Assembly (NCBI RefSeq): GCF_000242255.2 | Contig: NC_017033.1 | Span: forward strand, 2,079,110-2,119,109 | Direction of reading: 5' to 3' | Source: Frateuria aurantia DSM 6220 | Lineage (GTDB): Bacteria > Pseudomonadota > Gammaproteobacteria > Xanthomonadales > Rhodanobacteraceae | Length of the DNA stretch: 40,000 bases | In this document: piece by piece, positions 1-40,000 of the stretch | Layout of the letters: each line of letters starts with the position of its first letter | Position numbering within the stretch: the first letter of the stretch is position 1 | Translations under genes and position numbers: made by a program | The notes under the pieces: generated by a model | What the model saw: the letters and a program-made list of their open reading frames with translations, nothing else | Databases searched by the model: none | Told to the model about the DNA's origin: nothing

Positions 1-141
1 ACGGGGCACCAACGACAGCAGACCGGCTGCAGGCGACAAGAGCCGCCCAGCATCCGACTGAGTCCATGCCGGCCGGACGCAGCGTGCATAAGCATCGAGC
101 GACCAGACCGGCATGCATCGCGGTCCGCATCAGCGGCAGCT

Positions 142-918
142 TCAGACATACTGCAACACAGGCTGGCCGGTTTGCCCGGAACTGGACCTCGAAGCAGGCT
201 CCCGCGTCCAGTAGGCAGCGGCATCGACCCGGGCCGAGAGCACCGCACCGGCAAGATCCTGACGAATCGCGCTGACCAGCGTCATCTCACCAGCCAGAAA
301 AATCTGCCCCGTCCCCACTGGCAGGCACAGGCCGGCAAGGGTTTCCCTCAGCCGTCCCTCGGGTGCCGGCTCGCGGTCTCTGGCCAGCCAGTGGACCTCG
401 GTACCGTCCGGATAGCCAAGTGCCTGGATATCATCCACCGTAGGCACTTCAATGACGACACACGTTGGTCGGCCATCCTCAGGCAGGAATTCCAGGATGC
501 TGGCGATCGCCGGCAAAGCCGTCTCGTCGCCCGCCAGCAAATACCAGTCGGCCGCCGGATCCAGCTGATAACCGCCATCAGCGCCCCCCAGATAGGCCAC
601 ATCCCCGACCACGGCGCGTCTGGCCCATGCCGCTACCGGGCCGGCATCGGCATGCAGCACGAAATCAACCACCACCACACCCCAGCCGCGGTAGGCACCA
701 CGAATGGTGTAGGCCCGCTGGACCAGGCCGGATCCTGACACATCCGGGATCCCTACCTTCAACCATTGGGCCGGCAAGCTTACCGCAAGGCTGGCAAGCG
801 TCTCGCCCTCGAAAACGATACGCCGGAGATGCGGCCCCAGCTGCAGGACTTCATCCACGACCACGCGATGTGGCATCGGCGATACGGCCATGGCAGCTTC
901 CTCAAGTTCGATCATCAC
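142..918 (-). CDS. siderophore-interacting protein / ferric-siderophore reductase (SIP/ViuB family)
   Basis: 258-aa ORF with the FAD-binding motif 'RAYTIRG' and the NAD(P)-binding-type motif 'LLAGDETALPAI', both typical of the SIP family. The true start may be the internal Met near 891. Confidence 0.75.
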   Translation of the reverse strand: MMIELEEAAMAVSPMPHRVVVDEVLQLGPHLRRIVFEGETLASLAVSLPAQWLKVGIPDVSGSGLVQRAYTIRGAYRGWGVVVVDFVLHADAGPVAAWARRAVVGDVAYLGGADGGYQLDPAADWYLLAGDETALPAIASILEFLPEDGRPTCVVIEVPTVDDIQALGYPDGTEVHWLARDREPAPEGRLRETLAGLCLPVGTGQIFLAGEMTLVSAIRQDLAGAVLSARVDAAAYWTREPASRSSSGQTGQPVLQYV

Positions 919-1158
919 AGCTCCTGCAAAGACAAAGAAGACGCCGACCGGCCTGCATCTCGCGGCCGAAAGCCGGCGGCGATCTGTCCTTGGCGCATAC
1001 AGGATGCTGGTGGCTGAGGATCAAGGCCGACTGACCGGCCATCGACACGATGGCCGGATCGGCAAATCCACTTTAAGCGCGGCCACCGCTGTCGTCATTG
1101 CATAATTTGGTCGGCTTATTGTCCAATACGGACAAATCTCGAACCCGCAGACAACCGC

Positions 1159-2049
1159 ATGACCACGGTGACTTTCCGCCTCTCGCAACACCCATCGGAA
1201 GACACGGTGGTCTATGACCACCCGATGCTGGTCGCCGAGGTCGACAGCATTCCTCGTCCGGTGGCAGCCAAATTGTCGACCCGGATCAGCAAGCATTGGG
1301 AACGCGCCACGCATCATCATCGCAAGGCTCAGCTGCTGTATTCAGTCCGTGGCTTGCTGCGCTGCCAGATTGCCGACGGCATCTGGATCGTGCCCCCTCA
1401 GTGCGCCATCTGGATCCCAGGCGACCTGCCGCATTCCGTGCGTGGCTCGGGTGAGACCGAATGTTACTGTCTGTTTGTCGAACCCGATGCCTTGCCCGGT
1501 TTGCCGCGGCAATGCTGCACCTTGAGCGTATCGCCGCTGCTGCGGGAATTGCTGACCAAGGCCGCCGGCTTTGATGAACTTTATCCCCGCCATGGCAAGG
1601 AGGACCGTCTGGTGGCGACCTTGCTGGACGAGCTGGCAGAAGCCCCGGTGGAACATCTGCACCTGCCGATCCCCCGTGACGCGCGCCTGCGACGCCTGAG
1701 CGACCTGCTGCTGGCCGACCCGGCCGACAAACAGGCCGCCAGTGCCTGGGCCAGTCGAGTCGGCATGAGCGAACGCCATATGAGCCGACTGCTGAGTCAG
1801 GAAATCGGCATGAGCTTCGGCCAGTGGCGCAGGCAGTTGCATATCACCTTGGCGGTGCAGCATCTGACCCGCGGCCTCAGTGTCCAGGCCGTCGCAATGG
1901 CGCTGGGCTACGAGAACGCCAGCGGCTTTGTGACCATGTTCCGCAAGGCCGTCGGCCAGTCACCGGGGCGCTACCTGTCCGGGCGGCACGCAGCCGCCGG
2001 TCGCGGTGAAAACGTACCGGCAAACGTGCCGATCAGCGTTCCGGAGTAA
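1159..2049 (+). CDS. AraC family transcriptional regulator (cupin N-domain plus HTH)
   Basis: 296-aa ORF. The C-terminus has the AraC-type double HTH ('MALGYENASGFVTMFRKAVGQSPGRY'). It is divergent from the SIP gene. Confidence 0.85.
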   Translation: MTTVTFRLSQHPSEDTVVYDHPMLVAEVDSIPRPVAAKLSTRISKHWERATHHHRKAQLLYSVRGLLRCQIADGIWIVPPQCAIWIPGDLPHSVRGSGETECYCLFVEPDALPGLPRQCCTLSVSPLLRELLTKAAGFDELYPRHGKEDRLVATLLDELAEAPVEHLHLPIPRDARLRRLSDLLLADPADKQAASAWASRVGMSERHMSRLLSQEIGMSFGQWRRQLHITLAVQHLTRGLSVQAVAMALGYENASGFVTMFRKAVGQSPGRYLSGRHAAAGRGENVPANVPISVPE

Positions 2050-2096
2050 GCCAGGACGACACAGCGCGGCATGGGCGCCTGCGCTGTGCACCGACT

Positions 2097-3860
2097 TCAG
2101 TGCATGCCAGTGCCTGCACTTTCGCCCTGATAGAAAGCCAGCTTGGAGGTGTGGCCGACCCCTGGATTGAAGCAGTTGCAGGGATCCAGGTTACGGTAAT
2201 GCCCGCTCAGCGCCGGCTTGGCCACATACAGATGCCCGACATTGTGTTCGGCGGGATATTCTGCCCCGCGTTCGTCGAGCAGCTTCCACATCTTGTGCTC
2301 GATCGCCATGCAGTCATGGCCCTTTTCCACGATGTAATCCTGATGGAAAACATGGCAGAGAAAGTGGCCGTAATACAGCTTGCGCATGATCGGCTGCTCG
2401 ATGTCAGGCGGCAGGGTCTCCTGCCACTGGCGCGCGTTGCGGGGCAGCGCGATATCCAGCGCCAGAATGTCTTCCACCGTGCTCGAATGCACCGCCCGAT
2501 AGCGGTTGGCCGCGCCGGCAGCGGCAAAACGGTGCAGAAAGGCCTTGGCTCCTTCATCCGGCGTGCATTCGAAAAACCCGCCCGTGGCCTGGCTGAAATA
2601 ACGCCGCAGAAAGACCCGGGCTTCCTCGGTACCCTCGGCTGACACCTTGAGCAGCAGGTGATGATCGTACTTCTTGTTGAACTCGCGCATCCGCCGCGGC
2701 AGATGTTTTGGAAACAGATGGCTGGCCGCCTGCAGCAAACGGTCCGTCAGGTGTTTGGGCAGAAACGGGATCCGCTCGAAAATGGCGTCGCATTTCGCCT
2801 TCAGGGCAAACATAGCCGGCAGGCGCGAGGTGCCCAGATGATGGATCATTAGGAAGGTGTCCTTGCCGTATTGCTCGGCAATCTCGAACGCATCGCGATG
2901 CAGGTATTCACCGGAAATCGGCAAATGCCTGAAGTTCGCCAGCACCTCACGCCGGATATCGGTCAGCTCGTCGGCGCTGTTGGTTCCGATATAGAACACC
3001 TGCGCGTTTTTCTGGATCGGAAAGGTATCGAGCCGTACGGCGAAGACCATGACCTTGCCCGCCGAGCCCGATGATTCATACAACCGGCCGGGGTCGGCAT
3101 TGAAGCGAGCCGGCGTGGGTTCATCGACCTTGCGTACATGCTCGACATAATCATGGTCATGACCGGCACCCGCATCGTGACGGATATCACGCTCCGGCAG
3201 CTGCCCCTTGTCGAGGCGTGACAGCACTTCCTCCTCGCTGCCGGCCAGATCCACCCCGAGATGATTGACCAGATGCAGATCACCTTTGGCATCGACCTGG
3301 GCGAACACCGACATCTGGGTATAGGCCGGGCCACGCTGCACCAGCGCACCGCCGGAATTGTTGCAGATCCCGCCAAACACCGAGGCGCCGATGCAACTGG
3401 ACCCGATCACCGAATGGGGCTCGCGGCCGACCGGACGCAAGGCCTGTTCCAGCTGGTCCAGGGTCGCCCCGGGCAGACAGACGACCTGCTTGCCACCATC
3501 GATCAGATAGATCTTCTTGATGCGCAAGGTACTGACGATCACGATGTCGCGATCATAGTCATCGCCGTCCGGGGTCGATCCCCCGGTAAGACCCGTATTC
3601 GAAGCCTGCGAAATGACAATGACATTGGCCTCGATGCATGCCTTCAGCACCCGCCATTGCTCCACCAGGGTGGCAGGGCGCACCACGGCCAGCGCCTTGC
3701 CGGTACCGAACCGGATGCCGGTGCGGTACCTACGGGTCTGGCTCTCCGCGGTCAGTACATGATCGCGGCCGACAATCGCCTGCAGATCGGATACCAGACG
3801 GCCTGGCGTCACGCCGCCATGCAACGAAGCGGCGGAAACCCTCGAGGAAACGGCAGACAT
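2097..3860 (-). CDS. dld: FAD-dependent D-lactate dehydrogenase (quinone), Dld type
   Basis: 587 aa from ATG 3860, which has AAGGAG 6 nt upstream. The longer ORF-track start at 3986 is rejected. It has an N-terminal FAD-binding PCMH-type region ('VISQASNTGLTGGSTPDG') and the long Dld-specific C-terminal region. Confidence 0.85.
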   Translation of the reverse strand: MSAVSSRVSAASLHGGVTPGRLVSDLQAIVGRDHVLTAESQTRRYRTGIRFGTGKALAVVRPATLVEQWRVLKACIEANVIVISQASNTGLTGGSTPDGDDYDRDIVIVSTLRIKKIYLIDGGKQVVCLPGATLDQLEQALRPVGREPHSVIGSSCIGASVFGGICNNSGGALVQRGPAYTQMSVFAQVDAKGDLHLVNHLGVDLAGSEEEVLSRLDKGQLPERDIRHDAGAGHDHDYVEHVRKVDEPTPARFNADPGRLYESSGSAGKVMVFAVRLDTFPIQKNAQVFYIGTNSADELTDIRREVLANFRHLPISGEYLHRDAFEIAEQYGKDTFLMIHHLGTSRLPAMFALKAKCDAIFERIPFLPKHLTDRLLQAASHLFPKHLPRRMREFNKKYDHHLLLKVSAEGTEEARVFLRRYFSQATGGFFECTPDEGAKAFLHRFAAAGAANRYRAVHSSTVEDILALDIALPRNARQWQETLPPDIEQPIMRKLYYGHFLCHVFHQDYIVEKGHDCMAIEHKMWKLLDERGAEYPAEHNVGHLYVAKPALSGHYRNLDPCNCFNPGVGHTSKLAFYQGESAGTGMH

Positions 3861-4091
3861 CGACAACTCCTTGAAATGGACGGGCATGGGTAGCGGAAAG
3901 GCAGCCAGCCACAGCAGGTCAGCCACAGCCCTTTGCCGTCGCCTGCGACCTGCGGCGCACAGTTTAATAAGCGCCGGCCCATACAATCAAAGATCAGCAA
4001 CACGAGACCTCGATATCGAAATAGTATGGAATTCTCAGAACGTTCCCTGCAATCATCGTGCCGCCCTGATCCATCACGAGAGCCGAAGTCC

Positions 4092-5036
4092 ATGGAATTT
4101 CGTCAACTCCGCTATTTTCTGGCCGTCGCCGAGCACCTCCACTTCACCCTGGCCGCCGAGCGGCTCGGCATCGCCCAGCCGCCGCTGAGCCATCAGATCA
4201 TGAAGCTCGAGCGCGAAATCGGCACCCGGCTGTTTATCCGCCACCCTCGCCGAGTCGAGCTGACCGAAGCCGGCCGCATCTTCAAGGAACGGGCCCGCCG
4301 CGTACTGGATGAGGCTGAAGATGCGCTCGAACATGTCAGAAAGGCCGCTCGCGGTGAAAGCGGCCAGATTTCGATCGGCTTCGCGGGTTCGACCGTATTC
4401 CACCCGGCCGTGGCCACCACCTTGCGGCGATTTCGCCAGCAGTATCCTCAGGTCATGATCAAGACCGAGGAAAGCAACAGCACCGCCTTGCTGGACAAAG
4501 TCATCGACGAGCAGGTCGACTGCGCCCTTATCCGCCTGCCCCTGCATTGCCGCGACCTGCGGGTCGAGCCGCTGGTGGATGAAGACATGATCGCGGTACT
4601 GCCGTCGGGACATGCACTGGGACGCCGGCGCCAGCTGAAACTTGAACAACTGGCTACCGAGAGCTTTATCCTGTTTCCGCGCGCCATCGGACCGGATCTT
4701 TACGACTCCATCATCAGCGCCTGCCGCGCCGCCGGTTTCTCGCCTCGTGTGGAAATGGAGTCTCCGCAGATATCGTCAACCATCAATATGGTGGCCGCCG
4801 GCTTCGGTGTCACCATCATCCCTGCCTCGATACGCCAGCTGCTGGCCACCGGCATCAGTTATCACCCGTTGGCCAAACCGCCCCTGAAAACGGCCATCGC
4901 CCTGATTTCGCGGCCAAGAGAACCCTCGGTCATCGTCCAGCACTTTCTGCAGAGCCTGCGCGAAGTCGCTGCCGAATCGGCTGCGGTGGCGAAACCACAA
5001 ATCCTTGCCGCCCGGCATCCATCGCGAGGGCAGTAG
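4092..5036 (+). CDS. LysR family transcriptional regulator
   Basis: Starts 'MEFRQLRYFLAVAEHLHFTLAAERLGIAQPPLSHQI', the canonical LysR HTH. It is divergent from dld. The upstream part of ORF 3933..5036 is treated as non-coding. It ends with TAG. Confidence 0.9.
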   Translation: MEFRQLRYFLAVAEHLHFTLAAERLGIAQPPLSHQIMKLEREIGTRLFIRHPRRVELTEAGRIFKERARRVLDEAEDALEHVRKAARGESGQISIGFAGSTVFHPAVATTLRRFRQQYPQVMIKTEESNSTALLDKVIDEQVDCALIRLPLHCRDLRVEPLVDEDMIAVLPSGHALGRRRQLKLEQLATESFILFPRAIGPDLYDSIISACRAAGFSPRVEMESPQISSTINMVAAGFGVTIIPASIRQLLATGISYHPLAKPPLKTAIALISRPREPSVIVQHFLQSLREVAAESAAVAKPQILAARHPSRGQ

Positions 5037-5541
5037 AGGCAGACTGCCGACTTGACGGGACAATCGATAGTGCAACTGTCAGCAGGTCACCTGCGGCAGC
5101 CTTCCAGGCGCGGTCATCCCCCCCCGGCCGACAGATGTCATGACTTCCATGCCTGATCCGAAGCGTATCAAGAAACAGGCAGCCTCGATCATCCGGAATG
5201 TTCTCTGACACGCCATCCATCACCGCTGTCGACGCCCCCACCATCAAGGTCCGGTATGACGGCCAAGGCCCGGTGTCGTCGGTGCAGATATTTTTGCTAC
5301 GTAACGGATATATTATTGCGACCGCGCCTTCCGTAACGCCGAGACCCTGACATGGAATCCTTGCCACGGACAATCTTGCCGAACTGGCCCTCCATCCTGG
5401 CAGCATGCATGACTTCAACGTACTGCCTGCCGATCTGACCGCCATCGGCAAGCAGGCCTCGGCCGATGCTCTGCAGGGCCAAGTCTCCGCACGCACGGCG
5501 CAAGCGCCGACCGGCTGGATATCAACCGCCGGCAACCGCCA

Positions 5542-6258
5542 TCACCACGCCACCGGCTGGCCGAATCGATCCAGATAGGCCAAGCCGCGCTGTCCACGGC
5601 GGGCGATCAATACATCCACGATATCCGGAATCGTCTCTTCCAGGCTGAAGGGTGCCTGCGGGCCACCCAGTCCGGTACGGATCCAGCCGGGAGCCAGCAG
5701 CAACAGGGCCGGCCCGGCATCGCCCTGCCGGGCCGCATAACTGCGCATGGCCTGATTCAGAGCCGCCTTGCTGCTGCGATACAGCTCCCGCCGGCCCTGG
5801 ACATTGTTGCCGATGCTGCCCTGGCCTGATGACATCACGCCGATCACCCCGTCGGCCGGCACCCGTAACCGAAAAGCCTCGATCACCCGCATCGGCCCCA
5901 GCACATTGGTCAGCATCACTTTCTGGAAAGCATCCATATCCACTTCGCCCAGGGCCTGATCGGGCAGATCGTTAGTTGTCCCCGCATTGACGAAAACCAC
6001 ATCCAGACGGCGATCCGACATGGCGCCTGCCAATATCTTGATGGACTCCGAGCTGGTGATATCAAGCGACTGGATCTCGAGGCTCTCCGGATGCCGTGCA
6101 GCCAATTCAAGCAATGCCGCAGGGCTGGGCTGCCGTGCCGTTGCCACAACCTGCCAGCCCCGACGCAGCAGCTCCTGGCTGATCGCCAAGCCGATGCCGC
6201 GCGAAGCTCCGATCAGCAAAGCGGTCGGCTTCGTCCGTTGCGGCTGTTCTTCCGTCAT
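5542..6258 (-). CDS. short-chain dehydrogenase/reductase (SDR)
   Basis: 238 aa from ATG 6258 ('MTEEQPQRTKPTALLIGASRGIGLA'). It has the Rossmann motif G-x-S-R-G-I-G, 'NAG', and the catalytic 'YRSSKAAL'. Confidence 0.85.
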   Translation of the reverse strand: MTEEQPQRTKPTALLIGASRGIGLAISQELLRRGWQVVATARQPSPAALLELAARHPESLEIQSLDITSSESIKILAGAMSDRRLDVVFVNAGTTNDLPDQALGEVDMDAFQKVMLTNVLGPMRVIEAFRLRVPADGVIGVMSSGQGSIGNNVQGRRELYRSSKAALNQAMRSYAARQGDAGPALLLLAPGWIRTGLGGPQAPFSLEETIPDIVDVLIARRGQRGLAYLDRFGQPVAW

Positions 6259-7271
6259 GTCAATCACCTGATCCGCCATATCCGGCATCCAGTCTGCCGC
6301 CCGCACAGACGCCGTACCAGACGCACCTGGTGCAATCATGACTTGCGCACGACGCCCATGACTGAGGGTCGCTGACGGCTTCAGGTCAGACCAACGTGCA
6401 CCGGCCACCACATCATCAGCTTGCAGCATCGTTGGCTGGGCGCATCGGAGACTGGATCCGTGTACGAGTACCACCACGGCACCGCCACAGCGACATTCGC
6501 ACTGCCAGCCATGCCCCGGAGCGACAGGCGGGTGAAGACATCACATTCACGAAGGCGCTGGATGAGGTCTATGCCTGCGCCCGCGCGAATCATCCAGCGC
6601 ACTCGTCGGACGGCACGCAAAACTGGGCGCCCATCGAAGTGTCACCCTCAACCCTGGGTGTGACGGCGTTCTGGAGGTCTTCACCAAGATCATAGTTCAA
6701 CGGCCACATAAATCAGGCGACAAGTATCCTGGCACGCACCGGACCGGATCGACAGATGTGCCAGCCAGCAAGCCCTTGACGTGCGGCACGGGCCAAGGCG
6801 CGACGCCCATGGTCAGCTGCCGTCCAAGCCGCTTGCTGATGCCCAGACAGCGCCGATTTCCTGAGCAACATCACCATGCCTCTGCCGCGCCAGATCATGG
6901 CCACCTGGATCACGACCAAGTCGTGATTTGTATTCAGACACTTCACATTGGCAACGCCAGCATGGTTTGCACATCACTGTTGCCCATCATGAAATCAGCG
7001 CCAAGCCGACAACGACATCTCCGTCAGCCTGAAAGATGAGGCCCGATGCACGGCCAGCGCAATGGACAAGACCACAGCATTCAGTCGGCCATGCCGACAG
7101 CATCGACACAGCAACCGTTTCTGTTTGCCGAAACAAATGATCGCAGGCGCAACCCGACCAGCCTCTGCCCTACCGAAATACAAGCACCGCCGATCAGTCC
7201 TCATCGGGATCACCCCATCGGCCACGTAGTGACCTGAGCCATCACCTTACCCGTACAGATTCGGACGGATC

Positions 7272-8108
7272 ATGACCGCCTTGCAGCTGCCCTGCACCAT
7301 CTTCCAGACCCAGCACCGGATGAATGATTACGGCGCCAGAGATATGCGCTGCGGAGATCTGACCGCAGAACAGCTCAAGCGCCAGTTTCATCTGGAGAAG
7401 ATCTCGATCCAGGTCGATCCCTACACGCTGAAGAAATTACGATCTTCCAGCCCCCTGCAATATGCCCTTGATGACTTCTACAGAAATGAAGAAACCATCA
7501 CGGCAGAACAATGCGCCCGATTGCTGTTCGACGAATTCCGCCGCGAATCCCATGCCTTCGCCTTCTACGGTCCCTATCGGCACCTGATCATTGGAATGAT
7601 CAACCATATGCAATACGGAAATGGCGCCCCTTTCAAGCGTCCATTGCTCGATACGGCCACAAGGGAGCAGATCCTCCATAACACGACATCCAACAGCTCC
7701 TTGCTTAATATCCAGGCGACACTCAAGAACAACATCGACTGGAAACAAGCAATCTATCATGAAGAAAAGAAATGGATGCTGACCAAGGCCGTAAAAGATT
7801 CTCGACTTCCAAAATTCACACATCTCAAACATTACATCAATGGACTAGGGATATCGGTACACGACACATGGTCAACATGCATCACCCTTGAAGACCTCGC
7901 CGTCCACAAAAACACCTATTATGCCACCTTGCATTACAGGATCCAGGATCACTTTGGCCTCGACGAGGCAGACATTTCAGGGCCGATACTATCCAGACTG
8001 GCGATATTTCGCATCTGGTTTGTACTTCAACATTATCAGAGATTCGGATTCAAGCCATACATCACAAGTATGGATGCCAAGCTGGAAATAAGCGAGGCAT
8101 CGAAATGA
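7272..8108 (+). CDS. hypothetical soluble protein, candidate toxin/effector. From memory it resembles the DUF3289 family; this is unverified.
   Basis: 278-aa ORF in a visibly AT-rich stretch. Its stop overlaps the next start (ATGA at 8105-8108). I recall the N-terminus 'LPCTIFQTQHRMNDYGARDMRCGDL' and the C-terminus 'QRFGFKPYIT' from DUF3289-type proteins. A C-terminal fragment of a paralogue lies at 8834-8917. Confidence 0.6.
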   Translation: MTALQLPCTIFQTQHRMNDYGARDMRCGDLTAEQLKRQFHLEKISIQVDPYTLKKLRSSSPLQYALDDFYRNEETITAEQCARLLFDEFRRESHAFAFYGPYRHLIIGMINHMQYGNGAPFKRPLLDTATREQILHNTTSNSSLLNIQATLKNNIDWKQAIYHEEKKWMLTKAVKDSRLPKFTHLKHYINGLGISVHDTWSTCITLEDLAVHKNTYYATLHYRIQDHFGLDEADISGPILSRLAIFRIWFVLQHYQRFGFKPYITSMDAKLEISEASK

Positions 8109-8575
8109 AGTCCAAATCAAAAAAAATGATATGCACAGCCATCTCAAGCCTTGCCCTTGCCACTATCTATCTTGCATGGCTTGAGTGGCGACCTGTTCTC
8201 ATCATCGTCAATCATCAATATCGAAGCTATAGCGATATACTCGTGATGAATATGCCGCTGACGGATACTGCAAAGATAAAATGGTGGCAAAAACACAAGC
8301 TTGAACTGAAGCGACTGTACAACATACCCCAACCTGAACCCGATGGATGGTACGTAGTCAACTTCTGGCTGTTCCATGATGGTTACAAGGAAGATGATGG
8401 TTACGACCGCCTGTGTTTTGATGACATGAAGACCAAGGCGCACTGCATCGACAAGGATCGCGTCTTCTCCGTGCAATGGAGCCAAAACCAAGGCACCGAA
8501 CTTACCGTTCATGACGGCTATTACTTGTATGATAAAAATGGTCGACTTCGAAAATTCAAATTCGAACCCCTTTGA
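8105..8575 (+). CDS. small membrane-anchored protein, candidate immunity partner. From memory it resembles the DUF943 family; this is unverified.
   Basis: 156-aa ORF with a Lys-rich N-terminus followed by one hydrophobic helix ('ICTAISSLALATIYLAWLEW'). It has the motif 'YDRLCFDDMKTK' and is translationally coupled to 7272..8108. Confidence 0.6.
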   Translation: MKSKSKKMICTAISSLALATIYLAWLEWRPVLIIVNHQYRSYSDILVMNMPLTDTAKIKWWQKHKLELKRLYNIPQPEPDGWYVVNFWLFHDGYKEDDGYDRLCFDDMKTKAHCIDKDRVFSVQWSQNQGTELTVHDGYYLYDKNGRLRKFKFEPL

Positions 8576-8666
8576 ACTACCGGCACCCGGCCGGCACAAA
8601 TTCCACGTGCAACCCCCTCATGCTCGATCGCGGCCATATCCAAGATCTACACCTGCCACCAGCCAA

Positions 8667-8801
8667 GAAAACCAGGCCGTCATTGTGATTGAGCGCCATA
8701 ACGGTGCCAGCTTGTGCATCATTGCCCGGCGGATTCAGCGCTCCGCCACCACCAGTCGCGAACTGACTCGATCAGGCTGGGCATCAAAGACCGCCTGCTG
8801 A
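8667..8801 (+). pseudogene. N-terminal HTH fragment of an IS30-like transposase
   Basis: The translation 'ENQAVIVIERHNGASLCIIARRIQRSATTSRELTRSG' matches the IS30-type pattern (G-x-S-x-x-x-IAR-x-x-x-RS-x-x-T-x-SREL-x-R). No catalytic domain follows. Confidence 0.35.
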
Positions 8802-8833
8802 CGCGATGGAAGCGAGAGGCCGAGACGACTGGC

Positions 8834-8917
8834 CAAAGATTTGGCTTCAAACCTTTCATGACCAATAGCGACGTCACCGTTGAAATAAACGGAGCAGCCC
8901 GTGAAACCCGGCCATAG
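8834..8917 (+). pseudogene. orphan C-terminal fragment of a paralogue of the 278-aa protein
   Basis: 'QRFGFKPFMTNSDVTVEI' compares with 'QRFGFKPYITSMDAKLEI' at the C-terminus of 7272..8108. No homologous upstream body was found. Confidence 0.4.
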
Positions 8918-9001
8918 AATTTTCCTGTCGATATGTATAGCGACCGTGTAATGACCCACTGAAAAGCTGCTCAGGTGTTACTTTCCCCGAAGGAGACACC
9001 G

Positions 9002-9316
9002 ATGAGCGAAATGATGGACGAAGAGATCAAGCGCTGGACCGCCCGGCGCAAGTCGGCATTGGTCCTTGAGATCATCCAGGGCAAGACGACGGTGGCCGCG
9101 GCCAGCCGGCAGTTCGACCTGACCCTGGCGGAGATTGAAAGCTGGGTGGAGGACGGCAAGCGCGGCATGGAGAACGCGCTGCGGGCCAAGCCAGAGGATG
9201 TACGCGAGCAGTACGAGCGGCAGTTGAAGGATTTGCAGGAAGCCTACGGCGAGGCCATGCTGGAGATCCGCGCCCGAAAAAAGCTGGCATCCCTGCTGGG
9301 AAAGGACGAGAGCTGA
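9002..9316 (+). CDS. IS3-family transposase OrfA (HTH)
   Basis: ATG 9002 has AAGGAG upstream. The product 'MSEMMDEEIKRWTARRKSALVLEIIQGKTTVAAASRQFDL' is typical of IS3/IS407 OrfA. The slippery A-AAA-AAG heptamer at 9277-9283 is in the correct phase. Confidence 0.9.
   Translation: MSEMMDEEIKRWTARRKSALVLEIIQGKTTVAAASRQFDLTLAEIESWVEDGKRGMENALRAKPEDVREQYERQLKDLQEAYGEAMLEIRARKKLASLLGKDES
9277..9283 (+). promoter_or_regulatory. programmed -1 ribosomal frameshift heptamer A AAA AAG
   Basis: The A6G motif is phased as X-XXY-YYZ in the orfA frame, and the orfB frame is -1. Confidence 0.7.
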
Positions 9317-10140
9317 TGCACTCGGTCCAGCAGGATTTGAAAGCCGAGGGTATCACTGTCCCGATGACCAAGCTGTGCCAATGGTTCGGCGTGGCCCGTC
9401 GCACGACGTATTACAAGCCGACCAGGTCAGCGGCCAAGGTGAAGCCGGAGCTGGCCGAGCCGATCAAGGCGATGATCGAGGCCGAGCCGTCATTCGGTTA
9501 TCGCACGGTCGCCGCGTTGCTTGGCATGAACAAGAATACGGTGCAGCGGATCTTCCAGCTAAAAGGCTGGCAGGTGCGCAAGCGAGCGCTCGGCCAACGC
9601 CCGCGCATCGAGGCCAAGGTATCGCGTGCCGAGAAGCCGGATCAACGCTGGGCGACCGACCTGTGTCGCGTCTGGGGTGGCAAGGACGGCTGGCTCAGCT
9701 TGGCGCTGGTGATCGACTGCAGTACCCGTCAGCTGCTGGGTTGGCACCTGTCACGGACCGGAAAGGCCAGCACAGCCTCGGCGGCCCTGGAGCAGGCGCT
9801 CATCACGCGCTACGGCACGCTGGGACGAGTGCGGGAGCCGTTCTTGCTGCGCTCCGATAACGGTTTGGTCTTCACCAGCCGTGACTACACGCGACTGGTG
9901 CGCAGTTACGGCTTGAAGCAGGAGTTCATCACCCCGCACTGCCCTCAGCAGAACGGGATGGTCGAAAGAGTGATCCGCACGCTGAAGGAGCAATGCGTGC
10001 ATCGGCATCGCTTTGAGAGCCAGGTCCATGCCCTGCGAGTGATCGCCGACTGGATCGCCTTTTACAACCAACAACGCCCGCATCAGGCACTGAAGATGAT
10101 GACCCCGGATGAGGCCTACGCCGCTACATTAACCGCATGA
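9316..10140 (+). CDS. IS3-family transposase OrfB (DDE integrase core), probably expressed as an OrfAB fusion by a -1 frameshift
   Basis: 274-aa ORF in the -1 frame relative to orfA. It shows rve-type DDE motifs ('WATDL', 'LRSDNGLVFTS', 'PQQNGMVERV'). Confidence 0.9.
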   Translation: MHSVQQDLKAEGITVPMTKLCQWFGVARRTTYYKPTRSAAKVKPELAEPIKAMIEAEPSFGYRTVAALLGMNKNTVQRIFQLKGWQVRKRALGQRPRIEAKVSRAEKPDQRWATDLCRVWGGKDGWLSLALVIDCSTRQLLGWHLSRTGKASTASAALEQALITRYGTLGRVREPFLLRSDNGLVFTSRDYTRLVRSYGLKQEFITPHCPQQNGMVERVIRTLKEQCVHRHRFESQVHALRVIADWIAFYNQQRPHQALKMMTPDEAYAATLTA

Positions 10141-10184
10141 CCTGCGCAGAAACCGGTGGGTCATTACAGTACTGACTCACCCAG

Positions 10185-11171
10185 CTATGCCCGAACATCG
10201 TGGCCATCCGAACCCAGAAAGCGTCGATCATCGACTGCGAGGCCTTGGGCAGCTGGCTGTGCTTCTGCTGAGGCTTCGGCCTGCTTGCGGATTGCGATGG
10301 CGGCCTCGACGCGTTCGACCGCGCTGAGCTTACTGCCGCCACTGCGGCCTGCTGGATGGTTTGCATGGGCTGATCCTTGGGTGACGGGCTTGGGGCCCTC
10401 GGCATGGCGATTACGGGCGGTTGTGATGGCGTAGGCGAACGGCTTGGCCTTGTTGCGGAACTCCGCAGCTGTGGCTGCCAGCGTTTCCGGGGTGATGCCC
10501 TCGGCCAGAGCGGCGAGGAGATCCGGATGCTGAGGGTTCACGTCGGAGCAGCCGGCCTTGCGCATCAGCCGGCAGGCTCGAGCGGCTTCGGTGATCGTTG
10601 GGCCGTCGTCGCTTGAATCGCTCGCGCTCGTGCCCGCGTCTATCTCTCTCTCTTGGTTATTGGTTACTGGTTTATGGATACCCGTGTCTTCACATGTGAC
10701 AGGTTGTGACGTCACATCGTCTGTCACGGGACTTGTCACACCTGTCACGCGTGACAACATCTCCCGAAGCTGTGACATGGGCGTATCAAATCCCGCTGTC
10801 ACACCGTGACGCTCGAGCTCAGCAAAGAGATCCGCGCGGCGCTGCCTGGACTTCTTCTGGCGTTCTCGCTCGTTTGCTTTCTTGCTTTGTCGATCCGGTT
10901 CGCCTGCGCGGTAGGACGCAATAATCGAGTCGGCACGATGCTGCCGCCAGAAGCCGTCTACCTGGACGAAGAACTCCTCGAGGATCGCGTCGACCGCAGC
11001 CTTCTCTTCTTCAGTGCGGGCACCAACAAGTCGATATGCCCTGCCCTCTGGAATGCCTTCCTCGGACGAGTAGTAGCGATCCAGCAGCAGCGTGTAGACG
11101 CCATGCTCGAGGATCGTCAGATGGCGGGTGTCCCGGGCGTAATCGCCCAGGTGGCGCTCGTAGTAGTTCAT
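10185..11171 (-). CDS. phage replication-associated protein, DUF1376 (YdaU-like) N-domain
   Basis: The N-terminus 'MNYYERHLGDYARDTRHLTILEHGVYTLLLDRYY' is the DUF1376 signature. The central linker is encoded by a GTGAC/GTCAC repeat cluster. An ATGA overlap links it to the upstream CII-like gene. Confidence 0.8.
   Translation of the reverse strand: MNYYERHLGDYARDTRHLTILEHGVYTLLLDRYYSSEEGIPEGRAYRLVGARTEEEKAAVDAILEEFFVQVDGFWRQHRADSIIASYRAGEPDRQSKKANERERQKKSRQRRADLFAELERHGVTAGFDTPMSQLREMLSRVTGVTSPVTDDVTSQPVTCEDTGIHKPVTNNQEREIDAGTSASDSSDDGPTITEAARACRLMRKAGCSDVNPQHPDLLAALAEGITPETLAATAAEFRNKAKPFAYAITTARNRHAEGPKPVTQGSAHANHPAGRSGGSKLSAVERVEAAIAIRKQAEASAEAQPAAQGLAVDDRRFLGSDGHDVRA
10696..10810. repeat. 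cluster of 10 GTGAC/GTCAC half-sites (iteron-like) inside the replication gene
   Basis: Half-sites start at 10696, 10706, 10711, 10723, 10735, 10744, 10751, 10773, 10798 and 10806. The cluster includes the palindrome GTGACGTCAC (10706-10715). Confidence 0.7.
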
Positions 11172-11614
11172 TGCCTCCGCACCTTCCGCGCGATCGCGGC
11201 GACAAGGCGAACCACGATGTCCTGGACAAGGTGTCCGGCGTGGCTGGTGTCCTTGGACTCGCTGTGTGTGATCACGCCATCGGCCAAGGACTCGCGGACG
11301 GTGCCTGCAAGCCCGCCGCTGCGCTCGACCAGCTCCAGCACCAGGGCGGTCACGTCATCCTCTTTCTGCTGGGCAACTTGGTCCAGCGGCGTCAGGGCAA
11401 AGCCATGGCTGGCAGCCAGCGCGTGCAGGATGCGCACATCGCCGGTGATGCCCATGAGGCGATCAGCCTCCGCCAAGGTCAGGTGGTTGCGGTCATAAGT
11501 CGGATTGACCTTGTGGCGAAGGATGCCGGCTTGCAGACCCAGCCGCAGGGCAAGGGTCTCGGCGCCACCGGGATAGTCATGCACCGTGGCATGGGCAGCA
11601 TCAACGACGTTCAT
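11168..11614 (-). CDS. phage CII-like regulatory protein (Phage_CP76-type, from memory)
   Basis: '...ETLALRLGLQAGILRHKVNPTYDRNHLTLAEADRLMGITGDVRILHALAASHGF' fits the phage CII/CP76 pattern. It lies between the Cro-like gene and the replication gene. The start is uncertain (11614 or 11662). Confidence 0.6.
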   Translation of the reverse strand: MNVVDAAHATVHDYPGGAETLALRLGLQAGILRHKVNPTYDRNHLTLAEADRLMGITGDVRILHALAASHGFALTPLDQVAQQKEDDVTALVLELVERSGGLAGTVRESLADGVITHSESKDTSHAGHLVQDIVVRLVAAIARKVRRQ

Positions 11615-11700
11615 ACGGAAGGGTCTCAAAAAGATGGAGCATCGGTTTTGCTGTACTGGCAAGATGGCAACTCACCACCTTCGCCACTTGTGACCTGCTC

Positions 11701-12204
11701 ATGGATTTCGCTTCGATCACCGGCCTCGCCTCCTCGACGATCTCGACAATCACTGGCGCCAAGGATCTGATCAGCGCTGCCGTCGACATGCGGGACGCTG
11801 CGAAACAGAGCGCGGAGCTCGTCAAGGCCAATGACCTTTTGCTCAAGGCCCAGCAGAGTCTCCTCACGTACACCGGCCAGCTCATGGAGCTGCAGGGCAA
11901 GTACCTCGATGCCTGTGAGGAATTGCGAAAACTGCGAGAAGCCGAAGCGGACCGTGGTCGCTATACGCTCTTCGAGGTCAGCCCCGGGGCTTTCGCTTAT
12001 CGCGCATATGCCACCCCACGACTCAGCACAGCTGGCGAGCCATTGCCGCCGGAGCCCGAGCATTACGTCTGTCAGCCGTGCTATGACCGCGGGATCAAGT
12101 CCGTCTTGCAACGCTTCAACCACTACGGGTCGATCTATCTTCGGTGCTCCATCTGCAAGCAGGACTTGCCCACCGGCCGTACAGAGCCTTTCGGAGGTAT
12201 TTGA
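11701..12204 (+). CDS. hypothetical coiled-coil protein with a C-terminal CxxC...CxxC zinc ribbon
   Basis: 167-aa ORF with high third-position GC and protein-like composition. Its motifs are 'YVCQPCYDRG' and 'LRCSICKQD'. It lies antisense within the Cro-to-CII transcription unit. No clear SD. Confidence 0.55.
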   Translation: MDFASITGLASSTISTITGAKDLISAAVDMRDAAKQSAELVKANDLLLKAQQSLLTYTGQLMELQGKYLDACEELRKLREAEADRGRYTLFEVSPGAFAYRAYATPRLSTAGEPLPPEPEHYVCQPCYDRGIKSVLQRFNHYGSIYLRCSICKQDLPTGRTEPFGGI

Positions 12205-12209
12205 TTGCT

Positions 12210-12413
12210 TCACGCAGCCACCACCTGCCCCGGGCTGGCGGGCCTCGGAGGTGAGATGATCGACTTCACAGACATTCCAGTCAGCTTCGAGACTGCCTGG
12301 ACGTGCTGATACGGGACTCGGCGCCATTGAGAAACAGCCTGACTGCTGATCCCGCAGCAACGAGCGACTTTTGCCGGGCCGCCGGCCCGCTTGATGATGT
12401 CTTTGATGTCCAT
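12210..12413 (-). CDS. Cro/YdaS-like HTH regulator
   Basis: 67 aa from ATG 12413: 'MDIKDIIKRAGGPAKVARCCGISSQAVSQWRRVP', which is the YdaS/Cro-type HTH. It is divergent from the CI-like gene across an 82-bp operator region. Confidence 0.7.
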   Translation of the reverse strand: MDIKDIIKRAGGPAKVARCCGISSQAVSQWRRVPYQHVQAVSKLTGMSVKSIISPPRPASPGQVVAA

Positions 12414-12421
12414 AAAGCTAA

Positions 12422-12485
12422 GGTAAGTCATGCTTACCTTTATTGGCAAGAGATACTTCCGTGCGCCTTGTAAATTTCCCTTACA
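12422..12485. promoter_or_regulatory. tripartite operator region (OR-like)
   Basis: Three 17-bp sites with 6-5-6 geometry: GGTAAGTCATGCTTACC (12422-12438, perfect palindrome), GGCAAGAGATACTTCCG (12444-12460, imperfect) and TGTAAATTTCCCTTACA (12469-12485). Confidence 0.65.
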
Positions 12486-12495
12486 TACTCGCCCC

Positions 12496-13179
12496 ATGAG
12501 CGATCAACTTTGGAAACGAATCAAGGAGGCCAGGACGGCAGCCAAGCTGACTCAGCAGGCTGTTGCTGACGCCTTTGGGATTGATCGAGTCGCCGTCTCT
12601 CTCTGGGAAAGTTCAAGTGATGCCCGGCGAACGAGGCCAGATATCGGCCGGCTAAGGGAGCTGGCCAAAATTACTGGCGTGAAGATGGAGTGGCTGCTAG
12701 GTGCGGATGGAGATCCAATCGGATCCACCCATCTCGTCTCACGAGATGAGACAGACCCGGCGTATGTTCGATTCCCTCTCCTTGAGGGTTACGCAGGCAT
12801 GGGGCCTGGAACATTCATCAGCGACTACCCCGAAGTGGTCAAAGACCTCCGCGTCTCCCGCGAGTGGGTCTCGCAGAAGATGCCAGGCATCCCCCATGAC
12901 GTGATCCGCGTGATCACCGGTCGCGGCGACAGCATGCGCGGGCAGTACAACGATGGGGATCTGATCTTTGTCGACACACGTGTGAAAAGCTTCGATCAGG
13001 ACAGCGCGTACTGTTTCCGCTGGGCCGGCCGCGTGCAGGTGAAGCGCCTGCAGCTCATCAAGCCCGGGATCGTCCGCATCCTCAGCAAGAACCCCGACTA
13101 TGAGTCGATCGATGCTGAGGTCGAGGAGATCGAGATCGGCGGGCGAGCCATTGCGGCTTGGACCTTGAGGGAATTTTGA
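12496..13179 (+). CDS. CI-like prophage repressor (XRE HTH plus S24 LexA-like autopeptidase)
   Basis: 227 aa from ATG 12496. The N-terminal HTH is 'LTQQAVADAFGIDRVAVSLWES'. The C-terminal S24 domain has the Ser motif 'GDSMRG' and the Lys motif 'VQVKRL'. Confidence 0.85.
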   Translation: MSDQLWKRIKEARTAAKLTQQAVADAFGIDRVAVSLWESSSDARRTRPDIGRLRELAKITGVKMEWLLGADGDPIGSTHLVSRDETDPAYVRFPLLEGYAGMGPGTFISDYPEVVKDLRVSREWVSQKMPGIPHDVIRVITGRGDSMRGQYNDGDLIFVDTRVKSFDQDSAYCFRWAGRVQVKRLQLIKPGIVRILSKNPDYESIDAEVEEIEIGGRAIAAWTLREF

Positions 13180-13318
13180 TATGGCAATTGAAAAGAGGCT
13201 TTATCAGCAAAGCCACTATATTGGATACAGTGCTAGTAAATAAAATACACTTACTAAAAATCAACAATTCAATATCCGCACCACCAACATATAAAGCACC
13301 AATCCAAGGCAATAAGAA

Positions 13319-14218
13319 ATGAATGTCAACTATTTTGGTTATTACCTTCACGACCACAAAACCAACAAAGACTACCAGATTGATCTATCAGACCTATTTG
13401 ACTCAATATCAAATAACAAATACCCAGATATAAATAGCAACCTCTACTATAATGGAGATCGAATATACCCACTCCCCTATCTTGGATCAACATACCTGCT
13501 AATTCAATCAAGAGACAATGAGTTAATAAAATTTATTGAAAGGGCAACATTGAAACATGAAGATCTATCGACCAAGCTAGGCACGGCGAATTCAGTCGGA
13601 ATGGCAAGCTACGTTAAGTTCGAGCCTAATTGGATAGCAATAGTTAGCAAGGTTTTGTCGCCAAGGATTCAGGCGCTATCCCATATAATTAATCACTTTA
13701 TTAGATGCCTAGGTAGTGACTTAGAATTTAAGCTCGCCGCATTTAATGATAAGGTGTCAAAAAAAGATATTGTCAAATTAAATCATGTTAGCTCAATATC
13801 CATTGGATTGAACGCCTCCAGCTCGTTAACCAGTAAGTTGGTCGGCACACTTTTAGGCAACGGGTATCCAGCCACCTCTGATATCGGAGGCATAGAAATC
13901 AGACTGAAGCCATCGTCGTCTAAATCAAATTTGAAGAAAGACCTTCAAAATATAGCCATTAATATACCAGACTCTGATATCGATGAATTAGATGCTCGCG
14001 GCAAAATTGAGGCGACTGACAGAATGAGGGATCTATATATTCATGGCTCTGGTGGACTTAAAGATTTCATCAGGCCTAGATACGAACATGAAATACCTTC
14101 ATCTATTACTAAAGCTGCGTCACTAAACACGGCCCTACAAGCAAAAATAAAGGAGTTTAGTGGTGACCCGAATTACATCAAAACTAGCGATCCCCATGCT
14201 ATTGGCCTTAACTGGTAA
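13319..14218 (+). CDS. RexA-like protein (candidate abortive-infection sensor)
   Basis: 299-aa ORF in strongly AT-rich DNA, first gene after CI on the same strand. Its size and several segments resemble lambda RexA as I remember it (for example 'TYLLIQSRDNELIKFI..HEDL..L....SVGMASYVKFE' against 'TFLFTKTNDKSLVQKI..VEDI..L....SLGFPSFLFVE'). Confidence 0.55.
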   Translation: MNVNYFGYYLHDHKTNKDYQIDLSDLFDSISNNKYPDINSNLYYNGDRIYPLPYLGSTYLLIQSRDNELIKFIERATLKHEDLSTKLGTANSVGMASYVKFEPNWIAIVSKVLSPRIQALSHIINHFIRCLGSDLEFKLAAFNDKVSKKDIVKLNHVSSISIGLNASSSLTSKLVGTLLGNGYPATSDIGGIEIRLKPSSSKSNLKKDLQNIAINIPDSDIDELDARGKIEATDRMRDLYIHGSGGLKDFIRPRYEHEIPSSITKAASLNTALQAKIKEFSGDPNYIKTSDPHAIGLNW

Positions 14219-14627
14219 TTCCCTAGCGCTACTTTTGTACATCCTATCCTTTACCAAAAAAGGTGGCGCACTACTCATCACCCTTGGAAAAAACTCCGAT
14301 AATTTTGCAGCAATGTCCGCCAGTGCAGAATTCTCCATGCTTGGCTTTCTATCTGCAGTAATGGCCTTATTTAGCATCATAGGACAATCGGAAGCACTCA
14401 GGCGTTACCGTATTAACGGCTACTTATCCAGCCTCTTGATCACATTCTCCTTCGCGCTACTTGAGACTGCGATCGCCTTCACATCATCGCTAATCCTATT
14501 CTTTAAGCCAGTCAGTAATATATTCATCACGATTGCTTTCATTGCCCTAGTCGGATCATTCGGAATGATGTGTGTCACCTTGATACCATGCATAGGCCTT
14601 CAAATAAGAGCATCGAGCGAAGAATGA
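14160..14627 (+). CDS. RexB-like four-TM membrane protein
   Basis: 155-aa ORF from a GTG start 4-7 nt after AAGGAG, overlapping the 3' end of the previous gene. It has four hydrophobic helices. The segment 'IGQSEALRRYRINGYLSSLLITFSFALLETA' resembles lambda RexB 'IGSRTRRLAKIREYGYMTSVVIVYALSFVELG' (from memory). Confidence 0.55.
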   Translation: MVTRITSKLAIPMLLALTGNSLALLLYILSFTKKGGALLITLGKNSDNFAAMSASAEFSMLGFLSAVMALFSIIGQSEALRRYRINGYLSSLLITFSFALLETAIAFTSSLILFFKPVSNIFITIAFIALVGSFGMMCVTLIPCIGLQIRASSEE

Positions 14628-14739
14628 GGAGCCTCATACTCCTAGAAAACAATCTTAAATTCACGACTTATCAATCAAGGCCATTATTCACTTATTCACA
14701 AGACCCAAGCATTGCCATGTGATTATTTCCCACAAGTAA

Positions 14740-15177
14740 ATACCCAATTCCATCCAACTCCAAGAAGCCACCGCCAAGTTCTTCGATCGCTACATCGCCA
14801 AGGATCTCAACCTGTCCCCAACATGGTCAGATCCAAAGAATACGGATGGGGCAAGCGGGCCAGCCCCGAACTATGACCGAAGTGGTTGCTATGCCCTGCT
14901 CTCCGGCGATGAAGTGATTTACATCGGCCTGGGACGCTCTTGGAAAAAGGGGCGCTACAAAGAGCACGCAATTGGCGTGCGTCTGAGCGCTCATGTCCTG
15001 CTCGTCGACAAGGCCACAAACACCTACATCACGCGAGAAAAGTGGCGCGCGCTGGGTGTCGATTCCCTCATCACCATCGGCTTCCCTCACGAGATGTTTT
15101 TCCTTGCATCGGCGCTTGAGGACTATCTGATCAATGAGCTGAAGCCTGAAGGTAATGGGGTTGGGAAAGGGCGATGA
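14740..15177 (+). pseudogene. GIY-YIG nuclease-domain gene lacking a canonical start codon
   Basis: The frame is open from 14740. It shows 'GCYALLSGDEVIYIGLG...RYKEH..GVRLSAH...LEDYLINELKPEGN', the GIY-YIG, R, H and E/N motifs. The only listed start (GTG 14914) lies inside the GIY-YIG motif, and there is no in-frame ATG, GTG or TTG between 14740 and 14914. Confidence 0.5.
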
Positions 15178-15370
15178 AACTTCTAGCTTATTCGACCAGA
15201 GCTGTAACCACATCAAGTCGTGGGCGAGTGAGGGGTACACCTCAGCCAGACTGATCAATCACCCCTTAGGCGACACAGTACCTCACAAAAAAGACACAAA
15301 GACGAGTTGTATTTAACAATTTGATCACCCCCCTTCAAGAGGAAAGCCTTACCTCACCACCCTAATTAAG

Positions 15371-16291
15371 ATGCATCTATCACCAAACTCAGGATTAAAT
15401 ATCATGTCGGAAAACAATAAATCCACTGCATTCAACGACAAGTACTATGAAGAACATTTCAACCTAGAATTCCTTCCTAAGAAATGCATGCTATGCCAAT
15501 CAGGATCATTAAATAGAAAAGGCCACCTCATACCAAAATTTATATCAACCCAGATAAAGAAGAAGCTTGATATACCCACACTTCGCTACAGTACAGTAAC
15601 CGACCAAGGATTGATTAACGAGGGCAGGCATCGGCAAGACACGCTGGCATTACAGTTTCTGTGTGATAATTGTGAGAATAGGCTCGGACTGGCTGAAAGT
15701 GCCTTTTCGAACAGTCAATTTCGCCCACGTCTTGAAGGCGCCCAAATTCCGGATATGGATCGATTAACTCATGACTTCATAACATCTATCGCATGGAAAT
15801 ATGCGACCTTCAATAGCTTCAAGAAAGTTGGAAGCAACTCTCTTTCAAGAATAGAGCCTGAGATCGAAAAAGCGAGAAAATATTTAGCAGGAGAACAAGA
15901 AAGCAATCCTTTTGATATATACTTCATAAACTTGGAGCGCGTGAGTGAGGTAATGGAGAATACAGACTCAAACAGATTTCTCTACAACATAACTCTCCGC
16001 GATCGAGAAATAAATCCAATCCAACTGATTGGAGACACTTGGTTTCCCGGCACCTCGTCAGGAATTCCAATAATAACAGTTAGGCTAGGACCGCTATGCT
16101 ACATTATAGCTCCAAGCGGTCACTTGCATCTACTCAGATGCATGCCTGAAGAAAGGCCATCGCCACACAACATAGTGGAATTGGAGGTGACGCAAGATAT
16201 TATCAACCTGCTTATATCGCTAGAAGGAGGATTTATTGATGGCATCCCATCAAGAATAAACAATCCAGCCATGGAGTATGAGATGAGATGA
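15371..16291 (+). CDS. hypothetical protein with an N-terminal HNH-like/treble-clef motif (CxxC..H-L-I-P ... CxxCEN)
   Basis: 306-aa AT-rich ORF (alternative start ATG 15404). It carries 'CMLCQSGSLNRKGHLIPKF' and 'LCDNCENRLGLAE'. I could not recognise a family for the remaining ~200 aa. Confidence 0.55.
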   Translation: MHLSPNSGLNIMSENNKSTAFNDKYYEEHFNLEFLPKKCMLCQSGSLNRKGHLIPKFISTQIKKKLDIPTLRYSTVTDQGLINEGRHRQDTLALQFLCDNCENRLGLAESAFSNSQFRPRLEGAQIPDMDRLTHDFITSIAWKYATFNSFKKVGSNSLSRIEPEIEKARKYLAGEQESNPFDIYFINLERVSEVMENTDSNRFLYNITLRDREINPIQLIGDTWFPGTSSGIPIITVRLGPLCYIIAPSGHLHLLRCMPEERPSPHNIVELEVTQDIINLLISLEGGFIDGIPSRINNPAMEYEMR

Positions 16292-16406
16292 GATGCAAAC
16301 TTCTCAATCTCCACAGAGGCCGCATATCACTAGCGACATAATATTCAGCACGCCTGACTTGATGACATCATCAATAAAATTCCTACTCCCAAGTTTTTTT
16401 CATACA

Positions 16407-16643
16407 CTACCCCACGTCTAGATCCGCCCCAAGCCTCAGGGTGGTCCTCGGCTCATCGTAGTCGCCCGTCTCTGAGTCCACAGTCTGGGCAAAGACCAAG
16501 ACAGCGGCCTACTCTTCTTCCAGCCTGTAAGCCCTGCGCACCGCCGCATCCTCCGCCGTCTTCGGTATGGGGGTTCGGCGAGCAGCTGACCGCGTTGCCC
16601 TGTAACCCACGTCTGCACCACATAGATCGTTTCTTTGGCCATA
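16407..16643 (-). pseudogene. small phage-associated gene disrupted by a frameshift and an in-frame TAG
   Basis: ATG 16643 is preceded by AGGAGG. 'MAKETIYVVQTWVTGQRGQLLAEP' then turns Arg-rich. Shifting frame at the C5/G5 run (16569-16573) restores a protein-like sequence, 'PIPKTAEDAAVRRAYRLEEE', then TAG (16509-16511), then 'AAVLVFAQTVDSETGDYDEPRTTLRLGADLDVG'. Confidence 0.45.
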
Positions 16644-16741
16644 GCTCCTCCTGGTGAAGGAAGCATGGGCCGTGCGCGCCTCTCGGTCGGCACAAACATA
16701 ACCATATGCTGAACAATTGTAGGATTACCTTACCCCCCACA

Positions 16742-16781
16742 CGTAAGTTTTACTTGCCTTTAAGTGTAAGTATGGCTTACC
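16742..16781. promoter_or_regulatory. second operator set (OL-like)
   Basis: TGTAAGTATGGCTTACC (16765-16781) and CGTAAGTTTTACTTGCC (16742-16758) share the half-sites and 6-5-6 geometry of the 12422-12485 operators. Confidence 0.6.
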
Positions 16782-17097
16782 TTTATCCCGCGCCGCAGCG
16801 AACCGCTGACCAACGGCCTGGGATCTTCCACAACCTAGCGGGCACCCGAGGATGGCATCGCCATGCGGAGGGCCCAGGGTCTGACCAGCCCGGATATCGG
16901 TCGCCGTGCGCCTTCGCAGAGGGCGCATTGGCATGGCGGTTGGCGCTTGCGCTGACCGAGGCGCTGAACACTCGGAACCCTCCGTGAGACATGTGGAATG
17001 GCCTGTAACGGGGCCGGCCAGCCGCCATCCCAATTCGTCACCCTGCCCGCTCGGGCTATCTCGCGCTTTTCCGCGCACCTTCCACTGGAACCACAAC

Positions 17098-17343
17098 ATG
17101 AGCATTTCTACTCGCATCTATCGCGTCGTCGTCAACGAGGGCGGCGATGACGAAAGCACGCACCTGGTGCGCGCAAACACCCCTGACAACGCTGTAAAGC
17201 ATGTGCTGACGAAGCAGATCAGCGCGAACGTCGCCACCCAGGACGAGCTGGTCGAATTGGCCAGCCAGGGTGTCGCCGTTGAGACGGCAATCGTCCATGA
17301 TAGGCCGGGCAAGCCGGGCCGTCCGAAGCAGAAGGCGGCGTAA
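17098..17343 (+). CDS. hypothetical small phage protein
   Basis: 81 aa from ATG 17098: 'MSISTRIYRVVVNEGGDDESTHLVRANTPDNAVKHVL...'. It is the first plausible ORF after the OL-like operators. Confidence 0.5.
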   Translation: MSISTRIYRVVVNEGGDDESTHLVRANTPDNAVKHVLTKQISANVATQDELVELASQGVAVETAIVHDRPGKPGRPKQKAA

Positions 17344-17454
17344 GCAACACCCTGCAGGATGCAGGCGTAAAAACCGTGCGAGGCCGGCGCAATACCCGGC
17401 CACTCATTCCCCACCGATGCGGCCTATCCCGCATCGATCCGCGACTCAGCTGGC

Positions 17455-17473
17455 AGCCGTGCCGGCTTTTTTT
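17455..17473 (+). terminator. intrinsic terminator candidate
   Basis: AGCCG-TGC-CGGCT stem-loop followed by T7. A second hairpin, GATGCGG-CCTAT-CCGCATC, precedes it at 17416-17435. Confidence 0.45.
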
Positions 17474-17489
17474 GTGCCTGGAGAAAGTC

Positions 17490-17621
17490 ATGCACTTCAA
17501 ATCTGCTCAATACCGGCTGCTGGCAAGCATGCCTCAGTACCTCGACTACACCATGGGCCAGCTCGCCGCTCTGTGCACTGTGAACCCGAAATTCCCGCTG
17601 ATTGCCGGGGGTATCCAGTGA
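17490..17621 (+). CDS. hypothetical 43-aa protein
   Basis: ATG 17490 has GGAGAAAGTC upstream. Its stop overlaps the next start (GTGA). Confidence 0.4.
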   Translation: MHFKSAQYRLLASMPQYLDYTMGQLAALCTVNPKFPLIAGGIQ

Positions 17622-17938
17622 GGTCGACTACCCAGTCTTTCATCCGCCGGCGCTTCAGGGGCTTCACCCTCTATATCTCGGCCACGGCCATCAGCGGAAC
17701 CCACGATGTGCGCTTCAACACCGGCGCCGGCGAGTTCACCCTCCAGATGACACCGGACGATATCGAAGGCGTGCAGTCGGTCCTCGAGCAGGCACACACC
17801 CTGATCGATGCGAACCTGCCGGGCCGCTGTCGATCCTGCGCAGGAACTGGTGAATATGGTGTAGGAATCGGCATTCCTCGCGACTGCCCGGCCTGCTCGG
17901 GAACTGGCCTCAAATCGCGTCAGCAGGTGGCGGCATGA
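17618..17938 (+). CDS. hypothetical protein with two DnaJ-type CxxCxGxG zinc-finger motifs
   Basis: GTG 17618 is coupled to the previous ORF. The C-terminus reads 'CRSCAGTGEYGVGIGIPRDCPACSGTG'. Confidence 0.5.
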   Translation: MRSTTQSFIRRRFRGFTLYISATAISGTHDVRFNTGAGEFTLQMTPDDIEGVQSVLEQAHTLIDANLPGRCRSCAGTGEYGVGIGIPRDCPACSGTGLKSRQQVAA

Positions 17939-18273
17939 CCGACAACGACAAGACGCTGCGGGATGAGTTTGAGGAGCGCGCCAAGCGCTTATTTCTTCCA
18001 ATCGAAAGGAACAGATTCGATCAATACCGGGATACCCGCACTCAGCATATGTGGTGGGGGTGTCAGGCCGCCCACGCCAAATACGCCCCGCGATGGCTGC
18101 CGATTGATGAGGAGGTTAAAGATGGCAATCCCCTCCTAGGCCTACGAGTACAGGACGATGCTGTCTGCCTCGCCTACTGGAATGATGAATCTTTTTACAA
18201 CGTCTGGACTGGGGAGAAGGTCATTCTTACTCACTATCTTCCAATCCCTGGTGCGTCGGAGGTGGTGGCATGA
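17935..18273 (+). CDS. hypothetical phage protein with a DUF551-like C-terminus
   Basis: ATGA overlap with the upstream gene. The C-terminus 'WLPIDEEVKDGNPLLG....AYWND...W...EKVILTHYLPIP' fits the DUF551 pattern (from memory). Confidence 0.55.
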   Translation: MTDNDKTLRDEFEERAKRLFLPIERNRFDQYRDTRTQHMWWGCQAAHAKYAPRWLPIDEEVKDGNPLLGLRVQDDAVCLAYWNDESFYNVWTGEKVILTHYLPIPGASEVVA

Positions 18274-18551
18274 CCACCTACCTTCAGCCGCCGGGCATGT
18301 TCTGCGATCGAGCCGGCGAGAAAAGGGCTGACGAAGAGGAGGCCATCGAAAGGCAAGTTGCCTCTGACCTCTCCGATCCAGACGTCGCCGAGGAATGGCT
18401 GATGAGTTCGATCGACCGCTTCGACGACACCAAGGCAGCCGCCCAGGCACTGGCCCGGGGCGACCTGCACTCGTTCCATAACATCTTCGCCCACTGGGTG
18501 CAGGCGCAGACCGAACTGCGCTTTGAGCAGAAGCTCCGCGGCTTCCACTGA
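18270..18551 (+). CDS. hypothetical phage protein
   Basis: 93-aa ORF with an ATGA overlap to the previous gene and acidic, protein-like composition. Confidence 0.45.
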   Translation: MTTYLQPPGMFCDRAGEKRADEEEAIERQVASDLSDPDVAEEWLMSSIDRFDDTKAAAQALARGDLHSFHNIFAHWVQAQTELRFEQKLRGFH

Positions 18552-18603
18552 TTCAAATCCCCTCCCTTTTGATTGTGCTGGCTCAGGCCGGCAGGAGATC
18601 CCC

Positions 18604-19425
18604 ATGTCTGAAATATCCGTGGCCAGAGCACAGAACCTGGCACAAATTGAGCGTGTAAATGCGCTACTTCCCACCTCGATCGGTGAGGCCATGCAACTCG
18701 CCGAGTTCATGGCTAAGTCGGATCTCCTGCCTCCGCACCTAAAAGGCCGACAGGGCGACTGCCTGCTGGTGGTAATGCAAGCTCAACGCTGGGGTATGGA
18801 CGCCTTATCAGTGGCCCAATGCACGTCAGTTGTTCATGGACGCCTCTGCTACGAGGGCAAGCTGGTTGCGGCAGCCCTGTACTCACAGAAAGCCATCGAT
18901 GGCCGCCTCCACTATGAAATCAGCGGCCATGGGCAGGACGCCTCCATCGTTGTAACTGGAACACCTCGTGGAACTGGTCAGACTCAATCAGTGTCAGGCT
19001 CCGTCCGCAAGTGGCGAACGATCACGATGAAGAAACAGGATGGCGCCCCTCCCAAGCGGGTCGACAATGCCTGGGACACAATCCCGGAAGACATGCTGGT
19101 CTACCGCGGAACGCGGCAATGGGCGCGACGCTATGCGCCTGAGGTGATGCTCGGGGTGCAGACGCCCGATGAAGTTGACGATACACCCATGCAGACCACT
19201 GTGATCCACAGCACGGCTGCATCCTCTCCTGCCATTGAACCGTTGATTCCTTATCCGGAAGAAGAGTTCAGCAAGAACTTCGACACCTGGCTCGGACGCA
19301 TCCAGTGCGGCCGGAACTCCGCCGAAGAGGTGATCGCCAAGCTGCAGACCAAATACACCCTGACGCCCGGTCAGCTGGGCGCCATCCGTGACCTCGAAAC
19401 CACCGAGGCGGAGGTAGTCGAATGA
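18604..19425 (+). CDS. recT: RecT-family single-strand annealing recombinase
   Basis: ATG 18604 has AGGAG upstream. 'AEFMAKSDLLPPHLKGRQGDCLLVVMQAQRWGMDALSVAQ' is the typical RecT core. It is followed by an exonuclease gene. Confidence 0.8.
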   Translation: MSEISVARAQNLAQIERVNALLPTSIGEAMQLAEFMAKSDLLPPHLKGRQGDCLLVVMQAQRWGMDALSVAQCTSVVHGRLCYEGKLVAAALYSQKAIDGRLHYEISGHGQDASIVVTGTPRGTGQTQSVSGSVRKWRTITMKKQDGAPPKRVDNAWDTIPEDMLVYRGTRQWARRYAPEVMLGVQTPDEVDDTPMQTTVIHSTAASSPAIEPLIPYPEEEFSKNFDTWLGRIQCGRNSAEEVIAKLQTKYTLTPGQLGAIRDLETTEAEVVE

Positions 19426-21173
19426 AGATCGTGAAGCTCACCCAGGGCACGCCGGAATGGCATGCCCACCGCGCCCGTCACTTCAACGCCAGCGAGGCCG
19501 GCGTGATGCTGGGCATTTTCCCTGGCGTGAAACGCAGCGACCTGATCAAGGTCCGCGCCACCGGCATCGAAGAGGAGATCTCCACCTTCGTGCAGAAGAT
19601 CTTCGATGACGGTCATCGCTTCGAGGCACTGTGCCGGCCGCTGGCCGAGCTGGTGATCAGCGAGGACCTTTTCCCCTGCGTCGGAGAGGATGGCAAGCTG
19701 TCGGCCAGCTTCGACGGCCTGACGATGATGGAAGATGTGGCCTGGGAGCATAAAACGCTCAACTCGGTGCTGCGCAAGGCATTGCCGGAGGCGGCCCATA
19801 CCGGTGGCACGATTCCGCTGCACGGCGAGGATGTCACCCTGCCGGCGCACTACTGCGCACAGATGGAGCAGCAGATGCTTGTCTCCGGTGCCGATCGTAC
19901 GCTGTTCATGGCATCAGTCTGGGATGGCGACACGATGGTCGAGAGCCGGGCCTGCTGGTATCACTCCGACCCCGAACTGCGCGCACGCATCGTTGCAGGC
20001 TGGGCCCAGCTCGAGCAGGACATCGCGGCCTTCACCTTGGAGCCGGAAGAAGCTGTCGTCGTAGGCAAGGCACCCGACCAGTTGCCCGGCCTGCACATCG
20101 AGGTCACCGGCATGGTGACTGCCTCGAATCTGGAAGCGTTCAAATCTCAGGCGATGGCGGTGCTTGGCGGGATCAACCGGGACCTGCAGACCGATGAAGA
20201 CTTCGCCAATGCGGAAAAAGCAGTCACCTGGGCGAAGGGCGTAGAAGATCGCATCGATGCGGCCAAGGCCAATGCGCTCGCCCAGACCGAAACCATCGAC
20301 ACCCTCTTCCGCACCCTGGACGACGTGAAGGAGGAGACCCGGCGTATCCGCCTCGAGCTCGACAAGATGGTGAAGGCTCGCAAGGTCTCCATCCGGGACG
20401 AGATCGTCGACGCCGGCATCCGTGCAGCAAGAGCCCACTACGATCAGCTGGACTCGAGCCTGGGCGAGTATGCCATCCGTCCCGATCACGCCACGTTTGC
20501 CGTGATCGGTGCATCGATCAAGGGCAAGCGATCGATCAGCAGCATGCGGGACGCAGTCAGTACGGCCGTGGCCGACATCAAGATCGCTGCGAGCCAGTTT
20601 GCCGAAGTCATCCGCGCCAACATCAGCATCCTGAAAAATCAACATCAGCACCAGTCACTGTTTGCCGATCGGGTGATGCTTGCACAAACCAAGTCGCCTG
20701 AAGATCTCCGCAACTTGGTCGCGGCTCGTATCGGCGAGTTCGAACGGCAGGAGACTGAGCGACTGGAGCGGCAGCGCGAGCAGATCCGCAAGGAAGAAGC
20801 CGAGAAGCTGGCCCGCGAGCAGGAGGCGGCCAAGGTGGTGGACGAGACTCCGCCGGCATCTGCAAAAGTCGTCCAGTCCGCACCTCAGGCGCAGAGCCAC
20901 TTTGCGGCATCAACGGACGAGATCCCAGCCAAGGCCGAAAAAGTCGCCCAACCGGCAGGCCCTGCCAAGACCATCAAGCTGGGCGACATCAACGCCTTGA
21001 TCGCACCGCTTTCGATCACTGCAGACGGACTGGCGCAGCTTGGCTTCAACCCTGCAAGCATCGATCGCACCGCCAAGCTGTACCGAGAGGACCAGGTCCT
21101 CGAAATGTTGAGGGCCATGATGGCGCGGATCAAGGATGTCGGCCTGGCAATGTCGGAACGCAAAGCGGCCTGA
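19422..21173 (+). CDS. YqaJ/lambda-exonuclease-like recombination nuclease fused to a long coiled-coil C-terminal region
   Basis: The N-terminus 'MKIVKLTQGTPEWHAHRARHFNASEAG' is the YqaJ signature, and 'YCAQMEQQMLVSG' also fits. About 350 further residues are helical, and I recall them as DUF1351-like (unverified). ATGA overlap with recT. Confidence 0.75.
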   Translation: MKIVKLTQGTPEWHAHRARHFNASEAGVMLGIFPGVKRSDLIKVRATGIEEEISTFVQKIFDDGHRFEALCRPLAELVISEDLFPCVGEDGKLSASFDGLTMMEDVAWEHKTLNSVLRKALPEAAHTGGTIPLHGEDVTLPAHYCAQMEQQMLVSGADRTLFMASVWDGDTMVESRACWYHSDPELRARIVAGWAQLEQDIAAFTLEPEEAVVVGKAPDQLPGLHIEVTGMVTASNLEAFKSQAMAVLGGINRDLQTDEDFANAEKAVTWAKGVEDRIDAAKANALAQTETIDTLFRTLDDVKEETRRIRLELDKMVKARKVSIRDEIVDAGIRAARAHYDQLDSSLGEYAIRPDHATFAVIGASIKGKRSISSMRDAVSTAVADIKIAASQFAEVIRANISILKNQHQHQSLFADRVMLAQTKSPEDLRNLVAARIGEFERQETERLERQREQIRKEEAEKLAREQEAAKVVDETPPASAKVVQSAPQAQSHFAASTDEIPAKAEKVAQPAGPAKTIKLGDINALIAPLSITADGLAQLGFNPASIDRTAKLYREDQVLEMLRAMMARIKDVGLAMSERKAA

Positions 21174-21175
21174 CC

Positions 21176-21403
21176 ATGGCAACCGACAACTCCCTTCCCA
21201 CCATCGACATGTTCCAGCCGCTCGACGGCTGGTTCGACTGGCGATCCGGCCGTATGCGAGTGCTTGTCCGAGAAGGCGAGCCACGCATGCGCTGCGGAAA
21301 GATGGCCTGCGGCCACGATTCACCATGGGCCCCTGAGTTTTCCAAACCGTGGGGCACCTTCCCGGATCTGCCCGAAACAGTGGCCGAGAAAATGGCCGCC
21401 TGA
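21176..21403 (+). CDS. hypothetical phage protein
   Basis: 75-aa ORF starting 2 nt after the previous stop. Confidence 0.4.
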   Translation: MATDNSLPTIDMFQPLDGWFDWRSGRMRVLVREGEPRMRCGKMACGHDSPWAPEFSKPWGTFPDLPETVAEKMAA

Positions 21404-21412
21404 GGACGAAGC

Positions 21413-21745
21413 ATGAAATCACTCGGAAATATCAGCCGTGGCGCAGAAGCCGCGGCAAAACAAATCAGCAAGAACGCCCTGGAGCATGGACGTGTCGCGA
21501 TCTTCATCGATGAGACAGGCGATGTTGCCTTCGTCCCGCATTACGATCGCCAATATGGCGCGGCGCTGGCGACTCTTTCCAAGCAGCTCGTCGGAATTTA
21601 TGAGGGCAACGCCTCAGGCACCGGTGTGTGCCACCCGACGCAGTCGGTCTATGCCATCTCCAAATCGGACCTTGAGCATTGGATGGGGTTTATCAGTATC
21701 CCGGCCGGTGTGTGCGCGATGACTGAACAGAGGGCTGCAGCATGA
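21413..21745 (+). CDS. hypothetical phage protein
   Basis: 110-aa ORF with GAGGA 5 nt upstream of the ATG. Confidence 0.5.
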   Translation: MKSLGNISRGAEAAAKQISKNALEHGRVAIFIDETGDVAFVPHYDRQYGAALATLSKQLVGIYEGNASGTGVCHPTQSVYAISKSDLEHWMGFISIPAGVCAMTEQRAAA

Positions 21746-21963
21746 GCGCTGCTGAAAATATTGATCCGGCCGAAGGCCACCTGTGGGGTTATGAGGACTG
21801 CGCCAGGTATATCGGCGTGGCCCGGTGGACCTTCGTCAACCGAATCAGCAAAGAGCCGGACTTCCCGCGCCCGGCCATCGAGCTGTCGAGAAAGATCCGG
21901 CGATGGCTCCCCGAAGACGTGAAGGACTGGGCCTATCGCTCCCGCCGCCGGAACCGGCGTTAA
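21742..21963 (+). CDS. excisionase / AlpA-type HTH DNA-binding protein
   Basis: 73 aa: 'YEDCARYIGVARWTFVNRISKEPDFPRPAIELSRKIRRWLPEDVKDW', an excisionase-type winged helix. It is convergent with int and abuts it. Confidence 0.6.
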   Translation: MSAAENIDPAEGHLWGYEDCARYIGVARWTFVNRISKEPDFPRPAIELSRKIRRWLPEDVKDWAYRSRRRNRR

Positions 21964-22931
21964 CCCAGCTTGGCCGCCATATCCGTGGCGGACTCCCGGT
22001 AATAGATCAACAGGCTTTTGATGTCCCTGTGACCGATGACCCGGGCGAGCTGCAGCACATCCAGCTTCTTGCTCAGGCGCCAAATGCCTTCCGCACGCGT
22101 GTCATGGAAGTGCAGATCCTCGACGGCCGCCCTATCCCGGTACTTTCGCCAAATTGCATCCCGCTGCGCATCATTCATGCCGAAGCATGGCTGATCGCCA
22201 TCCCTTGGTAACGCCTGCAGTATCTCGGCGGCAAACGTGGACAGAGGAACGTCCCGTTTGTCGCCGTTTTTCGTTATGGGGATATGCACATAACGCTTAT
22301 CGAGGTGAACGTGATTCCAGGTCAGCCCGACAATCTCGCCTGACCGCATCGCCGTCTCGATGGCAAACAGAAAACACAGGCCGACGCGGTTGGCCAAGCT
22401 TTCGGCTCGCAGCTCATAACCGACACCGAAGGCCTGGCGGACGCACTCAATCTCATCATCCGTAAGCCGGCGCTTGCGGCTCTCTGGTGACTTGGGAGCT
22501 GCAAATCCTTCGAACGGGTTATGGGTCATCCAGCCCCATTCCTCTCGGCACCGCCGAAACAGGCCCCGCAGCTCGTTCATCTCTCGCCGGACCGATGCCT
22601 CGGAGACCTCTTGCAGCCTGGCATCCCGGTAACGAATCAGGTGATCTTTGCTCACCTCGGGTATCCGCACCTCGGCAATGGGATCCAGCATCAGGCGCTT
22701 CACGCGAGCGATATCCCCCCGTGATTTGCCGGCATTCACATGCTCGTCGAGCAGGCGCTTGAGGGCATCTTCCACCAGCATCTTCTGCGCAGGTGCCTGC
22801 TTGCCCTCAGCCTCTTGGCGAAGGGACCAGCGCTGCGCTTCGGTCTTGGTGGAAAACGACTTGCTGACGCGCTGGCCATGAACCATGACCTGGGCTCGCC
22901 AGTTTGTGCCGCGCTTTGTGATGGATGCCAT
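21960..22931 (-). CDS. int: tyrosine site-specific integrase (prophage)
   Basis: 323 aa from ATG 22931 ('MASITKRGTNWRAQV'). The catalytic region has 'ETAMRSGEI', 'HDTRAEGIWRL' and 'GHRDIKSLLIYY'. Confidence 0.9.
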   Translation of the reverse strand: MASITKRGTNWRAQVMVHGQRVSKSFSTKTEAQRWSLRQEAEGKQAPAQKMLVEDALKRLLDEHVNAGKSRGDIARVKRLMLDPIAEVRIPEVSKDHLIRYRDARLQEVSEASVRREMNELRGLFRRCREEWGWMTHNPFEGFAAPKSPESRKRRLTDDEIECVRQAFGVGYELRAESLANRVGLCFLFAIETAMRSGEIVGLTWNHVHLDKRYVHIPITKNGDKRDVPLSTFAAEILQALPRDGDQPCFGMNDAQRDAIWRKYRDRAAVEDLHFHDTRAEGIWRLSKKLDVLQLARVIGHRDIKSLLIYYRESATDMAAKLG

Positions 22932-23017
22932 GTCGCCTCGCTGCTGGTGCAATCTCTGGTGCAAAAGTGGTGCACTAGGGTGCAACTTACGGCAATTTCT
23001 GGCAACTAAAACGAGAA

Positions 23018-23041
23018 AGGCCACCCCTTGCGGAGTGGCCT
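23018..23041. terminator. GC-rich hairpin flanked by A/T runs (candidate bidirectional terminator/insulator upstream of int)
   Basis: AGGCCAC-N10-GTGGCCT, flanked by AAAACGAG ... CTCGTCGTTTT. Confidence 0.4.
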
Positions 23042-23062
23042 AACTCGTCGTTTTCTAGCGTT

Positions 23063-23082
23063 TTTGCAATGATTTGCAATGT
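23063..23082 (+). repeat. tandem 10-bp repeat TTTGCAATGA/TTTGCAATGT
   Basis: Two adjacent copies bracketed by the inverted CTAGCG...CGCTAG, between the prophage int and the degenerate att copy. Confidence 0.6.
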
Positions 23083-23090
23083 ATCGCTAG

Positions 23091-23112
23091 TTGGTATTGG
23101 TGCCAAGAGGGG
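23091..23112 (+). repeat. degenerate copy of the tRNA-Leu 3' end (att core remnant)
   Basis: TTGGTAT-TGGTGCC-AAGAGGGG compares with TTGGTATGTGGTGCCCAAGAGGGG at 33643-33666. The two differ by two single-base gaps. Confidence 0.7.
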
Positions 23113-23360
23113 CATCGAAAACCGCATAGAAATGCGGACTATCAATGCCAAAAGAAAAATATGCCCCCCAAAAATGCCCCCAGACCGGCCGCGCTTGAAT
23201 GAGACAGCATGGGACAACCGGGCCATCTGGCGAGGATATCCACCCGTCGCCACTGTAGAAATTGACCCGATCTGATTGGTGCCCCTTTAGGGCACTCGAT
23301 CTGGTGCAGAATGTCGCAGGTTGAGGGGGGGGTAAAAGTGCGGAGGTTATTACTTTTTCG

Positions 23361-23462
23361 GTGTTCCAGGTGTTCCACCCCTCCTAAACCCGCATGGTTA
23401 AGCCATTTCTCAGGCAAAAAAATGGAACACCTCCAAAAACGGCAGGTGTTCCAGGTGTTCCA
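23361..23462. repeat. octamer iteron cluster (GTGTTCCA/TGGAACAC), 5 copies
   Basis: GTGTTCCA at 23361, 23370, 23446 and 23455 (two tandem pairs, 9-bp register), and inverted TGGAACAC at 23423. Confidence 0.8.
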
Positions 23463-23488
23463 CTTTTGTCGGCGAGGATCAGCGGCGA

Positions 23489-25285
23489 TCAGCCCTCTGC
23501 GGAGAAAACAGCCGCGCCCTCAAGGACATAGAACCGCCCCTTGCTCAGACCCCGCACACGCACGGATTGCGAGGCCTTGCCATCCTTGCCCGGCTGCAGC
23601 CATCCCGCGGCGATCAGCGTCTGTGCCGCCGCCTTCGGGTTGAAGCCCCGCACCAGCTCCTCGAAGGCCTCCGGCATGACCAGGTACTGCTCGCGCCGAT
23701 CCTCGGCGCCCGGCTCACCGACCTGCAACTTGCGACGAAAGCCGACACGATGTGCCACCGGCCGGCGCTCGTTATCGTGGTCCTCCGGTTCGAAGCGGCT
23801 ATCGCCATGCGCCTCGATGAAGGCCTTCACCTGAGACAGCAGCGCCGCCCGCTCGGCATCGGCAGGGCCGCCGCGGTCAGCCAGCCACTGGCGAAAACAG
23901 ATCCGGATTGCTTGCGCTGCCTCGCCCTCGGGCCAGCCGGTGATGCCGTAGGCCGTCGCCAGCTCGCCGGCGGCGCCGATCAGGGCAAAGCGCCGGGCCA
24001 CGCGCCGGACTTGCCCGCCGGCATCTTCGGGCACCAGGTCCGCCAGCATGTCGGTCATGCTCGCCTCAATGCGTCGACGCGATGCACGCTGGTCCGCCGT
24101 CAGCTGCTCGAGAAAGGACAGCAGCGGATGCCCGTAGTGTGTCGCCGCGGCCCGCTTCAACTGCTCGGCCACCGCGCTGGCGCTGCTGCCCACCGGCACC
24201 GACTCGAACATGCCATGCCCCATACCGGCATCCGCTGCCACGTCGATCACTCGCACCTCATGGCCAGCCCGACGCCGGCCGCCCGACTCCACCATCAGAT
24301 CGCCCATGCTGACCTCACCCGAGGACAGAAACGCCGTGCGCCATGTCGCCACCGGCCGGGCTCGGCCACTGCGATCTGATCGCCCTTTGCCCTGCCCGTT
24401 GGCCAGCATATAGGCGACCCTGCTGGCGTCCTTCGGCTCCAACTGGCCCAGCTCATCCAGCGGCAGCATCAGGTCGTTGTGCAGGGTCGCCACGCCCTCG
24501 AGCGCGTTGTCGGTCTGCCGCCATGTTCGCATGTAGGCCGGCGGACCATAGACGGACGATGCCACCAGCACGGCAGTCGTCTTGCCGGTGCTGCTCGAGC
24601 CCCGCAGATGCACGCCGCCACCGTCCATGCCGGCCAGATCCAGGCACGGTGCAGAGAAAGCCATGGAGACCGCCAACACCAGGCGGCTATGCCCGATGCA
24701 AACCTTGGCCACGCTATCGGTCCAGCCCTCGAGCGTGCCGCCGGTGGCGACTTGCGCCGCACCCGGTGCCGTGGTCTGGAAGATAACCGCCTCAGCTGCT
24801 GTCGGGCCAAAGGTGCGATCAGGCAGCGCAAACACCTCACCATGCCAGCCGGTGCGGCTCACGCTCCGCGCCTTCTGAGTGGGGTTGGCCTGGGCGATGT
24901 AGTCCATCAGCAGCTTGCGGGCGTGCTGGGAATTGGCGATCACCAGACCTTGCCCCAGCAGCTCTGCCCGCAGCTCCGCGCCATCGGTGGCCAGCATGGC
25001 GCAGGGCATCGCCCAGCGGTGCGCCTTGCCGTCCCGATCCGTGAAGGCCAGCAAGCGCCCCCATTCTCCGCCATCGGCATTGCGTGTCTCGGCCTCGACA
25101 TACAGAGGCGCGCAGATCCACGTCGCCGGCTTGTCGCTGTGCGGGTCGCTGAAATAGACCCCGTGGCGTCGGCCTTTGCCACGCTCGACCACTTCAAAGC
25201 CGGGCCCGGCCGGCGGTTCGGCATTGCTCACCACCAGGGCGAGCGGCGGCAGCGACTCGGCCGCTTCAATCGTGGAGCTGGACAT
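23489..25285 (-). CDS. DUF927-type helicase (SF3-like NTPase) of the integrative element
   Basis: 598 aa from ATG 25285. It has a Walker A motif, 'RGSSSTGKTT', and a DUF927-like N-region ('WICAPLYVEAETRNADGGEWGRLLAFTDRDGKAHRW'). It overlaps the end of the primase gene. Confidence 0.75.
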   Translation of the reverse strand: MSSSTIEAAESLPPLALVVSNAEPPAGPGFEVVERGKGRRHGVYFSDPHSDKPATWICAPLYVEAETRNADGGEWGRLLAFTDRDGKAHRWAMPCAMLATDGAELRAELLGQGLVIANSQHARKLLMDYIAQANPTQKARSVSRTGWHGEVFALPDRTFGPTAAEAVIFQTTAPGAAQVATGGTLEGWTDSVAKVCIGHSRLVLAVSMAFSAPCLDLAGMDGGGVHLRGSSSTGKTTAVLVASSVYGPPAYMRTWRQTDNALEGVATLHNDLMLPLDELGQLEPKDASRVAYMLANGQGKGRSDRSGRARPVATWRTAFLSSGEVSMGDLMVESGGRRRAGHEVRVIDVAADAGMGHGMFESVPVGSSASAVAEQLKRAAATHYGHPLLSFLEQLTADQRASRRRIEASMTDMLADLVPEDAGGQVRRVARRFALIGAAGELATAYGITGWPEGEAAQAIRICFRQWLADRGGPADAERAALLSQVKAFIEAHGDSRFEPEDHDNERRPVAHRVGFRRKLQVGEPGAEDRREQYLVMPEAFEELVRGFNPKAAAQTLIAAGWLQPGKDGKASQSVRVRGLSKGRFYVLEGAAVFSAEG

Positions 25286-26198
25286 GATTTTTGACCTCGA
25301 TAGATTCGGGCGTGCCGCCTTGCGCGGCCAGGGTGGTGGCGTAGTCGTTGAAGTCGCCGGGAATGGGTGGCACGGCCAGCGCCGCACCGATGGCACAGGC
25401 CGCTTGTGTCGCCGCCTGCACACCGGGATTGCTGCCATCCGGCTTGGCATCGTTGTCCGCGCAGATCGTGATTGGCAGATCCGGGTAGCGATCGCGCATC
25501 ACCAGCGCTACCGCCAGCAGGTTGCCGGCACTGAAAGCGACCGCCACCGCCTGGCCGGTGCTGGCGTGCAGACTCTTGGCCGTGGCCACGCCCTCAGCGA
25601 TCAACAGTCCGTCGCGGACCTTGCCCAGCAGGCAATAGGCGCCGCGGACCATGCCGCCGGGCAAAAACCGCTTGTCACCGTCGCCGCGGATACGCTGCAG
25701 GTTGACCAGGCGGCCCTCGGCATCGTGCATCGGCACCAGCAGCTTGCCGCCAGCTTCCCGCAGCCCGTCAGCCGTCACGCCTTTACGTTGCAGGTAGGGA
25801 TGCCGCGGACTGGCCGGGCTGGCGCGCTGCCACTCATCGAACGCACTGCCGGCGGCACGCCGCTGGCGGTGACGTTGCTCGGCATCGCGTGCGGCGCGGG
25901 CCTGCTCGATGGCGATACGCTGGCGCTCCAGCTCGTCGGCCGTCATGGTGCGGCCGGACTGGCCCAGCACCACAGTATGCTGCCCGCCTTTGCGCCAGCT
26001 CCCGAACACCGCGACAGGTCGCTCCGTATCAACATACACCACGGCCCAGCCATTGCGCTTGTCGCGCCGGTCGCCTTCATCGTGGAACCTGCACAGCACG
26101 CCATCCAGGCGCAGCCGGGTCGGATCGGTCGGCGTGATGCCGTGCTGGCGCATCGCGGCCACCAGGTCGGCCAAGAGATTGCCGGTGTAGCGGCTCAT
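25266..26198 (-). CDS. Toprim-domain DNA primase
   Basis: 310 aa from ATG 26198, with GGAGG upstream. The Toprim motifs are 'LLIAEGVATAKS' (Glu) and 'ITICADNDA' (DxD). Confidence 0.75.
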   Translation of the reverse strand: MSRYTGNLLADLVAAMRQHGITPTDPTRLRLDGVLCRFHDEGDRRDKRNGWAVVYVDTERPVAVFGSWRKGGQHTVVLGQSGRTMTADELERQRIAIEQARAARDAEQRHRQRRAAGSAFDEWQRASPASPRHPYLQRKGVTADGLREAGGKLLVPMHDAEGRLVNLQRIRGDGDKRFLPGGMVRGAYCLLGKVRDGLLIAEGVATAKSLHASTGQAVAVAFSAGNLLAVALVMRDRYPDLPITICADNDAKPDGSNPGVQAATQAACAIGAALAVPPIPGDFNDYATTLAAQGGTPESIEVKNHVQLHD

Positions 26199-26563
26199 GC
26201 CAACACCTCCCCAGCGATCACCCTGGCCATGTCGGCCACCGTGGATGGATTGAAATGGAACTCGCCCGGGTCGTCGTTGAGTTTGATCTGCTGCCAATCG
26301 CTCACGTCATGAGGCCAGCTGGTCAGCACCCGACTGGCCGAGCCCTGGGACCGATTCAAGGCGGCCATGCGCTCGGCCGCGGCGCGATCGGTGGCCCAGA
26401 CATTGCACAGATACAGGATCGACACGCCCGGCAGCGGCGACGGCAGGCCCGCCAATGATCGATGATCTGCCGCGCGCACCATGTCGGCATATTCCCGGGA
26501 CAGCCGGCCGACCTGCGATGTACGGATATCGCCCATGATCGAAACCACGAAGTAACGTTTCAT
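26195..26563 (-). CDS. hypothetical protein
   Basis: 122-aa ORF with ATGA overlaps to both neighbours. Confidence 0.5.
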   Translation of the reverse strand: MKRYFVVSIMGDIRTSQVGRLSREYADMVRAADHRSLAGLPSPLPGVSILYLCNVWATDRAAAERMAALNRSQGSASRVLTSWPHDVSDWQQIKLNDDPGEFHFNPSTVADMARVIAGEVLA

Positions 26564-26907
26564 CGCGGCACCTCCCCGCCGGCAGCTGCCGCCCGCAAGG
26601 CTTGGTTCTCTGCCATCAGCTGGCGAACGGTCGCCCGCAGCTCGGTGCGCTCGTCGTCGTAGTTGGCACCGGCTTCGACAAGCAGGCGCTGCATCTGCCC
26701 GTAGACAGTCCGCTGATCGGTCATGGTGGCCAGGGTCTGAAACTCGGCCCGAGCATCATCCGCAGTCAGGCTGGCACGCTTGGCCAGGATCGCAGACCGG
26801 AACGATGCTTCATCCAGCACGGTCCACAACTTCACGAACACGTCGCGCAGGCCGCGATAGGTCGGGGTGTTCAACGGGTCAAAGCCCGGCACGGTAACGG
26901 CGCTCAT
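26560..26907 (-). CDS. hypothetical protein (helical / coiled-coil C-terminus)
   Basis: 115-aa ORF, translationally coupled downstream. Confidence 0.5.
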   Translation of the reverse strand: MSAVTVPGFDPLNTPTYRGLRDVFVKLWTVLDEASFRSAILAKRASLTADDARAEFQTLATMTDQRTVYGQMQRLLVEAGANYDDERTELRATVRQLMAENQALRAAAAGGEVPR

Positions 26908-27086
26908 CGCAGCACCTCCACCGCCATAAAAGCGCAGGTGGACAGCACAACGCCGGCAACGAACGCAGCGAAGATATCCAGATCCGTGCTGCTGACATGC
27001 AGCCAGCCAGAAGGCCGGAAGGAAAAACGAGACGTGTGGGAGATGGTGCAGGTGCGTGCAGACGCACCCTGGGCATGATGTGCCAT
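26904..27086 (-). CDS. hypothetical small hydrophobic protein
   Basis: 60 aa from ATG 27086, with AAGGAA 8 nt upstream. The C-terminus is hydrophobic ('IFAAFVAGVVLSTCAFMAV'). The longer ORF-track version is rejected. Confidence 0.3.
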   Translation of the reverse strand: MAHHAQGASARTCTISHTSRFSFRPSGWLHVSSTDLDIFAAFVAGVVLSTCAFMAVEVLR

Positions 27087-27236
27087 GGTGGGGTTCCTTG
27101 AGAGATTGGAACCGCCGCGCACAGTCGCCAAACCATGGGCGGCGGGATGCAACGGGTTGGCGAACCGGTACTCAAGGAACCCGGCAGGCCCGTAGGCCTC
27201 CCATTGCACCCCGCCATAAGCTGGGCATGACGCAAC

Positions 27237-27265
27237 AAAAAAGCGCCGAGTTGGCGCGTTGCGCC
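27237..27265 (-). terminator. intrinsic terminator candidate (minus strand)
   Basis: The minus-strand RNA reads GGCGCAACGCGCCAACUCGGCGC followed by U6. Two alternative 5-bp GC hairpins are possible. Confidence 0.4.
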
Positions 27266-27441
27266 TCGAGTAAGTCGGGTCGCCAAACCCGGCCCCGGAT
27301 TGTGCCGGGACGTGCGAATGGTGCGCGCTGGCGCATGCGATGGTCAAGCGATTTTGCATGGCTGATTCCTGATTTCAGGCAAGCCGCCCCCGTCCGGCCC
27401 GGAAACTCCATGGCCGGTGGGCACGGTATGGGCTGGGGGAG

Positions 27442-28413
27442 TTACGCCGCTTCGGGCGTGCTGGATGCGATGCGCAGGGTGTAGATGGCCACGCGGGGAT
27501 GCTTGCGGCCCTGGTCGTCGGTCATGGCTTGGAGCCGTGTGTCGATCAGATGGCCGGCTTCGCGCAGCTCCTTGATCCGTGCGCCTGGCATCATGATGTT
27601 GAGGTGTCGGCGGGCGTACATGGTGCTGACTGGCCCGAATCGCAGCGCCTGCAACATCCGGTGGCGCTGGGCCGCCGTGCTGGTATCATCAATGCGCGAG
27701 ATTGATGCGATGGGGCTTGCCTTCGGGTGAGCCTTTTTCGTGTCCGGCGCCCGCTGGATCTCCGTCACCAGGCGCATGCCGCCTGTCTGGCCAGCCGTCC
27801 CCGGCAGTGCGCGATGACTGGCGGCCAGATCCATCAGCCGCTGCTTGCGGTCCTCGTAGGGGATGCCCTGCCCCAGCAGCATGATGTTGAGCCCTTCCAG
27901 CCTCCCGACCAGATCCAGCTCGGCCATCGTCATCTGGTCGCGGTCGCGCCCGGCAAACTTGCCCGTCACCACCCAATTGATCAGCTTTGCCTCATTCATG
28001 TAGTGATGGGGCTCCGTTTCCTTGCCCTGGGCAGCGCGTACCGTCTGCAGCATGGCCGCCTGGATCTTGTGGCTGCTGGCGGCGACATGGCGCTGCCGGC
28101 GCCAATCATCCGTGCGATGCGTCGATGCCTCGTAGGCGTTGATGACGCGCAGGTAGAAGGCAGGACTGACCCACGTCGCATAGGCGATGGCCAGCTGCTT
28201 GATGACATAGGTGCCGATGCGCTGCTTGGAGGCAATAGGCGTAATTCCGCCTTTTTCGATTTCAGCGACCAGATCCTGGGTCTGCTGATTCTCGAGCCAA
28301 TACTTGGGGCGGTGCCGCTGTTCGCCGCCGGCAGCTTGATGCAGATCGTTGAGGCAGTAACGGCCGGCCTTGTCCATCCGGATCGATGTGCTTGCGATCG
28401 ACAGGCCATCCAT
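27442..28413 (-). CDS. KilA-N domain DNA-binding protein with a C-terminal winged-helix-like region
   Basis: 'GRYCLNDLHQAAGGEQRHRPKYWLENQQTQDLV...IGTYVIKQLAIAYATWVSPAFYLRVI' is the KilA-N signature. Confidence 0.75.
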   Translation of the reverse strand: MDGLSIASTSIRMDKAGRYCLNDLHQAAGGEQRHRPKYWLENQQTQDLVAEIEKGGITPIASKQRIGTYVIKQLAIAYATWVSPAFYLRVINAYEASTHRTDDWRRQRHVAASSHKIQAAMLQTVRAAQGKETEPHHYMNEAKLINWVVTGKFAGRDRDQMTMAELDLVGRLEGLNIMLLGQGIPYEDRKQRLMDLAASHRALPGTAGQTGGMRLVTEIQRAPDTKKAHPKASPIASISRIDDTSTAAQRHRMLQALRFGPVSTMYARRHLNIMMPGARIKELREAGHLIDTRLQAMTDDQGRKHPRVAIYTLRIASSTPEAA

Positions 28414-28634
28414 CAGGCGGCCTCCCTCGAGGCGGCGATGCGCTGGGCGATCCAGGCCTGTACCTCAGCCTCAGACCAGGCCGTGCAGGCCGGACTCAGC
28501 TTGATGCTGGCGGGAAAGGTGCCGGCAGCCATGTGCCGGTAGATGGAGGCGCGCTTGAGGCCGGTGGTGCGCTCCACCTCGGCAATACGGATCAGGCGGG
28601 CGACAGGGGCTTGCTGCGATACCAGATGAGACAT
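28413..28634 (-). CDS. alpA: AlpA-family phage/island transcriptional regulator
   Basis: 73 aa: 'LIRIAEVERTTGLKRASIYRHMAAGTFPASIKLSPACTAWSEAEVQAWI', the canonical AlpA/MerR-like HTH. Confidence 0.85.
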   Translation of the reverse strand: MSHLVSQQAPVARLIRIAEVERTTGLKRASIYRHMAAGTFPASIKLSPACTAWSEAEVQAWIAQRIAASREAA

Positions 28635-28790
28635 GATGAGTTTTCCTTCACCGCCTGGGGCGACGGTGTTGGATGCTCATTCTGGTCATCGGCAGATCGA
28701 GAAAAATACCAATGCCTGCAGACTACACAGTCAGCAGGCAAACTGTGCTGCCTGCTCAGCAGACAACACACTTTCAAATAGCCAGTACAG

Positions 28791-29426
28791 TCACTGGCCA
28801 TCCCATTCCGCTACCCAGCGGGCCACGGTTCGAGGATCGGCTATCACCGGGTATTGCTTCACAACGTCTCTACAGAATGCGGCTGTTGAGCGATAACTCA
28901 CTGCGCCACCTCGCCACTCGGCCCACGCAGATCGCACCAAAGGCTTAACCTCGGCATGCGGGCTCGACTCATGCCTTGCCTTTGAACCACTTTTGGCAAC
29001 TGCAGTTCGGGATTGCTTAACGGCATGTACATCGCAGCGCTGGCTCAGTATGGCATCTGCATAAAACCTGGCCTCAATCACGTAATTCCATGCCTCTGTG
29101 GAGTTTCCGAAACGATCTGATCTCAATGCATAGATGCAGCGCATCAAGGAAATCACTCCGTAGTGAATAGGTCCTTCAGGCTGCTCACTCTCCGGCATTG
29201 CCAGAACTTTCTCATGGTATTTGTCCAGACCGGCAGCCGTGACCCCCTGACAACAGACATCAACCAATTTGCTCAGCAATTCACGCTGAAAACTTTCATC
29301 GTCATCATAAAAACCAAGATCAATCAATGACCCAGCAACAGATTCAATGATCTGGTACGCATGACCTGATGGCGTCATGTGCTTGCAAGGTTCAGTAGAA
29401 CAGCCGCTCATTTCTCGCGCACCCAC
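28791..29426 (-). CDS. hypothetical cargo protein
   Basis: 211-aa ORF of lower GC than its flanks. The start is uncertain (GTG 29426, ATG 29411 or ATG 29378). No family recognised. Confidence 0.5.
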   Translation of the reverse strand: MGAREMSGCSTEPCKHMTPSGHAYQIIESVAGSLIDLGFYDDDESFQRELLSKLVDVCCQGVTAAGLDKYHEKVLAMPESEQPEGPIHYGVISLMRCIYALRSDRFGNSTEAWNYVIEARFYADAILSQRCDVHAVKQSRTAVAKSGSKARHESSPHAEVKPLVRSAWAEWRGGAVSYRSTAAFCRDVVKQYPVIADPRTVARWVAEWDGQ

Positions 29427-29589
29427 TGCCGCGCCCTGAAAGGTGCCGCGCCAGCCTGGCAGGGTGTCCAGACGTTCGGGGATCAGCCTAGGCGCGGTGG
29501 CACTAGTCTAGCGCGTCGTGGGACGATATGGGACGGCATGGGACTGTATGCTAGGGTTGGCCATCCAACAGGCTGGTGTGCTGCCGAAA

Positions 29590-30243
29590 ATGACCATGAC
29601 CGATCACCTATCTAGGTTTTCTGTAACGCTCTCCGATGGCACGGATATGACACCACAGCTTCAGCGTTTTGCTGAAATCATAGGATTGGATCGTATCGCA
29701 CCTGAGCGTTACAGCCTGTTGCTACTGCTTGGCTTGTACGGGGCCAAAGAATCAGGAAAACAAAATCCATTTAAAATCATTCAAGAAATAAAGGCATTAG
29801 AAGACCCTCAAATAGCGAGCAATCTAAAACCTGCCACTCAGTTCAAGCACCCCCCACTCAAGGGGCTATGGCACAAGCACTATCTTCAAGACGGGATCGC
29901 ATCTATGGCGCTAAACCTTCGAAAAGGAATGGATAGATATAAGTTGCCATGGGTTGAGCAACGGATAGCCGAAGCCAAGGCTGCCAATGAAAAGCGCTTC
30001 TTTTCAATGGAGGACGCCGCACACATTGCGCGAGATGCAGTCTCAGATAATTGGAAGAGGCTCACTAGAGACTCTGTCCTTACTGGCGAATGGCTCATCT
30101 ATGCGAGATATCAGAATGCAAACTACTACCTGTGTCTAGGCAAGCATCAAAACGATGACGCGGAATTAAGAAGGCAAATCGATGCCATCTGCTTACATGA
30201 ATTTCCCTTCCTATCTCAAATATTAGATCAAACTGCCAATTGA
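29590..30243 (+). CDS. hypothetical cargo protein
   Basis: The ORF is open from 29518. The likely start is ATG 29590 ('MTMTDHLSRF'). It is AT-rich, and the C-terminus reads 'LTGEWLIYARYQNANYYLCLGKH'. No family recognised. Confidence 0.5.
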   Translation: MTMTDHLSRFSVTLSDGTDMTPQLQRFAEIIGLDRIAPERYSLLLLLGLYGAKESGKQNPFKIIQEIKALEDPQIASNLKPATQFKHPPLKGLWHKHYLQDGIASMALNLRKGMDRYKLPWVEQRIAEAKAANEKRFFSMEDAAHIARDAVSDNWKRLTRDSVLTGEWLIYARYQNANYYLCLGKHQNDDAELRRQIDAICLHEFPFLSQILDQTAN

Positions 30244-30434
30244 TCCAGACATAGCTTGTCAACAATACTACCAGCGGCCCCGTACAGGACAACGATGAAA
30301 GCTGCCATTGACCGTGCCGAGGCAGCGCGACGCTGAGGCCTGGCCACTGATAGACTGCCCATGACGTATGGGTATGTCCCTGCTCATGCGCCACGGCGGA
30401 TATGTCCGGGGTGATGACCGGAGCCAGCAACACG

Positions 30435-30466
30435 CCCCCGTAGGCCGGCCAGCCTCGGGGGTTTTT
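30435..30466 (+). terminator. intrinsic terminator candidate
   Basis: CCCCCG-N15-CGGGGG followed by TTTTT. Confidence 0.5.
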
Positions 30467-30744
30467 CGTTTACAAGCGCGGGAGTCTGCCCGCCGCCGAA
30501 CGCACCGGATGACGATGCGAATCGATAACCGATCCAATTACGGAATATCCCGTAGTTGGCCAGGTCACTGGCTCGTCGTGGAATCGATGCAGTGAGCTTG
30601 GCCCAGACCACTCATCTGAGCAAACAGCGCCGGTCAGCCACTGCCCGCAGAGTCATGTGCGCATCGATGCCTGGCAGTCGCTTGGGCAGCAGATCCGCGG
30701 GGCGTTTTGAGCCTGATCGGAAGGCGGGTTTTGGGGACTTGGCC

Positions 30745-31073
30745 GTGATATGTCACCCCGTAACGCGCGCGTGCGCGCGAGGGACGCCCCTGAAGCCAGT
30801 CACAGCAACGGTTTGCGGGCATTGTGACCTGCCGACATGGTGATGCCCCGGTAACGTCCAGAACGCGGCGCTCAGGCAGTTGCCAGAGTGGCGCCGGCGA
30901 TATGTCAGCCCACTACGCGTGCGTGCGCGGGGATGGCGCCCAGGCAGACCACCTCACCGGACAGCAGGCATTCCGAGCTGGGCCAGCAGGACCGATCAAG
31001 GCGAGGATCTGGGGTGGGTGATGGGGCTGAAACGGTGATATGTCACTCCAAAAAAACGCGTGCGCGCGAGGAC
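30745..31073 (+). repeat. three imperfect ~40-bp direct repeats (GTGATATGTCAC...ACGCGTGCGCGCGAGGAC)
   Basis: Copies at 30745-30786, 30897-30934 and 31035-31073, with starts spaced 152 and 138 bp apart. Related TATGTC boxes lie at 30373 and 30401. Confidence 0.75.
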
Positions 31074-31542
31074 GGGAAAATCGCCCTGTCTGGCGAGCTG
31101 TCTGCGCCGGCCAGCCAGCGATCGGGGCACACGCCGCCGGCAACAGCCTGGGCCCGAGCCCATCCGCAGATCCGCCCCCATCCATTCAGGCCCAGCCACC
31201 CCAGCACCACCAGGACGGCCGCGCTGCAGCTGGCCAGCAGCTCCGATCCACGCAGCACACCCGCCAAGCCTCTGTCGATCGATACGCCGGCACGCTCAAA
31301 TCGGCGGGTCCCTCCTTCAGCTGGTCGCACAGCATGGCGCACAGAACGCCCGCCACGCCCCGCGCGGCATCTGAGCCATGGCAGTGCATGCCTGTCGCTG
31401 CAGGACGGCCCACAGGCGCGGCCAGAGTGATCGACGGATCAGCGCCGCAGGCAGCGGGCCCAGCGATCGCCAGCACCAGCACATGCGGAGTTTCTGGACC
31501 ACTACGCACGCGCACGCGAGCCGGCTGCCCTGGGACCATTTC

Positions 31543-31685
31543 CGTGACGTCACGAAAAAGCCCCGCCTGCCGGTCACGCTCTGTCACGGGATCGTCACGG
31601 TCCCGGCTGCTGCCGGGCACCGCATGTCACGCCAATGTCACGGCCTGTCACGCTCCATCAGAGCCAATGCTCGCCGGCGGTCACA
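31543..31685 (+). repeat. phased GTCACG box array
   Basis: The palindrome CGTGACGTCACG lies at 31543-31554. GTCACG occurs at 31573, 31583 and 31594, and again at 31626, 31637 and 31647 (10-11 bp spacing). GTCACA is at 31680. The hairpin CCCGGC-TGCT-GCCGGG (31602-31617) sits between the two triplets. Confidence 0.8.
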
Positions 31686-31917
31686 AGCCATCCTGCTTGC
31701 ACGCCGACCTGTTCTGCCCAGGCTGGCCGCGACCTATCCGCCTCACGCACCGGCGCGCGACGCGCACCGCTTGAGATGTCCCGATCCGGCCAAGTGGTAT
31801 GGTCGCAAACCAGCGTCGCGGGAACCGGCCCAAACTGGCCGATCACAGGCAGCTGGCGCGATCCAGCACCAACATTCCGTGACCAACATCACAATAAAAG
31901 CCAATTTCAGCCCAAAG

Positions 31918-32029
31918 TGGAACACCTGGAACACCTTGGAACACGTCAGGTGTTCCAAAGTGTGACGCTCATAAATGGCTCAACGGTGCGACCTCCCAGC
32001 CACTGGAACACCTGGAACACCTGGAACAC
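31918..32029. repeat. octamer iteron cluster (TGGAACAC), 7 copies
   Basis: TGGAACAC at 31918, 31927, 31937, 32004, 32013 and 32022, and inverted GTGTTCCA at 31950. Confidence 0.8.
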
Positions 32030-32109
32030 CGCAAAAGTGATAAGGGTCAGGAAAATCTCTCCGAAACTGCCGGCGACGCGAGCACAGATGCAATACCACT
32101 TTTGCCGGA

Positions 32110-33348
32110 TCAGCCCGCCTTGCTCTTGAAGGCCACCACCGTGCCGCCAGCCTTGAGACTGTCCAGGTAATCCGCCCACGCCTGCATCATCTTCTGACGT
32201 TCGGGCAGGTACTGTGCCTGGCTGGTATAGGCATCGCGCACCTTGTTCGATTCGGCATGGGCCAGCTGGCGCTCGATGGCGTCGGCGTTCCAGCCCATCT
32301 CGTTGAGCCGGGTTGCCGCCATGGAGCGGAAGCCATGAGCCGTCATCGTGGCCTTGTCGTAGCCCAGGGCACGCAGGGCTGTGTTGACGGTGTTCTCGGA
32401 CATGGGCCGGCTGTCGGTCCGAAGGCCTGAAAACACATAGCGGGCATGGCCGGTCAACCCATGCAGATCCCGTAAGATGGCCAGCGCCTGCTCGGACAGT
32501 GGCACCAGGTGCGGCGCACCCATCTTCATCTTCTCGCCCGGGATGCGCCACATCGCGCCATCCAGATCCATCTCGGCCCACTCCGCTTTGCGCAACTCAC
32601 CAGGGCGAACGAACAGCAGGGCCGACAGCAGCAGCGCGCAGCGCACCGTGAAGGTGCCGGCAAACCCATCCATGGCACGCATCAGGCCACCGATCTGCAC
32701 CGGATCTGTGATGGCGGCATGGTGGCGATTGCGTGTGGTCTTCAGCGCGCCGCGCAGGCTGGCCATGGGATCGGCTTCGCACAGCCCCTCGATGATGGCG
32801 TAACGGAATACCTGCCCAGCCTTGATCTTGGATCGGCGTGCCGTCTCAAGCAGTCCCTTGTCTTCAGTCTCCCTCAGCGCCGCCAGCAGCTCCCGCGGGG
32901 TGATATCCGCAATGGGTCGCTGACCGATGGATGGGAACAGATATTCCTCGAGCAGCCATTGATTCTTGTTGGCGGTTACCTCGGCCACGTCCTGGCGGGC
33001 GAGCCACTGCCGGGCAACTTGCTCGAAGGTCACGGCACCGCCAGCCTCGGCGGTCGCCTCTTGCTTGGCCTCCTTGCGAGCCGCACCCGGATCAATGCCA
33101 TCCGCCAGCAGCCGGCGGGCATCCTCCCTGCGCTTGCGGGCATCCGCCAAACTGATCCCGGGATAGACGCCAAGTGCCAGCCGTTTCTCTTTGCCGCCAA
33201 ATCGATACTTCAGCCGCCAGTATCGGGAGCCATTGGGCATGACCTCGAGATACATGCCACCCCCATCGGGCAGCCGGTAGCTTTTGTCACGGGGAGCGGC
33301 CTTGCGGGCGGCAGTGTCGGTCAATGGCATTGGGGGCATCTCCGCCAC
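32110..33348 (-). CDS. int: P4-type tyrosine integrase (DUF4102 arm-binding N-domain plus catalytic domain)
   Basis: 'MPLTDTAARKAAPRDKSYRLPDGGGMYLEVMPNGSRYWRLKYRFGGKEKRLALGVYP' is the P4-integrase N-terminal signature. The catalytic region has 'HGFRSMAAT' and 'AYT'. The likely start is ATG 33330, and the gene is adjacent to the tRNA 3' end. Confidence 0.9.
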   Translation of the reverse strand: MAEMPPMPLTDTAARKAAPRDKSYRLPDGGGMYLEVMPNGSRYWRLKYRFGGKEKRLALGVYPGISLADARKRREDARRLLADGIDPGAARKEAKQEATAEAGGAVTFEQVARQWLARQDVAEVTANKNQWLLEEYLFPSIGQRPIADITPRELLAALRETEDKGLLETARRSKIKAGQVFRYAIIEGLCEADPMASLRGALKTTRNRHHAAITDPVQIGGLMRAMDGFAGTFTVRCALLLSALLFVRPGELRKAEWAEMDLDGAMWRIPGEKMKMGAPHLVPLSEQALAILRDLHGLTGHARYVFSGLRTDSRPMSENTVNTALRALGYDKATMTAHGFRSMAATRLNEMGWNADAIERQLAHAESNKVRDAYTSQAQYLPERQKMMQAWADYLDSLKAGGTVVAFKSKAG

Positions 33349-33633
33349 CAGCCTGGGGGCACAAGTCCTGCGGCTGGGGGCATAAAGCCCAGCTGGACCG
33401 CATCAAGACCCGACAGCCGCCAAGCCTTGGCAGGCCTGGGTTTGCGGGGCATCAGCGAACGTCGCTGGGGGCATCTCGGGATCGAGGTAGGGGGCATTGA
33501 GCCCTTGTGCCCCCAAATATGCCCCCACAAAGCCTGCGCTTCAATGGGATTGTATGGGACAACATGAGACGAGCAGGCAAGAAAAAACCCGCTAAGTAGC
33601 GGGTTTCAAAGGAAATTCAGGACTATATGGGAC
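33331..33633. promoter_or_regulatory. att arm with repeated motif arrays (GGGGGCAT-type x8, ATGGGAC-type x4)
   Basis: GGGGGCA(T/C) near 33332, 33355, 33376, 33444 (GCGGGGCAT), 33467 and 33490. The inverted form (A/G)TGCCCCC is at 33508 and 33520. ATGGGAT/ATGGGAC/ATGAGAC lie at 33544, 33554 and 33564, and ATGGGAC at 33627. Confidence 0.6.
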
Positions 33634-33650
33634 GTCCTGATATTGGTATG

Positions 33651-33735
33651 TGGTGCCCAAGAGGGGACTCGAACCCCTACGACTTGCGTCGCTACCACCT
33701 CAAGGTAGTGCGTCTACCAATTCCGCCACCTGGGC
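33651..33735 (-). tRNA. tRNA-Leu (anticodon GAG)
   Basis: 85 nt including an encoded CCA. The acceptor stem is GCCCAGG/CTTGGGC, the anticodon stem-loop is CTACC-TTGAGGT-GGTAG, the variable arm is long, and the T-arm is AGGGG-TTCGAGT-CCCCT. It lies downstream of secG, as does E. coli leuU. Confidence 0.9.
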
Positions 33736-33747
33736 TTGAAACTTGTG

Positions 33748-34107
33748 TCAGTGCGTTGCCGAGGAACCCGTAGCGGCCGGTACGGCGCCGTTGCCCGCGG
33801 GCTGGCTGGCAGCCGGCACGGAGGCCGCTGTCGGTGCAGCGGACATCAGGCTGCTGTCAGAAGCCTGACCTGCGCCGTGACGGCTCAGATACATGCCCAT
33901 GCCGAGACTCATCAGAAAGAATGCCGTGGCCAGCACGCCGGTGGCGCGGGTCAGGAAATTCGACGAACCACGGGCACCGAACACAGTCGCCGATGCTCCG
34001 CCTCCAAAGCCAGAGCCGGCTTCTGCACCCGCACCGCGCTGCATGAGGATCAGCACGATCATGGACGCTGCGATCAAGATGTAGAACACGCTGAAGATAG
34101 CGAACAT
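33748..34107 (-). CDS. secG: preprotein translocase subunit SecG
   Basis: 119 aa: 'ILIAASMIVLILMQRGAGAEAGSGFGGGASATVFGARGSSNFLTR', the SecG signature. Confidence 0.9.
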   Translation of the reverse strand: MFAIFSVFYILIAASMIVLILMQRGAGAEAGSGFGGGASATVFGARGSSNFLTRATGVLATAFFLMSLGMGMYLSRHGAGQASDSSLMSAAPTAASVPAASQPAGNGAVPAATGSSATH

Positions 34108-34121
34108 TGCGAACCTGATTC

Positions 34122-34889
34122 CTAACGCTTGTCTTGTCTCCCCGCCGCCTGACAGATACTGGCGAATTCTTCGGCATTCAATGAAGCGCCACCGACGAGC
34201 CCGCCATCAACATCCGGCTGGGCGAAAAGCTCAGCGGCGTTGACTGCCTTGACGCTGCCGCCATAAAGCAGCCGGGTCAGAGGGGAGATATTAGCATCCT
34301 TTTTCCGGATTTGGCTACGGATAAATGCATGGACTTGCTGTGCCTGCTCCGGGGTGGCACTGAGACCACTGCCAATGGCCCAGACCGGTTCGTAAGCAAT
34401 CACTGCCGAAACAAAAGCTTCGATGGGATTGTGATCCAGAACGGCGGCCAATTGGCGCTCGATCACTTCCAGTGTACGGCCCGCCACATGATCGGCATGC
34501 GTCTCCCCGACGCAGAGCACGGGCTTCAAGCCAGCTTGGCGAGCCGCCGAGAACTTGCGACCGACGTCATGATCGCTTTCTCGGAAGTCGGCCCGACGTT
34601 CCGAATGTCCGACGATGGCCCAGCCGGCACCGCAATCCGCGACCATGGCGGCCGAAATTTCGCCGGTATAGGCGCCCTCCCCGGCATGGATGCTGACATC
34701 CTGGGCACCGACACCGACCGCCCCGCCCGCAGCCAAGACCTGCACCGCTTCGCGCAAGTAAAGCGAGGGAGGAAACACTACCACGTCGACATCCTGAGGC
34801 TTGGCTGCCGCGGTGGCCGCGCACAGCTCCCGAGTCAGGGCCTGACTGCCATGCATCTTCCAATTACCCGCGACAAGTTTCTTACGCAT
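34122..34889 (-). CDS. tpiA: triosephosphate isomerase
   Basis: 255 aa with 'LVAGNWKMHG', 'IVGHSERR', 'AYEPVWAIGSG' and 'LYGGSV'. Confidence 0.95.
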   Translation of the reverse strand: MRKKLVAGNWKMHGSQALTRELCAATAAAKPQDVDVVVFPPSLYLREAVQVLAAGGAVGVGAQDVSIHAGEGAYTGEISAAMVADCGAGWAIVGHSERRADFRESDHDVGRKFSAARQAGLKPVLCVGETHADHVAGRTLEVIERQLAAVLDHNPIEAFVSAVIAYEPVWAIGSGLSATPEQAQQVHAFIRSQIRKKDANISPLTRLLYGGSVKAVNAAELFAQPDVDGGLVGGASLNAEEFASICQAAGRQDKR

Positions 34890-35023
34890 CGTGCGCCCAC
34901 AGCCCGGTAAATATGCGAAGTTAACGTGGCAGACCCGCTTCGGGCAAGCTTTTAACCTGCCAAAATGCTTGTATCGATCTAATTGGTATGCCCATCAACC
35001 ACTTTTCCATCAAGGAGTTGGCG

Positions 35024-35839
35024 ATGCCGGCACTACGCCCTTCAACGCTGATCACCGGCGCTTCAGCCGGGATCGGCGAGGCCTTCGCCCGGGCCCTGGC
35101 GGCTCGTGGCCACGACCTGATCCTGACGGCTCGGCGAGGCTCGCGACTTGAAACCCTGGCGGCCGAGTTGCGTGCGGCCCATGACTGCCAGGCCACGGTA
35201 CTGGTTGCCGATCTGGCAGACCCCGGCGCCCCCTAGCAGCTGGAAGCCGCGCTGCGGGCCCGCAAGTTGCAGGTCGACTGGCTGATCAACAATGCAGGCT
35301 ATGGTCTGCCCGGGCATTACCAGCAGCCGGACTGGAGCGAACATGCCGCCTTTCTGCAAGTCATGGTGATCGCCCCCAGTGAGCTGGCCTGGAGATTGCT
35401 GCCGGGCATGCGCGCGCGCGGCCATGGCCGCATCCTCAATGTCGCTTCGCTGGCCGGCTTCGCGCCGGGCACCGCGGGACATACCCAGTACGCTGCGGCG
35501 AAGGCTTTCATGATCAAGTTCTCGCAGTCGCTTGCGCAGGAAAATCGCGCGCAGGGCCTCACGGTCTGCGCACTGTGTCCAGGCTTCACCCGCTCCGAGT
35601 TCCACGATGTCACCGGCACGCGCGCATTGATGAACCGGATGCCTGACTTTATGTGGCAAAGCGCCGAAGCCGTTGTGGCCGAGGCACTGGAGGCATTGGA
35701 CCGTGGTGAGTCGGTACGCGTGACGGGGCGAGTCAACCGACTGATCAAGGCGGCGCTGAAGTTGCTGCCGGACCGGATGGCTGAGCGCCTGGCATCCGGC
35801 CAGGCCGGACGCTATCGGGCCCCGCCCCCGACCATGTGA
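35024..35839 (+). pseudogene. SDR oxidoreductase interrupted by a single in-frame TAG (35234-35236)
   Basis: ATG 35024 has AAGGAG upstream. It shows '[13 protein letters not shown]', then TAG, then, in the same frame, 'VDWLINNAGYG' and 'YAAAKAF'. ORFs 34988..35236 and 35267..35839 share one frame. Confidence 0.7.
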
Positions 35840-36343
35840 TGACCGGCGGAATCCGTGTCGGCTCAAGTGCAGATCGGCAAATGCCTGCCGCCGGCCATCC
35901 CTGACCGGCCACCCTGACCGGCCGCGCCGTCCAGCCACAGGCAGACATGACGATGTCGCAGCGAGTCCCAGCCCAGAGAAATGATGGCCTCTCAACCGGA
36001 ATGTCTGGCCATCGATTGAGGATGAGCCTGGTCGTGGATCTGGAAATACCGAGGAGCCAGTGCCCATTCGACATCATGAATCATGGGACTGGCCGACAAT
36101 CGTGTCTTGCATGACCCGGTCACCCGCCAGATGCTGCAGCAACAACGCGCATAGGGATTGCGCCGAGCCAGGCAACGTCATCGGCAACAAGGCCATCGCG
36201 ATGACTCAGGGCCGCCTGAGGCGGCCCGGCGCCATGGGTCATGCTCGGGAAACAGGCAAGGCCCGAGTCATGGCCTACCGGGATGTCCTGGGCAATCGCA
36301 TGATCCAGGCACGGCTGACGGGTCGGATCATGCGCTGGCCGGC

Positions 36344-37282
36344 TCAGGCGATCAGCTTGATTTCCCGCAGCCGTTGCATCAGATAGTCATGCGCGGTGAT
36401 GGACTCAGGATAGCGGTTCGGGTTGTCGGCGGTGATGGTCTGCGGCAGCGGATCGAGTACCACGTCGGGATTCGGATGCAGGAAGAAAGGCACCGAATAG
36501 CGCGACTGGCGACCCGCTTCTCCCGGCGGATTCACCACCCTGTGGGTGGTCGAGGGGTAGACATGATTGGTCAGCCGCTGCAGCATGTCGCCGATATTGA
36601 CCACGATGGCATCACCCTGGGTGGTGATCGGCAGCCATTCGCCATCACGCCCCAGCACCTCCAGACCGGCAGCGCTGGCACCGACCAGCAAGGTGATCAG
36701 GTTGATGTCCTCGTGGGCGCCGGCGCGAACATTCGGCACCTCGCCTTCCGGCAGCGGCGGATAATGCAGCGGACGCAGGATGGAGTTGCCGAACTGGACC
36801 TTGTCCTCGAAAAAGTCGATGGGCAGTTCGATATGCAGAGCCAGGGCCTGCAGCACCCGCCGCCCCAGCTGATCCAGTGCCTGGTACAGGCCGTAGCCGT
36901 ATTCGCGCAGCGCAGGCACTTCGGGCGGCCAGATATTGGGCGGCATCCGTTCGGCATAGACATGGCCGCGGTCAATCTCGCGACCGATATGCCAGAACTC
37001 CTTCAGATCGGGATGGCGACTGTCCTTGGCCGTCTCCACCTTGAAGGGAGTATAGCCGCGCGCACCACCGGCACCGCTGAGGTGGTATTGCCGCTTGACG
37101 GCATCCGGCAAGGCAAACAAGGCCTGGAAGGCCTGATAGGCGCCATCGATCAGTGCTGGATCGATGCCGTGACCGCGAATGCCGCAGAAGCCGAATTCAC
37201 GATAGGCCGCACCGAGCTCGGCCACGAAGGCCTCGCGGTCGGTGTCGAAACGGCGGATATCCAGAGTGGGAACGTGCTTCAT
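36344..37282 (-). CDS. 2-oxoglutarate/Fe(II)-dependent oxygenase (isopenicillin-N-synthase-like)
   Basis: 312 aa from ATG 37282 ('[19 protein letters not shown]'). The HxD motif is '[12 protein letters not shown]' and the distal His is 'STTHRVVN'. ATGA overlap with the glmM stop. Confidence 0.85.
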
Positions 37283-38664
37283 GGGGCATCCGTGGTCAAC
37301 AGGGAAGAAACATGCTCGGCGGCGGCATCCTGTACCGCCTCGGCCAGCCGATGGGCAAGCCGCTCGACTTCGTCGGCATCGGCCGCCTCGATGGTGACCC
37401 GTACCAGCGGCTCGGTGCCGGAGGCACGCAACACCACCCGTCCGCGACCGGCCAGTTCGGCCTCGACCAAGGCACAGGCGTTCTGCACGATGTCGGAATC
37501 CAGAGCTTCGCGGGCGCCCTCGACCCGCACGTTCAGCATCAACTGGGGCAGCTTGGTCAGTCCGCCGCGGGCGGCCGCCAGATCCTTGCCCTCCCCCACC
37601 AGCGCCTCCAGTACCGCCAGCGCGGCAACGATGCCGTCGCCAGTGGTGGCACGATCCAGACACAGGACATGGCCGGAGGTCTCGCCGCCCAGCACGCTGC
37701 CATGGGCCTTCATCTGTTGCAGCACGTAACGATCACCAACCTGGGCGCGCAGCAGCTCGATGCCCTCTTCGCGCAAGGCCAGCTGCAATCCGAAATTGCT
37801 CATCAGGGTGCCGACCACCGGCCCGTGCAGTTGACCCAGACGCTGCCAGTGGCGGGCCAGCACATAAAGAATGTCGTCGCCGTCGGCCAGCATGCCATGG
37901 CGATCCACCAGCTGGACCCGGTCACCATCCCCATCGAAGGCAATGCCCAGATCGGCACCGGCATCGAGCACCGCCCGCTGCAAGGCCTCGGGATGGGTCG
38001 AGCCGACGCCGTTGTTGATATTGAAACCGTCGGGGTGGTCGCCGATGGTGATGACATCGGCTCCGAGTTCCCGGAACACTTTGGGCGCAACCTGATAGGT
38101 CGCGCCATGAGCGCAGTCCAACACCAGTTTCAGGCCGCGCAGACTGAAGTCCTCGGCGACGGTGGCCTTGCAGAATTCGGCATAACGGGCAACCGCATCG
38201 TCGATACGCACGGCCTTGCCCAGCTGCTCCGAAGCGACCGTGGCAAAGTCGGCATCGACTTCGGCCTCGATCTCCAGCTCCAGCGCGTCGGACAGCTTTT
38301 CGCCGGCCGCCGAGAAGAACTTGATGCCGTTGTCATGGTGCGGATTGTGCGAGGCGCTGATGACAATGCCGGCATCGGCCCGCAGCGAGCGGGTCAGAAA
38401 AGCCACCGCCGGTGTCGGCATCGGTCCAAGCAGACGCACATCCACGCCGGCGGCGACCAGTCCGGCCTCCAGCGCGGACTCGAACATGTAGCCGGACACG
38501 CGGGTGTCCTTGCCGATCACCACCACCGGCTTTTGCCGGCCGCCATGACGGGCCAGCACGATGCCGGCGGCGCGTCCAAGGCGCAACATGAAATCGGCCG
38601 AAATAGGCCATTGTCCGACCAGACCGCGAATGCCGTCGGTACCAAAGTATTTGCGTGAAGTCAT
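37279..38664 (-). CDS. glmM: phosphoglucosamine mutase
   Basis: '[14 protein letters not shown]' and the active-site loop '[19 protein letters not shown]'. Confidence 0.95.
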
Positions 38665-38708
38665 GATTTCATTCTACTCGTCGTCCCTGATCGCGCAGCG
38701 TGCGCGGA

Positions 38709-39626
38709 TCAATCATCATCCGGCCACACCGGTGCGGCCGGCCGGGTCGAAACACTGGCTGCGGCGCGATCATGTCCGGCTACCGCTGCCCACACCGCCA
38801 GCGCATCCACGGTTTCGGCCACGTCATGAACCCGGATCCAGCGTGCACCACGCTGCGCAGCGATCAGTGCCGCCGCCACCGAAGCCGCCGCCCGTTGCGC
38901 GGGCGCCGCACGACCGGTCACCGCACCCAGCACGGATTTGCGTGAAAGACCGACATACAGACCACCCGCCATATCCTGAAATTGCTGCAAATGGCTCAGC
39001 AACTGCAGATTGTGCTCCACCGACTTGCCGAAACCGAAGCCTGGATCGACCAGTACCTTGCGCTTGTCGATGCCAGCAAACTCGCATGCCAGCAGTCGCT
39101 CGGCCAGAAAGCGCTGCACTTCACCAACCACATCGCTGTAATCCGGAGCCTGCTGCATGGTGCCGGGCTCGCCCTGCATGTGCATGATGCATACCGGCAG
39201 GCCCAGGTCGGCGACGGCCTCCAAAGCGCCTTCGCGGCGCAAGGCATAGATGTCGTTGATCATGCCGACGCCCGCCGCAGCCGCGGCGCGCATCACCTCG
39301 GGCTTGTGGGTATCGATCGCCAATGGCAGGGAGCAGCGCGCGGCCAGGGCCTCGATCACCGGAATCACCCGGGAAAGCTCTTCATCCAGCGAAACCGCCG
39401 GTGCACCCGGACGGGTCGACTCGCCGCCGATGTCCAGCATGCCGGCGCCAGCCTCGGCCAGAGCCAGTCCATGGGCCACGGCCTTGTCCAGGGAATCGAA
39501 GCGCCCACCATCCGAGAACGAATCCGGCGTGACATTGACGATGCCGACCACGCAAGGGCGATCCAGCACCACCACGCGGCCACCGCAATCCATCGAGGGG
39601 CTGTTGTCCCAGGCCGGATCGCTCAC
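38709..39626 (-). CDS. folP: dihydropteroate synthase
   Basis: '[18 protein letters not shown]', '[12 protein letters not shown]' and 'IDTHKPEVM'. The start is GTG 39626 (GTGA overlap with the upstream gene) or ATG 39593. Confidence 0.9.
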
Positions 39627-40000
39627 AGCGACTGGCCGCCCAGCACACCCATGAAGCTTCGGTAGTACTTCAGCTCGTCGATGGAGTCACGGATATCGGA
39701 CAAGGCGGTGTGGGCCGAGGTCTTGCGAATGCCGGCCGCCACCTCGGGAGCCCAGCGTCGCGCCAGTTCCTTGACCGTGGAGACATCCAGATTTCGGTAA
39801 TGGAAGAAGCGCTCAAGTCGCGGCATCTGCCGATGCAGGAAACGACGATCCTGGCAGATCGAGTTGCCGCACATCGGCGAAGCGCCGGAACTCAGCCATT
39901 CCCGCAGAAATTCCAGGGTGGCCTGCTCGGCTTCGGCATGGCCGGTAGTGGAGTCCAGCACCTGCTGCCACAGTCCGGAACGACTGTGCTGCCCGACATT
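39623..40000 (-). CDS. orn: oligoribonuclease (partial; the N-terminus lies beyond the window)
   Basis: '[43 protein letters not shown]...[18 protein letters not shown]' matches the Orn C-terminal half. The frame is open to the window edge. Confidence 0.85.

What the first reader, a model, noticed from the sequence alone, without database searches (positions are those of the whole stretch)
13180..16781. AT-rich moron cluster sitting exactly in the lambda 'rex slot' between the CI gene and a second operator set
Seen in the sequence: directly after the CI-like repressor gene (12496-13179, + strand), the DNA changes abruptly from the GC-rich local norm to strongly AT-rich sequence for about 3.2 kb. 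This stretch carries four same-strand ORFs (13319-14218, 14160-14627, 14740-15177, 15371-16291) and ends at operator-like palindromes (16742-16781) that match the CI/Cro operators. Established knowledge: in lambda the order PRM-cI-rexA-rexB-OL/PL places lysogen-expressed exclusion genes in this position. Inference: the block is a horizontally acquired, lysogen-expressed anti-phage cargo slot. Only part of it (the Rex-like pair) looks like anything known. The nuclease-type genes next to it could form an undescribed multi-gene exclusion system.
Basis: partly seen in the sequence, partly recalled or inferred. Interest (0 to 1): 0.78.

Follow-up and report, generated by a model that had tools for sequence, protein, structure and literature searches.

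The report
RexAB plus stray cargo beside prophage repressor
A Frateuria aurantia prophage carries distant but clear copies of lambda's RexA/RexB phage-exclusion genes right after its repressor gene, in a known hotspot for foreign genes; two unrelated genes were added there separately, and only one of them, an uncharacterised protein family often found beside defence genes, is worth following up.

Summary
GC falls from about 0.61 to 0.34-0.44 exactly at the cI stop (13179). The cargo runs to about 16410 and lies between two triple operator sets (GTAAG-N5-CTTAC), as in a mirrored lambda immunity region.

ORF1 and ORF2 are true RexA/RexB homologues: Pfam RexA 2.8e-104, PADLOC RexB 6e-8, four predicted membrane-spanning segments, and the DNA-binding Arg/Lys conserved. 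rexB is not annotated in GenBank.

The block is a mosaic, not one system.
- ORF3 is a GIY-YIG-like gene of normal GC. It lacks its start codon and ribosome-binding site. Its relatives stand alone in other contexts.
- ORF4 is a separate AT-rich insert. It belongs to a rare family of about 290 aa with a CxxC..H..CxxCE motif. Similarity to HNH nucleases is below threshold only. It matches no PADLOC model, and a confident AlphaFold model has no structural match. Relatives often sit beside Lamassu, Shedu, AbiJ, restriction-modification and toxin-antitoxin genes.

Related Luteibacter prophages share cI up to its stop codon and then carry different cargo, so this is a variable slot. That idea is already published for lambdoid phages.

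Verdict: a new member of a known kind. The proposed multi-gene exclusion system is not supported. The ORF4 family is a reasonable candidate for a single-gene defence.

The parts
12210..12497 (-). Cro-like repressor gene, divergent from cI
   Evidence: Pfam P22_Cro 9.8e-9 and YdaS_toxin 9.1e-9
12423..12484 (.). OR: three operator half-palindromes GTAAG-N5-CTTAC at 12423-12437, 12446-12460 and 12470-12484
   Evidence: 0, 2 and 1 mismatches, spaced 23-24 nt
12496..13179 (+). CI-type repressor (HTH_3 plus S24 autopeptidase)
   Evidence: Pfam Peptidase_S24 1.7e-16 and HTH_3 2.6e-10. 58-73% identical to the cI of two Luteibacter prophages, and DNA similarity ends at 13179
13180..13318 (+). AT-rich spacer (GC 0.338), left edge of the cargo; no intrinsic terminator predicted on the + strand
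13319..14218 (+). rexA homologue (299 aa)
   Evidence: Pfam RexA 2.8e-104 over 1-236 (348 bits against a cut-off of 25). PADLOC RexA 8.5e-37. 21% identity to lambda RexA, E 3e-13. R227/K229 align with lambda's DNA-binding R219/K221
14160..14627 (+). rexB homologue (155 aa, four hydrophobic segments); overlaps the rexA 3' end by 59 nt; not annotated in GenBank
   Evidence: PADLOC RexB 6.1e-8. 24% identity to lambda RexB, E 7e-5. Predicted membrane-spanning segments at about 8-32, 55-76, 89-115 and 119-149. AAGGAG lies 5 nt before the GTG. The same overlap and N-terminus are seen in L021
14740..15177 (+). ORF3: GIY-YIG-like open frame of normal GC, with no start codon or ribosome-binding site (ATA where the 79%-identical homologue has ATG). 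Probably a 5'-clipped remnant. The module shared with L007 is 14754-15232
   Evidence: The top nine Foldseek matches are the GIY-YIG endonuclease R.Eco29kI (best E 0.019, prob 0.91). No Pfam or PADLOC hit
15404..16291 (+). ORF4 (295 aa): second AT-rich insert. Rare family of about 290 aa with invariant CxxC..H..P...CxxC(E)..E..SxxWR and a variable C-terminal half. Possible His-Me/HNH-like nuclease, unverified
   Evidence: HNH_5 only below threshold; no PADLOC hit; AF2 pLDDT 78, pTM 0.81; no fold match; phrog_26326 1.8e-13, function unknown
16409..16642 (-). Decayed small backbone gene that marks the right edge of the slot. It is intact in the Luteibacter prophages; here it needs a frameshift and reads through a TAG
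16719..16780 (.). OL: three operator sites at 16719-16733, 16743-16757 and 16766-16780

Best explanation
The interval between the cI stop (13179) and a small backbone gene next to OL (about 16410) is the variable cargo slot of a lambda-like prophage of Frateuria aurantia. It was filled in at least two, probably three, separate events.

1. An AT-rich rexA-rexB cassette (13180 to about 14753). By homology it should work as in lambda. Both genes are read together with cI from the maintenance promoter in the lysogen. Soluble, DNA-binding RexA senses a superinfecting phage and activates the four-helix inner-membrane protein RexB. RexB collapses the membrane potential and aborts the infection. RexA may also tune the lysis-lysogeny switch.

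2. A GIY-YIG-like gene of normal GC (ORF3). Its first five codons, start codon and ribosome-binding site have been replaced, probably at the right-hand junction of the rexAB insertion. It is therefore most likely an untranslated or truncated remnant.

3. A second AT-rich insert carrying ORF4. This is a stand-alone gene from a rare family whose conserved N-terminal half has a Zn-ribbon-like CxxC/CxxC pair, an invariant His and acidic residues. I infer that it is a nuclease-type single-gene defence or exclusion factor, whose variable C-terminal half recognises the trigger or target.

Shown: composition, gene identities, operators, slot variability, independent distribution of the modules, and loss of the ORF3 start. 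Inferred: co-transcription with cI, Rex activity in this host, and any nuclease or defence activity of ORF4.
For: - The lambda-like layout and the triple operators are present.
- RexA and RexB are homologous to lambda's, RexB has four predicted membrane-spanning segments, and the DNA-binding residues are conserved.
- GC and GC3 define three modules.
- The Luteibacter prophages L017 and L018 share cI up to its stop codon. They then carry a bPH_1 gene, or a Zn-ribbon membrane protein plus a SocA/Panacea pair, followed by the same small minus-strand gene and the early-left genes.
- The closest rexAB pair (L021; 45% and 52% identity) is also lower in GC than its flanks and has no ORF3 or ORF4 next to it.
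- Similarity between ORF3 and L007 covers only 14754-15232. The window has ATA where L007 has ATG, and no Shine-Dalgarno sequence.
- The ORF3 family has no conserved neighbouring gene across 31 loci.
- ORF4 relatives are solitary genes. They lie beside Lamassu-like and AAA_15/21 genes, Shedu and AbiJ, an m5C methyltransferase and an AlwI restriction enzyme, toxin-antitoxin genes, and an XRE-type helix-turn-helix (HTH) gene.
- No plus-strand terminator is predicted between cI and the end of ORF4.
- The literature describes Rex function and the cI-to-N hotspot (PMC11077077, PMC8585504).
Against: - There are no expression or phenotype data.
- RexA and RexB are only 21-24% identical to lambda's. 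Even in lambda the trigger is poorly understood, and exclusion may be a side effect of Rex expression (PMC11077077).
- The nuclease assignment for ORF4 is weak. Pfam HNH_5 scores are only below threshold: 5 of 40 relatives (best E 4e-4), and 17 bits for the family consensus against a cut-off of 27.5. hhalign against a genuine HNH_5 protein gave probability 1.3%. There is no PDB or BFVD fold match.
- The association of ORF4 relatives with defence islands rests on about 15 contexts read by eye, not on a statistical enrichment.
- ORF3 could still be translated from a non-canonical start or from the GTG at 14914.
Confidence: 0.75

Rival explanations
1. One reading: rexA, rexB, ORF3 and ORF4 form one four-gene exclusion system in which the nucleases act as effectors downstream of Rex sensing.
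For: The genes share a strand, follow one another closely downstream of cI, and no terminator is predicted between them. Multi-effector defence operons do exist (general knowledge).
Against: There are three compositional modules. The closest rexAB pair (L021) and the closest ORF3 homologue (L007) each lack the other genes. The ORF3 and ORF4 families are solitary elsewhere and share no conserved neighbour. ORF3 has no start codon here. The only other Rex-like pair found here, apart from lambda itself, is L021.
Confidence: 0.05
2. ORF3 and ORF4 are selfish free-standing homing-endonuclease genes (GIY-YIG type and HNH type). They invaded an intergenic hotspot and have no benefit for the lysogen.
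For: Both show nuclease-like motifs and sit as single genes of foreign or mosaic composition between conserved phage genes. Free-standing GIY-YIG and HNH endonucleases are common in phages (general knowledge; PMC5714182).
Against: Neither has a recognisable homing-type DNA-binding domain, and neither hits the Pfam homing families. ORF4 relatives are almost absent from the phage collections: tblastn against INPHARED found nothing with ORF4 itself and one fragment with a relative. They occur instead on plasmids and chromosomal islands, including archaeal ones, beside defence and toxin-antitoxin genes. ORF3 relatives lie next to Gabija-like genes, an integrase and IS elements, not inside conserved phage genes.
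Confidence: 0.12
3. The Rex pair here serves mainly the prophage's own switch, with RexA biasing towards lytic growth after induction. Exclusion of other phages is incidental or absent.
For: Lambda RexA binds DNA non-specifically and stabilises the lytic state independently of RexB. The authors question whether exclusion is the true function (PMC11077077). The DNA-binding residues are conserved here.
Against: rexB is retained, intact, and has a strong ribosome-binding site. The cassette moves horizontally as a pair (L021), like a defence module. The two roles are not mutually exclusive.
Confidence: 0.2
4. ORF4 is not a nuclease at all. It would be a zinc-binding regulatory or other lysogenic-conversion protein unrelated to phage defence.
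For: No family or fold match reaches significance. Some contexts are uninformative.
Against: The residues C28, C31, H41, P44, D79, C87, C90, E91 and E98 are invariant or nearly so across relatives only 20-35% identical. The 'SHIIPKF' block resembles the HNH catalytic strand (my reading of the motif). UniProt names H8L1U2 an HNH endonuclease 5 domain protein. Neighbours are repeatedly defence or toxin-antitoxin genes.
Confidence: 0.25

Closest known systems
Bacteriophage lambda RexA/RexB abortive-infection (exclusion) system (Pfam PF15969; PADLOC Rex)
   Same: The gene order is cI-rexA-rexB on one strand between OR and OL. The proteins are of similar size (299 and 155 aa here, 279 and 144 aa in lambda). 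RexA matches the Pfam model end to end. RexB is a small protein with four predicted membrane-spanning segments. The counterparts of R219/K221 are conserved.
   Different: Identity is only 21% (RexA) and 24% (RexB). rexB overlaps rexA by 59 nt instead of following it. The host is a GC-rich member of the order Xanthomonadales (my own taxonomic placement, not looked up here), while the cassette is AT-rich. Two extra unrelated genes separate rexB from OL. Function here is untested.
Rex-like pairs of actinobacteriophages (Sbash gp30/gp31, CarolAnn, Toast; PMC11077077)
   Same: These are distant RexA/RexB homologues next to a CI-like repressor in temperate phages outside the enterobacteria.
   Different: Those were tested for exclusion and DNA binding; this pair was not. 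I made no direct sequence comparison with them.
BstA and other cargo in the cI-to-N hotspot of lambdoid prophages (PMC8585504; Degnan 2007 as cited there)
   Same: Defence-type cargo sits immediately downstream of the repressor and presumably shares its promoter. The slot differs between related phages.
   Different: The proteins are unrelated. Here the slot holds several stacked inserts.
GIY-YIG nucleases with an N-terminal extension, e.g. the restriction enzyme R.Eco29kI (PDB 3NIC/3MX4)
   Same: The ORF3 family keeps the motif Y..(I)YIG, Arg, His, Glu and Asn. Its AF2 model's best nine PDB matches are all R.Eco29kI.
   Different: The match is weak (E 0.019, TM 0.48) and there is no Pfam hit. 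No partner methyltransferase is present. The start codon is lost in this copy.
HNH_5 / His-Me finger nucleases (PF14279; group 1 and 8 of PMC5714182)
   Same: The motif CxxC-x9-(S/G)H(I/V)(I/V)P ... CxxC(E/D) resembles a zinc-stabilised HNH motif. UniProt labels the protein an HNH_5 domain protein.
   Different: Scores are below Pfam's cut-off. There is a roughly 35-residue insert between the His strand and the second CxxC, and Glu stands where HNH has Asn or His. hhalign and Foldseek give no support.

Membership tests
RexAB (lambda-type exclusion system) | RexA protein matches the RexA family model above the curated cut-off | tested here: met
   PF15969: 348.3 bits against a cut-off of 25, model positions 1-235 of 235. 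PADLOC RexA 8.5e-37. BLASTP against lambda RexA E 3e-13.
RexAB (lambda-type exclusion system) | Partner RexB: a small inner-membrane protein with four transmembrane helices, encoded directly after rexA | tested here: met
   PADLOC RexB 6.1e-8. BLASTP against lambda RexB 7e-5. Four hydrophobic segments. The gene starts inside the rexA 3' end and has an AAGGAG ribosome-binding site. No Pfam model hit.
RexAB (lambda-type exclusion system) | Located downstream of cI on the same strand, between OR and OL of a temperate phage | tested here: met
RexAB (lambda-type exclusion system) | RexA DNA-binding residues (lambda R219/K221) present | tested here: met
   R227 and K229 align with them in the pairwise alignment. 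Their role is taken from PMC11077077.
RexAB (lambda-type exclusion system) | Expressed with cI from the maintenance promoter in the lysogen | not testable with these tools
   Indirect only: no plus-strand terminator in the cI-rexA spacer.
RexAB (lambda-type exclusion system) | RexA-RexB interaction, membrane depolarisation and exclusion of superinfecting phage | not testable with these tools
   Needs experiments.
GIY-YIG nuclease superfamily (ORF3) | Conserved GIY...YIG, Arg, His/Tyr, Glu and Asn motif | tested here: met
   Invariant Y51, Y61-x-G63, R81, H85, E127 and N139 in five homologues. The motif definition is from my own knowledge.
GIY-YIG nuclease superfamily (ORF3) | Match to a curated GIY-YIG family model | tested here: not met
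   No Pfam, NCBIfam, PHROG or PADLOC hit at E <= 0.1.
GIY-YIG nuclease superfamily (ORF3) | GIY-YIG fold | tested here: inconclusive
   The AF2 model has pLDDT 70. The top nine Foldseek PDB hits are all R.Eco29kI, but the best is E 0.019, prob 0.91, TM 0.48.
GIY-YIG nuclease superfamily (ORF3) | Intact, translatable gene | tested here: not met
   There is no ATG, GTG or TTG before codon 59. ATA stands at the homologue's ATG, and there is no Shine-Dalgarno sequence. Similarity to L007 starts at codon 6.
HNH / His-Me finger nucleases (ORF4) | Match to an HNH family model above its cut-off | tested here: not met
   The window protein has no hit. Five of 40 relatives hit HNH_5, best E 4e-4. The family consensus scores 17 bits against a cut-off of 27.5 and covers only the first CxxC..H half.
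HNH / His-Me finger nucleases (ORF4) | beta-beta-alpha-metal core with a catalytic His and metal ligands | tested here: inconclusive
   H41, D79, E91 and E98 plus two CxxC pairs are invariant or nearly so. The AF2 model places short strands at 40-41 and 82-83 and a helix from 88. Foldseek finds no match in PDB or BFVD. hhalign against a genuine HNH_5 protein gives probability 1.3%.
Any catalogued anti-phage defence system (ORF3, ORF4) | Match to a PADLOC-DB v2.0.0 model | tested here: not met
   The window proteins, 40 relatives and the family consensus give no significant hit. Catalogues released after 2023 were not available.

The most novel reading that the evidence does not exclude
The ORF4 family is an undescribed single-gene anti-phage defence family. 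Its members are about 290 aa, with a zinc-ribbon/His-Me-like N-terminal half, a variable C-terminal half, and a confident AlphaFold fold that matches nothing in PDB or BFVD. It spreads between prophage immunity slots, plasmids and defence islands of bacteria and archaea. In this prophage it would be stacked behind RexAB to broaden the lysogen's protection.
Probability: 0.3. Interest if true: 0.6.

Novelty: new member of a known kind. Interest (0 to 1): 0.35.

Why it matters
- It extends lambda-type RexAB, with canonical synteny, to a GC-rich soil gammaproteobacterium, and shows the cassette moving as an AT-rich unit. This gives a very distant natural variant for comparative work on how Rex functions, which is still unclear.
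- It corrects a public annotation, in which rexB is missing.
- Three related prophages document the cI-to-OL interval as a stacking site for cargo.
- The most useful product is a concrete, testable candidate: the ORF4 family. It has about 140 clusters at 50% identity, is absent from PADLOC 2023, and recurs beside Lamassu, Shedu, AbiJ, restriction-modification and toxin-antitoxin genes.

None of this overturns current understanding.

Tried and rejected
- Megablast of 12100-17100 against INPHARED phages found no match. tblastn of ORF4 against phages found none. tblastn of RexA against phages found only one hit, at 25% identity.
- The word-indexed protein search found only the protein itself for ORF4, and only one relative for RexA.
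- The search for related loci with the ORF4 alignments failed because no stretch was conserved enough. With RexA, or with RexA plus P0147, it found nothing in viral or metagenome contigs. With the ORF3 alignment it found nothing in viral contigs.
- PDB sequence searches with the full-length profile and the N-domain profile of ORF4 found nothing meaningful.
- I asked whether the HNH_5 gene next to an ORF3 homologue (L045) is an ORF4 relative. It is not.
- I looked for a conserved partner gene of the ORF3 family. There is none across 31 loci.
- I rejected 15371 as the ORF4 start and 14196 as the rexB start, based on ribosome-binding sites and the N-termini of homologues.
- No paper mentions these accession numbers.

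Full report
**Source and layout.** Exact protein matches place the window in Frateuria aurantia DSM 6220. It is a prophage that ends at an integrase (32110-33348, minus strand) beside tRNA-Leu (33651-33735). Around the finding the order is lambda's, mirrored:
- a CII-like gene (11168-11662, minus) and a Cro-like gene (12210-12497, minus);
- three operators at OR;
- a CI repressor with HTH_3 and S24 peptidase domains (12496-13179, plus);
- the cargo;
- three operators at OL;
- a plus-strand early operon with RecT (18523-19425) and a YqaJ-type exonuclease (19422-21173).

The operator motif GTAAG-N5-CTTAC, allowing up to 2 mismatches, occurs 14 times in the window against 4.8 expected, and none of 100 shuffles reached 14. 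Six of these sites form two triplets spaced 23-24 nt, at 12423/12446/12470 and at 16719/16743/16766.

Four details need correcting.
- The tract is interrupted by 14754-15232, which has GC 0.547.
- The frame 14740-15177 has no start codon.
- The AT-rich DNA stops at about 16410, some 300 nt before OL.
- ORF4 probably starts at 15404.

**RexA and RexB.** ORF1 matches Pfam RexA end to end (2.8e-104) and PADLOC RexA (8.5e-37). It aligns with lambda RexA at 21% identity (E 3e-13). R227 and K229 stand opposite lambda R219 and K221, the residues whose double mutation abolishes DNA binding (PMC11077077).

ORF2 matches PADLOC RexB (6.1e-8) and lambda RexB (24% identity, E 7e-5). It has four hydrophobic segments, like lambda RexB. 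Its GTG at 14160 follows an AAGGAG by 5 nt. The closest other pair (metagenome contig L021; RexA 45% and RexB 52% identical) shows the same overlap of rexB with the end of rexA.

rexB is not annotated in GenBank. The protein ids run from RexA straight to ORF3, and gene callers place short minus-strand ORFs there instead.

Every sequence-testable criterion for Rex membership is met. Expression and activity cannot be tested here.

**A variable slot, already a known concept.** Two Luteibacter prophages have cI proteins 58-73% identical to this one. Their DNA similarity to the window ends at 13179. Downstream, one carries a single bPH_1 gene. The other carries a zinc-ribbon/tRNA_anti-like membrane protein and a SocA/Panacea pair. 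Both then have a small minus-strand gene followed by the early-left genes.

The window has a decayed copy of that small gene (about 16409-16642), which needs a frameshift and reads through a TAG. It marks the right edge of the slot.

The literature already describes the cI-to-N interval of lambdoid phages as a mosaic hotspot that holds rexAB in lambda and bstA in BTP1 (PMC8585504).

**ORF3.** Five homologues of 141-157 aa share the residues expected of a GIY-YIG nuclease. An AlphaFold model (pLDDT 70) has R.Eco29kI as its top nine PDB matches, but only weakly (E 0.019). No curated family model hits it.

The 79%-identical homologue on L007 is also a GC-rich gene flanked by different AT-rich DNA. 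Nucleotide similarity spans only 14754-15232. The first five codons and the ribosome-binding site differ, and the window has ATA where L007 has ATG. NCBI therefore calls only an 87-aa fragment, starting at a GTG inside the GIY motif.

Across 31 loci the family has no conserved neighbouring gene. It sits after a Gabija-like pair, an integrase, an IS110 element and other genes.

ORF3 is best read as a stand-alone accessory nuclease gene that lost its 5' end here, probably at the rexAB junction.

**ORF4.** The word-indexed search found only the protein itself. Exhaustive HMMER found 140 cluster representatives, mostly 250-320 aa and 20-35% identical.

The alignment shows C28, C31, H41, P44, D79, C87, C90, E91, E98, S128, W131 and R132 invariant or nearly so, and a poorly conserved C-terminal half.

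Evidence for a nuclease is thin.
- HNH_5 hits are below threshold: 5 of 40 relatives, and 17 bits for the consensus against a cut-off of 27.5.
- UniProt labels the protein an HNH_5 domain protein.
- The motif resembles HNH, which is my own reading.

Several results argue against it or are neutral.
- hhalign against a genuine HNH_5 protein gives probability 1.3%.
- There is no PDB sequence hit.
- A confident model (pLDDT 78, pTM 0.81) has no Foldseek match in PDB or BFVD.
- No PADLOC model matches.
- The PHROG hit, phrog_26326, has unknown function.

Contexts of relatives:
- solitary genes on bacterial and archaeal plasmids and on a phage-plasmid;
- between a Lamassu-like cluster and an AAA_15/21 gene in Pseudomonas fluorescens;
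- beside Shedu (SduA_C) and AbiJ;
- directly after an m5C methyltransferase next to an AlwI restriction enzyme;
- near RelE, VapC or SocA genes;
- 78 nt downstream of an XRE-type HTH gene, in the closest relative.

This pattern is typical of defence cargo, but I did not quantify it.

**One system or several?** The four genes make three compositional modules. Each module is found elsewhere without the others, and ORF3 lacks a start codon. I therefore reject the integrated four-gene system as the best reading (confidence 0.05). I favour serial, independent insertions into a hotspot.

No plus-strand intrinsic terminator is predicted anywhere between cI and the end of ORF4. Read-through from the repressor promoter is therefore plausible but unproven.

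**Verdict.** RexAB here is a new, very divergent member of a known system in its canonical place. The slot concept is known. The proposed multi-gene system is not supported. The ORF4 family is a fair candidate for an uncatalogued single-gene defence (probability about 0.3). Interest: 0.35.

Noticed in passing
window 14160-14627 (+): The rexB homologue is missing from the public annotation. GenBank protein ids jump from AFC86351 (RexA) to AFC86352 (ORF3 fragment), and gene calls on L008 and L009 put two short minus-strand ORFs there instead.
   Followed up: yes
window about 16409-16642 (-): A small backbone gene next to OL is intact in the Luteibacter prophages (L018:8903-9160, L017:8393-8668; no Pfam family). 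In the window it needs a frameshift after ..AEPPY and contains an in-frame TAG, so it is probably a pseudogene. Its function is unknown.
   Followed up: partly
window 7272-8575 (+): A second low-GC island (minimum 0.435) carries a DUF3289 gene (5.6e-134) followed by a DUF943 membrane-protein gene (1.5e-64). This looks like another foreign two-gene cargo in the prophage.
   Followed up: partly
window 27135-27221 (-): Rfam C4 antisense RNA (84.7 bits, E 1.9e-15). From my own knowledge this is the P1/P7-type immunity RNA, unexpected in a prophage that also has a lambda-type cI/cro switch.
   Followed up: no
window 31260-31309 (+) and 29434-29498 (-): Rfam abiF RNA motif (42.8 bits) and int-alpA RNA motif (41.9 bits) lie near the integrase end. 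The adjacent low-GC stretch 29000-30300 and the ORFs 29518-30243 and 31378-31965 have no Pfam hit. This may be a further cargo site.
   Followed up: partly
L054 6001-6909; L056 665-1567; L023 7947-8870: ORF4-family genes lie between a Lamassu-like cluster (LmuB_C) and an AAA_15/21 gene, beside Shedu (SduA_C) and AbiJ, and directly after an m5C methyltransferase next to an AlwI restriction enzyme.
   Followed up: partly
L032 6971-7444; L044 7001-7429: ORF3-family (GIY-YIG-like) genes lie immediately downstream of a GajA/GajB-like pair (AAA_15/OLD-TOPRIM plus a UvrD helicase) and of a phage-type integrase.
   Followed up: partly
L021 519-1836: The closest rexAB pair (metagenome contig) also has lower GC (0.47-0.53) than its flanks (0.57-0.60), which suggests the cassette moves between GC-rich hosts.
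   Followed up: partly

What the first reader, a model, noticed from the sequence alone, without database searches (positions are those of the whole stretch)
23361..32029. TGGAACAC octamer iterons in two clusters 8.5 kb apart: a P4-style bipartite ori/crr architecture
Twelve copies of one octamer occur in just two places. Five lie at 23361-23462, just beyond the 3' end of the helicase gene. Seven lie at 31918-32029, just beyond the 3' end of the integrase gene. Most are tandem with a 9-bp register, each cluster contains one inverted copy, and the two clusters have opposite overall orientation. Established knowledge: satellite phage P4 replication needs two distant cis sites, ori1 and crr, which both consist of octamer iterons bound by the primase-helicase alpha protein. 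This element encodes a split Toprim primase and DUF927 helicase, so the octamers are strong candidates for its origin and enhancer sites.
Basis: partly seen in the sequence, partly recalled or inferred. Interest (0 to 1): 0.68.

Follow-up and report, generated by a model that had tools for sequence, protein, structure and literature searches.

The report
Paired inverted replication-origin repeats in satellite
A 10.6-kb P4-like integrated element of Frateuria aurantia carries two inverted copies of a replication-origin module made of TGGAACACC repeats, a paired layout that recurs in relatives with different repeats and resembles the ori/crr pair of phage P4.

Summary
TGGAACAC occurs 13 times in the window (about 1 expected). 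Twelve copies lie in two clusters, at 23361-23462 and 31918-32029. The real unit is the 9-mer TGGAACACC. The two clusters are inverted copies of one ~125-nt module: 2-3 direct repeats, one inverted repeat, a spacer, 2-3 direct repeats and an A-rich tail.

They sit in a ~10.6-kb element integrated at tRNA-Leu in Frateuria aurantia DSM 6220. The element has a P4-type integrase, AlpA, a P4 CI-type RNA, a Toprim primase 42% identical to the primase part of P4 alpha, and a DUF927 helicase. The helicase is not an alpha homologue; it matches SaPIbov1 Rep and SCCmec Cch in sequence and in predicted fold.

Cluster 1 has the position and grammar of a SaPI/PICI origin. Twelve relatives carry the same kind of module just 3' of the helicase, each with its own repeat. 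Ten elements, counting this one, have a second module, always inverted. Repeats are conserved between paired modules while spacers drift. Integrase arm repeats (TGGGGGCA) are a separate set.

Verdict: initiator-binding origin repeats in a P4-like bipartite layout. This is a new variant of a known kind. What the second module does is untested.

The parts
23347..23466 (-). Iteron module 1, the origin-type module directly 3' of the helicase gene. TGGAACACC copies lie at 23360-23368(-), 23369-23377(-), 23423-23431(+), 23445-23453(-) and 23454-23462(-). The A-rich tail is at 23347-23359. The spacer holds an A7 tract and the motif AAATGGCTTAACCATGCG.
   Evidence: The module is conserved in L005, which is 91% identical in DNA. 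Its interior is 62% A+T against a mean of 38% for the element.
31914..32043 (+). Iteron module 2, an inverted second copy of the module, 66-81 bp beyond the integrase stop codon. Copies lie at 31918(+), 31927(+), 31937(+), 31949-31957(-), 32004(+), 32013(+) and 32022(+). The tail CGCAAAAGTGATAA is at 32030-32043.
   Evidence: (I1, I3). There is no coding periodicity to its left and no promoter-like or terminator-like site.
23489..25285 (-). DUF927 MCM-like initiator helicase (Rep), 598 aa, AFC86365.1. It is the proposed iteron-binding protein, acting through its C-terminal winged-helix region (about residues 495-598).
   Evidence: Pfam DUF927, E 2.5e-85. PDB sequence hits 5DGK and 8TCH. AF2 model pLDDT 88.5. 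Foldseek full-length matches to Cch (TM 0.68/0.78) and SaPIbov1 Rep. Start codon from homologues. The last 98 residues diverge faster than the core.
25266..26297 (-). Toprim primase, homologous to the primase part of P4 alpha.
   Evidence: Pfam Toprim_3. 42% identity over 169 aa to P4 alpha residues 132-296.
26195..26907 (-). Two small ORFs (122 and 115 aa) of unknown function, upstream of the primase in the same operon direction.
   Evidence: GC3 of 0.77-0.78 supports coding. No family hits.
27135..27324 (-). P4-type immunity RNA locus: C4/CI antisense RNA (27135-27221), isrK (27237-27311) and the a1b1 target (27272-27324). It is overlapped by a probably spurious 151-aa ORF.
   Evidence: Rfam RF01695 84.7 bits and RF01394 50 bits, both at or above gathering score. 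RF03163 scores 42.5 bits, below its gathering score of 46.7.
27442..28413 (-). KilA-N plus HTH_39 DNA-binding protein (AFC86370.1). It is a candidate regulator but is not conserved in relatives.
   Evidence: No homologue in any related locus.
28413..28634 (-). AlpA/Vis-type excisionase-regulator.
   Evidence: Pfam Phage_AlpA, E 8e-18. 38% identity to P4 orf88.
28791..31900 (.). Variable or cargo region. It holds a 211-aa ORF (28791-29426, -), the int-alpA RNA motif (29434-29498, -), a 241-aa ORF (29518-30243, +; low G+C), then about 1.6 kb without coding periodicity that contains an abiF RNA motif (31260-31309, +).
32110..33348 (-). P4-type tyrosine integrase with an arm-binding domain.
   Evidence: Pfam Arm-DNA-bind_3, Phage_int_M and Phage_integrase. 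42% identity to P4 Int over the full length.
33331..33527 (.). Integrase arm-type repeats TGGGGGCA (6 copies) between the int start and attL. A further copy lies at 23175-23182 next to attR.
   Evidence: all 7 window copies lie at the two att arms. The same 8-mer is in P4's annotated attP arm repeats. The arm motif stays constant in relatives whose iterons differ.
33643..33735 (-). tRNA-Leu(gag) gene (33651-33735). Its 3' end forms the attL core (33643-33673).
23091..23119 (-). attR core, an imperfect copy of the tRNA-Leu 3' end (TTCGATGCCCCTCTTGGCACCAATACCAA). It is followed by a terminator hairpin at 23018-23041.
   Evidence: Local alignment score 40 against a shuffle maximum of 28. Terminator. 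Homology with L005 ends near 22995.

Best explanation
Both clusters are binding arrays for the element's own replication initiator, the DUF927 MCM-like helicase, read through its C-terminal winged-helix domain.

Each cluster is a complete SaPI/PICI-type origin module: two sets of 9-bp iterons, including one opposed iteron, flanking a relatively A+T-rich spacer, followed by an A-rich tail.

Module 1 lies directly 3' of the helicase gene and about 240 bp from attR. It is the canonical origin. After excision, Rep hexamers would assemble and melt DNA there, and the P4-alpha-like Toprim primase would prime.

Module 2 is a second, inverted Rep-binding locus that works in cis with module 1. The most likely mechanism is Rep-Rep contacts that loop the DNA, as proposed for P4 ori1 and crr. 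The effect could be to stimulate initiation or to set copy number.

What is shown here: the anatomy, the homologies, the conservation of position, grammar and inverted pairing across relatives, and the selective conservation of iterons.

What is inferred: Rep binding, origin firing, looping, and the sign of module 2's effect.
For: 1. The repeats are far from chance and form one duplicated module.

2. The helicase belongs to the initiator-helicase family whose origins lie directly 3' of rep and are read by a C-terminal winged-helix domain. Support: DUF927, PDB sequence hits 5DGK and 8TCH, and full-length fold matches to Cch and SaPIbov1 Rep. Literature: PMC7581432, PMC9371898, PMC6092414.

3. 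Twelve related loci have an iteron module within about 30-190 bp of the helicase stop codon, with the same grammar. The iterons differ: GGAACGy, CAGACACT, TGTCCCGCC, TGTCCCGAC, TGTCCCGG, TGTCCCCAC, GTCTCGGT, TGCCCCG.

4. Ten elements (window, L022, L002, L003, L008, L024, L025, L006, L007, L021) have a second module with the same iteron as the first, always inverted.

5. Between paired modules the iteron columns are 74-100% identical. Other columns are only 35-59% identical in six elements. This points to selection on the iterons.

6. The last 98 helicase residues are 20-35% identical between iteron groups, where the core is 50-60%. They are 59-100% identical within a group.

7. Outside the low-G+C cargo, the modules are among the most A+T-rich 40-mers of the element.

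8. P4 has the analogous layout: crr directly 3' of alpha and next to attP, ori with the same iteron grammar, and the element is otherwise P4-like.
Against: - There is no binding, replication or copy-number data for this element or any close relative.
- Co-variation of the helicase C-terminal region with iterons is confounded by phylogeny. It also has an exception: L021 shares TGTCCCCA with L006/L007 at only 30% C-terminal identity.
- AlpA is also present in most relatives and cannot be excluded as the binder by presence or absence alone.
- Some relatives (L010, L015, L023) show only one module. More distant ones (the L009-L014 group, L011, L020, vB_Pae_U10) show no clear module.
- The A+T enrichment is modest.
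- The position of the second module varies widely, so a single shared role is not guaranteed.
Confidence: 0.72

Rival explanations
1. Module 2 is a negative copy-number and incompatibility locus rather than an enhancer. It would titrate Rep and pair ('handcuff') with the origin, like incA of plasmid P1 or incC of F, where a second iteron array lies on the other side of the rep gene.
For: - In L024, L025, L006 and L007 the two modules flank the helicase gene itself, a P1/F-like layout.
- Both modules carry identical iterons.
- P1 and F biology is from established knowledge, not tested here.
Against: - The initiator is a hexameric helicase, not a RepA-type monomer/dimer initiator.
- The closest relative by gene content, P4, uses its second site positively; the P4 record calls crr a 'cis required region for replication'.
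- Satellites replicate in bursts after induction, when tight copy control seems less needed.
Confidence: 0.2
2. Module 2 is a second independent origin. The element fires from two inverted origins, and no long-range cooperation is involved.
For: Module 2 has the complete grammar of module 1, with even more iterons (7 against 5), an A-rich tail and an A+T-rich flank. In L021 the two modules lie back to back like one enlarged palindromic origin.
Against: A redundant second origin would not be expected to stay inverted in 10 of 10 elements.
Confidence: 0.2
3. The repeats are operators for a transcription or excision regulator of the element (AlpA/Vis-type or the KilA-N-HTH protein) and control int and the replication operon rather than replication initiation.
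For: AlpA is present in the window and many relatives. Both clusters lie at gene ends near the att/int region.
Against: - The KilA-N protein has no homologue in any relative that keeps the modules.
- The clusters lie 3' of convergent or terminal genes, not at promoters; no promoter-like site was found at module 2.
- The grammar and the position 3' of rep match known origins.
Confidence: 0.06
4. The repeats are integrase arm-type sites, or excision-factor sites, of the att regions.
For: Cluster 1 lies about 240 bp from the attR core. In L010 the repeat 3' of the helicase equals the arm motif TGCCCCCA.
Against: - The arm repeats are a different motif, TGGGGGCA. All 7 window copies lie at the two att arms, and P4's annotated attP arm repeats contain the same 8-mer.
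- The arm motif stays constant across elements whose iterons differ.
- Cluster 2 is 1.6 kb from attL.
Confidence: 0.02
5. The modules are packaging (pac/terS) recognition sites, or functionless remnants of an inverted duplication.
For: In L002, L003 and L008 the two modules flank a terS-like gene (phrog_57, E 8e-7 and 5e-6).
Against: - The window element and most relatives have no terS-like gene, yet they keep the modules next to the helicase.
- Iterons are kept while spacers drift, which argues against a neutral remnant.
Confidence: 0.04

Closest known systems
Satellite phage P4 replicon: alpha protein with ori1 and crr
   Same: - Two separated clusters of one octamer iteron.
- One cluster lies directly 3' of the primase/helicase gene and next to attP, followed by int (P4: alpha, crr, attP, int).
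- P4 ori has the same grammar: 3 direct, 1 inverted, about 44 nt, 2 direct.
- The element shares a P4-type Int with TGGGGGCA arm repeats, AlpA/Vis, a CI(C4)/isrK RNA, and a primase domain 42% identical to alpha residues 132-296.
   Different: - The helicase and origin-binding part is not alpha-like. It is a separate DUF927 MCM-like protein.
- No sid, psu or delta homologues.
- Both clusters here are the same complete module in inverted orientation. P4 crr is two 120-bp direct repeats with a different internal pattern.
- The distal module lies 3' of int rather than between vis and sid.
- The host is a Rhodanobacteraceae bacterium, not an enterobacterium.
SaPI/PICI replicons (SaPIbov1 Rep-ori; EcCICFT073 pri-rep-ori) and SCCmec Cch
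   Same: - The initiator is of the same family and fold (DUF927; 5DGK, 8TCH).
- There is a separate primase upstream.
- The origin lies immediately 3' of rep.
- Two iteron sets with opposed copies flank a more A+T-rich spacer.
   Different: Described SaPI/PICI origins are single. Here, and in at least nine relatives, a second inverted module exists at a variable distance. The element's regulation and integration module is P4-type, not Stl/Rpr-type.
Iteron plasmids with a second iteron array (P1 incC/incA, F incB/incC)
   Same: Two arrays of the same iteron lie on either side of, or at a distance from, the initiator gene. In L024, L025, L006 and L007 they flank the helicase gene.
   Different: The initiator is a hexameric helicase, not a RepA/RepE winged-helix initiator. 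No DnaA-box-type features were identified. Handcuffing is untested. This comparison rests on established knowledge, not on a test made here.

Membership tests
P4 ori1/crr bipartite replicon | Two separated cis sites built from the same short iteron | tested here: met
   Twelve TGGAACAC copies in two clusters 8.46 kb apart. P4 record: type I repeats in ori and crr.
P4 ori1/crr bipartite replicon | One site directly 3' of the primase-helicase gene and adjacent to attP/int | tested here: met
   Cluster 1 is 27 bp from the helicase stop codon and about 240 bp from the attR core. In P4, crr is 4291-4590, the 3' end of alpha is at 4636, and the attP core is 4078-4097.
P4 ori1/crr bipartite replicon | The initiator is a homologue of P4 alpha (fused primase, SF3 helicase and C-terminal origin-binding domain) | tested here: not met
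   The helicase shows no significant BLASTP similarity to alpha. Only the separate Toprim protein matches alpha, at residues 132-296.
P4 ori1/crr bipartite replicon | Both sites are required in cis, and the initiator binds both | not testable with these tools
   Needs a mini-replicon assay and EMSA or footprinting.
P4-like satellite (gene content) | P4-type integrase, AlpA/Vis and CI-type immunity RNA | tested here: met
   Int 42% and AlpA 38% identical to the P4 proteins. RF01695 at 84.7 bits and RF01394 at 50 bits.
P4-like satellite (gene content) | Capsid-hijacking genes sid, delta and psu | tested here: not met
   tblastn of P4 Sid, Delta and Psu found no credible hit inside the element.
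SaPI/PICI-type Rep-ori replicon | The initiator is a self-loading Rep helicase of the DUF927/SaPIbov1 Rep/Cch type with a C-terminal winged-helix region | tested here: met
   Pfam DUF927. PDB hits 5DGK and 8TCH. AF2 model and Foldseek match over about 585 columns.
SaPI/PICI-type Rep-ori replicon | The origin lies immediately 3' of rep | tested here: met
   Module 1 at 23347-23466, helicase stop codon at 23489. The same position holds in 12 relatives.
SaPI/PICI-type Rep-ori replicon | Two sets of iterons, with opposed copies, flank an A+T-rich region | tested here: met
   The grammar is 2 direct, 1 inverted, a 45-nt spacer, then 2-3 direct. The spacer or flank is 62% A+T against a mean of 38%. 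The A+T enrichment is modest.
SaPI/PICI-type Rep-ori replicon | Rep binds the iterons, and rep-ori drives autonomous replication | not testable with these tools
   Experimental. Only indirect support is available, from the fast-diverging helicase C-terminal region.
Iteron-plasmid control locus (P1 incA / F incC) | RepA/RepE-type initiator, with a second iteron array acting by titration or handcuffing | tested here: not met
   The initiator is an MCM-like helicase, and no Rep_3-type protein was found among the element's ORFs. Handcuffing itself cannot be tested here.

The most novel reading that the evidence does not exclude
Paired, always-inverted origin modules may be a general design of a large, undescribed clade of small integrative replicons that combine P4-type and PICI-type parts. 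These use a DUF927 Rep, occur in Xanthomonadales and relatives, and insert at tRNA or tmRNA genes.

In this reading the two modules load two Rep hexamers of opposite polarity at a distance. The DNA between them can be attP-int, a terS-like gene, or the helicase gene itself, with iterons embedded in coding sequence. That segment would be an exchangeable or preferentially replicated cassette. This would be a long-range double-origin mechanism distinct from both the single SaPI origin and P4 ori/crr.
Probability: 0.15. Interest if true: 0.75.

Novelty: new variant of a known kind. Interest (0 to 1): 0.52.

Why it matters
Iterons 3' of a Rep helicase are the known origin type of SaPIs and PICIs. 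A two-site ori/crr replicon is known only from P4, whose alpha helicase is unrelated to the one here.

This element joins the two. It has a P4-type integration, immunity and primase backbone, a SaPIbov1-type initiator helicase, and a duplicated, inverted origin module.

The pairing recurs in relatives with different iterons. This suggests that long-range pairing of initiator-binding arrays arose, or persisted, independently of the helicase family. It also offers a natural series of distances and contexts (0 bp to more than 10 kb) for testing how self-loading helicases use a second cis site.

In practice it gives a defined candidate origin and specificity code (helicase C-terminal region against 9-mer) for an uncharacterised group of satellites or islands in Xanthomonadales.

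Tried and rejected
- **Integrase arm sites.** Rejected. The arm repeats are TGGGGGCA at both att arms, as in P4, and they stay constant in relatives whose iterons differ.
- **KilA-N/HTH protein as binder.** Rejected. It has no homologue in any relative that keeps the modules.
- **terS/pac sites.** A terS-like gene sits between the modules only in L002, L003 and L008, and the window has no homologue.
- **Transposon-like terminal inverted repeats.** No transposase is present, and int lies outside the long arc. The boundaries are tRNA-derived att repeats.
- **P4 alpha homology of the helicase.** None found.
- **intB (21960-23024) as this element's integrase.** Considered first and rejected. Homology with L005 ends at the terminator after attR, and L005 continues into host genes.
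- **Coding potential and defence annotation of 28.8-31.9 kb.** Nothing in Pfam or PADLOC, and one PHROG of unknown function.
- **Promoter and terminator scans at the modules.** Uninformative.
- **Rfam hit rnk_pseudo over cluster 1.** Below threshold (28.7 bits against 55) and ignored.
- **Pseudomonas 'phage' vB_Pae_U10 (34% helicase identity).** No clear module.
- **The paralogous helicase locus of the same genome (P0002).** Could not be fetched.
- **Literature searches.** No description found of paired origins in DUF927 elements.

Full report
**Observation**

TGGAACAC occurs 13 times in the 40-kb window, against 1.09 expected. Five copies lie at 23361-23462 in orientation - - + - -. Seven lie at 31918-32029 in orientation + + + - + + +. 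One isolated copy lies at 18957.

The repeating unit is really the 9-mer TGGAACACC. It matches 12 times (0.29 expected), and 11 of the 12 clustered copies carry it. One-mismatch variants do not cluster anywhere else.

Aligning cluster 1 (reverse strand) with cluster 2 shows they are two copies of one ~125-nt module. The module begins AAAG, then has two or three tandem iterons, one inverted iterons, a spacer with the shared motif AAATGGCTyAAC..TGCG, and two or three tandem iterons. It ends with an A-rich tail, CGmAAAAGTrATAA (inverted repeats I1 and I3).

**Context**

The window comes from Frateuria aurantia DSM 6220. The helicase is AFC86365.1 and the KilA-N protein is AFC86370.1.

The clusters lie in a ~10.6-kb element integrated at tRNA-Leu(gag), which is at 33651-33735.
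- The attL core at 33643-33673 is repeated imperfectly at 23091-23119 (score 40, shuffle maximum 28).
- A terminator follows attR.
- A 91%-identical copy in a metagenome bin (L005) loses homology just after that terminator and runs into host genes.
- The integrase at 21960-23024, with the neighbouring RecT and YqaJ genes, therefore belongs to a separate island.

Read along the minus strand, the gene order is as follows:
- tRNA-Leu and attL;
- TGGGGGCA arm repeats;
- a P4-type integrase;
- module 2;
- about 1.6 kb without coding periodicity, holding an abiF RNA motif;
- two low-G+C ORFs and an int-alpA RNA motif;
- AlpA;
- a KilA-N/HTH_39 protein;
- a C4 (P4 CI-type) RNA with isrK and the a1b1 target;
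- two small ORFs;
- a Toprim primase;
- the DUF927 helicase;
- module 1;
- an arm repeat, then attR.

Comparison with P4:
- Int is 42% identical.
- AlpA is 38% identical to orf88.
- The primase is 42% identical to alpha residues 132-296.
- There is no sid, delta or psu.
- The helicase shows no similarity to alpha.

**What the helicase is**

It hits SCCmec Cch (5DGK) and a SaPI protein (8TCH) by sequence.

An AlphaFold2 model has mean pLDDT 88.5 and pTM 0.82. It matches Cch over about 585 columns (TM 0.68/0.78), and it matches 8TCH, described as the SaPIbov1 replication initiator with helicase activity.

The literature says the following about this protein class:
- The origin lies directly downstream of rep and consists of iterons recognised by the C-terminal winged-helix domain.
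- At least two iterons lie on each side of an A+T-rich region and point in opposite directions (PMC7581432, PMC9371898).
- Gram-negative PICIs have the same origin organisation, and a pri-rep-ori fragment of EcCICFT073 replicates autonomously (PMC6092414).

Module 1 fits this description in both position and grammar.

**Comparative test**

Relatives were collected from genomes, metagenomes and viral contigs.

Twelve loci have a module within about 30-190 bp of the helicase stop codon, with the same grammar and often the same kind of A-rich tail (CGGAAAAtACAAGG). The iterons differ:

| Locus | Iteron |
|---|---|
| L005 (91% identical DNA) | TGGAACACC |
| L022, Dyella humicola | GGAACGy |
| L023 | CAGACACT |
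| L002, L004, L008 | TGTCCCGCC |
| L003 | TGTCCCGAC |
| L024, Dyella monticola | TGTCCCGG |
| L006, L007, L021 | TGTCCCCAC |
| L025, Lysobacter | GTCTCGGT |
| L015 | TGCCCCG |

Ten elements, counting the window, have a second module with the same iteron as the first. It is inverted in every case, but its position varies:
- after int (window);
- 10.2 kb away (L022);
- 0.6-1 kb downstream, beyond a terS-like gene (L002, L003, L008);
- at the 5' end of the helicase gene, or within its coding sequence (L024, L025, L006, L007);
- back to back with the first module (L021).

Between paired modules the iteron columns are 74-100% identical. The other columns are only 35-59% identical in six elements. 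These pairs are therefore old duplicates with selection, or concerted evolution, acting on the iterons.

The last 98 helicase residues diverge much faster than the core. Between iteron groups they are 20-35% identical, against 50-60% for the core. Within a group they are 59-100% identical. L021 is an exception.

The integrase arm motif TGGGGG[CT]A stays the same across elements whose iterons differ, and P4's annotated attP arm repeats contain the same 8-mer. This removes the arm-site rival.

The KilA-N protein is absent from all relatives.

**Comparison with P4**

In the P4 record, crr ('cis required region for replication') lies directly 3' of alpha and is followed by attP and int. Module 1 occupies the same position here.

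P4 ori reads three direct type I repeats, one inverted, about 44 nt of A+T-rich DNA, then two direct. This is the same grammar as the modules here.

It fails on the defining protein, because the helicase is not an alpha homologue.

In the excised circle the two modules are 8.46 kb apart one way. The other way they are about 1.9 kb apart, across attP and int (coordinates).

**Mechanism**

Most likely, Rep hexamers bind both modules through their C-terminal winged-helix domains. Module 1 would be the origin where DNA is melted and the alpha-like primase primes. Module 2 would be a paired cis site acting through Rep-Rep contacts.

The data cannot decide between three roles for module 2:
- stimulating initiation, like P4 crr;
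- restraining copy number by handcuffing, like P1 incA;
- firing as a second origin.

The invariably inverted orientation argues for a geometric constraint rather than simple redundancy. All binding and functional steps are inferred.

**Novelty**

No description of paired origin modules in DUF927-type elements was found.

The finding is a new variant of known kinds: a SaPI/PICI-type origin in a P4-type bipartite layout, on a P4-like backbone with a swapped helicase.

It is of moderate interest. Its main value is a testable model and a natural series of module spacings for studying self-loading helicases.

Noticed in passing
window 27135-27324 (- strand): Strong Rfam hit to C4 antisense RNA (the P4 CI-type immunity RNA, 84.7 bits), plus isrK at its gathering score and a below-threshold c4-a1b1 target hit. 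The 151-aa ORF at 26904-27359 that overlaps them is probably not a gene.
   Followed up: partly
window 30250-31900: About 1.6 kb of high-G+C DNA with no codon-position G+C periodicity in any long ORF. It holds an abiF RNA motif hit at 31260-31309 (42.8 bits, gathering score 37) and a 37-nt direct repeat at 30723-30759 and 31013-31049.
   Followed up: partly
window 29434-29498 (- strand): An int-alpA RNA motif hit (41.9 bits, gathering score 35.8) lies between two low-G+C ORFs of unknown function (28791-29426 and 29518-30243). No defence-system or Pfam match was found for either ORF.
   Followed up: partly
window about 17270-23024: A second island starts right after attR and its terminator. It has another tyrosine integrase (21960-23024, -), a RecT-like gene (18523-19425) and a YqaJ-like 583-aa protein (19422-21173). 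The region upstream of its integrase is in fact the arm region of the first element (23165-23218, 80% identical to 33510-33563). A low-G+C stretch lies at 13000-16000. Its boundaries were not determined.
   Followed up: partly
window 18957-18965: One isolated perfect TGGAACACC lies inside the RecT-like gene of the neighbouring island. For the 9-mer, 0.29 copies are expected in the whole window. This is probably chance.
   Followed up: no
L013 (metagenome contig Ga0210044_10000350), 216-17287: Integrase, AlpA, primase and the repeats all recur at a period of 9157 bp. This is a tandem pair of the same small element, or a concatemer, inside a 69-kb contig.
   Followed up: no
L024 10114-10203; L025 10239-10265; L006 9930-10001; L007 3250-3311: In these relatives the second, inverted iteron module lies at the 5' end of the helicase gene. 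In L024 and L025 it falls inside the called coding sequence, in the poorly conserved N-terminal region.
   Followed up: partly
L002 3941-4513; L003 11935-12570; L008 between 9768 and 10175: In L002 and L003 a ~200-aa HTH protein with weak similarity to small terminase subunits (phrog_57) sits exactly between the two inverted iteron modules. L008 has the same kind of gap, but its ORF was not examined.
   Followed up: partly
L010 5751-5866: The repeat array 3' of this helicase is TGCCCCCA. This is the same 8-mer as the P4-type integrase arm repeat, so origin iterons and attR arm sites cannot be told apart here.
   Followed up: no
protein P0002 (Frateuria aurantia DSM 6220; locus not retrievable): The same genome encodes a second DUF927 helicase. 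It is 80% identical, and its last ~70 residues are almost identical to the window's. Two co-resident elements may therefore share iteron specificity.
   Followed up: partly
L003, L006, L023, L024, L025: Related elements sit next to different RNA genes: tRNA-Leu(caa), tRNA-Thr, tRNA-Leu(taa), tRNA-Leu(gag) and tmRNA. Several are only about 5-8 kb long, with little more than an integrase, sometimes AlpA, a primase and the helicase. They are minimal integrative replicons.
   Followed up: partly

What the first reader, a model, noticed from the sequence alone, without database searches (positions are those of the whole stretch)
30244..32109. About 1.85 kb of GC-rich, ORF-poor, repeat-dense DNA inside a compact mobile element
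Between the cargo gene and the integrase gene I find no convincing ORF. All listed ORFs here are Arg/Pro/Ser-rich, mutually overlapping and lack SD sequences. The region is packed with ordered elements: a terminator (30435-30466); TATGTC boxes (30373, 30401); three ~40-bp repeats beginning with the GTGA-N4-TCAC inverted repeat and ending in ACGCGTGCGCGCGAGGAC (30745, 30897 and 31035, 138-152 bp apart); the phased GTCACG array; and an octamer cluster. A non-coding stretch this long is unusual in a 10-kb element. It may encode regulatory RNAs (P4 immunity is RNA-based), a replication/partition control region, or a decoy array for helper-phage proteins.
Basis: partly seen in the sequence, partly recalled or inferred. 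Interest (0 to 1): 0.66.

Follow-up and report, generated by a model that had tools for sequence, protein, structure and literature searches.

The report
Satellite's non-coding origin and decoy region
This 1.85-kb gene-free stretch of a small phage-satellite island in Frateuria aurantia is a patchwork of protein-binding DNA: it holds a second copy of the island's own replication origin and, next to it, an orphan array of the origin repeats used by the neighbouring prophage, which suggests the satellite taps or titrates its helper's replication starter protein.

Summary

The window comes from Frateuria aurantia DSM 6220. The region lies in a 10.6-kb P4/PICI-like satellite integrated at tRNA-Leu. 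It is a mosaic of four parts:
- **Own-origin copy.** The octamer cluster (31918-32031, TGGAACACC x7) duplicates the iteron origin that sits just 3' of the satellite's DUF927 helicase gene (23361-23462). This resembles P4 ori/crr.
- **Phage-type origin array.** The GTCACG array (31543-31690) has the same core (YGTCACR) and the same 10-mer palindrome (GTGACGTCAC) as an array inside the DUF1376 replication-organiser gene of the defective lambdoid prophage lying in tandem (10691-10815). It is an orphan phage-type origin.
- **Imported module.** Positions 31023-31571 are a 549-bp non-coding module, 89% identical and without gaps to an unrelated chromosomal intergenic site in a metagenome contig. It carries an Rfam abiF-type hairpin with no AbiF gene.
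- **Three repeats.** These are the module's left end plus two diverged extra copies.

Most likely function: cis-acting replication control plus capture or titration of the helper's initiator. This is inferred, not shown. I rate it a new variant of known kinds, with interest about 0.6.

The parts
30435..30466 (+). Intrinsic terminator of the cargo gene (Fraau_1986 family, 29596-30243)
   Evidence: Hairpin plus U-run, -21.8 kcal/mol, z -2.1.
30373..30406 (+). Two TATGTC boxes (30373, 30401). They belong to a set of five same-strand TATGTC boxes spanning 30373-31044.
   Evidence: All five plus-strand TATGTC copies in the 40-kb window lie here. No binding partner is known.
30745..30789 (+). Repeat copy 1 (GTGATATGTCAC..CGCGTGCGCGCGAGG)
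   Evidence: local alignment z = 9 against shuffles.
30897..30941 (+). Repeat copy 2, the most diverged (GCGATATGTCAG..CGCGTGCGTGCGCGG)
31035..31075 (+). Repeat copy 3, which is the left end of the 549-bp module
   Evidence: It is conserved in L236.
31023..31571 (.). Imported 549-bp non-coding module. The centre (31161-31440) is its most conserved part.
   Evidence: 89% identical with 0 gaps to metagenome contig L236 3507-4055, where it sits between unrelated chromosomal genes. L237 is orthologous to L236. No reading frame is open with a start codon in both copies.
31260..31309 (+). abiF-type RNA hairpin (Rfam RF03085) with no AbiF gene
   Evidence: 42.8 bits (gathering score 37), and every consensus position matches. 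No Abi_2 domain in any frame.
31543..31690 (+). Orphan phage-type origin array: palindrome CGTGACGTCACG, then 3 + 3 direct YGTCACG repeats on one helix face (31573, 31583, 31594; 31626, 31637, 31647), plus GGTCACA at 31679-31685
   Evidence: Its twin lies in the prophage replication gene at 10691-10815.
31601..31616 (.). Palindrome CCCGGCTGCTGCCGGG between the two GTCACG triplets
   Evidence: Read directly from the sequence.
31880..31917 (.). Most AT-rich segment of the region (GC 0.39), abutting the iterons. It is a candidate unwinding element.
31918..32031 (+). Iteron cluster B: TGGAACACC x3, one inverted copy, a 46-bp spacer, then TGGAACACC x3. It is a second copy of the satellite's own origin.
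   Evidence: Distant relatives L128, L152, L161 and L206 have a cluster in the same position, just after the integrase stop.
23361..23462 (-). Iteron cluster A (outside the finding): the origin immediately 3' of the DUF927 helicase gene
23489..25450 (-). DUF927 primase/helicase, the presumed iteron-binding initiator of the satellite
   Evidence: Pfam and PHROG hits. Similarity in its C-terminal 90 aa tracks iteron type.
10691..10815 (.). Prophage origin-like array (10 x YGTCACR, including GTGACGTCAC) inside the linker of the DUF1376 replication gene (10185-11171, minus strand)

Best explanation
The stretch is genuinely non-coding. It serves as the cis-acting replication and protein-binding region of a 10.6-kb phage satellite (attL about 23090-23120; attR in tRNA-Leu 33651-33735).

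**Cluster B (31918-32031).** This is a second copy of the satellite's own iteron origin. Its twin lies directly after the DUF927 helicase gene. The helicase, probably through its C-terminal domain, would bind both clusters. In the excised circle they flank attP-int about 1.9 kb apart. This resembles P4 ori plus crr, or an iteron control locus such as P1 incA.

**YGTCACR array (31543-31690).** This is an orphan phage-type origin. It has the same core and the same palindrome as the iterons embedded in the replication-organiser gene of the lambdoid prophage integrated in tandem. When a phage of that replication type is induced or infects, its initiator would bind the satellite array. That would either fire satellite replication at the phage's expense, or titrate the initiator, or both.

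**The remainder.**
- A 549-bp module acquired horizontally, carrying an abiF-type hairpin.
- Two older partial duplications of that module's left end.
- The cargo gene's terminator.

**Shown:** the sequence identities, the clustering statistics, the conserved positions in relatives and the absence of coding signal.

**Inferred:** every protein-DNA interaction and every effect on replication.
For: **Non-coding status:**

**Own origin**
- TGGAACAC occurs 13 times against 1.1 expected, 12 of them in two clusters.
- Clusters A and B align over about 130 bp. They share the layout (direct repeats, one inverted copy, spacer with AAATGGCTYAAC, direct repeats, CGNAAAAGTRATAA).
- Relatives carry their own iterons directly after the helicase stop codon: TGTCCCGG in L014, TGTCCCCA in L016, and TGGAACACC in L164, L157 and L224.
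- Elements with only 38-42% identical integrases carry the TGGAACACC cluster 60-130 bp after the integrase stop.
- The helicase C-terminal 90 aa is 40-41% identical to same-iteron relatives but 27-34% identical to different-iteron relatives. This reverses the trend in the rest of the protein.
- A PICI origin is defined as two iteron sets flanking an AT-rich region 3' of rep (PMC6092414).

**Phage-type origin**
- GTCAC occurs 79 times in 40 kb. The two densest 150-bp windows hold 10 copies (10691-10840) and 9 copies (31541-31690); the next best holds 3. GTCAC ranks first of all 512 pentamers on its second-best cluster.
- GTGACGTCAC occurs exactly twice, at 10706 and 31544, against 0.01 expected.
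- The prophage array lies in the linker of a DUF1376 / PHROG 'primosomal protein' gene. That gene sits just downstream of cII, with the CI-like repressor gene nearby, which is the position of lambda O.
- A DUF1376 gene in L051 has a different array at the same place.
- The palindrome-plus-array pattern occurs in at least 120 IMG/VR contigs. It lies inside all three DUF1376 homologues found there. Among the other host ORFs that Pfam could annotate, most are replisome organisers: Phage_rep_org_N 8, Phg_2220_C 5, DnaT 3, DnaB_2 2.
- The six direct satellite sites sit at 0, 10, 21, 53, 64 and 74 bp, all on one face of the helix.
Against: - No experiment supports any binding or replication effect.
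- The tandem prophage looks defective. An IS lies right after its replication gene, and the window holds no structural genes. It may therefore not be a working helper.
- The two GTCAC arrays share only the motif, not extended homology. The similarity could therefore be convergent.
- Apart from the iterons and the 549-bp module, no part of 30244-31900 was found in any relative. Conservation of the array could not be tested.
- GTCAC arrays also occur inside a DUF3631 replication gene of a related island, L015. The array could therefore be a fossil of an earlier replication module of the satellite itself.
- No sigma-70-like promoter was found in the region.
Confidence: 0.55

Rival explanations
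1. Recombination graveyard. Apart from iteron cluster B, the stretch is functionless debris in the satellite's variable cargo slot: a fossil origin left by a swapped-out replication module or by past recombination with a phage, plus an inserted non-coding module and its decaying duplicates.
For: - The slot between the integrase gene and alpA varies among relatives, and in L206 it holds unrelated cargo.
- Nothing in 30244-31900 is conserved in the fetched relatives.
- The abiF hairpin is degraded in the two homologues.
- A related island, L015, has GTCAC repeats inside its own DUF3631 replication gene.
- No promoters were found, and RNA fold z-scores are ordinary.
Against: - All nine GTCAC sites keep the full core, and six keep helical phasing around a central palindrome.
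- The 42-bp repeat cores are better preserved than their flanks, and they are also preserved in L236.
- No trace of a DUF3631 or DUF1376 pseudogene was found around the array.
Confidence: 0.25
2. Regulatory RNA locus. The region is transcribed into one or more small RNAs. The abiF-type hairpin would be an orphan antitoxin-like RNA that neutralises an AbiF toxin encoded elsewhere, or a host AbiF defence during satellite or helper growth.
For: - The Rfam abiF hit is above the gathering score and matches the consensus perfectly.
- The hairpin sits in the most conserved part of the module (93% identity).
- The same consensus hairpin stands without an AbiF gene in 10 of 11 IMG/VR contigs.
- One segment, 30520-30640 on the plus strand, folds unusually well (z about -3.1 to -3.5).
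Against: [quoted passage not shown]
- The hairpin has no U-tail or promoter signal.
- Its stem carries one uncompensated mismatch in L236 and another in L237. L236 scores below the gathering score and L237 is not detected.
- The 91-nt context has fold z = +0.25.
Confidence: 0.12
3. A missed protein-coding gene or recent pseudogene lies inside 31023-31571.
For: - The 549 bp align with L236 without a single gap at 11% divergence.
- The 60 mismatches fall 32/15/13 by codon phase, p about 0.004.
Against: - Both frames compatible with that phase contain stop codons in one or both sequences, and neither has a conserved start.
- The orthologous pair L236/L237 shows no periodicity (27/32/33).
- L237 has indels of 1, 4, 1 and 1 bp.
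- Codon scores are negative.
- Pfam finds nothing.
- Only two spurious ORF calls turned up among 1.84 billion representative proteins.
Confidence: 0.04

Closest known systems
Satellite phage P4 ori and crr (two iteron regions bound by the alpha primase-helicase)
   Same: Both have two separated clusters of one short iteron on a roughly 11-kb integrase-bearing satellite that encodes its own primase and helicase. Both also have a C4-type immunity RNA and an alpA-type gene. The P4 details come from my own knowledge. PMC6092414 mentions alpha and its cognate ori site.
   Different: - Here primase (Toprim_3) and helicase (DUF927) are separate proteins unrelated to the P4 alpha architecture.
- The iteron is TGGAACACC, not TGTTCACC.
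- One cluster follows the helicase gene, as in PICIs.
- No sid, psu or delta genes were seen.
PICI/SaPI replication origin (two iteron sets flanking an AT-rich region immediately 3' of rep)
   Same: Cluster A has exactly this position and layout, and cluster B has the same layout (PMC6092414).
   Different: A second complete copy 8.5 kb away, next to the integrase gene, is not part of the PICI description.
Origins embedded in phage replication-initiator genes (lambda O, SPP1 G38P / Phage_rep_org_N)
   Same: The prophage array sits in the linker of its initiator-type gene. The same palindrome-plus-array pattern falls inside replisome-organiser genes in IMG/VR contigs.
   Different: The satellite copy lies outside any gene and has no cognate initiator in the element.
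Origin-derived phage-encoded resistance (Per) plasmids of lactococci, and helper-iteron-bearing DNA satellites of begomoviruses
   Same: Both are replicons that carry another virus's origin iterons. They are then replicated by, or titrate, that virus's initiator. The Per details come from my own knowledge; the title of McGrath et al. 1999 appears in the reference list seen. The begomovirus satellite origin statement is in the abstract of PMC12193555.
   Different: Per is a laboratory construct. The begomovirus case concerns rolling-circle Rep proteins in plants. To my knowledge no natural phage satellite has been described with a helper-type theta origin.
abiF RNA motif (Rfam RF03085), the RNA antitoxin of AbiF type III toxin-antitoxin systems
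   Same: Sequence and fold match the family consensus above the gathering score.
   Different: - There is no AbiF gene.
- The terminal loop is enlarged to 20 nt.
- There is no U-tail.
- The homologues show no compensatory changes.

Membership tests
P4-type ori/crr pair | Two separated clusters of the same iteron on one replicon | tested here: met
   Clusters at 23361-23462 and 31918-32031. 12 of the window's 13 TGGAACAC copies lie in them.
P4-type ori/crr pair | Iterons bound by the element's primase-helicase, with both sites required in cis | not testable with these tools
   Indirect evidence only: similarity in the helicase C-terminus tracks iteron type.
PICI-type origin | Located immediately 3' of the replication initiator gene | tested here: not met
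   Cluster B, the copy inside the finding, lies 3' of the integrase gene. Cluster A meets this feature, starting 27 bp after the helicase stop codon.
PICI-type origin | [quoted passage not shown] | tested here: met
   Layout is 3 direct + 1 inverted, spacer, 3 direct. Spacer GC is 0.57, the left flank 0.39, and the regional average 0.63-0.68.
Phage initiator-embedded origin (lambda O / replisome-organiser type) | Array of initiator-binding iterons | tested here: met
   Nine YGTCACR sites including the palindrome GTGACGTCAC. The core is the same as in the prophage DUF1376 gene.
Phage initiator-embedded origin (lambda O / replisome-organiser type) | Array lies inside the initiator gene | tested here: not met
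   No ORF or pseudogene of DUF1376 or DUF3631 type lies around 31543-31690.
abiF RNA (RF03085) | Covariance-model score at or above the gathering score | tested here: met
   42.8 bits against 37.
abiF RNA (RF03085) | Lies upstream of an abiF/Abi_2 gene | tested here: not met
   No Abi_2 hit in six frames of the region, or in the other window ORFs scanned.
abiF RNA (RF03085) | Stem maintained by compensatory change in homologues | tested here: not met
   L236 has a C-A mismatch and L237 an A-G mismatch in the outer stem. L236 scores 35.7 bits and L237 is not detected.
CRISPR array / ToxI-like tandem RNA repeats | Regular short repeats with uniform spacing | tested here: not met
   Only three 42-bp repeats, 152 and 138 bp apart, and they are diverged.
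MITE-like mobile module (for 31023-31571) | Terminal inverted repeats and target-site duplication | tested here: inconclusive
   The boundaries against L236 are sharp. The ends share only GGGGCT..GTGA..GTCAC-like similarity, and no target-site duplication was seen.

The most novel reading that the evidence does not exclude
A bacteriophage satellite that has its own replicon additionally keeps a gene-less copy of its helper-type phage's origin iterons. This would let it capture the phage's replication initiator. The initiator's appearance would then both signal phage activity and drive satellite replication, or starve the phage origin. The satellite also carries an orphan AbiF-antitoxin-like RNA that could disarm an abortive-infection toxin. 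Together these would make a non-coding 'molecular mimicry' region.
Probability: 0.3. Interest if true: 0.8.

Novelty: new variant of a known kind. Interest (0 to 1): 0.6.

Why it matters
Phage satellites are known to exploit helpers through proteins: derepression, capsid redirection and packaging. Origin mimicry would be a purely DNA-level way to sense, exploit or inhibit a helper, in which a satellite carries the helper's initiator-binding sites alongside its own origin. It would parallel plant DNA satellites and engineered Per plasmids.

The idea is directly testable in a cultured, sequenced strain, Frateuria aurantia DSM 6220.

The analysis also gives practical rules for annotating satellites:
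- Look for the iterons found after the helicase gene again near the integrase gene.
- Compare intergenic arrays in the satellite with arrays inside resident prophage replication genes.

Tried and rejected
**Protein coding.** Rejected on the GC-phase plot, the codon model, six-frame Pfam, a search of the longest ORF and a full HMMER scan of the best minus-strand ORF. The scan found only two spurious ORF calls, but these led to the homologous DNA in L236 and L237.

**Substitution periodicity in the module.** It was followed up and not reproduced in the L236/L237 pair. Frame-breaking indels are present.

**Decayed AbiF, DUF1376, DUF3631 or cargo-neighbour genes.** No tblastn trace was found.

**C4 immunity RNA targets in the region.** None. 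The complementary site is at 27091-27102.

**Shared cos/pac or other sequence with the prophage.** Nothing beyond the GTCAC motif.

**Homologous DNA elsewhere**
- None in plasmids or phages.
- None in 54 genome loci with related integrases.
- An IMG/VR pattern scan for the 42-bp repeat found nothing.

**CRISPR-like or ToxI-like arrays.** Rejected on spacing.

**Structured RNA across the whole region.** Mean fold z is -0.3. Outliers occur only at the iterons, at the GTCACG array and at 30520-30640.

**Exact-protein look-ups of the window's own genome.** These failed; the genome appears to be withheld. The second Frateuria element (helicase paralogue P0122) could therefore not be read.
Full report
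**Context**

The cargo gene product is identical to Fraau_1986 of Frateuria aurantia DSM 6220. The finding lies in an element of about 10.6 kb.
- attR lies in the 3' end of tRNA-Leu(GAG), 33651-33735.
- A degenerate copy of the tRNA 3' end at about 23090-23120 is attL (27 of 31 positions identical).
- On the minus strand the element encodes, in order:
  - a P4-type integrase (32110-33348);
  - an int-alpA RNA motif (29434-29498);
  - an AlpA-like ORF;
  - a KilA-N/HTH protein;
  - a C4 antisense RNA (27135-27221);
  - a Toprim primase;
  - a DUF927 helicase (23489-25450).
- Left of attL lies a defective lambdoid prophage. It carries an integrase (21960-23024), RecT, a YqaJ-like protein, RexA/RexB, a CI-like repressor, CII and a DUF1376 replication gene (10185-11171). 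An IS follows the replication gene.

Yes.
- The region shows no coding periodicity.
- All of its ORFs score negative on a codon model trained on neighbouring genes.
- Six-frame Pfam scans are empty.
- The longest ORF has no homologue.
- The repeat families are all statistically non-random.
- In relatives the integrase gene is followed almost at once by the int-alpA motif or alpA (L016, 20 bp; L012, about 660 bp). The 2.6 kb between them here is therefore an expansion of a variable slot.

**Part 1: the octamer cluster is a second copy of the satellite's own origin**

- TGGAACAC occurs 13 times in the window (1.1 expected). Seven copies are at 31918-32029 and five at 23361-23462, the latter starting 27 bp beyond the helicase stop codon.
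- Read on the helicase-sense strand, cluster A has the same layout as cluster B on the plus strand: direct repeats, one inverted copy, a spacer containing AAATGGCTYAAC, direct repeats, then CGNAAAAGTRATAA.
- This is the PICI origin layout, with two iteron sets around an AT-richer segment 3' of rep (PMC6092414).
- Relatives support function:
  - Elements with DUF927 helicases have iterons right after the helicase stop. The motif differs between elements: TGTCCCGG in L014, TGTCCCCA in L016, and TGGAACACC in L164, L157 and the 94%-identical L224.
  - L224 has three distal iterons where the window has two.
  - Elements whose integrases are only 38-42% identical have a TGGAACACC cluster 60-130 bp after the integrase stop, as here (L128/L206 and L152/L161).
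  - The helicase C-terminal 90 residues are more similar to same-iteron relatives (40-41%) than to different-iteron relatives (27-34%). The rest of the protein shows the opposite trend. This fits a C-terminal iteron-reading domain.
- In the excised circle the two clusters flank attP-int about 1.9 kb apart. The closest analogue is P4 ori plus crr (my own knowledge). A copy-control locus of the P1 incA kind is an alternative role.

**Part 2: the GTCACG array is an orphan phage-type origin matching the neighbouring prophage**

- A 12-mer match led to window 10691-10815. There, 10 YGTCACR sites lie in the middle of the prophage DUF1376 gene.
- GTCAC occurs 79 times in 40 kb. The two densest 150-bp windows are this one (10 copies) and the satellite array (9 copies); the next best has 3. 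GTCAC ranks first of all 512 pentamers for its second-best cluster.
- The palindrome GTGACGTCAC occurs exactly twice, once in each array (0.01 expected). In both arrays three direct YGTCACR (mostly TGTCAC) repeats follow it.
- The DUF1376 protein matches PHROG 'primosomal protein' families. Its gene sits just downstream of cII, with the CI-like repressor gene nearby. This is the place of lambda O, whose origin lies inside the gene. The repeats encode a VT-rich linker.
- A DUF1376 gene in L051 has a different array (AACCA x6) at the same linker position.
- The palindrome-plus-array pattern occurs in at least 120 IMG/VR contigs.
  - It lies inside all three DUF1376 homologues found among them.
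  - Among the other host ORFs that Pfam could name, most are replication organisers: Phage_rep_org_N 8, Phg_2220_C 5, DnaT 3, DnaB_2 2.
- In the satellite the array lies in no gene. No pseudogene trace surrounds it.
- Its six direct sites sit at 0, 10, 21, 53, 64 and 74 bp, on one helix face, around the palindrome CCCGGCTGCTGCCGGG.
- I infer that it is a landing pad for a phage initiator of this type. Hijack and decoy cannot be told apart here.
- Caveats:
  - The two arrays share only the motif.
  - The tandem prophage is defective.
  - A related island, L015, has GTCAC repeats in its own DUF3631 replication gene. A fossil origin therefore remains possible.

**Part 3: an imported module**

- A full HMMER scan with a minus-strand ORF found two ORF calls in metagenomes. 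Their contigs showed that window 31023-31571 is 89% identical, with no gaps, to L236 3507-4055.
- In L236 the module lies between unrelated chromosomal genes, upstream of a secreted-protein and TonB-receptor pair. L237 is the orthologous locus of a relative of L236.
- Mismatches between the window and L236 favour one codon phase (32/15/13). Against a coding reading:
  - No frame is open with a start codon in both sequences.
  - L236 against L237 shows no periodicity.
  - L237 has indels of 1 and 4 bp.
  I therefore treat the module as non-coding.
- Its best-conserved centre holds the Rfam abiF hit (31260-31309; 42.8 bits, perfect consensus).
  - abiF RNAs are antitoxins of AbiF toxins (PMC12373285).
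  - No Abi_2 gene was detected here.
  - The stem is weakened by uncompensated changes in both homologues.
- The identical consensus hairpin stands without AbiF in 10 of 11 IMG/VR contigs, next to portal, protease or terminase genes.

**Part 4: the three repeats**

- Copy 3 is the left end of the module and is conserved in L236. Copies 1 and 2 are upstream duplicates, spaced at 152 and 138 bp.
- Their 42-45 bp cores are kept (77-90% identity) while the flanks have drifted.
- The core contains TGTCAC, the same half-site as the origin array. With the two boxes at 30373 and 30401, it accounts for all plus-strand TATGTC copies in the window.
- A binding role is plausible, but no partner is known.

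**Part 5: the left margin**

Positions 30244-30470 are the 3' end and terminator of the cargo gene. Positions 30520-30640 fold unusually well on the plus strand (z about -3.1 to -3.5). This is unexplained.

**Verdict**

- The region is not one entity. It is a cis-site mosaic in the satellite's variable slot.
- The own-origin duplicate is well supported and of a known kind.
- The match between a satellite array and the origin repeats of the tandem prophage is the interesting part. To my knowledge this has not been described for phage satellites. It rests on strong sequence statistics but on no functional data.

Noticed in passing
window 10185-23024: A defective lambdoid prophage lies in tandem with the satellite at the same tRNA-Leu site. 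It carries an integrase, RecT/YqaJ, RexA (13319-14218), RexB, a CI-like S24 repressor (12430-13179), CII and a DUF1376 replication gene. It is cut short by an IS (rve transposase, 9316-10140), and no structural genes are present in the window.
   Followed up: partly
window 23161-23182 and 33331-33527: ATGCCCCC(A) repeats cluster next to both attachment sites (7 copies). L003 has four copies upstream of its integrase gene. They are probably integrase arm-type binding sites.
   Followed up: no
L225-L235 (IMG/VR): The exact abiF-consensus hairpin occurs in 11 viral contigs. Only one (L228) is followed by an Abi_2 gene. The others sit beside portal, Mu-like protease, terminase-like or DUF4214 genes, usually followed by a T-run. 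These orphan abiF RNAs in phages may be anti-AbiF mimics.
   Followed up: partly
L238-L357 (IMG/VR): GTGACGTCAC followed by GTCAC repeats is a widespread array in viral contigs. It mostly lies inside 250-350-aa ORFs. Where these can be annotated, they are replisome organisers (Phage_rep_org_N, Phg_2220_C, DUF1376, DnaT, DnaB_2). About 80 of the host ORFs have no Pfam match.
   Followed up: partly
window 27091-27102 (-) and 27135-27221 (-): The loop of the C4 antisense RNA (GGGUUCCUUGAG) has a perfect 12-nt complementary site 33 nt downstream on the same strand. This resembles the P4 seqB/seqC immunity arrangement.
   Followed up: no
window 29434-29498 (-): The int-alpA RNA motif, which directly follows the integrase gene in relative L016, is here displaced 2.6 kb from it. 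A 211-aa ORF without family hits lies between the motif and the AlpA-like gene.
   Followed up: no
window 29596-30243 (+); L222, L223: The low-GC cargo gene (Fraau_1986; PHROG 33791, no Pfam hit) belongs to a widespread family of about 215 aa. In L223 it sits directly upstream of a SIR2_2 gene, which hints at a defence-system component.
   Followed up: partly
P0122; L224: The same genome is annotated with a DUF927 helicase 80% identical to this one, implying a second related satellite in F. aurantia DSM 6220. A Logan contig (L224, SRR9640355) carries a 94%-identical helicase and the same origin with one extra iteron.
   Followed up: partly
L015 13986-14112: A related tRNA-Leu island in a Rhodanobacter MAG has five GTCAC/GTGAC repeats in the 3' end of a DUF3631 replication gene. 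The same iteron core therefore appears in a different replication-protein family.
   Followed up: partly
window 30520-30640 (+): This segment has an unusually stable predicted fold (-57.3 kcal/mol for 30500-30650, z -3.1; z -3.5 for the 120-nt window 30520-30639). No Rfam match and no homologue were found.
   Followed up: no
window 7272-8575: A low-GC pair of genes, DUF3289 and DUF943 (families typical of enterobacteria), sits just beyond the IS that truncates the prophage.
   Followed up: no
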